The notes under the pieces: generated by a model
Database searches by the model: none
What the model was told of the DNA's origin: nothing
What the model saw: the letters and a program-made list of their open reading frames with translations, nothing else
Made by a program: the position numbers and the translations under genes
Source: an archaeon
GTDB lineage: Archaea > Iainarchaeota > Iainarchaeia > Iainarchaeales > CSSED10-239
NCBI GenBank assembly: GCA_041657425.1
Contig: JBBABY010000009.1
Coordinates: 15,394 to 47,393, forward strand
DNA length: 32,000 nucleotides
Direction of reading: 5' to 3'
Shown: positions 1 through 32,000 of the stretch, piece after piece
Position numbering within the stretch: the first letter of the stretch is position 1
How the letters are laid out: each line of letters starts with the position of its first letter

Positions 1-35
1 TTCCACAGTCTCCTAATATAAGCAATATTGGAACC

Positions 36-3000
36 ATGAAGAGTCTTGATGACATCGTTGCCACCCCAAGGATCATGGGGCAGCTAACAGCTTATGGCCA
101 GGAGACTTCAGATACTGTTATCGCTGAAGCTCAGCTTGAACATAAGATCTTCAAGTCAACCTTTAGAGACTACAATGCTGATATTGAGAAGAGCGTGGGC
201 GATATTGTTGCGGAGGCCCGCAAAGACATCTATGCCAATCCTAAGTATTACTCTATGGATAGGGCTTATCCTACCTACAAGTTATACTTCAGGGAAGAGA
301 ATGCCCCACAGTGGTTCTTGTTCGACAACTTCTTCGACTATAGATCACTAGAATCTATAAGGTTCTGGAGAGAGAAAGCTTCTCCGGTAGCCCGTTGTCA
401 TATCGTTCTTAATGACACTAACGGAACCCTAACTGATATTAAGGCCCTACTAGCCAAGGAATCATTCAATCCTGAGACTAGGAATACTAACGAGAGTCTA
501 ACAGATGCATCTGGCGAGAAGCCAATGCAGACACTATTCCTAACTCCAGGTACACAAATTCAGCTCAAGGTTGGATATGCAACTGACCCGGCCAACCTAA
601 CAACCCTGTTCAACGGGTTTATCACAGACGTATCTCCTGGTGAGAAGTACGAGATCATCTGCGACAGTTATGGCCTAGAGTTACTCAACGACGCCGATAT
701 GGGAATGCTAACAGGCTGGCTATGCCCGCCCAAGGCATTCATCTGGATGATGCTTCTAGACCCCAAGGTCAAGCACTTGGGAACACTATTCACACCATCC
801 ACACTGCCCACAGGCCTAAGCGATTGGTTCGATGGCCCTAGCTTCGACGACAACATCTACATTAATGAGCGCCATGAGCCTGATAAGATCCGTCTATTCC
901 AGGCATACAACGCTGATGGAATGAAGAAGTGGGACGTTCTTCAGGACATCGCTGCGGCACATCCTGGATTCATATGCCAGACAGCTGTCTTCGACGATCG
1001 CGAGACGGTCTTCTTTGGGCGCCCCGACTTCAACTATGCCTATACATCCGATCTAGGTACAGTTAGCTACTACCCAGATCTAAGCAATGAAGAGATAACT
1101 AAGGCCATGAAGGCTGTTGCTGGAGACTATTTATCTGGAGCAGCTCCTCAAACTGCCTTTGGGAAGAGCTACGTAGCTAGCTCCCAGAGCCAGGATATCG
1201 CTAACTACAACCAGAACAAAGAGAACATCGAGAACGCCCGCAAGCTTCTCGATGAGATTGGCAAGGATCCTAGCCAAGTAATTGGGTTTAACTATATGCA
1301 GTGGATGCCCTTACAGAAAGCCATCGATTCAACCATCCAGTTGTATCATGATAATCTATACAACGACTATCAAAATAACACCAAGGCTGGTGTGTTTGAA
1401 CTAGTCAAAGAATACTGTAGATGCGTAGATCAGCTAAGTCAATTAGCTGCAGATATACAAACCCATGGTAACGTAGAGTATGACCTATTTGGTGGAGCCA
1501 TGACGCCCGAGGCCAAGAAGAAGAGGGACGAACGCCGTAGGGCTACTATGGTTACCAAGCCCGCGGACATCTCTCTCTTCGATGTAACCGAAGCATCGAA
1601 TAGAGCCCGACTAGATACCGAAGGCACAAAGGTCAAAGGCTTAGACGGTCGCAACCAGATCCTCGATAAGAGACTGGCCGTACTATTTGACAAGCTTAAG
1701 GTCTATGCTCAGCAGAATGGCTGGGTCATTGAGCTACGCGAGGGCTATAGAAATAAGCAAGATCAGGAAGCGGCTCTAACCGCTGGCTATAGCAACGCCA
1801 TCTACGGCTTATCTCCTCATAGCTACGGTTTGGCTTTCGATATTGCGCTTCTATATAACAGCAGCTATTATCCTGGAGACGAAGCACTCCCCGGCGAAGT
1901 GGCAACTATCTTTGAAACGCTAGGAGACTATGCCGAACTGTCTCTAGGTATGACATGGGGTGGTAGGTTCTCAAATCTCTATGACCCTCCTCACTTCGAG
2001 TTAAAAGGCTGGACTTCTGATAAGGCATATACAGATGCCAAAGCCATGGCAAAGTCAGCAAGAGCCGAAGAGCTCAAGCAGGCTCAGGCTAGCTCTAAGA
2101 AGAAGATGGACGAGATTACCAAGCAAGGCAAAGCCGAAGGCGACGATAAGAGCAACCTTGATACAGCAACTATAGAACAAGGTGCTGGTAAGATTATTGA
2201 GTATAATCCGGAAGACTATATCCGTGTGGCAAGACTAGAGAAAGAAGTTAATCTCCTTGGCTTAGCAGAGGCAGACTATCTGCCCATAGTTAGCGCAGGG
2301 GAGTCTTCGCTGCCATGGTATGACCTTCTCTTTGATGCGGGCACTAGCTCTGTAATTAAGGGATCCTCTGTTACATCTTTCGTTCCTCTAGTCTTCTTCC
2401 AACAGGACTCAGATGTATGCCAACTTGTATACCAGGGCACAGGCGCCTGGGACTCTATCAAAGCTTTATCAACAGGCATGGATACAGGAGTAGTACAAGG
2501 TACGCCTAACTTAGTTGACCTGCAGAATGCAGCCAAAGCCCTTGAAGACAATATGAACCAGCAAGGTTCATCCGATGACAGAGACAAGCTTCTAGAACAA
2601 ATGCGTGGCGCAGGAGCTTCAAGTAAGAAGGCTCAGTTTGCTGATACCTCAAAGAAGCTACAGGTCTTGAAGTTCTGGGATACAGATTCCAGTGATGTTG
2701 TAAAGGCAACCTCTAATGTCTATCAGAAGATAGGCATGCAATCTCCAATGGTTATCTACTTATGGAGAAGGATCCATGAGATCCTGGCCAAGCTAAAGGC
2801 CATTAGTGATCTACGGAACTCAGAGACTGCCCAGCTAAGTAACCTGTTTGAATGGCAGGGAAAGCTAAAGGTAGCCGTTGCGAATGCCTATTCGTCCAAG
2901 ACTACCGAAGATCTGTTCATGAATGATGGATCAGCCGGCATGGTCATTGATCTGGGGACACCAGTCTTCTCTATTGTTGATAGACCATCAGATCCTCATA

Positions 3001-4610
3001 TCGCAGTAAGGCAAGCGACCCCATCTAGTAAGGCAGATATAATCTCCTTCAGAGGTAGGATCTCAGAGACAGACCTCCAAGCCCACGTCGCTCTCAAGAA
3101 CCTACTACTAACTACTCTCTTGAATATGGATCCAAGACTACAAACTATGATGGCTGTAGCTGGCCGCCCGCCTACCAAGAGAAGGTTCCGCAGGTACCAT
3201 GTTGTAACTAGTTATGAGCACATAGTCAACAACAATATCAAAGCCACCTATGCCAACATGTGGAACAAGGTTAAAGTTATGTACAAGAGGCACGACCTCT
3301 TGTTAGATTACTATATCCCTATTCTCCCAACACTTATCTTTGGTAGCAAACCCAGCAATCAATTTAACATCCAGGCTGGACAGACTCTAGATATGCGCGT
3401 AGTACGAGAGATTACTGTACCTATTGAGAATGCCAGGACTATCGGGCAGGCCCGTGCTTACGCCACATCTATCCTTGCCGAAGGGGTTCGCAATATGTAT
3501 ACTGGGACCCTAACAATACTGGGCAACCCAGAGATCAAGCCTCATGATATTGTGTATGTATATGATGACTACACCAACATGTATGGACCCATAGAGGTCA
3601 AGAGTGTAAACCATATCATGTCAGCAGAGACGGGATTCATAACAATCATTGAGCCACATGCATACGTAGAACCACTTGGAGTTTCGTTCTCTAGACTAGC
3701 CCTTATTATTGACATCATTGATACAGCATTAATCTTCTGGGCAGCTGGTAAGTTCGTCGCCGGTGGAGTAAGAGCAGCATGGCTGATTGGCAGAGAGGGC
3801 TGGGCTAAGGGCTCAGAGATCTTAGCCACAAGAGCAGCCAAGGAGATGGGGGCCAAGGTAGCAACAGCAGAAGCAGCTACTACTGAGTTATGGGCTGTTG
3901 CCTCCAAGAATACAACCCCTATTCGGAGACGTGCCTTAAGCAAGGCCCTACGTCGTAATGTTAATAAGCTTATTACAGACGAGAAGGCCGAGGGCGTTAT
4001 GAAGGTTGCCCGTGAGAAGCTTCAGGGCCCACTGGGCACAGTAAAAGCCGAGGAACGCATCCTAGAAACTCTGAAGAGTGCGCGCCGTCTAAAGACTAAA
4101 AACACACCCGCCCCCACTAAGACTATCTTTGAGCCGCCTAATAAGATAGAGGACTTTACAGGCGATGAGATACGAGAGGCACTCCAACACCTAGGCGTTG
4201 ACCAGGCTGTTATCCAAAAGCTTTCTCGTACATCAGCACTTGAGACACTTGGAATGGCTAAGGATGTTGTTAAAAGGGTAGCCCAAAATCTGGGCAAGGA
4301 TCCAAAGACAGCCAAGCTCTTCCATCTAGGAATAATGCAGAAGCTCATGGTCCTAGGCCTTGGTCTTGGGGTCGGATACTTCTATATCTTTGCAGGCAAG
4401 GATGATAAGAACTATGCTTGCCCTCTCAAGATTACCCCGCTATCATATAAGGGCTCGCCTTATACAGCAGGGCTTGAAGGCCTAACCCACAAGGGTGGGG
4501 TCATGAACATGGTCAAGGGAGAACTAAGAAGGTTCTGGGGATCTCTACAAACAGTCAACCAGGCCTTTGGATCTTGGTGGCGTAATAAGACATGGACGTT
4601 CGAGGAATAA
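36..4610 (+). CDS. baseplate hub-like virion protein with embedded M15/LAS cell-wall peptidase domain and hydrophobic C-terminal extension
   Basis: 1524-aa ORF, co-directional with the operon. The N-terminal part (YPTYKLYF...RSLESIRFWREKASPVARCHIVLNDTNGTL; QLKVGYATDPANLTTLFNGFITDV) and a distal part (nt ~3150-3680: HVVTSYEHIVNNNIKA ... GTLTILGNPEIKPHDIVYVYDD..GPIEVKSVNHIMSAETGFITIIEP) resemble P2 gpD / Mu gp44 / T4 gp27-type hub proteins from memory. An M15 motif lies between them. Hydrophobic segments sit near the C-terminus (~3696..3790; LMVLGLGLGVGYFYIFAG at 4344..4397). The frame is open upstream to nt 3, so the true start could lie outside the window. However, another frame ends with TAA at 14..16, which fits an upstream gene stopping there and ATG 36 as the start. 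No clear SD. The ORF is near certain; the product call is moderate. Confidence 0.8.
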   Translation: MKSLDDIVATPRIMGQLTAYGQETSDTVIAEAQLEHKIFKSTFRDYNADIEKSVGDIVAEARKDIYANPKYYSMDRAYPTYKLYFREENAPQWFLFDNFFDYRSLESIRFWREKASPVARCHIVLNDTNGTLTDIKALLAKESFNPETRNTNESLTDASGEKPMQTLFLTPGTQIQLKVGYATDPANLTTLFNGFITDVSPGEKYEIICDSYGLELLNDADMGMLTGWLCPPKAFIWMMLLDPKVKHLGTLFTPSTLPTGLSDWFDGPSFDDNIYINERHEPDKIRLFQAYNADGMKKWDVLQDIAAAHPGFICQTAVFDDRETVFFGRPDFNYAYTSDLGTVSYYPDLSNEEITKAMKAVAGDYLSGAAPQTAFGKSYVASSQSQDIANYNQNKENIENARKLLDEIGKDPSQVIGFNYMQWMPLQKAIDSTIQLYHDNLYNDYQNNTKAGVFELVKEYCRCVDQLSQLAADIQTHGNVEYDLFGGAMTPEAKKKRDERRRATMVTKPADISLFDVTEASNRARLDTEGTKVKGLDGRNQILDKRLAVLFDKLKVYAQQNGWVIELREGYRNKQDQEAALTAGYSNAIYGLSPHSYGLAFDIALLYNSSYYPGDEALPGEVATIFETLGDYAELSLGMTWGGRFSNLYDPPHFELKGWTSDKAYTDAKAMAKSARAEELKQAQASSKKKMDEITKQGKAEGDDKSNLDTATIEQGAGKIIEYNPEDYIRVARLEKEVNLLGLAEADYLPIVSAGESSLPWYDLLFDAGTSSVIKGSSVTSFVPLVFFQQDSDVCQLVYQGTGAWDSIKALSTGMDTGVVQGTPNLVDLQNAAKALEDNMNQQGSSDDRDKLLEQMRGAGASSKKAQFADTSKKLQVLKFWDTDSSDVVKATSNVYQKIGMQSPMVIYLWRRIHEILAKLKAISDLRNSETAQLSNLFEWQGKLKVAVANAYSSKTTEDLFMNDGSAGMVIDLGTPVFSIVDRPSDPHIAVRQATPSSKADIISFRGRISETDLQAHVALKNLLLTTLLNMDPRLQTMMAVAGRPPTKRRFRRYHVVTSYEHIVNNNIKATYANMWNKVKVMYKRHDLLLDYYIPILPTLIFGSKPSNQFNIQAGQTLDMRVVREITVPIENARTIGQARAYATSILAEGVRNMYTGTLTILGNPEIKPHDIVYVYDDYTNMYGPIEVKSVNHIMSAETGFITIIEPHAYVEPLGVSFSRLALIIDIIDTALIFWAAGKFVAGGVRAAWLIGREGWAKGSEILATRAAKEMGAKVATAEAATTELWAVASKNTTPIRRRALSKALRRNVNKLITDEKAEGVMKVAREKLQGPLGTVKAEERILETLKSARRLKTKNTPAPTKTIFEPPNKIEDFTGDEIREALQHLGVDQAVIQKLSRTSALETLGMAKDVVKRVAQNLGKDPKTAKLFHLGIMQKLMVLGLGLGVGYFYIFAGKDDKNYACPLKITPLSYKGSPYTAGLEGLTHKGGVMNMVKGELRRFWGSLQTVNQAFGSWWRNKTWTFEE
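1650..2010 (+). other. peptidase M15 (VanY / L-alanyl-D-glutamate peptidase-like, LAS fold) domain inside CDS 36..4610
   Basis: Exact zinc-ligand signature SPHSYGLAFD = SxHxxGxAxD at 1812..1841 and DPPH(FE) at 1983..1994, preceded by GYRNKQDQEAAL. This is the textbook motif pair of M15 peptidases such as phage T5 endolysin and VanY/VanX-type enzymes. Domain borders are approximate. Confidence 0.85.
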
Positions 4611-4619
4611 GGAGACGCA

Positions 4620-5423
4620 ATGAGCCAGACCATATCCCAGAAGATGCGTAATAACAGCAGGCTAGAATCAGACAGGAATCCAAAAGATATCCCTGTCTTT
4701 ATAGACTATATCAACGTGGACCAATCTATTGCTACTGTACGCATTGTAGGAAGTGATGAGAATAAGAGTCTAGAGCTACCTGTGATCATGGTAGACCCAG
4801 ACTATATCCGTGGCCCCATTAATGTCTCTAACTATAACGGAGTACTCGAAGGCGACCCCAAAGCTCCAACAGGCGTACGCCTTATCAAGAAGGCAACCGT
4901 CGAGCCTAATATTCGACACGGTGTATCACAGGCACTATATGGATCTGCTAGCGGCAGAGCCCAAGAACCTGTAGATAGGGTAGTCGGCAGGACTGCCAAG
5001 AACGCTACCCAGAAACAGAACCATGAGAATTTACCTAATGGGCAGATGATAGTCATCAAGCCGCCTAGGCAATTGCCTGTTCATTATAAGGGTAGAAACC
5101 CCTTTGTTAATGATTCCCCTGCAGATCTACTAGATGCCGCCGGGGCCCATATCTTAGTCTCAGAAGATGAGGCCAGGCTAATTGCTGACCCTGGGAATGG
5201 TATAGTTGTCAACTCAAGATCTGGTATCAATATGGCAGGGAAGGTAAATATAGGCACATCCATTCAGGATGTTAGGATCGGCGGCGCCTGGAGGTTCAAT
5301 CCTATGCTTCAATTCCAAGTACCATCTACCGCGGTTACCCCTATCCCTACCCTGCTTTATGACTACCCAGGTAAGGATATACTCGGTGGAGTAGATAAGT
5401 ATATAGATGCAATGAATAGCTAA
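4620..5423 (+). CDS. putative baseplate central spike / plug protein (gpV-like position and N-terminal OB-like signature)
   Basis: 267-aa ORF with AAGGAG (4609..4614) 5 nt upstream of the ATG. It lies between the hub-like and gp25-like genes, as gpV/XkdR-type spike genes do. N-terminus IDYINVDQSIATVRIVGSDENKSLELPVIM resembles the gpV/gp45 OB-fold start; the C-terminal part (HILVSEDEARLIADPGNGIVVNSRSGINMAGKVNIG) is beta-strand rich. The product call is tentative. Confidence 0.6.
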   Translation: MSQTISQKMRNNSRLESDRNPKDIPVFIDYINVDQSIATVRIVGSDENKSLELPVIMVDPDYIRGPINVSNYNGVLEGDPKAPTGVRLIKKATVEPNIRHGVSQALYGSASGRAQEPVDRVVGRTAKNATQKQNHENLPNGQMIVIKPPRQLPVHYKGRNPFVNDSPADLLDAAGAHILVSEDEARLIADPGNGIVVNSRSGINMAGKVNIGTSIQDVRIGGAWRFNPMLQFQVPSTAVTPIPTLLYDYPGKDILGGVDKYIDAMNS

Positions 5424-5432
5424 TGAATACCT

Positions 5433-5441
5433 TGTTATAAT
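5433..5441 (+). promoter_or_regulatory. candidate extended -10 promoter element (TGnTATAAT)
   Basis: tgtTATAAT read directly at 5433..5441 in the 38-nt gap between CDS 4620..5423 and 5462..5878. GGAG at 5451..5454 follows, 7 nt before ATG 5462. The -35 is poor (TGAATA at 5413..5418). Could be chance in a short AT-rich spacer. Confidence 0.35.
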
Positions 5442-5461
5442 CCATATAGCGGAGTCCCCTA

Positions 5462-5878
5462 ATGCCCGGCCTATATACCACCCAAGACATATACATGACT
5501 GATAGCGGTGACTTCGCAGTCACTGAGAACGGTGACCTACGTTCATCCGATATGGATGAGACCGTCCGCCAAGAGGCTATTCTTACTCTGTATACGCCAG
5601 TCGGCGAGTTCGACTCCTTCCCTATTTATGGTTCTAAGCTAATGGACTTCATAGGTGAACCTAACTCCAGAGACAATGCTGCGCTTATGAGGAAAGAGGT
5701 TGTCCGAGCACTAACCCAACTAGGGTCATTCTCGGCCGATGATATAGAGGTAACTATAACCCCCATTGGTATCGACGACGTTCTTATCAACCTAGACATA
5801 CAGAATGTACTAGGCATTGGGGAACAAAGCCTAACCATTGACTTTAACTATATCAAGGGCATCCAGATAACCAATTAA
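5462..5878 (+). CDS. baseplate wedge protein, GPW/gp25 family
   Basis: 138-aa ORF of typical size. Core ETVRQEAILTLYTPVGEFDSFPIYGSKLMDFIGEPNSRDNAALMRKEVVRALTQ matches the gp25/GPW pattern (I.Q.I...L.T..GE....P.YGS.L...IG). It sits directly upstream of a Baseplate-J-like gene. Confidence 0.8.
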   Translation: MPGLYTTQDIYMTDSGDFAVTENGDLRSSDMDETVRQEAILTLYTPVGEFDSFPIYGSKLMDFIGEPNSRDNAALMRKEVVRALTQLGSFSADDIEVTITPIGIDDVLINLDIQNVLGIGEQSLTIDFNYIKGIQITN

Positions 5879-5888
5879 GGATAGGCAT

Positions 5889-7145
5889 ATGGCAAACGTA
5901 ACAATCAAAGATGAAGACCAGATGAGTACAGAAGCTCTTCGGCTTCTGCAAGACAATACTCAGATCACAAACGTCTCAGATGGCACCCTCGCCAGAGCCT
6001 TGATCCGTGCTATTAGTGATATGCATGGAAAACAATATCGTATCCTTACGCGTGAACTAGCCAATGGATTCTTAAGTACGGCAACTGGTGTATACCTTGA
6101 TATGTTTGGCGTCCTATTAAGTACGCCTAGAGGTTCCAGTACTCTAGCCGGTAGAGAGAATGTACAGAGATTCTACTCCACTGATGGCCTGACACCTATA
6201 GCGAGCCTAGTAGGAGCCGGAAGTCTAGGCGGAGTTATTCCAGCTGGGACTATCGTTCAGTCTGGGAATGGCTCTATTCGCTACGAAGTTGTCTTCAATG
6301 TTCCCTTTAGCTCAACAGACCTTCAGGTTATGGCAACCGTTAGAGCTGTAACAGAAGGTGTAACTTCTAATGTTGGTACCAATATCCTCACCACGCATTC
6401 GCTAAGTGTTACGGGCTTATCTACCACAAACATTCTTGGTATCTCCAATGGCACAGATATACAAGGCGATAGTGAATATCGCTACATGCTATCCAAAGCG
6501 ATCACAGCAGCAGAAGCCGCAAATGAGATCTCTATTAGACTGGCTGCCTTATCAGTAGCAGGCGTATCAGATGTAAGACTTCTTCCCTATTTCCATGGCG
6601 TTGGAACATTCACTGTTCTAGTAATAGGAACAACTCCAGTGGTATCAGCTCAAGTCCTAGAGGGTGTACGAGCTGCGGTATCTGGAGTAACTGCTCTCGG
6701 GGAGTTCTTCTCAGTCCGTGGCCCGAGGTATATAGGAACAGAGCTGCAGGCCAAGCTCATCTTTAGAGATGATGCCGATGAGACTGCAAGAACTAGCATA
6801 GCTGCTAGGGTAACTGATGTGCTATACGAATATATAAATAACCTACCCCTAGGCGAAGGTTTGGTATGGAATGAAATTATACAACGGATCATGGAGACTT
6901 CGCCACTGATCCACGATATTGATGATGATCCTGCCTCCGCCTCATGCCTCCGAGTGTGGACATGGACTCCGACTATTATGGATATCATAAACAATGTAGA
7001 GACATATCACAGAGTCAAAGAAGAGCTCAAAGAGCCTACTCGTAACTACGAAGCTTATTCGGATGATAAGATGATCGTAGAGCAAGACCTTCAGGGTTTT
7101 GTTCATGAAGCCAACTTCACGCCTATACGCATTACCTGGGAGTAA
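5889..7145 (+). CDS. Baseplate J-like protein (P2 gpJ / T4 gp6 family)
   Basis: 418-aa ORF with AAGGA 7 nt upstream. N-terminal LARALIRAISDMHGKQYRILTRELANGFLSTATGVYLDMFGVLLSTPRGSSTLAGRENVQRF matches the characteristic Baseplate_J signature (..A.G..LD..G...G..R..A..A). Conserved gp25-J gene order. Confidence 0.8.
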   Translation: MANVTIKDEDQMSTEALRLLQDNTQITNVSDGTLARALIRAISDMHGKQYRILTRELANGFLSTATGVYLDMFGVLLSTPRGSSTLAGRENVQRFYSTDGLTPIASLVGAGSLGGVIPAGTIVQSGNGSIRYEVVFNVPFSSTDLQVMATVRAVTEGVTSNVGTNILTTHSLSVTGLSTTNILGISNGTDIQGDSEYRYMLSKAITAAEAANEISIRLAALSVAGVSDVRLLPYFHGVGTFTVLVIGTTPVVSAQVLEGVRAAVSGVTALGEFFSVRGPRYIGTELQAKLIFRDDADETARTSIAARVTDVLYEYINNLPLGEGLVWNEIIQRIMETSPLIHDIDDDPASASCLRVWTWTPTIMDIINNVETYHRVKEELKEPTRNYEAYSDDKMIVEQDLQGFVHEANFTPIRITWE

Positions 7146-7152
7146 CTTCTAA

Positions 7153-10100
7153 ATGTCTCCAATCCCTTCTGGTTTATCAGCATCGTTCTTCTATACAGAC
7201 ACGACAATAGAAGAGCATGTCCTTGAGCCAGGTAAGGCTTTCTATTCCCCGTTCACTCAGAAGCTAGCTAATTACTATCCGGGATGGATGGAACTTCGGA
7301 TTGATAAGTCTTCTGTTGGCCAGCAGATTATCAACACAGCAGGTATCCAGTTACAAGAACTAGACCGTGCCTTTGACTTAATGAAGAATAGCCTTCATCT
7401 CTCAACGGCAGATCTTAATGCCGCTGATGTTCTTTACAAGGTTAAGCTAAGTCGAGTGGTTGCACTTGATGAGGATAACCCTCCCGCCTTGCATGGTGAC
7501 GGCGCCGACATTATTATATCCGATAGCTCAGATGAGTTCCTAAGACAAGTTTTCCCTACCCGCATCGAGGTTGAAGCCTCTGGACTGGGCGCTAGTGGTG
7601 TAACAGAGGGTCTCGTTATTCCGGATCTAACCTACGGAGTAGAGTACTATACCCCCTGGGTAGACCAGCATAAAGAAGAAAAGGACCTATACTACAACTG
7701 GGATGAGGCTTCTCAGAAGCTTATTAAGTTCCACCTAATTAGTGAAGGGATGGAGCGCCCTCAAGAGATCCCTGTGCATAAGGAAGTTCTTGGCTATTAT
7801 AGTCTTCTAGATCACGAGGGTGATCCTATTACCGGAGACTTCCACGGCATCACCATTGACGATGACCGTTTATATATGCTCTTCGGAAATCTCCTATATA
7901 TCTTTGATGCACGCATATCCCTACTGCTAAATACGGATGCCAGCTGGGATGGCAATAAGGAACAAAGCTTCCTACAGGCTAAGTGCGACGCTATCATTTT
8001 AGACGGAGTACAACAGGGTGCGGGCATTCTAGTAGATGGAGACAGATCTCAGAAGTGGCTATGGTGCTACGATAATTGGGGCTGGATTAAGTATCGACTT
8101 CACTATGACTATGCTATTGTTGACTATGATACAAACACAATCTTCTTTAGAGAAGAGTACACAACCTGCCTAGTTGACGGAACCACATACGATCAGGAAC
8201 TCCACAATGTGTGGAACTGGTTTGACGAGTACGGCCTAGTCCTAGATACAGAGAGACTGCTCGGAGAACCTAATGAAGAGTATCAGGCGCGGCTACTGAA
8301 TGTTATGAAGTTCCGTGCGAACTCAACTACCCAGGGAGTGATCGACGGCGTAACACAAAGTCTCGACCTTGACAACTGGGGCTATTTCCCATCTGGCCTA
8401 TATCCCGAGAACCTATTCGTGGATGGTCTCTTTCCTAGTGGATACCCGATCTACCCCAGTGGGAACATCCCAGTTGACATTGGAGACGTAGCTCTAGTAG
8501 ATGCTTTATATACTCCCGCATTCTATGAGACGGTTGTCGACTCTGAGACTAACATCCCAACAGTTGAGATGGTTGATTATACAAAGGAAATCCTAAAGAC
8601 CTTCCCTATCTTCTGGGGGTCAGGGACTCCTGACCAATATGGATTCATCTGGGACATTGCCCCCTTCGATGGTGGCTATAACAACGTAAGTATAACTCCG
8701 GACTTCATGGCATTGCTGCCATCGGGCATTGATGAGAAATGGTATCAGTCTGGCATACAGGACGTAAACCCACTCACCTCCAAAGAACTGATGGTACGGC
8801 TATCTAGAACAGACGAGGACGAATGGATCCCGGAAGTTTGGAATGGTGACTTTCATATCCACAACAAGCTCTACTACCTATACGCACAAGGCGTTGCAGA
8901 AGTCATACCTTCAGGAGTAACAAGCTATAGCATCCTAGGTAGCGGCCTAATGATCCCTGGCGGCCATAAGGAACTCATCGCTAATGAGACCTTTAATAGT
9001 GGCTTGATCCACCTTGCCTCAGGCACCGAAATGCTTCCCGTTCATGAATTCACAGATAACGGAATGGAATATATGGTGTCTGGCAATACGTTACTTATGG
9101 ATCCAGAGCACGGCGAATTATGCTTCTGGTACGAGACCTCACCCTCGGGATGGTATACAATACCGGGCTGGGACTTCAACCCAACACACGCAGCCCTATA
9201 TGACGGATTCATTTGGATCTCTGACCAGAGACAAATGATCGACCCGTCTGGTAGCTATACGCTAGAAGTAACTCCCGACTCCATTCCGTTTGGTGGAGCT
9301 GGTGGAGGAAGTGTCGTATTGGGCACCTTACTAGATACAGCCGGCGAACCCATCATAGGCGCCGACGTATACTTCAGAGTCATTCCTAGTGGACTGGGTG
9401 AACTAACTGATGAGTATAGAATGACAGGCTTGACAGGTCAGGCCTATACCTTCTATAATTCACCAGTAGATATAAGTACTATATGGGCAGACCAAGTATC
9501 TATAGATAATCCTACTAATTCCCTAGTGGTAGATGATCTTATCACAAGCGATGAATATGATAAGATCTGGACGGTTACTACCGAAGCTAGTGCTGTATCG
9601 GGATACCCTGGTAATATTCAAAAGGTATGGATGGCTTACCACGAGACCTTAACTCTAACTGTGGCTAGCGGCGAATGGCTACCAGTGCCCTCGGGCTGGC
9701 ATGAAGACAGCCTAGGGAACCAGACCTATCAAGGATATGTCACCATCGGTGGAAGTGAATTGAACGGCACAATAGGCGGCGCAGATTACGGAGATGACCT
9801 GTTCAATATTGATTTAACCTCTATTAAGTATGCTGGCCTACAGGCCATAAAAGAGGTTGGTAATACAAGCCTTCCTTTCGCATATAGATATGAAATAGAT
9901 GATTACACCGAACCTAAGGACTACGGGAAAGTGCTGGTTTATGCTGTTACAATACCTACGGGATCTGTACAAGTCAGCTTTGATACTTACAGGCCAGTAC
10001 GGCCAGTGAATGTGGTCCCCAATTCTCCTACGGCCGGCCAGACTACATTGTATTATGGCGAGCCAACCGCAACTATCGATGCTTCCAAGACATATCAGGT

Positions 10101-10266
10101 TGGGTATCCACAGGTCGCCACGATTGAGTCCTGGGCCGTATGGGAAGGCGTCGAGACTATTCACCAATTTAAGAGCATAAGTATGAGCTTCTCGGACGAG
10201 CAGTCGGGGACATTCCGCCTCGATGATAAGTTCGCAGACTTCGTCTCATACCTAAGATATATCTAA
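7153..10266 (+). CDS. large baseplate wedge/peripheral protein with Mu gp48 / DUF2313-like segment
   Basis: 1037-aa ORF starting 7 nt after the J-like stop. Segment WNWFDEYGLVLDTERLLGEPNEEYQARLLNVMKFRANSTTQGVIDGVTQSL resembles the gp48/YmfQ (DUF2313) motif (W...LGL.....E....R..L......GT). That family follows gpJ homologues in Mu/P2/PBSX-type baseplate modules. The rest is unrecognised and contains 10 copies of the tetrapeptide x-P-S-G. Confidence 0.55.
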   Translation: MSPIPSGLSASFFYTDTTIEEHVLEPGKAFYSPFTQKLANYYPGWMELRIDKSSVGQQIINTAGIQLQELDRAFDLMKNSLHLSTADLNAADVLYKVKLSRVVALDEDNPPALHGDGADIIISDSSDEFLRQVFPTRIEVEASGLGASGVTEGLVIPDLTYGVEYYTPWVDQHKEEKDLYYNWDEASQKLIKFHLISEGMERPQEIPVHKEVLGYYSLLDHEGDPITGDFHGITIDDDRLYMLFGNLLYIFDARISLLLNTDASWDGNKEQSFLQAKCDAIILDGVQQGAGILVDGDRSQKWLWCYDNWGWIKYRLHYDYAIVDYDTNTIFFREEYTTCLVDGTTYDQELHNVWNWFDEYGLVLDTERLLGEPNEEYQARLLNVMKFRANSTTQGVIDGVTQSLDLDNWGYFPSGLYPENLFVDGLFPSGYPIYPSGNIPVDIGDVALVDALYTPAFYETVVDSETNIPTVEMVDYTKEILKTFPIFWGSGTPDQYGFIWDIAPFDGGYNNVSITPDFMALLPSGIDEKWYQSGIQDVNPLTSKELMVRLSRTDEDEWIPEVWNGDFHIHNKLYYLYAQGVAEVIPSGVTSYSILGSGLMIPGGHKELIANETFNSGLIHLASGTEMLPVHEFTDNGMEYMVSGNTLLMDPEHGELCFWYETSPSGWYTIPGWDFNPTHAALYDGFIWISDQRQMIDPSGSYTLEVTPDSIPFGGAGGGSVVLGTLLDTAGEPIIGADVYFRVIPSGLGELTDEYRMTGLTGQAYTFYNSPVDISTIWADQVSIDNPTNSLVVDDLITSDEYDKIWTVTTEASAVSGYPGNIQKVWMAYHETLTLTVASGEWLPVPSGWHEDSLGNQTYQGYVTIGGSELNGTIGGADYGDDLFNIDLTSIKYAGLQAIKEVGNTSLPFAYRYEIDDYTEPKDYGKVLVYAVTIPTGSVQVSFDTYRPVRPVNVVPNSPTAGQTTLYYGEPTATIDASKTYQVGYPQVATIESWAVWEGVETIHQFKSISMSFSDEQSGTFRLDDKFADFVSYLRYI

Positions 10267-10277
10267 GAGGGGCGCCG

Positions 10278-12980
10278 ATGAGCGTAAATTCAAGTAGCAG
10301 TTCAGACAACCTAGATAATGTCTTCAGCGAGCCACTCTTCAACAGAAACGAAGTGGTTAACTCGACCAAGCTCAACCAACTAGGAGCACAGGTCGGAGCC
10401 CAGTTTGATATTGTTAGCGAGGCTGTCGGGAACACCTATAGCCAAGGCATTCCTAATGTGGGCGGATCACTGGGTGATCAAGCTCTTCTAACGCCTACTC
10501 CTCTTAACTCAGACGATCCTCTAGGCACCGTTCCACTAATGTATTCAGCAGCAAACACACTCTTCAACAAGATTGAAGGATGTACTACAAGCTGGACTCA
10601 GGCAACTATCGATGGCATCTTAACAGATATATGCACAGTCACACTGCCGACTGGTAGTCAGATATCAGCTGATCTAGCTGTCGCCGACGACGAACATGAA
10701 GTTGTTAAGAACGTTGTTCTCTCAATAGGGAACACATTCTACCCTGGGATATACCTAACGCCAACAGGGCACTCAACCCATGTCGATATGGATTCATTGA
10801 TCTATGTCGGTCGCGATATCCCGAATAGTGAAACCAACTGCACGCTGTATGTATCTAACCTAAGTACCACAGCGGCGTTAGAAGAAGTTATCCGTAACGT
10901 TGGAGATCTAACGGTCTCCAGGCTAACAGGATATGTTCTTACAGATACGGCTATCTCAACCGAGTCAGCCTACCCAACGATCACAAAGAGTATCAACTCT
11001 ATTGATGACAAACCTGTCACTGTGCGTTGGCATGCTCGCCTAGCGTTTGATCCAGCAACACATCTACCTACAACTGGGGCACTCTCTGGTCCAAACTGGG
11101 TTTGGACAACAACTGCTAGTGCTTCCTCATGGGCGGATGGTAACCCGTCTCCCACCATGGTTAGAGCACTTATCGCTAACGACATAACTAATACCTGGCT
11201 GAATGTTAATAGTTCATTTAGTCCATTAGCCTATGCTAACGGAGCACCACTCCTGAATAGCACTGGCACTCCAATCGCAGTTACAGTAGGCTACCAACAC
11301 TCAACAGGTACTCTTACTATAACAATGCCAACGTACACAACCGTCTTCGCTAATCTATTCAGCACCTATAGCGACCAATCTCCCGCCTATATCGATGTCT
11401 ACTTCGCTGTAGAAGTTCCCTATAGGCTTCTACAGTCTTACTCAACTACCTATGACCACGAAGGTGCTGATGATAGATACCTATTCAAGCATATCCTTGG
11501 CGATCAGTATGGATGGTCTGAGGCCAGTGGATACCCAAACACAATAGCCAATAGGCTAGATGCCGATGAGGCTGACATTGCAACTCTGATGGGCCAGGCT
11601 TCTAACTCGCTGCGCACTCATGAGACAGTTACAGTTGATATCGCTGACATCCTTGCTTCAAGAACAACTATAGAGAGTGCTCTTGTCAACAACGTTATGA
11701 CACCATCCATCTTCTCGGATATCGTTAGTAACGCTGATCCGGCTATTACACATCACACTGTAGCCCTACAGCCAGGCATACACAACCTAAATTCAAGTCC
11801 ACTCATAGTGCCTGCATTCAACTCTATCATTGGAGTATCAGCAGACGAGTGTAAGATCAATGGAAATATTGTTCTTGGCCGCGGTGCAACTCTTGAGAAC
11901 GTGAACGTTTTGGGTACAGTAACCTGTGGCGAGGCGCCAGAGGACGTACAGAGCGACACTCTTGCAGACAACCTATACAACTGGGCAGAAATGTTCTCTA
12001 TACATTGTCCAGCCGGAACAACCACGGGCTCATCAATTATTAATCAAGCGTGGCCGTATGGATATGGCACCAACTCTACTGCCACTACGCGTTGGACCTG
12101 TGCACCAATTACAACTGGGACAGGTTCTATATCTGTCGGAGCAGAGAAAGATTCAAGTGGAGTTAATAGACTGGTTGCTTCCTCTATCGCTCCTGGTGGA
12201 AGCTCAGCATCGTTCACTCTCAACACAAACTCTTTCAATAGTGTTGCAATCAATAACACGATATATGCCAGAATAAAGGTGCCTACTATAAGTGCCAGTA
12301 CGGCTGAAGCTGGCGTAGGAATGCTTACTGGAACCCGCGGGGTAAGGGTTCATGTCTTAAATAGCGGTGGAACGCGATACTGGAACGTCCAGGCTACTGG
12401 AGATGGTTCGACTTGGGGAGGGTATGGAAGTCCAATAGCTATTGGAACTCCCAACCCATACACAGAGTGGACCGATCTTAAAATCGTGTGGTATACAATA
12501 AAGGTTGATGTATATGCCAAGACTATAGCAGGAGCCTACACATTAATTGCAAGTGTGAATCTCCCTGGGAGTTTAAGTCCTATAATGGGAACAGCCTATG
12601 GTCAGATCTATAGTAAGACACCAGCCAGCGGAACCTCAACAATTGAATGTTGCAGGTTCTTTATTAAACAGACAGCATCCTCTGCAGTTGATCCTCTTGC
12701 TGGCTCCAACCCTACAACTACAACAACACTAATAAGGCATGGTATTAATAAGTGCCATATATATAACCCAGCAAGTAGTGGAATCATCCACAACAATATG
12801 CTTGCTGGAGTAGAAATTACTAATAGTCGAGTGACTGCTAAAGCTCCAGTTAGCTACACTGGTAACAAACTGGCTATATCTAGTAGCTCAAGAAGGTCCA
12901 ATAATACATCTGGGTATATGAGACTGCTCGATTCTGATGGCCAGATTGCAGAGATTCTTGGCGTGGAGCAGTATATCTAA
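10278..12980 (+). CDS. structural protein, possibly fibre/receptor-binding-like (function unknown)
   Basis: 900-aa ORF with GAGGGG upstream. N-terminus FNRNEVVNSTKLNQLGAQV resembles N-terminal motifs of phage fibre-type proteins. The central part has a short beta-helix-like stretch (NGNIVLGRGATLENVNVLGTVTCG). The C-terminal part looks like a jelly-roll (TEWTDLKIVWYTIKVDVYAKT). The ORF is solid; the function is a guess. Confidence 0.5.
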   Translation: MSVNSSSSSDNLDNVFSEPLFNRNEVVNSTKLNQLGAQVGAQFDIVSEAVGNTYSQGIPNVGGSLGDQALLTPTPLNSDDPLGTVPLMYSAANTLFNKIEGCTTSWTQATIDGILTDICTVTLPTGSQISADLAVADDEHEVVKNVVLSIGNTFYPGIYLTPTGHSTHVDMDSLIYVGRDIPNSETNCTLYVSNLSTTAALEEVIRNVGDLTVSRLTGYVLTDTAISTESAYPTITKSINSIDDKPVTVRWHARLAFDPATHLPTTGALSGPNWVWTTTASASSWADGNPSPTMVRALIANDITNTWLNVNSSFSPLAYANGAPLLNSTGTPIAVTVGYQHSTGTLTITMPTYTTVFANLFSTYSDQSPAYIDVYFAVEVPYRLLQSYSTTYDHEGADDRYLFKHILGDQYGWSEASGYPNTIANRLDADEADIATLMGQASNSLRTHETVTVDIADILASRTTIESALVNNVMTPSIFSDIVSNADPAITHHTVALQPGIHNLNSSPLIVPAFNSIIGVSADECKINGNIVLGRGATLENVNVLGTVTCGEAPEDVQSDTLADNLYNWAEMFSIHCPAGTTTGSSIINQAWPYGYGTNSTATTRWTCAPITTGTGSISVGAEKDSSGVNRLVASSIAPGGSSASFTLNTNSFNSVAINNTIYARIKVPTISASTAEAGVGMLTGTRGVRVHVLNSGGTRYWNVQATGDGSTWGGYGSPIAIGTPNPYTEWTDLKIVWYTIKVDVYAKTIAGAYTLIASVNLPGSLSPIMGTAYGQIYSKTPASGTSTIECCRFFIKQTASSAVDPLAGSNPTTTTTLIRHGINKCHIYNPASSGIIHNNMLAGVEITNSRVTAKAPVSYTGNKLAISSSSRRSNNTSGYMRLLDSDGQIAEILGVEQYI

Positions 12981-12992
12981 GGAGGAATTAAG

Positions 12993-13352
12993 ATGGCACT
13001 AAGTGGAAAGATTGTAAACACCTCAAGGGGTTCTAGCGGAAATCTACTCAGCGTAGCAGCTGGAAGTCGTGGCATTCTTCGGAATCTAAGAATAAACTCG
13101 ACAGGACACGGTGCCGGAGACACTGTCTCTATAGCTTTTAATGTTGATGGAGTTGCCGGCGACTCGATCAATTTGTACACATATCCTACCGGCGGCTGGG
13201 ACACAATGCTCCCAGGCTTTAGTGGTGGCACGGGCGGCAATCTTACAGGTACAGCAATTAACATTCCGTTTAATAATGGGATTACTGTCCCGGTTGTTAT
13301 ATCCGGCTCTGTAACAGTTGAAGCGTCGTTCGACATTGTAGTCGAGTCTTAA
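12993..13352 (+). CDS. small Gly/Ser-rich beta-type virion or assembly protein (unknown)
   Basis: 119-aa ORF with the strongest SD in the window (GGAGGA 12981..12986, 6-nt spacer). Same strand as all neighbours. A mirror ORF on the minus strand is rejected (see noticed_but_rejected). Confidence 0.7.
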   Translation: MALSGKIVNTSRGSSGNLLSVAAGSRGILRNLRINSTGHGAGDTVSIAFNVDGVAGDSINLYTYPTGGWDTMLPGFSGGTGGNLTGTAINIPFNNGITVPVVISGSVTVEASFDIVVES

Positions 13353-13367
13353 TAACAGGAGCTACAA

Positions 13368-15341
13368 TTGGCCTGCCTAAAGCGCTTCTACTTCCGATAT
13401 TCTCGTGAGGTCCCTAAGACTGATATAGGTACATTACGTGGGCCGAATCTGGCCTATGTTAATGTGCCTGAGCTTGACCCGTCTTCGGATACTGGGAATA
13501 TTAGTATCGTAGATACATCGACATCCTTCCCAGAGAACTCAGTTCTCTTCTCGGATTCGGTGCGTATCTTTACGGCGGGATATACCCTGGCAGACACAGA
13601 CAACGTATTGATCACTGATGAGTATACCAATACCAACTCTAACCACACACTAGATCCTATAAGCCGAAGCCTACCTGTGCGCCCCATGTGGTATAGACAT
13701 AAGTTCGATCTACCTATTATTACTCAGCCCAATGGCTTATATTCTGTACAGGTCGTTGATAGTCTAGGTAGTACAATCTCCTCTTCTCACTATAAGCTTT
13801 ATCCAGATAGCGGCGCTGCGAAAGAGGGGATCTATACAGATCTAATCAATACGCCTGATCTATGGTACTATGTGGTTTATCTAACTACGAGCGGAGCAGA
13901 AGTCCGCAGGCTCCTATCGGTTACTCCTATCTTCTCTGACATATCTAAAACTGGTGGAACACTTATAGGTAAAACCTTTAAGACGAACTATAGTACCTTA
14001 TATAACACTGTGGAGATCACTACTCCGGAAGCAAATCACCAGTACAGCCTAATGGCTATAGGTACTACGAAGATAGCTGTAAAGCATCCTGTCCAGGCAG
14101 CCGATGAGGACCCATGGTATGTGCAGATTACTAATGGATACTTTAGGAAGTATGTAACCGATGGCAGTGATGTCAATGTGTACGAATACTACCTCCCAGA
14201 ATATGCAGTTCAGACATGGAACCCCAGCCGTCCAGACAAGTCACAGTTCGGTGAGGCGCCTATCTTCCTAGATAATGATTTAGTACGACTAAGGCAAACA
14301 CCATTATCTAATAGCAATATTAGGACCGGGTCAGATATAAACCCAGCCGAAAATGTACGAGTCTACTTAAGGGCAAGCAGTGAAAGATCTAACGAGATCA
14401 ATGAACTGATCAATGCTGCGGGCGGCAAGGTAGACACAGCTCCCTATCTGGGCAACGAAACTACTGAAGGCTGGTGGGAACTAATTATAGACGGTATCGA
14501 CCGCAATACGGGTCTCATCAGAGTTAAGGGAATCAGGGGAAAGTTGGATCCGAGTGATACCGATCCAACTGATATTCTTACTGGGGACGACGCCAAGATC
14601 TATGCCAGCGATACTCTAATTGCCTTCTATTATTATGAAGAGCTTGAGTATACGTTCAAGAAGATCAACCTAAATCCTATTCAGAACAGGCAGCTATTAA
14701 CAAGCGGTGTCTCTATCTACATGAGGCCCCCTGCTTATAAACTAGGGAGCGCAGCTAGTATCCCAGCTAGTACAACAGTAGACTACCTAATGTTTGATAA
14801 GGATCAGAAGATCATTAAGGCATCAGACACTTCCGTTGTCCTAGGTGGAGCTCTAGAAGACTTCTATGCGGCTGGCGCCACTGAAGAGATCCCAGGAGTC
14901 GGGTACAACCAGACCCTTCTGCTAGAGATCGCTCGTATCTTTGTAAGGAATACAGCTCTTATTCGGGACATCACAGATGAGAACCTGGTTGACACACGCC
15001 AACAGGGCGGCCTTCTAATTGAAGACCTTCCTCAAGAAGTCATCGATCTTATCAATAGGTCTACCAATGACATGTATGAATTGCGGAACTGGGACGGCAT
15101 TGTTCTCCCAGGAAACTCTGTGGTCATAATCAAAGTCCCTAGTTATCTATTAAACGATAACTGGGAAGCAGATGGGACTCTACTAATAGGAGATGCTCTT
15201 ACCCGCAGGATGATTGATATCCGCAACCTATGTAAGAAGCACCTAGCCTCTGGCGTACTACCCATAGTGAGGTTCTATGATAATGCAACGAGAGAGATCG
15301 TAGAGACCTATAAGCCACCCCTCGACAGAAGGTATTTCTAA
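13368..15341 (+). CDS. structural protein of unknown function (TTG start)
   Basis: 657-aa ORF. AGGAG at 13357..13361 lies 6 nt upstream of TTG 13368, and the next in-frame Met is ~107 codons downstream, so the TTG start is favoured. Its stop overlaps the next start (TAATG at 15339..15343). Confidence 0.7.
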   Translation: MACLKRFYFRYSREVPKTDIGTLRGPNLAYVNVPELDPSSDTGNISIVDTSTSFPENSVLFSDSVRIFTAGYTLADTDNVLITDEYTNTNSNHTLDPISRSLPVRPMWYRHKFDLPIITQPNGLYSVQVVDSLGSTISSSHYKLYPDSGAAKEGIYTDLINTPDLWYYVVYLTTSGAEVRRLLSVTPIFSDISKTGGTLIGKTFKTNYSTLYNTVEITTPEANHQYSLMAIGTTKIAVKHPVQAADEDPWYVQITNGYFRKYVTDGSDVNVYEYYLPEYAVQTWNPSRPDKSQFGEAPIFLDNDLVRLRQTPLSNSNIRTGSDINPAENVRVYLRASSERSNEINELINAAGGKVDTAPYLGNETTEGWWELIIDGIDRNTGLIRVKGIRGKLDPSDTDPTDILTGDDAKIYASDTLIAFYYYEELEYTFKKINLNPIQNRQLLTSGVSIYMRPPAYKLGSAASIPASTTVDYLMFDKDQKIIKASDTSVVLGGALEDFYAAGATEEIPGVGYNQTLLLEIARIFVRNTALIRDITDENLVDTRQQGGLLIEDLPQEVIDLINRSTNDMYELRNWDGIVLPGNSVVIIKVPSYLLNDNWEADGTLLIGDALTRRMIDIRNLCKKHLASGVLPIVRFYDNATREIVETYKPPLDRRYF

Positions 15342-17182
15342 TGGCTAACTGGAGTTACTTAGACGCCTATACTGGCTCACTGCCCGCTGCACAGCGGCAG
15401 CGCCTGCTTGACCTGCTATATGCAGATATCAAGACTGAGACCATTGGCAATATCACAGACTACGAAGCACAGCTTAACAAGCAGTTAGAGAAGATCGCTG
15501 GCAAGCTCCCAGCCCCTAAGTTCAAGCTCAGAAAGACCAATGAGAAGGGCATCACTAACTCCTATAACTATAATGATATGGAGACTAATGCCATAAGTGA
15601 TCTGGGCCTACTCTATAAAGAGGCAGTCCTACTAAGCGAGGCCTCATCCAATCATAGTAATCTGTTGATTGGAAAGCTAGAGTCTATCGAGAGTGTCCTG
15701 GGGCGCCTTGAAAAGGAAGTAGATTCTCTTGAGGTTTTAGCCTCTAACACAGAGGGCTTTGTAACAAGTGTCTTCAATTCCTTTGAGGAAGGTAGTACTA
15801 ACCGGCTAGAAAGATACCAGTCTCCTTCTATCTCTCCATTTACAATAGCCATTGTAGGCTTCATTAGTAATGAGTATGATGCCGTTACCGAAGGTGGTAG
15901 CTTACGCCTCCCTGTCAGCAACACTATCTCATATAGGCTTGAGGCAGCATCGCTTGAGAATCAGACTCCAGAAGCCAGCGGCGTTATCTCTACTAGCGAA
16001 GATACTCCTACAGAAGACAGAGAGTATGGTCTAGCTAAGCTCATAGATGCAAACACCTCGACCTATTGGGCAGAGACCGTAACCATTCCAACCCTAACAG
16101 CTCAATCGGCTACCGCAGATCTTGTAGTACTATTGGCAGGTGTGCAACAGCTTACACGTATTGTGGTTGAGCCCTTTACTAGATTCCCATATAAGATTAC
16201 AGGGATCCGATACAAAGAGAACCGCGCTAGTGTTCAGGAGTTTGATGTCTACGATGACCCAGCAGAGAGATTCCCCATCTGGGTGTCAGGAAAGACCATC
16301 ATCGAATTCCCCACTATCGCCGCTGATCAGATCAGAATATCTATAGAGCAGCCTAACTACTCAAGACTACGCTATGTTGTCCCCAACACTAACAATACTG
16401 TTACTGAGCTCTTTGATCTAGCAACTGGTCAACAACTTGACATCAGCCCCGAGCTAGAAGAAGTAGACTCAGTATACTTTGCTATGACGCGCAACATGCG
16501 CAACCTATTGAATATCAATAGGGACAAGTTAATGGACATCACGACAGTGGATACGTTCGAGTTCCTCTATGGCCTTAAGAGTCTAGCTGTAGCACAGCTT
16601 AACTATAAGAGCCAAGGGATCTTTGTATCCAAGACGTATGATATACCATTAGCCGGAGGCATTGGACTAGAGGTAGACCAAACAAGTCCCAGCGACTTAG
16701 TGTCTGTTGAGTTTGATGTCCTTGCAGAATACCGTGATGCTGGTGAGTATGTGGATAACTTCGAGTCACCTATCTTACCCGCAGATATATCTGTAGTTAC
16801 GGGCGAGATCCTTGACGGCGAGGAAGAAGACTATAATACCCGCTGGGTAGCAACTACTAGGTTTAGAGTAGATGAAGCAGAAGAGATTGTTGTCTACCAA
16901 AATGGTACAATAATGTTAGATAGTGCATATAGCAAGAGCTTCTCCGATGGCTACCTAACCATTGAAATAGACAGCACTAAAGTCTCCTATGCTTCTAGGA
17001 AAGTCTCCTTCTTCTCTATAGACTACACTCCACAAGAGAGTGCCTATACAGTAGGTCTTGAGAGACATGATAACACTCTAGTTAATCTCCGTATCTTCCT
17101 TCGTAGTAAAGACCCGAACAAGCAATTAAGCCCAGTCATTAACTCATACAGTATGAAGTTCAAGAAGTTCTCCGGAGCTTAA
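15341..17182 (+). CDS. structural protein, paralogue 1 of 3: coiled-coil N-terminus plus discoidin-like beta-sandwich
   Basis: 613-aa ORF. LIDANTSTYWAETV...LTRIVVEPFTRFPYKITGIRY...FPTIAADQIRISIEQ (nt ~16030..16360) fits the F5/8 type C / galactose-binding-domain-like pattern (DGN..T.W ... L.vDLG....i..i.i ... RYvRI). It shares an architecture and linker motifs with the next two genes. Confidence 0.6.
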   Translation: MANWSYLDAYTGSLPAAQRQRLLDLLYADIKTETIGNITDYEAQLNKQLEKIAGKLPAPKFKLRKTNEKGITNSYNYNDMETNAISDLGLLYKEAVLLSEASSNHSNLLIGKLESIESVLGRLEKEVDSLEVLASNTEGFVTSVFNSFEEGSTNRLERYQSPSISPFTIAIVGFISNEYDAVTEGGSLRLPVSNTISYRLEAASLENQTPEASGVISTSEDTPTEDREYGLAKLIDANTSTYWAETVTIPTLTAQSATADLVVLLAGVQQLTRIVVEPFTRFPYKITGIRYKENRASVQEFDVYDDPAERFPIWVSGKTIIEFPTIAADQIRISIEQPNYSRLRYVVPNTNNTVTELFDLATGQQLDISPELEEVDSVYFAMTRNMRNLLNINRDKLMDITTVDTFEFLYGLKSLAVAQLNYKSQGIFVSKTYDIPLAGGIGLEVDQTSPSDLVSVEFDVLAEYRDAGEYVDNFESPILPADISVVTGEILDGEEEDYNTRWVATTRFRVDEAEEIVVYQNGTIMLDSAYSKSFSDGYLTIEIDSTKVSYASRKVSFFSIDYTPQESAYTVGLERHDNTLVNLRIFLRSKDPNKQLSPVINSYSMKFKKFSGA

Positions 17183-17184
17183 GA

Positions 17185-18684
17185 ATGCCCGAAGTAATCA
17201 TAAAAGACACCGCTCTAATAACCGGTCTAATAGAACAGAAGCTTAGGATCATTGACAACCTTGTCAACGATAGGTCTTTGACCCTACGCGGAGATAGCAG
17301 CCGTGGCGATCTTCTGTCATCTGTTCAGCTCGCCCTTCGGGACTTCCTTGCATCTATCAAAAGATGTAGTACAGCATCCGCAATGACTCGGGTAGTGCGC
17401 GGGAACATTAATAGCTCGGAGCAGTACAATGCCTTCTGGGGAGCTGTCAATGACGACCTAGTCTCCCTATACAAAGAGGCCGACAGGCTTGGTGACCTTC
17501 TTAAGGATCACCATAACTATGTTATGGCCGATATACAGAATCTATTAATCCAACTTAAGGCAGTTAATAGTAGGCTAGCTAACTATGGCCTCTACGCAGA
17601 GACACTGCTATCCAATGAGCGTAATCTAACCGACAACTTCAGTGACACCTCAAAGCTAGAACTCAACTCTCCGCTACTAGGGAAGTCTGAGTGCACGGTA
17701 GATATGGTACAGGGAGTAGTTACACTTGCCATAAGTTCCGAAGAGTTAGTCAAGAAAGATGGCATCGCTGACATCGTTATCTCTTCAGTCAATAGCAATG
17801 GCCAAGCCTATGGAAGTACCAATCTATTAAGCACTATTAATAGTGGGGACTTCTACCTATATGAATACGAGATAACATCTGAAGGAATCCAGCCTAACAA
17901 AGTTACCCTGGACTTCACTATTAAGTTAGAGGAAATGAAGATCCTCAACTTCCTACGTATTGTCCCCAACAACTTTGGAACGAAGACCTGGCCAAAGATC
18001 ACAGCGCTGGATGTATCAGAAGATGGTATTACCATGAATAGTATTCGTAACGAGCTGCTTGGCAATGGAGCAAGTGAGGACCAATTCACCCTAGCTCCTT
18101 ATACAAGTAACTATGCTGGAGAGGGACGCTACAGCTTCCTCCCCAAGCGGGTTAAGTTCGTACATATCACCATTGAACAAACAGCCCCTTACTTTGATGT
18201 AGCACGCAATCTATATAGATGGGTTGTTGGTATTAAGAATATCGAGCTGTGGGGTAGGAAGTTCGAGAATGAGTCAGAGCTTATCTCTAGAGATTATACT
18301 ATCACTAAGGGTATAGAGCAAGTAGCCTTTGATGCTGACGAGTTACCTAACCTACTATACTCCGATACCCTACTGGCCTCAGAGGCAGATATCAAGCATG
18401 AGGTATCCGTTGATGGTGGGATGCGCTGGTATAAGATAGCCCCCCAATACCTAAGCACTGTAGACCCTGAGGCACCAGAGCTTATCTACGTAAATGCTGT
18501 TGATGAAACTGGTGGCTCCACTGGTCTCAACCATATTCAAACAGAGTATGAAGCTACTAACATCAGATACCGCTTAAGGCTAAGTAAGAACGAGACCGTG
18601 ATCGATGACCCTGAACTAGCAGAGTATTATTCTCCCATTGTGAGAAGTATTATACTTAAGATAATTACCAAAGAGGTCTTGTAA
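17185..18684 (+). CDS. structural protein, paralogue 2 of 3: coiled-coil N-terminus plus discoidin-like beta-sandwich
   Basis: 499-aa ORF starting 2 nt after the previous stop. LNFLRIVPNNFGTKTWPKITALDVSEDGITMNSI ... RVKFVHITIEQTAPY ... VVGIKNIELWGR (nt ~17900..18260) is discoidin-like. Its stop overlaps the next start (TAATG 18682..18686). Confidence 0.6.
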   Translation: MPEVIIKDTALITGLIEQKLRIIDNLVNDRSLTLRGDSSRGDLLSSVQLALRDFLASIKRCSTASAMTRVVRGNINSSEQYNAFWGAVNDDLVSLYKEADRLGDLLKDHHNYVMADIQNLLIQLKAVNSRLANYGLYAETLLSNERNLTDNFSDTSKLELNSPLLGKSECTVDMVQGVVTLAISSEELVKKDGIADIVISSVNSNGQAYGSTNLLSTINSGDFYLYEYEITSEGIQPNKVTLDFTIKLEEMKILNFLRIVPNNFGTKTWPKITALDVSEDGITMNSIRNELLGNGASEDQFTLAPYTSNYAGEGRYSFLPKRVKFVHITIEQTAPYFDVARNLYRWVVGIKNIELWGRKFENESELISRDYTITKGIEQVAFDADELPNLLYSDTLLASEADIKHEVSVDGGMRWYKIAPQYLSTVDPEAPELIYVNAVDETGGSTGLNHIQTEYEATNIRYRLRLSKNETVIDDPELAEYYSPIVRSIILKIITKEVL

Positions 18685-21326
18685 TGTCAGTAACCAGTAG
18701 ACGCCTAGCCGTCCACACAGATAAGATCCTCAAGGAATACCTGCTTAACGGGACGCTTCCCGACGAGCTTGTCGTAGAACGTCGCCTACAAGAAGACCTT
18801 GGCAGATTTAGGAATGTTACCACGGGCGAGTATACTATCGAAGAGCCGCTATGGGAGCCAACAGCTCTTGCTTATAGAGAGATCTCGGATGTGGCTAAGT
18901 GGAACCTAACCCAAGTATCTGCTGAAGAAGATATTGAGATCCTATTCGCAGACATGCTAGATGATACCAAGCTCCTAACAGACAAGCTTTATGAGTATAC
19001 GACTCGTGCAAGGCTCGTCCGCTCAAGGCTTACTAGGCTTCTTGCAAGAATAGAGAACCTCATCTTGCTGTCCGATGATAGCGATGGGTTCTTATTCTCT
19101 TTCTTTGATACTTTCAATGACACATCGCTGGTGTCGCTAACTGATCCAGTATCAAGCGTGCTAGTAGATGTCGAACAAGGTATCGTTCAACTGGCTACAG
19201 ATCCAACAACCGCCATTGCCGGGGTTGAGTGGGAAGATACAATCCTTAACTTGAACTTCCTGCAGGATCGTCCAAACGAAGTATCCTTTACAGTAATGAA
19301 TCCCCTGGAATCAGCGCCTCCACTTAGCTCCACTCCTATAACCGCTATCTTCCAGCCTAATGCTACAGCATGGCAGAGAGAACTAACAATAACAGGCGTA
19401 GGTCCGCTAGTAAGCCATCTAACAGTATTGGTATCACCATTAGAACCAGTTGCTATCAATAGGATAGAGATAGCTACCAAGATGACTAACTATGCTGACC
19501 AGCTATTGATCCAGGTTATGTACTCCCAAGATGGAGTTTCATTCCATGATGTCAAGTCTGCCAACAATCCTCAGTATGTTGGCCAGAGTGCAGTCTTCAG
19601 TTTCGAGCCTGCATTTGCTACTCACTTTAGGTTTATCATAACCAAGATGTCTGCCGACAGTGGGCGAACCTATAACATAGGCTTCCAACACATTGGGTTT
19701 GTACGTACACAATATAAGACCTCAGGCGATCTATATTCTACGTCTATTACAATGCCGGATAATAGACCCATAGGGAAGGTGGCCTGCGAGGTTTGTGAGA
19801 TCAAGCCTCAGGGCACGGACATCGAATACTTCATTGTTGCTGGTGAATCTACAATCCCCATCTCTCCTGCTGACGTTGCAGAGCCAAGGTATTCTAAGAT
19901 TATAGATCTAGGCGCACTGCATGAGGTATCGAAAGATATTAGCGCAGATGTAGAAGCAGGCTACGCGCAATGGGTAGTTGAGGTATCGGGGGAAATCTCG
20001 GGCCGCCTATCTGCAAGCATCTATGATCTTACAGCTGGAACGCCCGACTCATATGAAGACCTAATCCCCCAAACGCTTACCATCTATAGAAATATTGGGG
20101 ATCTAGTTACAACTTCTAACCAGCCCTATGGTGTCCGCGGGTACCAAGTAAATCCCTCTGGTCTACCAAGCGAGTATTACCAGACCTACTGTCAAGTAAC
20201 TAATGCCGATGGCCAGACATATGACTTTGGGACATCCGCTGTCGTCCTCGATAACAAGATTACCCTTGCTTCAGCCCTCTTATCTGAAGGCTTACACAAG
20301 GTAGCTACTACACACTATGACAACCTACAGGCCGAGATCTCCAGCAAGTCAGATAGATACTTTGCCTGGAATGGAACCTACGTCTCACCTTTCGACTTCT
20401 ACAATAACTTTGGGGTAGATAACTACGGAGTCTTTACATATGATCCTGCAACCGGCAAGGTCATTATGAATCCTCTCCAGGACAAGACTGTCCTAGTTGA
20501 GATAGATTACGAAGAGTCCTTCGTCCCTGCGGACGATGGTAGTGGGCAATATCGCTCCGCAGCATCCCCGCTCCCATTCATGTGGTATCCAGAAGTAACG
20601 GCTATTAATGCTGGAGCGGTTATAGATATCGAGACAGATGGAACAGCCCACGAGCCTAAGTGGGTTAATGAAGTTCATATGCTGATGTCTACGTCAAGCT
20701 ATAGCACCATCAGCGTACACTACTCTCCAGATGCTATCAATTGGTATGAGGCGGATAGTAATGTTCCAGGACCTGTGCCTGGCAATCCTATGGTGGGAGT
20801 CATCCGGTTCGACCGACCTGTATACGCTAAGTATATTCGTCTATACTTTGTGGCCGGATCCAACCTGGACTTCACAAACGGGTACATTAATCTATTTGCC
20901 CCCGTGCTTAGGGAGCCCGGAATCTTAACTTCCACACTGGCATTTATGCCAGCTGGGACTATCTGGTCCGAACTAAGAGACTCTCTGATAACTAATATTA
21001 GCCAGACGCATCAAGTATATGATGCCTTTGACGATGCATTGCTTAATGAGTATAGCCCTGGCGTTGGTGGTGTCGCCGACATATCAGCCATTAACTGTCC
21101 CAAGCTATATCTCAAGACAAAGAGCAATACAGGGTCAGATCCCTATATCGCAGGTATAACCCTAGAGGCTACTGCACTAACTGATGAAAGAAGTCTTATT
21201 AAGTTTGCTTACATAGGTACCAGTTCTGAAGGATCTAGTAGGGAAATCCGCTTCAAAGCCCACCTGAGTTCAACAGTAAGTGGGCTCACGCCTGAGCTTC
21301 ACAACTACAGGGTCAAGATACTGTAA
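18684..21326 (+). CDS. structural protein, paralogue 3 of 3: coiled-coil N-terminus plus two discoidin-like beta-sandwich regions
   Basis: 880-aa ORF. VAINRIEIATKMTNYADQLLIQVMYSQDGVSFHDVKS...FATHFRFIITKMSAD (nt ~19400..19710) and VHYSPDAINWYEADS...VYAKYIRLYFVAGS (nt ~20700..20900) are both discoidin-like. The N-terminal coiled coil and FFDTFNDTS / VDVEQGIVQLA motifs match the two upstream genes. Confidence 0.6.
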   Translation: MSVTSRRLAVHTDKILKEYLLNGTLPDELVVERRLQEDLGRFRNVTTGEYTIEEPLWEPTALAYREISDVAKWNLTQVSAEEDIEILFADMLDDTKLLTDKLYEYTTRARLVRSRLTRLLARIENLILLSDDSDGFLFSFFDTFNDTSLVSLTDPVSSVLVDVEQGIVQLATDPTTAIAGVEWEDTILNLNFLQDRPNEVSFTVMNPLESAPPLSSTPITAIFQPNATAWQRELTITGVGPLVSHLTVLVSPLEPVAINRIEIATKMTNYADQLLIQVMYSQDGVSFHDVKSANNPQYVGQSAVFSFEPAFATHFRFIITKMSADSGRTYNIGFQHIGFVRTQYKTSGDLYSTSITMPDNRPIGKVACEVCEIKPQGTDIEYFIVAGESTIPISPADVAEPRYSKIIDLGALHEVSKDISADVEAGYAQWVVEVSGEISGRLSASIYDLTAGTPDSYEDLIPQTLTIYRNIGDLVTTSNQPYGVRGYQVNPSGLPSEYYQTYCQVTNADGQTYDFGTSAVVLDNKITLASALLSEGLHKVATTHYDNLQAEISSKSDRYFAWNGTYVSPFDFYNNFGVDNYGVFTYDPATGKVIMNPLQDKTVLVEIDYEESFVPADDGSGQYRSAASPLPFMWYPEVTAINAGAVIDIETDGTAHEPKWVNEVHMLMSTSSYSTISVHYSPDAINWYEADSNVPGPVPGNPMVGVIRFDRPVYAKYIRLYFVAGSNLDFTNGYINLFAPVLREPGILTSTLAFMPAGTIWSELRDSLITNISQTHQVYDAFDDALLNEYSPGVGGVADISAINCPKLYLKTKSNTGSDPYIAGITLEATALTDERSLIKFAYIGTSSEGSSREIRFKAHLSSTVSGLTPELHNYRVKIL

Positions 21327-21368
21327 CAGCTTGTTGTTAGAATATACTGGGGAATTACGGAGAATCGC

Positions 21369-22574
21369 ATGCCTAACTTTAGCTACCGCGGGCTTTCAGG
21401 CCTATATAAGGGAAGTCTGGGTAACCAGCTTTCCGACTATATAAAGATTGATACCAGCTTCCTGGAACTATCCAAGGATCTGCGGGATATGTCCGTACGC
21501 CTTGTCGCCCTTGAGGCCACCACTGCCGGCGAACTTACAGATGCCAACTTCGTAGTCAATACTATCTCTGGCAACATCCTACTAGAGAATACGGTCGCGG
21601 GCTCTAAGTTACAGGACGGTACCATTACAGGTGACAAGATTGTCACCAACTCAATCTACGGATTGACAGATGCCAACATCGCGACCAACGCCGCCATCAA
21701 CCCCTCTAAGATTGCTCTGGGAGACATAACCCACAGCTCCCTAAAAGAGGTGGGTACCAATACCCACCCAGTGATAGATTCCAAGTTATCTCAGCTCTTC
21801 TCAGATCTAGGGTCTAGCTATGGGACTCCAGAAGGTACCAGCATTAAGGCTGGTCTAACATCTTTGACATCAAACTTTAACATACTCAATACCTTCGTGG
21901 ACCGTAGGGCCCTAAGTACAACAGCTCAAACTGTTGGCCAGGCCATCAACGAATTACATGCCGATGTCAACGCCATCTCTTTCTCGGGAGTTATATCTCA
22001 GACAGGTACCGTGGCTAACCACTTTATAATTGATGATGACCTAGTGGGAACACCAACTGAGACTATCTATCTTGAATTAAACCAAGGCTCTGATCCCTCC
22101 TTTAGATTCTCTGCTATATATCCCGAGGGTAAGCTCCAGATCCATAAGGCAAACTACGACCCTATCATACTGGATATCCAGGGGACTGTTAATGTTAACC
22201 AGCACCTAGTTGTATCAGACAATACTCAACTAGGGTCTAATGATGTTGACCAGCTCGATATCAAGGCACAGCTCTACTCAGATATTATTCCCGGCAGTGG
22301 TGGGCAATTCGACCTTGGGTCAGCCTCGCTGCCCTTTGATACTGTTTATACTTCTGATATTAGTATCGCCAATGGTGATGGTGTAATAGTTGCCGATCCC
22401 TCAGGAGAAGCAAGATACTTAAAGTACAACTTTGATGCTACAGTTCCTCCAAGCGGCATTGATGACAGCTTGATAGGATATTCCAAAGGCTCAAGATGGT
22501 ACGAGAATGACACCGATGAGTATGTGTGCGTGAATCCCGTACCCTCTGGCGCCGTATGGAAGAAGACTACCTAA
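21369..22574 (+). CDS. tail fibre-like protein
   Basis: 401-aa ORF with GGAG 6 nt upstream, after a 42-nt gap. Motifs are typical of phage fibre proteins: VAGSKLQDGTITGDKIVTNSI, ANIATNAAINPSKIALGDITHSSLKEVGTNTHPVID. The C-terminal KGSRWYENDTDEYVCVNPVPSGAVWKK resembles a common fibre-tip ending (G..W.......Y.C.......A.WK). Confidence 0.65.
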   Translation: MPNFSYRGLSGLYKGSLGNQLSDYIKIDTSFLELSKDLRDMSVRLVALEATTAGELTDANFVVNTISGNILLENTVAGSKLQDGTITGDKIVTNSIYGLTDANIATNAAINPSKIALGDITHSSLKEVGTNTHPVIDSKLSQLFSDLGSSYGTPEGTSIKAGLTSLTSNFNILNTFVDRRALSTTAQTVGQAINELHADVNAISFSGVISQTGTVANHFIIDDDLVGTPTETIYLELNQGSDPSFRFSAIYPEGKLQIHKANYDPIILDIQGTVNVNQHLVVSDNTQLGSNDVDQLDIKAQLYSDIIPGSGGQFDLGSASLPFDTVYTSDISIANGDGVIVADPSGEARYLKYNFDATVPPSGIDDSLIGYSKGSRWYENDTDEYVCVNPVPSGAVWKKTT

Positions 22575-22591
22575 TAAGGAAGTGATATCCA

Positions 22592-22783
22592 ATGAGCGCA
22601 TCATGTAACAATAATGGGAATGGCCGGGAATCAGAACCTTCGAATCTATCTCTCCTACGTGCAATGCTTAGAGAAATGAGCCGGGACGAAAGTCACCGAC
22701 CGGACGAAGCAGAAGTAGAAGAGTGCAATCATCTAATCAAGTCCTATTTCCTTGAGAAACGTTCATTAACTGCAGACCGCTAA
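22592..22783 (+). CDS. small acidic hypothetical protein
   Basis: 63-aa ORF in operon orientation with a weak SD (AAGGA, 11-nt spacer). No recognisable motif. Coding status is less certain than for its neighbours. Confidence 0.45.
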   Translation: MSASCNNNGNGRESEPSNLSLLRAMLREMSRDESHRPDEAEVEECNHLIKSYFLEKRSLTADR

Positions 22784-22798
22784 TAGGTTGGAGAGAGT

Positions 22799-23155
22799 AT
22801 GACCGACTTCAATGCTCCGGATCCTAATGGATCTGATAATGGCAATGGCAAGAATGGGAATGGCACAAATGCCTGGCCCATGTGGCAACGCCTTGTCCTG
22901 GCAGAGCTTGAAAGACATGATAAGAACCAGAAGGAGTTCTGCGAGAAGGCAGACAAGGAACACAAAGAGATCAATGACAGGATAACAACGGTTATCACAA
23001 ACGATCTAGGAACCATCAAGACTGAGATCGCTGTCATTAAGACTAAGGCCTCTATCTACGGCGCCTTAGCAGGTATGGGGCTATCGCTTCTGATAGAAGT
23101 GATGATGAAGGTTCTGCCTCACCTAGTTGCTAACATAGATAAGGTGGCACGCTAA
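22799..23155 (+). CDS. coiled-coil protein with C-terminal hydrophobic (membrane-anchor-like) segment; XhlA-like architecture
   Basis: 118-aa ORF with GGAG 5 nt upstream. N/G-rich N-terminus, then a charged helical region (AELERHDKNQKEFCEKADKEHKEINDRI), then IYGALAGMGLSLLIEVMMKVL (nt ~23049..23117). Its stop overlaps the next start (TAATG 23153..23157). The architecture resembles PBSX XhlA-type proteins, but similarity is not established. Confidence 0.6.
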   Translation: MTDFNAPDPNGSDNGNGKNGNGTNAWPMWQRLVLAELERHDKNQKEFCEKADKEHKEINDRITTVITNDLGTIKTEIAVIKTKASIYGALAGMGLSLLIEVMMKVLPHLVANIDKVAR

Positions 23156-23598
23156 TGACTGACATATCAGTAGAAGAATCTATACGTAAACTATCTGAGG
23201 CCGTAAATCAGATATCGCATGCGGTTGCGGCCACAGTGTCCACGTCTCGCTACTCTCAATTATCTACGGCTATAAATAACCAACTTGGTGTCATGGAGGC
23301 AGAGATAGATAATCTTGCCTCCGATGTTGAAGCCCTAGATGCTAAGGTAGAGTTGCTCCGAGTTAATGCTACACAGATAGACGATGAGACGCCAGCCGGA
23401 ACCATAGGCGGTGGGAACCGAGTATTTAGACTGGCACATATCCCATCTCCCGCTACTAGTGTTCAACTGTTCCATAATGGAACTCTCCTAATCCGCAATG
23501 TCGACTTCACTATTGTCAGCGACATCATTACGATAACCTCCGGCAGCCCCCATATCCCTAGCGCTAGTGACACTCTAAGAGTGTTCTACAGGTTCTAA
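23155..23598 (+). CDS. small coiled-coil plus beta-domain protein (possible fibre accessory/adaptor)
   Basis: 147-aa ORF, translationally coupled to the previous gene. N-terminal heptad-like helix (LGVMEAEIDNLASDVEALDAKVELLRV). C-terminal ETPAGTIGGGNRVFRLAHIPSPATSVQLFHNGTLLIRNVDFTIVSDIITIT...DTLRVFYRF matches a widespread small phage beta-domain pattern (E.P.G..G.N..F.L...P...S..L..NG..L....D). Confidence 0.65.
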   Translation: MTDISVEESIRKLSEAVNQISHAVAATVSTSRYSQLSTAINNQLGVMEAEIDNLASDVEALDAKVELLRVNATQIDDETPAGTIGGGNRVFRLAHIPSPATSVQLFHNGTLLIRNVDFTIVSDIITITSGSPHIPSASDTLRVFYRF

Positions 23599-23608
23599 GG
23601 AGAATTAG

Positions 23609-26600
23609 ATGCCAAGCTATTGGTCCCCCACTAGGACAATCGAGGATTCTGAATTCGTACAACGGGATGGCTCCGTTGTTATGATAGGGAATCTTGACCT
23701 CGGTGGCTTTGGCATCAACAATCTCATTGATCCCTCTGGCGCTCAAGACGCAGCTACCAAACATTATGTTGATGAACTGCTTGCCTCAGGAGTTTGGCAC
23801 AGCAACTTGGCTGGGCTGCAGGGCGGCACAACCGGCGAATACTTCCACCTTACCGCAACCCAAGAATTAATCATCCCAGATAACATGGTCTCCGCCAGCG
23901 GTAAAGTCTTAACCACAGATGGTATATCAGGATACTGGGGAACAATCTCCGCCCTCCTGGGAACCTCTGGCTACTCTGGATATACCGGTGCTAGCGGAAC
24001 AAGTGGCCATACTGGCGCAAGTGGCAGAACAGGAACTTCCGGATGGTCGGGGTACACTGGCTATACCGGAGCCTCCGGTTCTTCTGGATTCACAGGACGG
24101 AGTGGAACCTCGGGTTATACTGGAACCTCAGGTACGAGTGGTTACACTGGCATAAGTGGCACATCGGGTTGGTCGGGGCACACTGGAGTTAGCGGTTGGA
24201 CGGGTGTTTCGGGAACCTCTGGTTGGTCAGGATATACAGGAGCGAGTGGCGCCTCAGGCTATACAGGTATATCTGGTGCCTCGGGCTGGTCTGGCCATAC
24301 AGGCATTTCGGGCAAGTCGGGCTACACAGGAGCATCTGGTGTTTCGGGTTACACCGGCGTATCTGGTACGACCGGCACTTCCGGCTGGTCAGGATATACT
24401 GGCACAAGTGGATGGACGGGTACTTCTGGTACCTCAGGATACACTGGTGCGTCTGGTGTTAGCGGCTGGTCCGGATATACGGGCACCAGTGGAGCGAGTG
24501 GCCATACAGGAGCATCGGGAATTTCAGGTTGGACCGGGGTCTCTGGAAAGTCAGGCTACACTGGGGCTAGTGGAACTTCGGGTTACACCGGCACATCAGG
24601 CACAAGCGGTTACACTGGTACCTCAGGCTGGACAGGCACTTCGGGCCAAAGCGGTTATACCGGGACAAGTGGTGCGTCTGGCTACACGGGAGCTAGCGGA
24701 TCTTCAGGCTATACTGGTGTGTCTGGAACAAGCGGACAGTCTGGCTATACTGGTGCCTCTGGAACTTCAGGATACACAGGAACTAGTGGAACGTCAGGTT
24801 GGTCGGGCTATACAGGCATAAGTGGCGAGAGCGGGACATCGGGTCAATCTGGATACACAGGAGCCTCAGGAACTTCAGGATATACAGGTGCTTCTGGAAC
24901 GAGTGGCCATTCAGGAACTCCCGGTGCGGTTACGGGACAGAAGCTATACTTTGACCATGCCAAGGAAGTCTTCTTCGTCCCTGTTTCGCAAGCGTCAGCA
25001 AGTAGATTACTCACGTTTACCAACATTGGAACGGGAGGAACGATAGTAGCAAGCGGTGCTACTCCTGGAAGCTTTATAACAGACGGCTGGATTGCAGGTC
25101 AAAAGCTCACTGTTACAAACTCGGGGGTTGCAGGACTAGATGGTAAAGACGCCTGTATTCGGTCAGTAGACTCGCCAACACAAATGACCTTGACCAATGG
25201 CTATGGTGTTGTAACTAATTCAACAAATAACAGCACAGCAACTATCACTATAGATAACGAGACAATATCGAGACTCCCGCCAAACGGAGCAGCTGTTAGC
25301 GAAACCGTCACCAATATTAACAATGCCTCATCCTTCGTGGATATAGATAGCTATGTTACAGTCACAGGCTTTCCGGGCACTTCTCTTATTCCTGGAGGAG
25401 TATGGAAGTTCCACGGGACTTGGTCAGCATCTAGTATAACCAATACGAATGGTGGGTATATAGTACTAGCTAGATCGGCGGATGGATTAACAACTACACT
25501 CATTTCAGGTGGAATAGTAGGAGTCGTACCATCGGTAGGATCCTTAACTACTTCCCCCGTTGCCTACGATACTTACTGGGTTATACCAGCAGATATTCCA
25601 ATTCTAACGACAGATACAATTGTTGTAAGAGCGGTTGCTACCAATAGTGGCGTGGCAGCAAAAGATGTTACTTGGACCTATGGTGGATTAACAGATCCGT
25701 CTTACATAGAAACAACTTTATCTATTGAAGGCATTTCAGGCTGGTCTGGTTACACTGGTGTGTCGGGCGCAAGTGGATATACAGGCGTATCTGGTACATC
25801 TGGATTCACTGGCGCTTCAGGCGCGAGTGGTTACACAGGGGTATCCGGCAAGTCCGGCTACACCGGTACATCTGGGTCATCTGGATTCACTGGAGCTAGT
25901 GGCACATCCGGGGCCTCTGGTTATACTGGCATTTCAGGAACTAGCGGACAATCTGGCTACACGGGGGCAAGTGGGACCTCGGGCTATACGGGTACATCAG
26001 GAATTAGTGGAACATCCGGTATCTCTGGATGGTCTGGTTATACTGGGGCATCTGGCAAGTCGGGGTATACAGGGGCATCAGGTACGAGCGGATGGTCCGG
26101 ATATACAGGCATCTCTGGAACTAGTGGGACCTCCGGTTATACTGGAGCTTCTGGTTCTAGCGGAACTAGTGGATATACAGGAGTAAGTGGAACTTCCGGA
26201 ACCTCAGGTTGGAGCGGATATACTGGAATATCTGGAGCTTCGGGTACTTCGGGCTGGTCAGGATATACCGGCGTAAGTGGAAATTCAGGATGGTCTGGTA
26301 TATCGGGCATAAGTGGCGCTAGTGGATATACTGGTACCTCAGGGACTTCAGGCTATACAGGGATTAGCGGAACATCTGGAACTTCTGGCTGGACTGGAAC
26401 TAGTGGTACGAGTGGTCGGTCTGGATACACTGGTGTCTCTGGAGCAAGTGGCTCCAGTGGTTACACTGGCATTTCTGGAGCTTCTGGTGCCTCGGGCTAT
26501 ACCGGCTTATCTGGTACTTCTGGTACCTCAGGTTATACGGGGATCTCTGGTGCTTCAGGCACTAGCGGCATTAGCGGGTACACCGGAGCCTCTGGTGCAT

Positions 26601-29600
26601 CTGGCTGGAGTGGCTACACTGGGACATCAGGCACAAGCGGTACGTCAGGCTACACTGGTGCCAGCGGAACCTCGGGAAAATCCGGTTATACGGGAACTAG
26701 CGGAACTAGCGGCTACACCGGCATTTCGGGAGTATCAGGTTGGACAGGCGCTAGCGGCACGAGCGGATATACTGGGATCTCTGGTCTTTCAGGAACCTCT
26801 GGCCTATCTGGATACACTGGCACGAGTGGTCAAAGTGGATATACAGGCACATCAGGCACGTCAGGAAGCTCCGGATATACTGGCGTCTCTGGCGCTTCAG
26901 GAGTTAGCGGTTGGACTGGAGCAAGTGGTGTATCAGGAGCTAGTGGGACAAGCGGCTATACGGGTGTTTCTGGTAAGTCTGGCTATACTGGAATCAGTGG
27001 GCAGAGTGGCACCAGTGGCTGGACCGGAGTTAGTGGTCAAAGCGGACAGTCGGGATATACAGGCGCAAGCGGTATTAGTGGCCATACAGGCACCAGCGGA
27101 ACTTCTGGCATCTCAGGTTGGACTGGGACATCTGGAGTAAGCGGTTTTACGGGAGCATCTGGTACATCTGGAACTTCTGGATATACCGGTGTATCAGGAG
27201 TAAGTGGACAAAGCGGTTACACTGGTATCTCTGGAAGCTCGGGCTGGACAGGATATTCCGGCACGAGTGGAATATCAGGAACTTCAGGATGGACTGGTAC
27301 GGGTGGCAAATCAGGTTGGTCTGGATATACCGGTACTTCGGGAACTAGCGGATACTCGGGAGTCTCTGGTTATTCGGGCTACAGTGGACAAGACGGACAA
27401 ACTATACCAGGTGAATCTGGTTACAGTGGCTATACTGGCCAAAGCGGATATTCTGGATACACAGGGTATTCGGGAGCTAGTGGTTATTCTGGCGTATCTG
27501 GTTACAGCGGGTATAGCGGAGAGAGTGGCTACTCGGGATACACAGGTATATCTGGCTATAGTGGCTTCTCCGGCGTCTCTGGTTATAGCGGTTATTCTGG
27601 AGAGAGTGGATACAGCGGATTCACTGGTGAGTCTGGTTACTCAGGATACAGCGGGATTAGCGGATATAGCGGATTCTCCGGCAGTGGGCTATCGGGTTAT
27701 TCTGGCTACTCTGGGGTTAGTGGGTACAGTGGATTTAGCGGTGTGTCTGGATACTCAGGTTATACCGGCGCCAGTGGCATAAGCGGCTACTCTGGTTACA
27801 CTGGTGATAGTGGGATCTCAGGATACAGTGGGTATAGTGGCGCCAGTGGGATTTCTGGGTACTCAGGCTATTCGGGTATCTCAGGGTATAGTGGGAACTC
27901 AGGGATCAGCGGCTACTCAGGGTACACTGGAGTATCTGGGTACAGTGGCTTTTCTGGTAAGTCTGGATATAGCGGTTACTCGGGAGAGTCTGGTTACTCG
28001 GGTTATACAGGTGAGAGTGGATATAGTGGATACACTGGAGTAAGCGGCTACAGTGGTTATACTGGTATCTCAGGGTACTCAGGTTACTCTGGAACTTCTG
28101 GCTATTCAGGTTTCTCTGGCATCAGTGGTTATACAGGCGAATCAGGCCTTAGTGGTTACTCCGGATTCTCTGGGGGATCTGGGTATAGTGGCTTCTCTGG
28201 CGAAAGTGGTTACAGTGGATTTAGTGGAGAGAGTGGTTACTCTGGATATTCTGGAATAAGCGGCTACTCGGGCTACACAGGCATATCGGGTTACAGTGGT
28301 TATACCGGAGCGAGTGGTATCAGCGGCTATTCAGGATACACGGGTGCCTCTGGTATTTCAGGGTATTCTGGGTACACAGGAGCAAGCGGCTTAAGTGGAT
28401 ACAGCGGATATACGGGAGCATCTGGCGAATCTGGATATAGTGGTTTCTCCGGAGTTTCTGGCTACAGTGGCTATTCGGGATTCAGCGGGGAGTCTGGGTA
28501 TTCAGGTTACACAGGTACAAGTGGGTATAGTGGATATACCGGACTTAGCGGCTACTCCGGTTATAGCGGTATCTCGGGTTATTCTGGATATACAGGCGTT
28601 AGTGGGTATAGTGGTTACACTGGCATAAGTGGTTATAGTGGCTCAGGCGTTTCCGGATACTCTGGTTATAGCGGAACAAGTGGGTACTCAGGAGCATCGG
28701 GTTATAGTGGTTATTCAGGAGAGAATCTTACCGTATCTGGTACAAGTGGCTATCTGCCACGATTCTATACTGATGATACATTAGGAGATAGCGCTTTAAG
28801 AACTGGTCAGTCTTGGAATGACGAACATGGCTACGCCTATGCCCCTGCTGACATTGTCGTAGACGGTCCAGGGGCAAGTGGATCTTTTGTTAGCGGCAGC
28901 TTTGGAGCAAGAAGATTAACAGATCAAACAGGATTCTGGTACTTCGCTGATTTCGGTTGGGATAATGAAGCTCTCCCTCCCTATATGACCTTTGGAGATG
29001 GTGGAGCAAATGTCATGCTCCTTGGGCAATATGCCACCATAGCCTCTTCGGCAACACATGTAACACTTACATCTACTCAAGATATTTTTAATAGATTAGG
29101 AGATGCTTCTGGTGTAAGAAAGATATATATCCAAAATTCAAGTACTCAAGATGTTGCTTCTATTGATAGCTCGGGCTCTGCATCGTTCAAAGATCTTATA
29201 CTCACAGTTCCATCTGATACTCCTCCAATAACAGTAACGAGCACAGTGCTATGTCCAAACTTAAATGCCGATCTTCTTGATGGTCATCATTGGGCCGAAA
29301 TAACCACTATGTCTGGTTACTCGGGATATACTGGAGTTAGTGGTACTTCGGGTTACACGGGAGTGTCTGGTAAAAGCGGCTATACAGGTGCAAGTGGTAT
29401 CTCAGGCTTTAGCGGGACCTCAGGTCTCAGCGGATACTCTGGATATCAAGGTAACAAAGCTGGAGCGCTTTACTACTTTGATACAACTACAGCTGAGGGA
29501 ACAGGCGGGGATGGTTGCGTAAGATTCAATGCACCCACTACCTCTGCAACAACAGAAATCTATATAGATGATGCGGACGTTAACGGTCTCAACTTCGCAG

Positions 29601-31348
29601 CCTGGGCTGCTAATATCGGCAGCAACTCCCACCTATATATATCAGTTAATGATGCCGCTCAGGCTTATGTTGCTGTCTTTAGTGTTACTGGCAATAGCTA
29701 TGAGGCTTCCTCATACTTTAAGTTAATAGTTACAAAGATAGCGGGCGCAGTCTCGTCTATTCCTGATAACAGCCAACGTATTAACCTCTGGTATATAGAT
29801 AAGGGAACCGCTGGAGCAAGTGGTTATTCGGGGGTATCCGGCTTTACTGGCGCATCAGGCATCAGCGGCTATAGCGGACTCTCTGGGGTATCAGGTCAGT
29901 CGGGTTACTCTGGCTTCACAGGAGTATCGGGCGTATCGGGTTACTCCGGTATATCAGGATTTACTGGAGCCAGCGGCAAGTCTGGTTATTCTGGTTACAG
30001 CGGCCTATCTGGTTACTCAGGTTATTGTGGCCTCTCCGGCCATAGTGGCTACTCTGGAAGCGGTGTATCTGGTTATTCCGGATATTCTGGTTCAGGAGTT
30101 ACCGATCACGGTGCGTTGACTGGGCTTTCGGACGACGATCACCCACAGTACCAGAAGGAGTCGGAGAAGGACGAGGCAAGCGGGTATGTTGGGTTAGACG
30201 AAGATAAAAAAATAGCAGTTGGAGACGAAGCCACCACAACGGCACAAGCAAATGTGAGGGCGAAAACGTATGCGACCGTTGGACTTGCGATAAAAGGAAA
30301 AACAGAACCAACCGATATAAAGGAACCAGATGAGGTGTTCGGGACAAACCTAAAAGGATGGTATAAGGCAGAAAACATAACCGGAAAATCGGATGGAGAC
30401 GCCCTGACTCAATGGGACGACCTCTCTGGAAATGGGTATCACATGACCGTCCCCTCCGGAAAAACTGGGGCGCAGTATTACTCAAACACGCTAAACGGAA
30501 AAGCCGTGACCAGATGGACAACTGGGGATGGAATGGCAAATTCTAGTTTTCCACATGGGAATGACCTTGCGATCTTTATGGTATTTAAAAGAGCCGGTAA
30601 TTATTCGCGGTGGGACCGGCACATTCAGGGAGTTGGTGGAAAAAACTGGTGGGTTGGTTTAAGGGATGACGAGAACAACGGGAGTAAGAAAATAACAGTG
30701 AATCTGGACGGTGGATCAATTGGGTATATTTCAGGGTACAACACGCAAGACCAATATTATCTTGTCTCGGTGAGGAGAAGTTCTACCCAAGCGATATTAG
30801 CAAGGAGAAACAGCGAGAGCGACACGGCAACTGGTTTAACAGGAAAAGATATGGGAACCGGAATGGCGATAAGCGGAGGAGGAACATACGCTGAATATGT
30901 TTATGGAGATATTGCAGAAATAATTTATGCCGACTGTCTTCCTACAGCAACGCAGATGGCCGACATAAACAATTATGTTCTGAGTGAATACGGAATAACC
31001 GGGATGTCAGAGCAGGAGGGATCAAGTAGCGGGCTGACTCAGACGGCAGACTTCATACAGGCCATAAATAATGATGGAACGGTTTTAACTGGGATTGATA
31101 AAAACGGAAGTATGAAATTTAAATCAGGGTCAAATATGAGATTGGGGCAAGCGACTCTTTTAAGTGGGACCGTGACCGTCAACAACACAACCATTACGGC
31201 CAACACTATGATTTTCATGCAAAGGGTAAGTGGATCGAACGAAGGGCATCTTGAATACAGCATTACAGCAGGAACATCATTTACGATTACAAGCACGAAC
31301 ACATGGGACGATGGTGTGATAAACTGGTTATTAGTAGAATCAATGTGA
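23609..31348 (+). CDS. giant collagen-like tail fibre / receptor-binding protein with C-terminal LamG-like lectin domain
   Basis: 2579-aa ORF with AAGGAG (23597..23602) 6 nt upstream. The N-terminus has classic fibre motifs (LDLGGFGINNLIDPSGAQDAATKHYVDE; HSNLAGLQGGTTGEYFHLT). Four Gly-X-Y blocks total ~1471 aa and are interspersed with three globular segments (24932..25729, 28727..29314, 29459..29803). Further fibre motifs are LPRFYTDDTLGDSAL, LNADLLDGHHW and GLSDDDHPQY, followed by a LamG-like domain and a terminal beta domain. Confidence 0.9.
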   Translation: MPSYWSPTRTIEDSEFVQRDGSVVMIGNLDLGGFGINNLIDPSGAQDAATKHYVDELLASGVWHSNLAGLQGGTTGEYFHLTATQELIIPDNMVSASGKVLTTDGISGYWGTISALLGTSGYSGYTGASGTSGHTGASGRTGTSGWSGYTGYTGASGSSGFTGRSGTSGYTGTSGTSGYTGISGTSGWSGHTGVSGWTGVSGTSGWSGYTGASGASGYTGISGASGWSGHTGISGKSGYTGASGVSGYTGVSGTTGTSGWSGYTGTSGWTGTSGTSGYTGASGVSGWSGYTGTSGASGHTGASGISGWTGVSGKSGYTGASGTSGYTGTSGTSGYTGTSGWTGTSGQSGYTGTSGASGYTGASGSSGYTGVSGTSGQSGYTGASGTSGYTGTSGTSGWSGYTGISGESGTSGQSGYTGASGTSGYTGASGTSGHSGTPGAVTGQKLYFDHAKEVFFVPVSQASASRLLTFTNIGTGGTIVASGATPGSFITDGWIAGQKLTVTNSGVAGLDGKDACIRSVDSPTQMTLTNGYGVVTNSTNNSTATITIDNETISRLPPNGAAVSETVTNINNASSFVDIDSYVTVTGFPGTSLIPGGVWKFHGTWSASSITNTNGGYIVLARSADGLTTTLISGGIVGVVPSVGSLTTSPVAYDTYWVIPADIPILTTDTIVVRAVATNSGVAAKDVTWTYGGLTDPSYIETTLSIEGISGWSGYTGVSGASGYTGVSGTSGFTGASGASGYTGVSGKSGYTGTSGSSGFTGASGTSGASGYTGISGTSGQSGYTGASGTSGYTGTSGISGTSGISGWSGYTGASGKSGYTGASGTSGWSGYTGISGTSGTSGYTGASGSSGTSGYTGVSGTSGTSGWSGYTGISGASGTSGWSGYTGVSGNSGWSGISGISGASGYTGTSGTSGYTGISGTSGTSGWTGTSGTSGRSGYTGVSGASGSSGYTGISGASGASGYTGLSGTSGTSGYTGISGASGTSGISGYTGASGASGWSGYTGTSGTSGTSGYTGASGTSGKSGYTGTSGTSGYTGISGVSGWTGASGTSGYTGISGLSGTSGLSGYTGTSGQSGYTGTSGTSGSSGYTGVSGASGVSGWTGASGVSGASGTSGYTGVSGKSGYTGISGQSGTSGWTGVSGQSGQSGYTGASGISGHTGTSGTSGISGWTGTSGVSGFTGASGTSGTSGYTGVSGVSGQSGYTGISGSSGWTGYSGTSGISGTSGWTGTGGKSGWSGYTGTSGTSGYSGVSGYSGYSGQDGQTIPGESGYSGYTGQSGYSGYTGYSGASGYSGVSGYSGYSGESGYSGYTGISGYSGFSGVSGYSGYSGESGYSGFTGESGYSGYSGISGYSGFSGSGLSGYSGYSGVSGYSGFSGVSGYSGYTGASGISGYSGYTGDSGISGYSGYSGASGISGYSGYSGISGYSGNSGISGYSGYTGVSGYSGFSGKSGYSGYSGESGYSGYTGESGYSGYTGVSGYSGYTGISGYSGYSGTSGYSGFSGISGYTGESGLSGYSGFSGGSGYSGFSGESGYSGFSGESGYSGYSGISGYSGYTGISGYSGYTGASGISGYSGYTGASGISGYSGYTGASGLSGYSGYTGASGESGYSGFSGVSGYSGYSGFSGESGYSGYTGTSGYSGYTGLSGYSGYSGISGYSGYTGVSGYSGYTGISGYSGSGVSGYSGYSGTSGYSGASGYSGYSGENLTVSGTSGYLPRFYTDDTLGDSALRTGQSWNDEHGYAYAPADIVVDGPGASGSFVSGSFGARRLTDQTGFWYFADFGWDNEALPPYMTFGDGGANVMLLGQYATIASSATHVTLTSTQDIFNRLGDASGVRKIYIQNSSTQDVASIDSSGSASFKDLILTVPSDTPPITVTSTVLCPNLNADLLDGHHWAEITTMSGYSGYTGVSGTSGYTGVSGKSGYTGASGISGFSGTSGLSGYSGYQGNKAGALYYFDTTTAEGTGGDGCVRFNAPTTSATTEIYIDDADVNGLNFAAWAANIGSNSHLYISVNDAAQAYVAVFSVTGNSYEASSYFKLIVTKIAGAVSSIPDNSQRINLWYIDKGTAGASGYSGVSGFTGASGISGYSGLSGVSGQSGYSGFTGVSGVSGYSGISGFTGASGKSGYSGYSGLSGYSGYCGLSGHSGYSGSGVSGYSGYSGSGVTDHGALTGLSDDDHPQYQKESEKDEASGYVGLDEDKKIAVGDEATTTAQANVRAKTYATVGLAIKGKTEPTDIKEPDEVFGTNLKGWYKAENITGKSDGDALTQWDDLSGNGYHMTVPSGKTGAQYYSNTLNGKAVTRWTTGDGMANSSFPHGNDLAIFMVFKRAGNYSRWDRHIQGVGGKNWWVGLRDDENNGSKKITVNLDGGSIGYISGYNTQDQYYLVSVRRSSTQAILARRNSESDTATGLTGKDMGTGMAISGGGTYAEYVYGDIAEIIYADCLPTATQMADINNYVLSEYGITGMSEQEGSSSGLTQTADFIQAINNDGTVLTGIDKNGSMKFKSGSNMRLGQATLLSGTVTVNNTTITANTMIFMQRVSGSNEGHLEYSITAGTSFTITSTNTWDDGVINWLLVESM
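23960..24931 (+). repeat. collagen-like block 1: 108 uninterrupted G-X-[S/T] triplets (dialect A)
   Basis: Counted triplet by triplet from GTS GYS GYT GAS ... to GHS GTP GAV. Gly is at every third residue with no break. Y position is Ser/Thr in 106/108 triplets, and there is one Pro. An aromatic residue (Y/W/H/F) occupies X roughly every third triplet. Confidence 0.95.
25730..27349 (+). repeat. collagen-like block 2a: ~180 G-X-[S/T] triplets (dialect A)
   Basis: GIS GWS GYT GVS ... GTG GKS GWS GYT GTS GTS. Same composition as block 1, including Trp at X positions. Confidence 0.95.
27350..28726 (+). repeat. collagen-like block 2b: ~459 aa of Tyr/Phe-dense G-[Y/F]-S-G-[Y/F]-[S/T]-G-x-S repeats (dialect B)
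   Basis: GYS GVS GYS GYS GQD GQT-IP-GES GYS GYT GQS ... GYS GYS GEN. Tyr or Phe occupies about two of every three X positions, with no Trp. Register breaks are at ~27401..27409 (IP insertion), ~27680..27688 (G-S-G) and ~28640..28648 (G-S-G). Confidence 0.95.
29315..29458 (+). repeat. collagen-like block 3: 16 G-X-Y triplets
   Basis: GYS GYT GVS GTS GYT GVS GKS GYT GAS GIS GFS GTS GLS GYS GYQ GNK, read directly. Confidence 0.9.
29804..30103 (+). repeat. collagen-like block 4: ~100 aa, dialect-B-like, with two G-S-G breaks and a single Cys
   Basis: GTA GAS GYS GVS GFT ... GYS GYC GLS GHS GYS GS GVS GYS GYS GS GVT. The Cys codon TGT is at 30026..30028. Confidence 0.9.
30340..31000 (+). other. 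LamG / concanavalin-A-like lectin domain at the fibre tip
   Basis: LKGWYKAENITGKSDGDALTQWDDLSGNGYHMT...NGKAVTRW...LAIFMVFKR...YYLVSVRRS...GTYAEYVYGDIAEIIYADCLPTATQMADINNYVLSEYGI. The start (W.a......g..v..W.D.SGNG.h) and the end (GDIAE.I.Y...L.......I..YL..KYGI) are typical of bacterial/phage Laminin_G_3-type domains. Borders are approximate. Confidence 0.7.
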
Positions 31349-31358
31349 GGAGAACCAG

Positions 31359-31562
31359 ATGGCCCCGATAGAAGCGAAGGAAGGAATTGGGTGGGTTTCA
31401 GCCATCGTGGGTTTCTTCGTTGCTATCTATCGATATCCAATAATAGAGACGGGAACAACTAAACTAAGTCAGCTTATAGGGCAGCTCATCATTGCCGATA
31501 CTGCTTCTTTGCCTGCAACATACATTCGCGGTATTAATAAAACACAGCTACTTGCTAGCTAA
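31359..31562 (+). CDS. small hydrophobic protein (unknown; possible fibre-associated or membrane protein)
   Basis: 67-aa ORF with GAGGAG (31347..31352) 6 nt upstream. It has a hydrophobic stretch, GIGWVSAIVGFFVAIY (nt ~31386..31435). It shares the AAA-rich codon style of the fibre 3' end. Confidence 0.6.
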   Translation: MAPIEAKEGIGWVSAIVGFFVAIYRYPIIETGTTKLSQLIGQLIIADTASLPATYIRGINKTQLLAS

Positions 31563-31564
31563 GC

Positions 31565-31593
31565 TTGACAAAACTCTAATTATCATATAATAT
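31565..31593 (+). promoter_or_regulatory. sigma70-like promoter candidate upstream of the glycosyltransferase gene
   Basis: Perfect -35 TTGACA at 31565..31570. The -10 is either TATAAT at 31586..31591 (15-nt spacer) or TAATAT at 31588..31593 (17-nt spacer). Located in the 62-nt intergenic gap, with GGGAG at 31610..31614 ahead of ATG 31625. Confidence 0.5.
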
Positions 31594-31624
31594 ATAGGAA
31601 ATTCTTGCTGGGAGCTATCTTCTT

Positions 31625-32000
31625 ATGCCTAAATGCTCTATTGTTATTCCCACTTTTAACCATTGTGATGATCTTCTCAAACCCTGCCTAGAATCCATCC
31701 GCAAATATACAGACCTTTCCATGGTTGAGGTTATTGTTGTAGCCAATGGCTGCAAAGATAACACACGAGAGTATGTTGAATCTCTGGGCGACCCATTCAA
31801 ACTCCTATGGTTTGATGAAGGTCTAGGTTATACTAAAGCAACCAATGAGGGCATGAAGATAGCAACGGGCGAATATATTATCCCGCTTAATAACGATGTC
31901 CAGATCCTCGACCTAGGTCAAGGTCATAACAAGTGGCTTAATGATCTACTAAAGCCCTTCGAAACAGATGAGTCTATTGGTATCACTGGCCCCATGCTTT
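31625..32000 (+). CDS. glycosyltransferase family 2 (GT-A fold), 5' partial; runs off the window end
   Basis: Not in the supplied ORF track because there is no stop in the window. My own translation from ATG 31625 gives MPKCSIVIPTFNHCDDLLKPCLESIRKYTDLSMVEVIVVANGCKDNTREYVESLGDPFKLLWFDEGLGYTKATNEGMKIATGEYIIPLNNDVQILDLGQGHNKWLNDLLKPFETDESIGITGPML with no stop. It has the canonical GT2 N-terminus (SIVIPTFN ... DNT.EY ... G...A.N.G...A.GEYI..LNND). An in-frame TAG at 31595..31597 limits upstream extension. Confidence 0.85.
   Translation, partial: MPKCSIVIPTFNHCDDLLKPCLESIRKYTDLSMVEVIVVANGCKDNTREYVESLGDPFKLLWFDEGLGYTKATNEGMKIATGEYIIPLNNDVQILDLGQGHNKWLNDLLKPFETDESIGITGPML

What the first reader, a model, noticed from the sequence alone, without database searches (positions are those of the whole stretch)
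23609..31348. Giant 2,579-aa fibre that is ~57% proline-poor Gly-X-[Ser/Thr] collagen-like repeat
I read the translation triplet by triplet.
- Block 1 (23960..24931) is 108 consecutive G-X-Y triplets with no interruption.
- Block 2 (25730..28726) is 999 aa with only three register breaks.
- Blocks 3 and 4 add 48 and 100 aa, giving about 1,471 of 2,579 residues.

The Y position is Ser or Thr in essentially every triplet (106/108 in block 1), and block 1 has one Pro. This is therefore not a Pro/Hyp-stabilised collagen. With the canonical collagen rise of ~0.29 nm per residue, block 2 alone would span ~285 nm and all blocks ~420 nm, which is longer than most phage tails. Most described phage collagen-like segments are tens of triplets, so the scale and composition are unusual. 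The architecture is beads on a string: three globular domains and a lectin tip.
Basis: partly seen in the sequence, partly recalled or inferred. Interest (0 to 1): 0.8.

Follow-up and report, generated by a model that had tools for sequence, protein, structure and literature searches.

The report
Giant collagen-like phage tail fibre
This is a real 2,579-residue fibre gene at the end of a phage baseplate operon. More than half of it is a collagen-type Gly-X-Y repeat of an uncharacterised chemistry (no proline, almost no charge, tyrosine-rich, Ser/Thr at every third position). Related phages carry equal or larger versions, so it is an extreme member of a known kind, not a one-off.

Summary
ORF 23609..31348 (+) encodes 2,579 aa. 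Of these, 1,452 (56%) lie in Gly-X-Y runs: 108 uninterrupted triplets, then 999 aa with three register breaks, then two short blocks. Y is Ser/Thr in 98% of triplets, X is Tyr/Trp/Phe in 42%, there is one Pro, and there are no KGE/KGD salt-bridge triplets.

It is not an assembly artefact. An independent assembly gives the identical protein, and no 25-mer recurs in the ORF.

The gene follows a myovirus-type baseplate module. Its N-terminus carries a tail-fibre motif. Its C-terminus is a ConA/LamG-like domain plus a K1-lyase_C domain. One internal "bead" (D3) has a fold found in many viral collagen-repeat fibres.

Syntenic relatives from landfill metagenomes carry fibres of 2,639 aa and at least 3,071 aa (at least 1,824 repeat residues). 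The same Pro-poor aromatic/Ser chemistry recurs in unrelated phage contigs. The scale is therefore extreme but not unique.

Best reading: a trimeric, very long, flexible tail fibre with a collagen-like shaft. A glycosyltransferase next to the fibre in three clade members hints at Ser/Thr O-glycosylation. The triple helix, the ~415 nm length and the glycosylation are all untested.

The parts
23155..23598 (+). 147-aa gene directly upstream of the fibre. It is conserved (39% identity) in the same position in relative L002. Candidate fibre adaptor or assembly factor; function unknown.
   Evidence: no Pfam or PHROG hit
23609..31348 (+). Giant fibre ORF, 2,579 aa
   Evidence: identical in an independent assembly
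23609..23797 (+). N-terminal segment (aa 1-63) with the motif NLxDPxxxQDAATKxYVD, shared with many phage tail-fibre families. Presumed baseplate-proximal end.
   Evidence: PHROG tail / tail-fibre hits at E 1e-6 to 1e-3; the motif is repeated in P0002 and P0003
23798..23959 (+). Pre-collagen junction (aa 64-117, 'GLQGGTTGEYFHLT...'). It is conserved immediately before the first collagen block of the orthologue P0004. Candidate trimerisation or registration element.
   Evidence: 54% identity to P0004 aa 694-747
23960..24931 (+). Collagen-like block 1: 108 uninterrupted Gly-X-Y triplets (GTS, GYT and GAS types)
24932..25729 (+). Globular insert D1 (aa 442-707), an orphan domain
   Evidence: no Pfam, PHROG or PDB hit; only one 155-aa fragment hit in 5.8 billion proteins
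25730..28726 (+). Collagen-like block 2: 999 aa in runs of 186, 31, 106 and 8 triplets, with one G4G-type and two G1G-type interruptions. The chemistry shifts from GYT/GTS-rich (aa 708-1265) to GYS-GYS-GxS with a 9-residue period (aa 1268-1706).
28727..29314 (+). Globular insert D2 (aa 1707-1902). It ends in 'NLNADLLDGHHWAEITT' directly before block 3. The same motif precedes a collagen block in L005.
   Evidence: no Pfam, PHROG or PDB homologue
29315..29458 (+). Collagen-like block 3 (16 triplets)
29459..29803 (+). Node domain D3 (aa 1951-2065): a small all-beta domain that recurs between collagen blocks in other viral fibres
   Evidence: homologous copies in P0004, P0072 and P0089; AF2 pLDDT 76; BFVD matches at TM 0.8-0.88 to viral collagen-repeat proteins; no PDB match
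29804..30097 (+). Collagen-like block 4 (29 triplets, then a Gly-X-Gly shift and a few more triplets; contains one GYC-GLS unit)
30110..30259 (+). Post-collagen motif 'DHGALTGLSDDDHPQY...', a short module that is widespread and often repeated in other large fibre-like proteins
   Evidence: query residues 1-50, up to 19 stretches per hit; PHROG 4302
30332..31009 (+). ConA/LamG-like jelly-roll domain (presumed carbohydrate-binding receptor domain)
   Evidence: query residues 75-300; 5 of 13 aligned homologues hit PF13385 Laminin_G_3, best E 4.5e-11; weak profile hit to the pentraxin 1b09. The window sequence itself does not hit the Pfam model.
31133..31336 (+). C-terminal K1-lyase_C domain (PF24146)
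   Evidence: E = 3e-18; hundreds of homologues at protein C-termini
31359..31562 (+). 67-aa ORF with a hydrophobic segment, lying between the fibre and the glycosyltransferase
31565..31593 (+). Sigma-70-like promoter match (TTGACA-17-TAATAT) in the AT-rich gap before the glycosyltransferase gene
   Evidence: 10 of 12 matches; the number of such matches in the region is not above chance
31625..32000 (+). 5' part of a family-2 glycosyltransferase gene that runs off the window. Relatives encode a 716-717-aa GT2 + Methyltransf_24 + GT17 fusion at this position.
   Evidence: PF00535 E = 4e-20; L002 and L004

Best explanation
The ORF encodes the long tail fibre of an uncultured large contractile-tailed phage. 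Relatives are 106-149-kb contigs from a landfill leachate metagenome.

Proposed structure (inferred):
- Three chains assemble into a homotrimer.
- The short N-terminus docks on the baseplate.
- Four collagen-like Gly-X-Y segments form a thin triple-helical shaft.
- Three globular nodes (D1, D2, D3) and conserved junction motifs interrupt the shaft. They probably set chain register and nucleate folding of the neighbouring segments.
- The distal end carries a ConA/LamG-like domain and a K1-lyase_C domain that bind a host surface glycan.

If fully helical, the shaft would add about 415 nm of flexible reach. The fibre would then act as a long tether that enlarges the capture radius of the virion.

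The repeat chemistry is Gly-(Tyr/Trp/Phe/Thr/Ala/Ile/Val)-(Ser/Thr), without Pro, Hyp or salt bridges. It must be stabilised differently from characterised collagens. The adjacent phage glycosyltransferase suggests, but does not show, O-glycosylation of Ser/Thr at the Y position.

Shown here: the gene is real, and its repeat anatomy, genomic context, domain identities and conservation across a clade are established. Inferred: trimer, triple helix, length, glycosylation and receptor type.
For: 1. Real gene under selection. The protein is identical in two assemblies. The repeats are fully scrambled at the DNA level, with genome-typical codon usage. This indicates selection on the amino-acid pattern over a long time, not recent slippage.

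2. Triple-helix signature.
- Gly is at every third residue for up to 186 triplets.
- There is strict X/Y asymmetry: 201 aromatic and 89 Ile/Val/Leu residues at X against 0 and 1 at Y. This is the direction expected from triple-helix geometry, where bulky residues are tolerated at X (own knowledge of host-guest data).
- The interruptions are of the G1G and G4G types known from non-fibrillar collagens.
- Pfam Collagen scores E = 1e-191.

3. Fibre context.
- Upstream lie a Baseplate_J protein, a baseplate wedge protein and virion structural proteins.
- The most similar baseplate proteins are in Bacillus phage 0305phi8-36 and related large myoviruses.
- The N-terminus carries a tail-fibre motif.

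4. Distal binding domains: LamG-like by transitive homology, and K1-lyase_C.

5. D3 has the fold of a node domain embedded in dozens of viral collagen-repeat fibre proteins, including one annotated as a cyanophage 'baseplate wedge tail fiber connector'.

6. Clade conservation. L002/P0004 (2,639 aa) and L005 (at least 3,071 aa) hold the same slot with the same chemistry.

7. Glycosyltransferase next to the fibre locus in the window, L002 and L004.

8. Precedents.
- Phage-encoded glycosyltransferases glycosylate mycobacteriophage capsid and tail-tube proteins (cited in PMC12619734).
- Mimivirus L230 glycosylates viral collagen (PMC4691112).
- (Gly-Pro-Thr)10 becomes triple-helical only when galactosylated (PMC11923368).
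Against: - No experiment or multimer model tests trimerisation or the triple helix here.
- Aromatic residues are absent from characterised phage collagens (EPclPs; PMC3368898).
- Tyr at X and Ser at Y rank among the destabilising guests in collagen host-guest peptides (own knowledge).
- The fibre has 0 of 477 KGE/KGD clamps and about 2% charged residues, so it lacks the proposed general folding code (PMC11923368).
- D1 and D2 have no homologues, so their roles are guesses.
- The LamG assignment is transitive; the window sequence itself misses the Pfam model.
- The single-sequence AF2 model of the C-terminus failed (pLDDT 36).
- The glycosyltransferase has its own promoter-like site.
- No glycosyltransferase was found within 8 kb of unrelated proteins with the same repeat chemistry.
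- Phage glycosyltransferases also serve DNA or host-surface modification.
- The host is unknown.
Confidence: 0.7

Rival explanations
1. The Gly/Ser/Tyr repeats are not a triple helix. Instead they form an intrinsically disordered, sticky low-complexity tether, comparable to [G/S]Y[G/S]-rich domains such as FUS LC or resilin-like proteins. Such a tether would adhere to exopolysaccharide, or to other fibres, through Tyr/Trp-sugar and Tyr-Tyr contacts. The globular domains would be strung along a random coil.
For: - The composition is Gly, Ser, Thr and Tyr with about 2% charge and no Pro.
- No known collagen stabiliser is present.
- Aromatic residues are the classical sugar-stacking residues (own knowledge).
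Against: - A disordered linker does not need Gly at exactly every third residue for 186 triplets.
- It also does not need a strict X/Y division of residue types kept across scrambled codons and across diverged orthologues.
- The interruptions are the discrete G1G and G4G types.
- D3-type nodes co-occur with ordinary collagen repeats in other viruses.
Confidence: 0.15
2. It is a collagen-like virion appendage but not the receptor-binding tail fibre. It could be a whisker, a curly or decorative fibre as in phage 0305phi8-36, a head fibre, or a structure that bundles or entangles particles.
For: - The distant kinship of the baseplate genes is to 0305phi8-36, which carries large corkscrew fibres at the baseplate.
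- A separate 401-aa fibre-like gene lies upstream at 21369..22574.
- An aromatic-rich surface could promote lateral association (own knowledge).
Against: - The curly-fibre candidates of 0305phi8-36 flank the head module, not the end of the baseplate module.
- tblastn of the fibre's modules against 50,697 deposited phage records, which include 0305phi8-36, found nothing.
- The C-terminal LamG-like and K1-lyase_C domains are typical distal binding modules.
- The C-terminal module differs between orthologues, as expected for host-range determinants.
Confidence: 0.12
3. The ORF is an assembly chimera or collapsed/expanded repeat, or a decaying pseudogene.
For: Other assemblies break inside these genes: P0001 starts at aa 1379, L006 ends in the repeat, and the L004 contig ends beside the glycosyltransferase.
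Against: - The 7.7-kb ORF is identical in an independent assembly.
- It contains no repeated 25-mer.
- The reading frame is intact and codon usage is normal.
- Syntenic orthologues exist.
Confidence: 0.02

Closest known systems
Viral 'collagen triple helix repeat' fibre proteins with beta-sandwich node domains (uncultured Caudovirales; Synechococcus phages S-H34 and S-CAM7; Marseillevirus, Indivirus and Klosneuvirus proteins in BFVD)
   Same: - Gly-X-Y blocks alternate with small globular nodes.
- The D3 fold matches at TM 0.8-0.88.
- One of these proteins is annotated as a baseplate/tail-fibre connector.
   Different: - None of them is structurally or functionally characterised, and there is no PDB counterpart for the node.
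- The two relatives whose sequences were examined (P0072, P0089) have ordinary Pro-, Gln- and charge-containing repeats.
- Here the repeats are Pro-free, near-neutral and aromatic-rich, and they are longer.
E. coli O157:H7 prophage collagen-like proteins EPclA/EPclB (side tail fibre proteins; PMC3368898)
   Same: - They are phage tail-fibre-type trimers with a collagen stalk between globular domains.
- They have a dumbbell or beads-on-a-string shape, and the triple helix is experimentally verified.
   Different: - EPclA is about 62 nm long in total.
- Its X position is 48% Pro, it has about 22-35% charged residues, and it has no Cys, Phe, His, Trp or Tyr at all.
- No other Pfam family was detected here: the only matches are Collagen and K1-lyase_C.
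Bacillus exosporium BclA-type Gly-X-Thr collagen-like glycoproteins
   Same: - Thr dominates the Y position (Gram-positive collagens have 48% Thr at Y).
- They lack Hyp.
- Stabilisation is linked to Thr O-glycosylation (own knowledge; PMC11923368).
   Different: - BclA repeats are mainly Gly-Pro-Thr and far shorter.
- BclA ends in a C1q-like domain and is a spore protein, not a phage protein.
- Here Ser is more common than Thr at Y, and X is aromatic or aliphatic.
Mimivirus collagen-like fibril proteins with the L230 hydroxylase/glycosyltransferase (PMC4691112)
   Same: Virus-encoded collagen-like surface fibres, together with a virus-encoded enzyme that glycosylates them.
   Different: - The chemistry is hydroxylysine-linked glucose in a eukaryotic giant virus.
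- No hydroxylase domain was seen in the glycosyltransferase of the relatives, which is GT2 + methyltransferase + GT17.
Bacillus phage 0305phi8-36 lineage (large myoviruses with elaborate baseplate fibres; PMC2147016)
   Same: These phages give the strongest local tblastn alignments to the Baseplate_J protein among deposited phages (E 1e-16 to 4e-21 over about a third of the protein). They have large genomes and complex baseplate and fibre modules.
   Different: - Identity is only 34-38% over a third of one protein.
- There is no DNA similarity.
- tblastn of the fibre's modules against the deposited-phage collection found nothing.

Membership tests
Collagen triple-helix repeat proteins (Pfam PF01391 / InterPro IPR008160) | Gly at every third residue over at least 6 contiguous triplets; HMM score above the gathering threshold | tested here: met
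   Runs of 108, 186, 31, 106, 8, 16 and 29 triplets. PF01391 scores 621 bits against a cutoff of 27.2.
Collagen triple-helix repeat proteins (Pfam PF01391 / InterPro IPR008160) | Three chains form a right-handed triple helix (CD maximum near 220-225 nm, cooperative melt, protease resistance, rod shape in EM) | not testable with these tools
   Only monomer AF2 is available. No experiment was possible.
Characterised non-animal collagens (Scl2, EPclA, BclA types) | A recognised stabiliser: Pro-rich X position and/or a high charge / KGE-KGD salt-bridge content | tested here: not met
   1 Pro in 1,452 repeat residues, 29 charged residues, and 0 of 477 KGE/KGD triplets. Compare PMC3368898 and PMC11923368.
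Characterised non-animal collagens (Scl2, EPclA, BclA types) | O-glycosylated Thr/Ser at Y as the stabiliser (BclA / Riftia type) | not testable with these tools
   Y is Ser/Thr in 98% of triplets. A GT2 gene lies 277 nt downstream. No modification data exist.
Phage tail fibre / receptor-binding protein | Encoded in the tail/baseplate morphogenesis module | tested here: met
   Baseplate_J, baseplate wedge and virion structural genes lie upstream on the same strand. The synteny is conserved in L002 and L005.
Phage tail fibre / receptor-binding protein | Sequence similarity to known tail-fibre families | tested here: inconclusive
   Only a roughly 30-aa N-terminal motif hits PHROG tail / tail-fibre families, at E 1e-6 to 1e-3. 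tblastn found no match in 50,697 deposited phage records.
Phage tail fibre / receptor-binding protein | Distal carbohydrate- or receptor-binding domain that varies between relatives | tested here: met
   LamG-like domain by transitive homology, plus K1-lyase_C. The orthologue P0004 has a different C-terminal region.
Phage tail fibre / receptor-binding protein | Present in the virion and required for adsorption | not testable with these tools
   The phage is uncultured and known only from metagenomes.
EPclA/B prophage side-tail-fibre collagens | PfN - PCoil - Col - PfC domain set | tested here: not met
   Pfam scans of the whole protein and of each non-repeat segment found only Collagen and K1-lyase_C. 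No EPcl-like match was found by tblastn in the deposited-phage collection.
Viral collagen-repeat fibres with a D3-type node domain | A beta-sandwich node of the same fold inserted between Gly-X-Y blocks | tested here: met
   Sequence homologues in P0004, P0072 and P0089. AF2 pLDDT 76. 43 BFVD matches at E <= 1e-3, with TM up to 0.88.

The most novel reading that the evidence does not exclude
The repeats define an uncharacterised class of collagen triple helix, (Gly-[Tyr/Phe/Trp/aliphatic]-[Ser/Thr])n. This class folds and stays folded over hundreds of triplets with no proline, no hydroxyproline and no Lys-Glu/Asp clamps.

Possible stabilisers are phage-directed O-glycosylation of Ser/Thr at Y, a surface ladder of tyrosines, or both. 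The helix would build roughly 0.4-um tethers whose aromatic- and hydroxyl-rich shaft may itself bind polysaccharide.

If so, it would be a natural counter-example to the proposed universal salt-bridge folding code for collagens. It would also be a new Pro-free scaffold for recombinant collagen materials.
Probability: 0.35. Interest if true: 0.75.

Novelty: new variant of a known kind. Interest (0 to 1): 0.55.

Why it matters
Collagen-like segments in phage fibres are known, but the characterised ones are short and rely on proline and charge pairs.

This gene and its clade show that phages maintain repeats of 1,400 to more than 1,800 residues with a chemistry that lacks every experimentally established stabiliser. 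The repeats appear to be under long-term selection, judged by codons that are fully scrambled around a fixed amino-acid pattern.

That makes one question directly testable: can a Pro-free, charge-free, Tyr/Ser-rich Gly-X-Y chain form a triple helix, with or without glycosylation? The conserved junction and node domains provide natural trimerisation handles for recombinant constructs.

For phage biology, fibres of up to about 0.4 um would be among the longest known. They would imply a capture strategy suited to hosts embedded in thick matrices such as landfill-leachate biofilms.

For annotation, the work shows that the D3 node domain is a widespread marker of viral collagen fibres, from tailed phages to giant viruses, that has no solved structure.

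Tried and rejected
- Megablast of 23.6 kb of context against 50,697 deposited phage records found no match.
- tblastn of the C-terminal region, the junction plus block 1, and the D2-D3 region against the same collection found no match. BLAST's low-complexity filter may hide repeat hits.
- A concatenated non-repeat query against 5.8 billion proteins found only the same protein's C-terminal fragment, plus two proteins that share the N-terminal motif.
- D1 searched alone found one 155-aa fragment.
- PDB sequence searches for D1, D2, D3 and the C-terminus found nothing significant.
- The AF2 single-sequence model of the C-terminal 427 aa gave pLDDT 36 and was discarded without a fold search.
- The genome-contig scan for a prophage copy, which would have named a host, found none.
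- A viral-contig scan with a single neighbouring protein found none. An alignment query was needed.
- Generality of the glycosyltransferase link: neighbourhoods of P0011, P0015 and P0007 show no glycosyltransferase within 8 kb, so the link is clade-specific.
- A literature search for the repeat strings (GYSGYSG and similar) found no relevant paper.
- Assembly artefact and recent slippage expansion were considered and rejected.
- A polyproline-II helix bundle fold (snow-flea antifreeze type) was considered and rejected. Such bundles need short helices joined by turns, whereas here runs of up to 186 triplets have no turn motifs. This is an inference and was not tested.
Full report
OBSERVATION

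The window holds a single uninterrupted ORF at 23609..31348 on the + strand, with an ATG start and 2,579 codons. A script that finds maximal Gly-X-Y runs gives the following:
- aa 118-441: 108 triplets, nt 23960..24931.
- aa 708-1265: 186 triplets.
- aa 1268-1360: 31 triplets.
- aa 1363-1680: 106 triplets.
- aa 1683-1706: 8 triplets.
- aa 1903-1950: 16 triplets.
- aa 2066-2152: 29 triplets.

These sum to 1,452 residues, or 56.3% of the protein.

The three breaks inside the 999-aa second block are one two-residue insertion (G-QTIP-G, a G4G-type interruption) and two Gly-Ser-Gly register shifts (G1G type).

The Y position is Ser (365) or Thr (107) in 472 of 484 triplets. X is Tyr 156, Thr 80, Ala 53, Ile 42, Val 37, Trp 26 and Phe 19. 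There is a single Pro in all the repeats. Pfam's Collagen model scores E = 1e-191.

IS IT REAL?

The repeat is not an assembly artefact:
- A Logan assembly of run SRR6484787 (77,426-bp contig, locus L001) matches the window exactly across the gene and encodes the identical 2,579-aa product.
- A JGI contig encodes an identical C-terminal 1,201 aa (P0001).
- No exact 25-mer occurs twice within the 7.7-kb ORF, and only five 20-mers do.
- Tandem Repeats Finder reports only short, 67-85%-matching arrays.
- Codon usage inside the repeats is the same as in the other genes of the window. All six Ser codons (38% AGY, 62% TCN) and all four Gly codons are used.

The amino-acid pattern is therefore held constant while the DNA has diverged to saturation. 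This is the signature of long-term purifying selection on the protein pattern, and possibly of selection against recombinogenic DNA repeats. It is not the signature of recent slippage.

CONTEXT

All large ORFs of the window are on the + strand and form a tail/baseplate module:
- A 1,524-aa protein with a Peptidase_M15_4 domain.
- A baseplate wedge protein.
- A Baseplate_J protein (PF04865, E = 1.5e-21).
- Several proteins matching 'virion structural protein' PHROG families; the 880-aa one has a discoidin domain.

Megablast finds nothing among 50,697 deposited phage records. By tblastn, the Baseplate_J protein's strongest local alignments (34-38% identity over part of the protein) are to Bacillus phage 0305phi8-36, Bacillus phage KLEB27-3 and Moorella phage MTATph1. 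These are large myoviruses, and 0305phi8-36 is known for elaborate baseplate fibres (PMC2147016).

The giant ORF is the last gene of this module. It is followed by a 67-aa hydrophobic ORF and an AT-rich gap with a TTGACA-17-TAATAT promoter-like site. After that comes the start of a family-2 glycosyltransferase that runs off the window (31625..32000; PF00535, E = 4e-20).

ANATOMY OF THE PROTEIN

N-terminus. Residues 1-63 carry the motif NLxDPxxxQDAATKxYVD. It hits PHROG tail and tail-fibre families (E down to 1e-6) and is repeated many times in two other metagenomic fibre-like proteins.

Pre-collagen junction. Residues 64-117 ('GLQGGTTGEYFHLT...') lie immediately before block 1. They are 54% identical to the equivalent pre-collagen segment of the orthologue P0004.

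D1 (aa 442-707) and D2 (aa 1707-1902). Both are orphans. They have no Pfam, PHROG or PDB match, and for D1 there is a single fragment hit in 5.8 billion proteins. D2 ends in 'NLNADLLDGHHWAEITT' directly before block 3. The same motif sits before a collagen block in relative L005.

D3 (aa 1951-2065).
- It has sequence homologues between collagen blocks of P0004, P0072 and P0089.
- With that six-row alignment, AlphaFold2 gives an all-beta model (pLDDT 76, pTM 0.75).
- Foldseek finds no solved counterpart (best E = 0.03).
- It finds 43 matches at E <= 1e-3 in BFVD, with TM 0.8-0.88. Nearly all are annotated 'collagen triple helix repeat' proteins from uncultured tailed phages, from cyanophages (S-H34 'baseplate wedge tail fiber connector', S-CAM7) and from giant viruses.

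C-terminal region. An exhaustive HMMER search gave 4,960 hits at E <= 1e-3 and splits the region into three widely shared modules:
- A short 'DHxxLxGLxxDDHPQY' motif.
- A 220-aa domain. Its stand-alone homologues hit Laminin_G_3 (ConA-like lectin/glucanase superfamily) in 5 of 13 cases. Its profile weakly matches the pentraxin jelly-roll of C-reactive protein.
- A terminal K1-lyase_C domain (PF24146, E = 3e-18).

The LamG assignment is transitive, however. The single-sequence AF2 model of this region was too poor to use (pLDDT 36).

RELATIVES

The closest full-length hit, P0004 (2,639 aa), lies on a 146.9-kb contig of IMG metagenome 3300035208, a landfill leachate well (PMC12607003). It sits in the same gene order as in the window: 674, 610, 501, 897, 496, 65, 88 and 140 aa, then the fibre. 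It has 744 Gly-X-Y residues of the same chemistry. It shares the junction and the D3 module but has a different 690-aa N-terminus and a different C-terminal region.

A second relative, L005 (105.9-kb IMG/VR contig), carries a fibre ORF in the same slot that is still open after 3,071 codons. Its first 2,502 residues contain at least 1,824 Gly-X-Y residues. Most are GYS, GFS and GYC-GLS units, with a Gly-X-Gly shift every 9-15 triplets and 59 Cys at Y.

A third relative, L004 (149-kb contig), ends beside the fibre locus. It shows a 716-aa GT2 + Methyltransf_24 + GT17 fusion, followed by a weak GT2-like match (18.4 bits, below Pfam's gathering cutoff) and a weak GT9-like match. L002 has the same 717-aa fusion two genes after its fibre.

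L006, from another sample, repeats the L002-type fibre, and the contig breaks inside the repeat.

HOW UNUSUAL?

A full-length search returned 86 proteins of 1.4-4.1 kaa. Measured with the same script:
- The window protein has the largest Gly-X-Y content among the non-eukaryotic hits: 1,452 residues, against 1,449 in the 4,070-aa P0007.
- It has the longest uninterrupted run: 186 triplets, with 170 and 151 next.
- L005 exceeds it in total repeat content.
- The same Pro-poor, aromatic-X / Ser-Y chemistry appears in many other hits (P0011, P0014-P0016, P0020, P0026, P0029, P0033 and others).
- Some of these lie on unrelated phage contigs, for example P0011 on a contig with heme oxygenase and bilin reductase genes.

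The literature states that prokaryotic collagen-like chains reach about 2,000 triplets (PMC11923368). The scale is thus extreme but not record-setting, and the chemistry is a recurrent class.

That class does not appear in the literature I could search:
- The EPcl study reports that Cys, Phe, His, Trp and Tyr are absent from prophage collagen domains, and that X is 48% Pro (PMC3368898).
- The 2022 review of prokaryotic collagen-like proteins never mentions aromatic or serine-rich types.
- The repeat strings occur in no relevant paper.
- The 2025 'folding code' paper proposes KGE/KGD salt bridges as a convergent clamp in all domains and viruses, with KGD forming 13% of viral triplets.

This fibre and its two orthologues have 0 KGE/KGD triplets, and only 7-9% of their triplets carry any charge.

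MECHANISM

The most likely reading is a homotrimeric tail fibre whose shaft segments are collagen-type triple helices.

Arguments for the helix, beyond the Gly periodicity:
- A strict X/Y division of labour: 201 aromatic and 89 Ile/Val/Leu residues at X, against none and one at Y. This is the direction expected from triple-helix geometry, because bulky residues are least tolerated at Y in host-guest peptides (own knowledge).
- The discrete G1G and G4G interruption types.
- A three-triplet (9-residue) periodicity of aromatic positions in blocks 1 and 2c.
- Conserved motifs and node domains abutting each block. These are plausible trimerisation and registration nuclei, but this is an inference.

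With the canonical 0.286 nm rise per residue, the repeats sum to 415 nm, and block 2 alone to 286 nm. This is an upper bound, since an imino-acid-free helix with interruptions would be flexible.

What stabilises the helix is open. The adjacent multi-domain glycosyltransferase in three clade members suggests O-glycosylation of Ser/Thr. There are precedents: glycosylated mycobacteriophage capsid and tail-tube proteins (cited in PMC12619734), Mimivirus L230 acting on viral collagen, and galactosyl-Thr-dependent folding of (Gly-Pro-Thr)10.

The evidence for glycosylation is only conserved adjacency within one clade. The glycosyltransferase seems to have its own promoter, and unrelated proteins with the same chemistry lack such neighbours. 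I put this sub-hypothesis at about 0.3.

RIVALS

A disordered, sticky Gly/Ser/Tyr tether fits the composition. It does not explain the exact triplet register and the X/Y asymmetry, which are kept through scrambled codons and across orthologues.

A non-receptor appendage (whisker or curly fibre) cannot be excluded without localisation data. However, the variable distal LamG and K1-lyase_C modules point to receptor binding.

An artefact or pseudogene is effectively excluded.

VERDICT

The claim of uniqueness in scale is weakened by larger orthologues and by the literature.

The finding is best filed as a new variant of a known kind. It is a phage collagen-like tail fibre with an uncharacterised Pro-free, charge-free, aromatic/Ser-Thr repeat chemistry at extreme length, conserved in a clade of uncultured landfill phages.

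Noticed in passing
window 31625..32000 (+); L002 18670..20823; L004 5185..7335 (-): A glycosyltransferase gene follows the fibre locus in all three clade members where the downstream region is visible. In the relatives it is a 716-717-aa GT2 + Methyltransf_24 + GT17 fusion. In L004 it is followed by weak GT2-like and GT9-like matches, both below Pfam's gathering cutoffs. The architecture recalls multi-domain glycan-building enzymes of chloroviruses (own knowledge).
   Followed up: partly
window 31565..31593 (+): A TTGACA-17-TAATAT promoter-like site lies in the AT-rich gap just upstream of the glycosyltransferase gene. This suggests a transcription unit separate from the late structural operon.
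   Followed up: no
window 36..4610 (+): A 1,524-aa protein has a Peptidase_M15_4 (D-Ala-D-Ala carboxypeptidase) domain at aa 592-656. It also matches a 1,954-position 'endolysin' PHROG and has a hydrophobic C-terminal third. It is likely a tail-associated lysin or tape-measure-like protein.
   Followed up: no
window 15341..21326 (+): Three consecutive genes (613, 499 and 880 aa) hit overlapping 'virion structural protein' PHROG families (20243, 21108, 19683), so they are probably paralogues. The 880-aa protein carries an F5/8 type C (discoidin) domain.
   Followed up: no
L005 15128..end, extended by L011 (IMGVR_UViG_3300035208_003507): The orthologous fibre is at least 3,071 aa and still open. 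It has at least 1,824 Gly-X-Y residues and 59 Cys at the Y position in recurring GYC-GLS units, which could form inter-chain disulfides. These are followed by beta-helix-like GxNTAVG repeats and six roughly 40-aa 'WTDLVAGDKNWxGITSQSGVLYAT' propeller-like repeats.
   Followed up: partly
P0001 (JGI 47-kb contig), L006 (Ga0172381_10003273), L004 contig end: Short-read assemblies repeatedly break inside or beside these fibre genes, even though the window ORF has no exact repeat of 25 nt or more. Fibre genes of this clade are probably under-represented or truncated in viral databases.
   Followed up: partly
window 29459..29803 (D3): The D3 fold is a widespread node domain of viral collagen-repeat proteins, from tailed phages to Marseillevirus, Indivirus and Klosneuvirus. 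It has no solved structure and no Pfam family.
   Followed up: yes
window 24156..24821, 25725..26186, 26313..27140, 27204..27782 (+): Long alternative-frame ORFs lie inside the repeat region. They are by-products of stop-poor repetitive sequence, not genes.
   Followed up: no
window 21369..22574 (+): A 401-aa protein with no family match lies between the baseplate genes and the giant fibre (the counterpart in L002 is 496 aa). It could be a second, short fibre or a fibre-attachment protein.
   Followed up: no

Follow-up and report, generated by a model that had tools for sequence, protein, structure and literature searches.

A candidate phage glycosylation cassette coupled to proline-free, Ser/Thr-rich collagen-like fibre genes

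The collagen triple helix is usually stabilised by proline or hydroxyproline, or by charge pairs. Several collagen-like or fibrous surface structures also carry sugars, such as the O-methylated anthrose of Bacillus anthracis BclA and the glycans of the mimivirus fibrils, and viral soluble multidomain enzymes of the PBCV-1 A064R type, which combine glycosyltransferase and methyltransferase functions, build methylated glycans on virion proteins. The autotransporter heptosyltransferases TibC and AAH are GT9-like. To our knowledge, only a few mycobacteriophages have been shown to glycosylate their particles with enzymes of their own, and glycosyltransferase genes near the tail-fibre genes of aquatic phages have previously been read as modifiers of the host O-antigen.

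Triplets with Thr are over-represented in bacterial and viral collagens, and the peptide (Gly-Pro-Thr)10 folds only when it is galactosylated (PMC11923368). SgtA, a GT-A enzyme encoded beside bclA3, transfers beta-O-GlcNAc onto Thr and Ser of the collagen repeats (PMC7157674). Mycobacteriophage capsid and tail proteins carry glycans, according to the account of Freeman (2023, Cell Host Microbe) given in PMC12619734, and four core glycosyltransferase orthogroups have been described for moraphages (PMC12619734).

The locus analysed here lies at the end of a 32,000-nt stretch of DNA, hereafter the window. A reading frame referred to as GT-a starts with an ATG at position 31625 and is open to base 32000 on the forward strand (125 codons), where it is ended by the edge of the parent contig with no stop codon; the database copy of the protein (P0001) is likewise 125 aa long and is located on a 47,393-nt contig. 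A GGGAG box, which by direct reading resembles a Shine-Dalgarno or ribosome-binding site, is found 10 nt 5' of the ATG (31610..31614, forward strand). The frame encodes the peptides SIVIPTFN, DNTREY and GEYIIPLNNDV and matches the Pfam family PF00535 (Glycos_transf_2; E = 3.9e-20) with a score of 72.9 bits, where the cut-off is 23.3 and full-length relatives score 51-88 bits. The ORF, which a sequence-only reading had pointed out although it was missing from the supplied gene list, is real and is a member of glycosyltransferase family 2, of which it covers the N-terminal half of the GT-A-fold domain. From the gene content around this ORF and around its relatives, we consider it rather likely that it represents the 5' end of the first gene in a phage-specific, soluble glycosylation cassette that acts on the phage's own fibre.

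A GT-A fold is predicted for the GT-a family from an AlphaFold (AF2) model of the homologue P0008, which is 63% identical to the window fragment. The model has a pTM of 0.75 and a pLDDT above 85 over residues 1-110, with low confidence in the C-terminal third, and a Foldseek search with it recovered 341 PDB matches at E<=1e-3, the best 50 of which were all GT-A enzymes. The description of the N-terminus as canonical GT-A family 2 held for the motifs and the Pfam match but not for the DXD position, which reads L-N-N-D, so that only the last Asp of the DXD is kept. The second Asn and the Asp are invariant among sequences of 37-92% identity and the first Asn is present in at least 90% of them, and this conservation suggests that the NND variant is functional and that the protein is a putative catalyst. 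A G-E-D-x-D region is present farther along in the full-length relatives. GalT1 (5hea) was among the better PDB matches by both sequence and fold. Attempts to read donor or acceptor specificity from the PDB by sequence and by fold gave only generic GT-A enzymes of many specificities, and the high TM-scores to polypeptide GalNAc-transferases were not discriminating.

The presumed acceptor substrate is a 2579-aa collagen-like fibre encoded upstream of GT-a (23609..31348, forward strand; Pfam Collagen, E = 1.2e-191). The fibre contains 484 uninterrupted GXY triplets in seven blocks, with non-collagen domains between the blocks and at the C-terminus. The Y position is occupied by Ser in 365 triplets and by Thr in 107, together 97.5% of the total; the earlier figure of about 490 Ser/Thr hydroxyls was thus about right, as was the statement that the Y positions are almost all Ser/Thr. 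Tyr accounts for 32% of the X positions and Pro for none, and Pro is essentially absent from the GXY blocks as a whole. Charged residues are few, with 13 Lys or Arg and 14 Glu or Asp at X over the 484 triplets and nearly none at Y. Since the fibre has essentially no Pro and few charges, a putative triple helix would need another stabiliser, and it is this consideration that leads to the glycosylation hypothesis.

The glycosyltransferase gene had been described as directly following the fibre gene, but a 67-aa ORF (31359..31562, forward strand) intervenes, and the distance from the fibre stop to the GT-a start is 276 nt. This small ORF is placed outside the conserved cassette; it has one borderline hydrophobic segment (maximum 19-residue Kyte-Doolittle value 1.51), gave zero matches in Pfam, PHROG and NCBIfam, and is called as a gene on at least three contigs, while in L010 an unrelated 67-aa ORF occupies the same place. 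The 62-nt intergenic gap before GT-a holds a sigma70-like promoter look-alike (31565..31593, forward strand; scanner score 10/12), which consists of TTGACA at 31565-31570 and, after a spacer of 15 nt, TATAAT at 31586-31591 or, after one of 17 nt, TAATAT at 31588-31593. The claim that this is the only strong site of its kind in the window did not stand. A perfect 12/12 site is located at 9430-9459 on the forward strand, an 11/12 site at 5110-5083 on the reverse strand and two more sites score 10/12, and such sites are not enriched over shuffled sequences (21 versus 32.7 expected, and 22 versus 20.2). The sole special feature of the site is its position in the gap, and it is a lineage-specific, statistically unremarkable detail. 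No terminator or stable RNA structure was found between the fibre and GT-a genes (terminator scan; z = 0.16).

The continuation of the gene was obtained from metagenomic contigs. The Logan contig L001 shares 10,297 nt, including the fibre gene, with the window at full identity and then matches L008, a 149-kb IMG/VR contig, at 140 of 140 positions. The bridging contig L121 contains the end of the 67-aa ORF, the identical promoter region, a 716-aa gene and a 338-aa gene. The full GT-a protein in L008 is 716 aa long and by Pfam consists of a GT2 domain, a Methyltransf_24 SAM-methyltransferase domain and a Glyco_transf_17 domain. The last of these (PF04724, cut-off 26 bits) scored 116.8 bits in L008, 106.6 in L010 and 102.5 in the 712-aa ORF of L002; it lies beyond the window and is ascribed to the window phage via the overlap between L001 and L008. 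Nine of the 11 GT-a proteins scanned carry a fused methyltransferase domain, which belongs to one of three Pfam types, and in L013 a second GT2 domain takes the place of the methyltransferase. In L008, GT-a is followed by a second GT2 protein, GT2-b, which has a canonical DDD motif and measures about 335 aa (338 aa in L008/L121), and then by sm, a small protein of about 140 aa (138 aa in L008/L121) similar to the C-terminal domain with which GT9 heptosyltransferases bind nucleotide sugars. The Pfam GT2 family was matched by 14 of 14 GT2-b members and the Pfam GT9 family by 12 of 14 sm members, and the sm profile matches residues 184-293 of heptosyltransferase I in the PDB. The idea that the C-terminus of GT2-b and sm make up a split GT9 enzyme of the GT-B type found no support, as six C-termini gave no NCBIfam GT9 match at E<=10. 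The prediction that more genes of the cassette lie beyond the window was borne out. A glycosyltransferase missing beside an identical fibre had been named in advance as evidence against the proposal, and L001, with its identical fibre, instead carries the gene.

Within GT-a, an allelic mosaic patch was observed at 31656..31800 (forward strand), where the window allele is 70-89% identical to the allele in L008, L121 and L001 and is without a 54-nt insertion; on either side of the patch, identity is 100%. L001 switches from the window sequence to the L008/L121 allele at this patch, and three independent assemblies stop inside or beside it. Exact 28-mers spanning the junction specific to the window had no hit in IMG/VR or JGI metagenomes, nor did a 34-mer across the promoter in IMG/VR; only the L008-type allele is bridged, via L121. 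Some GT-a genes elsewhere are split. A group I intron was considered as the cause and was not supported, with no Rfam hit in L002, L009, L041 or L044; the insertion of a free-standing homing endonuclease would be the simpler reading.

The cassette proteins are without membrane segments: no 19-residue window reaches a hydropathy of 1.6, and the maximum in the 716-aa protein is 1.39. In L008, the ORFs scanned over the 8.4 kb immediately downstream did not match GtrA or GtrC, and the genes next to the cassette include no flippase, polymerase, ligase or initiating phosphoglycosyltransferase. These data bear on the alternative that had been offered for the window gene, a lysogenic-conversion moron of the GtrB type, in which the lysogen would express a bactoprenol glucosyltransferase from a sigma70 promoter belonging to the gene itself, so that the O-antigen is altered. 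PHROG 841, "GtrB-like O-antigen conversion", does match GT-a (E = 4e-10), but only over residues 3-93, the generic nucleotide-binding N-terminus. In GenBank phages, positions 31300-32000 gave zero blastn matches and the glycosyltransferase fragment gave only generic tblastn hits below 36% identity, among them GtrB genes of Cronobacter, Salmonella and Enterobacter phages at 32-35%; a collagen block as tblastn query matched nothing there, owing to low-complexity filtering. The full-length protein carries the methyltransferase and GT17 domains in place of C-terminal transmembrane helices, the promoter look-alike is present but not statistically special, and the genome spans at least 226 kb (a 77-kb and a 149-kb contig with a 140-nt overlap), which is the size of a jumbo phage. 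Moreover, 185,579 species genomes of cellular organisms contain almost no member of the GT-a family. Because of this near-absence from cells, the lack of membrane segments and the lack of GtrA and GtrC, lysogenic conversion is not supported, and we consider it highly improbable.

We examined how the cassette is distributed among phages. GT-a, GT2-b and sm are the only ORFs common to about 16 otherwise unrelated phage lineages, which have no structural gene in common. A Pro-free GX[S/T] collagen-like ORF was found within 10 kb of GT-a in nine of 13 lineages and directly upstream in seven, and in two lineages (L018-21 and L023/24) the fibre stop and the glycosyltransferase start overlap in TGATG. 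As a control, we took the surroundings of generic GT2 genes from cellular genomes (76 loci, 1.27 Mb), and only one of these loci had a collagen ORF; the gene at that locus is a true GT-a member with a 970-aa GX[S/T] ORF directly upstream. The reverse test started from 120 IMG/VR loci, whose sole selection criterion was a DNA pattern encoding GY[ST]Gx[ST] repeats. The cassette was present in 21 of the 34 loci with at least 2.5 kb of downstream sequence, usually 4-60 nt past the fibre stop, and in 10 of the 14 with 1-2.5 kb, as compared to 0 of 12 loci whose collagen genes are all Pro-containing or low in Ser/Thr (Fisher p = 1.4e-4 for 21/34 versus 0/12, an optimistic value as the loci are not phylogenetically independent). 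The GT2-b proteins from the reverse test form 19 clusters at 70% identity and eight at 50%. The short spacing or overlap in most lineages points to co-transcription of the cassette with the fibre gene. A probe with the fibre's C-terminal domain recovered loci that share a short DDDHPQY motif and are without GX[S/T] repeats or cassette, a small negative sample, and a collagen block as a protein query recovered four loci, all of which end inside or just past a collagen gene.

A single cultured phage, the 38.7-kb siphovirus P19250A of Methylophilaceae with strain IMCC19250 as host, has both a GX[S/T] fibre and the cassette. The cassette is located right after the fibre gene (P19250A_0023; protein APC43908.1) and the methyltransferase is free-standing; in the existing annotation the fibre is labelled as a tape-measure protein and the enzymes as hypothetical.

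The coupling also bears on the proposal that the cassette remodels the envelope of the infected cell by modifying a lipid-linked or LPS/EPS glycan, so as to block superinfection or the sticking of progeny to debris, and that it travels with the fibre gene because both are placed in a hypervariable region for host recognition. This is how the glycosyltransferase clusters of pelagimyophages, located in their tail-fibre hypervariable region, have been interpreted (PMC7029224). The weak best hits of GT-a and the cassette in sequence comparisons are EPS, O-antigen and heptosyltransferase enzymes (EpsD, chondroitin and heparosan synthases, heptosyltransferases), so that a lipid-linked acceptor would fit equally; PHROG labels the GT-a N-terminus as GtrB-like, and the gene has a promoter-like site of its own. 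Against it, the cassette tracks Pro-free GX[S/T] fibres and not other collagen-like fibres (0/12), was not seen in 12 loci chosen by a general fibre motif, and in several lineages overlaps the fibre gene by stop and start codons. Enzymes for host glycans normally have cellular relatives, while GT-a has almost none, and the membrane segments and the adjoining flippase, polymerase, ligase or initiating phosphoglycosyltransferase are missing. We therefore regard envelope remodelling as unlikely.

The pairing of cassette and fibre is not obligatory. Thirteen of the 34 GX[S/T] fibre loci with enough flanking sequence are without the cassette, and no collagen ORF is within reach in L011 and L012 (three tandem GT-a genes). 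In L044, a T4-like head module harbours the cassette, with gp23 and prohead protease on one side and gp13 and portal on the other, again with no collagen ORF. Such loci would fit a general virion glycosylation system with the capsid, decoration proteins or tail tube as targets and the fibre as a mere neighbour in the late operon, as would the mycobacteriophage glycans, which are on capsid and tail-tube C-termini according to PMC12619734, citing Freeman 2023. The two-way enrichment for GX[S/T] fibres and their immediate adjacency are unexpected for a capsid target, however, and besides the cassette there is no structural gene common to the lineages, which makes this reading improbable. Phage glycosyltransferases are classically DNA-modifying (PMC12619734), and radical-SAM and aminotransferase genes are found near the cassette in L002, but glycosylation of modified bases in phage DNA appears very unlikely for a cassette that is placed in a late structural operon and coupled to one fibre type, with no hydroxymethylase or base-modification genes in the L008 continuation and with a position right after the fibre gene in the 38.7-kb siphovirus P19250A.

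Taken together, the two-way genomic coupling and the downstream cassette genes give computational support to the earlier suggestion of a glycosylation system tied to a Ser/Thr-rich fibre. Because the cassette recurs after Pro-free GX[S/T] fibre genes in many unrelated phages, phages with this cassette probably coat their own collagen-like fibres with sugars. The enzymes would act in the cytoplasm late in infection on the newly made fibre polypeptide and add short O-linked glycans to the hydroxyls of Ser and Thr at the Y positions. The minimal cassette consists of GT2-b and sm, while GT-a is absent from about ten loci and from P19250A; initiation on the protein is therefore proposed for GT2-b and/or the GT9-like sm, and the window gene may only extend the glycan or act elsewhere. 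GT-a and its GT17 domain would extend the chain, and the methyltransferase would cap it with an O-methyl sugar. The promoter-like site may add a transcription start in the window lineage, although the model does not need it. By analogy with Thr-glycosylated collagens, the glycans would stabilise a putative triple helix in place of Pro and of many charge pairs, and they could also render the fibre hydrophilic, protease-resistant or adhesive.

A more far-reaching reading can be put forward tentatively. A large class of environmental phages that has so far gone unrecognised, with members ranging from siphoviruses of 38 kb to jumbo phages above 200 kb, might build glyco-collagen fibres for whose folding methyl-capped O-glycans, made by phage-only enzymes, are obligatory. 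It is conceivable, if doubtful, that Pro-free Gly-X-Ser/Thr polypeptides of up to more than 3000 residues are unable to form or keep a triple helix unless they are glycosylated. The enzyme set would perhaps comprise GT2-b and the GT9-like protein, often with GT-a, the methyltransferase and GT17, and hundreds of Y-position hydroxyls could be covered. With similar reserve, the cassette might serve as a genomic marker of this folding step, and the fibre surface might be a phage-made glycan coat through which first contact is made with the host or the environment.

As an alternative to the modification of host O-antigen, we thus propose that many uncultured phages decorate their own collagen-like fibres, with a conserved gene pair that is restricted to a single type of substrate and is hardly found in cellular genomes. 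If this is true, the annotation of fibre genes and of "auxiliary" glycosyltransferase genes would change, as in P19250A, and the cassette would offer a natural system for the glycan-dependent folding of proline-free collagen. It would also bear on phage adsorption, host range and immune or lectin recognition, and would provide enzymes for glycosylated recombinant collagen-like materials.

We compared the proposed system to those described previously. One close counterpart is SgtA-BclA3 in Clostridioides difficile, where a GT-A enzyme is likewise encoded directly beside the gene for a collagen-like surface fibre. SgtA acts in the cytoplasm, where it O-glycosylates Thr and Ser of the GXY repeats, and its glycans can receive a cap (PMC7157674), as is proposed here for the cassette. 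SgtA has a C-terminal TPR region and is encoded upstream of its substrate gene, whereas GT-a is encoded downstream, has no TPR match and carries the methyltransferase and GT17 domains there instead; it is also accompanied by GT2-b and the GT9-like protein. The substrates differ as well, since the repeats of the window fibre are Pro-free, with mainly Ser at Y and many Tyr at X, while those of BclA are GPT-rich, and since BclA is carried on a spore and the window fibre on a phage virion. Compared by the generic GT2 fold and the gene arrangement, GT-a at most works like SgtA and is not a member of that system. In the cuticle collagen of Riftia pachyptila and in (Gly-Pro-Thr)10, hydroxyl residues at Y replace hydroxyproline and glycosylation gives the helix its stability (PMC11923368); the Riftia collagen is animal, extracellular and Pro-containing, and is modified by an unrelated enzyme, so that the analogy is one of mechanism only.

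GalT1/Fap1 and TibC/AAH resemble the cassette in the cytoplasmic hyper-O-glycosylation of long Ser-rich repeats by dedicated glycosyltransferases encoded beside the substrate gene, and TibC and AAH further in being related to GT9, although sm corresponds to the C-terminal domain only and not to a full GT9 enzyme; the similarity of these proteins to the cassette is at the level of a generic fold. The GtrABC systems of temperate enterobacterial phages share with GT-a a family-2 N-terminal domain in a phage genome, as reflected in the PHROG hit, but GtrB is a membrane-anchored protein whose partners are the flippase GtrA and GtrC, and all three features are absent from the cassette. By description, chlorovirus PBCV-1 A064R and the mimivirus enzymes are similar in that they are soluble and join glycosyltransferase and methyltransferase domains, whereas they come from giant viruses of eukaryotes, whose glycans are N-linked or polysaccharide, and belong to other glycosyltransferase families. 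The mycobacteriophage system is alike in that glycosyltransferases encoded by the phage act in the cytoplasm on structural proteins of the phage itself. Its targets are the C-terminal tails of capsid and tail-tube proteins in phages of actinobacterial hosts, while the cassette is a different, conserved set of three genes in aquatic and environmental phages, with a giant collagen-like fibre as the presumed target.

The gene at the end of the window, GT-a, is represented by an ATG-initiated 5' part of 125 codons (31625-32000, + strand) that is open at the last base and has a GGGAG box 10 nt before the ATG. The fragment matches Pfam Glycos_transf_2 (72.9 bits, E=3.9e-20), which bears out the sequence-only reading of a GT2-type ORF open to the window end. 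That reading also described a canonical GT-A family 2 N-terminus, of which the GT2 match stands, but the DXD position reads N-N-D, invariantly so in the family. An identical 125-aa product is on record, ended by the end of the 47,393-nt contig, and the window end is therefore the end of the parent contig. Upstream of GT-a are a tail and baseplate module and the collagen-like fibre ORF (23609-31348, + strand, 2579 aa), with 484 uninterrupted Gly-X-Y triplets in which Ser (365) and Thr (107) account for 97.5% of the Y positions, Tyr occupies 32% of the X positions, and proline is essentially nil. The glycosyltransferase had been placed directly after the fibre, but a 67-aa ORF (31359-31562, + strand), with a borderline hydrophobic segment and no match in family searches, and a gap of 62 nt intervene. 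In L010 (9781-9984), an ORF of precisely 67 aa likewise sits between the fibre and GT-a, but its sequence is unrelated to that of the ORF in the window. At the other end of the window, a 1524-aa protein (36-4610) has two endolysin-like regions, PHROG 20474 (residues 1050-1291) and PHROG 465/2649 (residues 541-721), and is probably a tail-associated lysin or a tape-measure-like protein of a jumbo phage.

A lookup with the 67-aa protein identified a 77,426-nt Logan contig, L001, which matches the window without a difference for 10,297 nt, a stretch that takes in the entire fibre, and changes to a second GT-a allele from window position 31656. The final 140 nt of L001 are the initial 140 nt of a 149,407-nt IMG/VR contig, L008, and the genome size is thus at least about 226 kb. 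A 3,340-nt JGI contig, L121, independently bridges the same junction: it contains the end of the 67-aa ORF and the same promoter-like region as the window, followed by the L008 allele (3,294 nt identical). The window and L008 are identical at 46/46 positions before the ATG and at 100/100 at the window end, while across 31625-31790 the identity is 89% and then 70%, and an indel of 54 nt distinguishes the two versions of the GT-a 5' region. This local divergence between identical flanks means that the same fibre and promoter background occurs with either of two GT-a 5' alleles. The ends of three independent assemblies lie within ~420 nt of one another, in or next to the patch 31656-31800, as noted for L001, L008 and L121, a pattern that suggests recombination or microdiversity within GT-a.

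In L008, GT-a encodes 716 aa with a GT2 domain (residues 5-147), Methyltransf_24 (283-407) and Glyco_transf_17 (434-694) according to Pfam; the only PDB sequence match to the methyltransferase domain is 6g7d, a "methyltransferase domain protein". It is followed by a second GT2 gene, GT2-b (338 aa), an ORF of 133 aa, an ORF of 381 aa (L008:3896-5041), a small protein, sm (138 aa), with a weak GT9 (heptosyltransferase) match, and a DUF5675 protein. The prediction that further cassette genes lie beyond the window is thus borne out in L008 by GT2-b and sm. The 381-aa ORF has a short collagen-like patch (GHSGISGWSGYKGYDGYEG), no family match and no counterpart in other lineages. A hydropathy check of GT-a and the downstream proteins in L008 revealed no segment of transmembrane strength, and the enzymes are predicted to be soluble. 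GtrB-type lysogenic conversion, one form of the lysogenic-conversion moron put forward earlier as an alternative, fails on the lack of both transmembrane helices and, among the ORFs scanned in the first 8.4 kb downstream in L008, GtrA/GtrC.

The 62-nt gap before GT-a contains TTGACA-17-TAATAT, or alternatively TTGACA-15-TATAAT (scanner score 10/12). This had been taken for the sole strong sigma70-like site in the window, but better-scoring sites are located at 9430-9459 (12/12) and 5110-5083 (11/12), and the frequency of such sites in the window is not above that in shuffled sequence. No terminator or stable RNA structure was found in the fibre-to-GT-a interval. The 12/12 site, a perfect TTGACA-18-TATAAT consensus on the + strand, lies inside a 1037-aa structural gene (7153-10266) and may be a chance occurrence or an internal promoter.

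Relatives of the GT fragment were gathered from the protein database, IMG/VR and their contigs, and the ORFs were compared all-against-all with collagen repeats masked. The only ORFs common to the lineages, otherwise unrelated phage groups, were GT-a, GT2-b and sm, and the tail genes of the window had no counterpart in the flanks of other lineages. GT-a is always fused to or adjoining a methyltransferase of one of three Pfam types (Methyltransf_24; FkbM; the Methyltransf_11/12/23 group), and some GT-a proteins contain GT17 or a second GT2. A structure model of a database homologue of GT-a (P0008) has a confident GT-A core, with GT-A enzymes of many specificities as PDB neighbours. GT2-b has a Pfam GT2 match in 14/14 members and an invariant DDD motif. 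A Pfam GT9 match was obtained for 12/14 members of sm, the profile of which aligns with residues 184-293 of heptosyltransferase I structures.

The GT-a family is restricted to phages. Across 185,579 species of bacteria and archaea, with one genome per species, only two true members were identified, both on MAG contigs, one of 39 kb: L045 (CAISKH010000379.1, a "Mucilaginibacter" MAG) and L046 (JAHEYD010000010.1, a "Nitrosotalea" MAG), in which fibre, GT-a, GT2-b and sm follow in that order and which resembles a phage contig sorted into an archaeal MAG. At the remaining 74 loci the hits were generic GT2 genes, matched in part and mostly at 25-35%, with short stretches reaching about 45%. GT-a is repeatedly invaded by homing-endonuclease-like ORFs (L009:15-617, L002:10001-11211, L041:10477-12333, L044:7438-8111), at which an Rfam search detected no intron. 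In L009 a remnant of the GT 5' end, a copy of 44 nt, precedes the HNH-like ORF. In L002 an HNH ORF divides GT-a, leaving an N-piece of 166 aa and a C-piece that is joined to the 712-aa MT-GT17 ORF; several database homologues stop at one shared point, after "...YEEI". On the 216-kb scaffold L002 (1620-6373 and 7816-9627), the GT cluster is preceded closely by genes for an RCC1-repeat protein, an aminotransferase and four radical-SAM/SPASM proteins, and a second GT2 and a GIY-YIG endonuclease lie downstream; these genes may constitute a sugar- or peptide-modification pathway.

The flanks of GT-a were searched for collagen-like ORFs (six or more GXY triplets in a row and a minimum of 30 residues per ORF). 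A Pro-free GX[S/T] ORF was located within 10 kb of GT-a in 9 of the 13 lineages with usable flanks, directly upstream in 7 of these 9, and in the lineages L018-21 and L023/24 a shared TGATG holds both the stop of the fibre and the start of the GT. As a control, 76 species-genome loci covering 1.27 Mb around GT2 genes were screened, and the single locus with any collagen-like ORF was the true member L046, where a 970-aa GX[S/T] ORF stops 9 nt before GT-a. The pairing does not hold for L011, for L012, where GT-a occurs as three tandem genes, or for the T4-like L044. In L044 the cassette is part of the head module, with prohead protease/gp23 on one side and gp13/portal on the other (L044:2001-10561), and the contig has no collagen-like ORF. 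This hints at capsid glycosylation; glycosylation of virion proteins other than the fibre is possible generally and may apply to this lineage. Two further GT2 genes flank gp23 in L044.

The association was also approached from the repeat. A degenerate DNA pattern specific for sequences encoding G-Y-[ST]-G-x-[ST] repeats was run against IMG/VR and yielded at least 120 loci, and HMMs for the three cassette proteins were run on every ORF. Among the loci listed, the cassette was present in 21/34 with a qualifying fibre (Pro-free GX[S/T] ORF, at least 60 GXY residues, Y Ser/Thr at least 0.8, Pro below 0.1) and at least 2.5 kb of downstream sequence, in 10/14 with 1-2.5 kb, and in 0/12 with at least 2.5 kb and only Pro-containing or low-S/T collagen ORFs (21/34 versus 0/12, Fisher p=1.4e-4, an optimistic value since the loci are related). 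Typically, the cassette in the loci listed starts 4-60 nt past the fibre stop. GT2-b of the positive loci listed falls into at least 40 clusters at 90% identity, at least 19 at 70% and at least 8 at 50%, and the signal is therefore not due to one clone. That the cassette and one fibre chemistry go together in both search directions supports, within the reach of sequence data, the glycosylation system tied to the fibre that had been proposed from the window.

About ten of the loci listed have GT2-b and sm alone after the fibre. Among 50,697 GenBank phage records, GT2-b and sm were found in one, the cultured Methylophilaceae phage P19250A, with the order fibre, free-standing methyltransferase, GT2-b, sm (L242:4750-10400, KX815270.1). 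Together, these arrangements identify GT2-b and sm as the minimal core, and GT-a as a frequent add-on between fibre and core. The P19250A methyltransferase is 62-67% identical to the methyltransferase half of GT-a in L017-L021, and the fibre (1201 aa, 843 GXY residues) is GX[S] collagen-like. In the published annotation the fibre is a "tail length tape-measure protein" and the other three are hypothetical, and the searched papers citing P19250A make no mention of collagen or glycosyl. With P19250A in culture, the glycosylation reading is open to a direct test.

Host-envelope remodelling, the reading given to the GT genes that pelagimyophages carry in their tail-fibre hypervariable region (PMC7029224), agrees with weak similarities of the cassette enzymes to EPS and LPS enzymes, but is unlikely here, as it leaves the specificity for one fibre type and the absence of cellular homologues and of membrane-associated partners unexplained. 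Nothing among the present findings supports DNA glycosylation. We infer instead that the cassette enzymes attach O-glycans to the Y-position Ser/Thr residues of the fibre; this would occur in the cytoplasm of the infected cell, where GT2-b and sm would probably initiate the glycan, GT-a and GT17 extend it, and O-methylation cap it. The proposal builds on precedents from other collagens. SgtA, a GT-A enzyme encoded next to bclA3, modifies collagen-repeat peptides with beta-O-GlcNAc on Thr as well as Ser, and depends on Mn to do so (PMC7157674). Bacterial and viral collagens over-represent Thr-containing triplets, and (Gly-Pro-Thr)10 is a random coil except when all of its Thr residues carry galactose (PMC11923368, citing Mann 1996 and Bann 2000). 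Proline and the Lys-Gly-Asp/Glu clamps that PMC11923368 describes are both missing from the window fibre, which makes stabilisation by glycans an attractive, if hypothetical, role.

A full-text literature search found no paper linking phage collagen-like fibres with glycosyltransferases or O-glycosylation. A 2025 account of large aquatic "moraphages" reports four core GT orthogroups and mentions glycosylation of DNA, host serotype and virion only in general terms, as possible roles (PMC12619734). Collagen-like surface fibres with dedicated glycosylation, and phage virion glycosylation, are already known; what is new is the cassette and its distribution.
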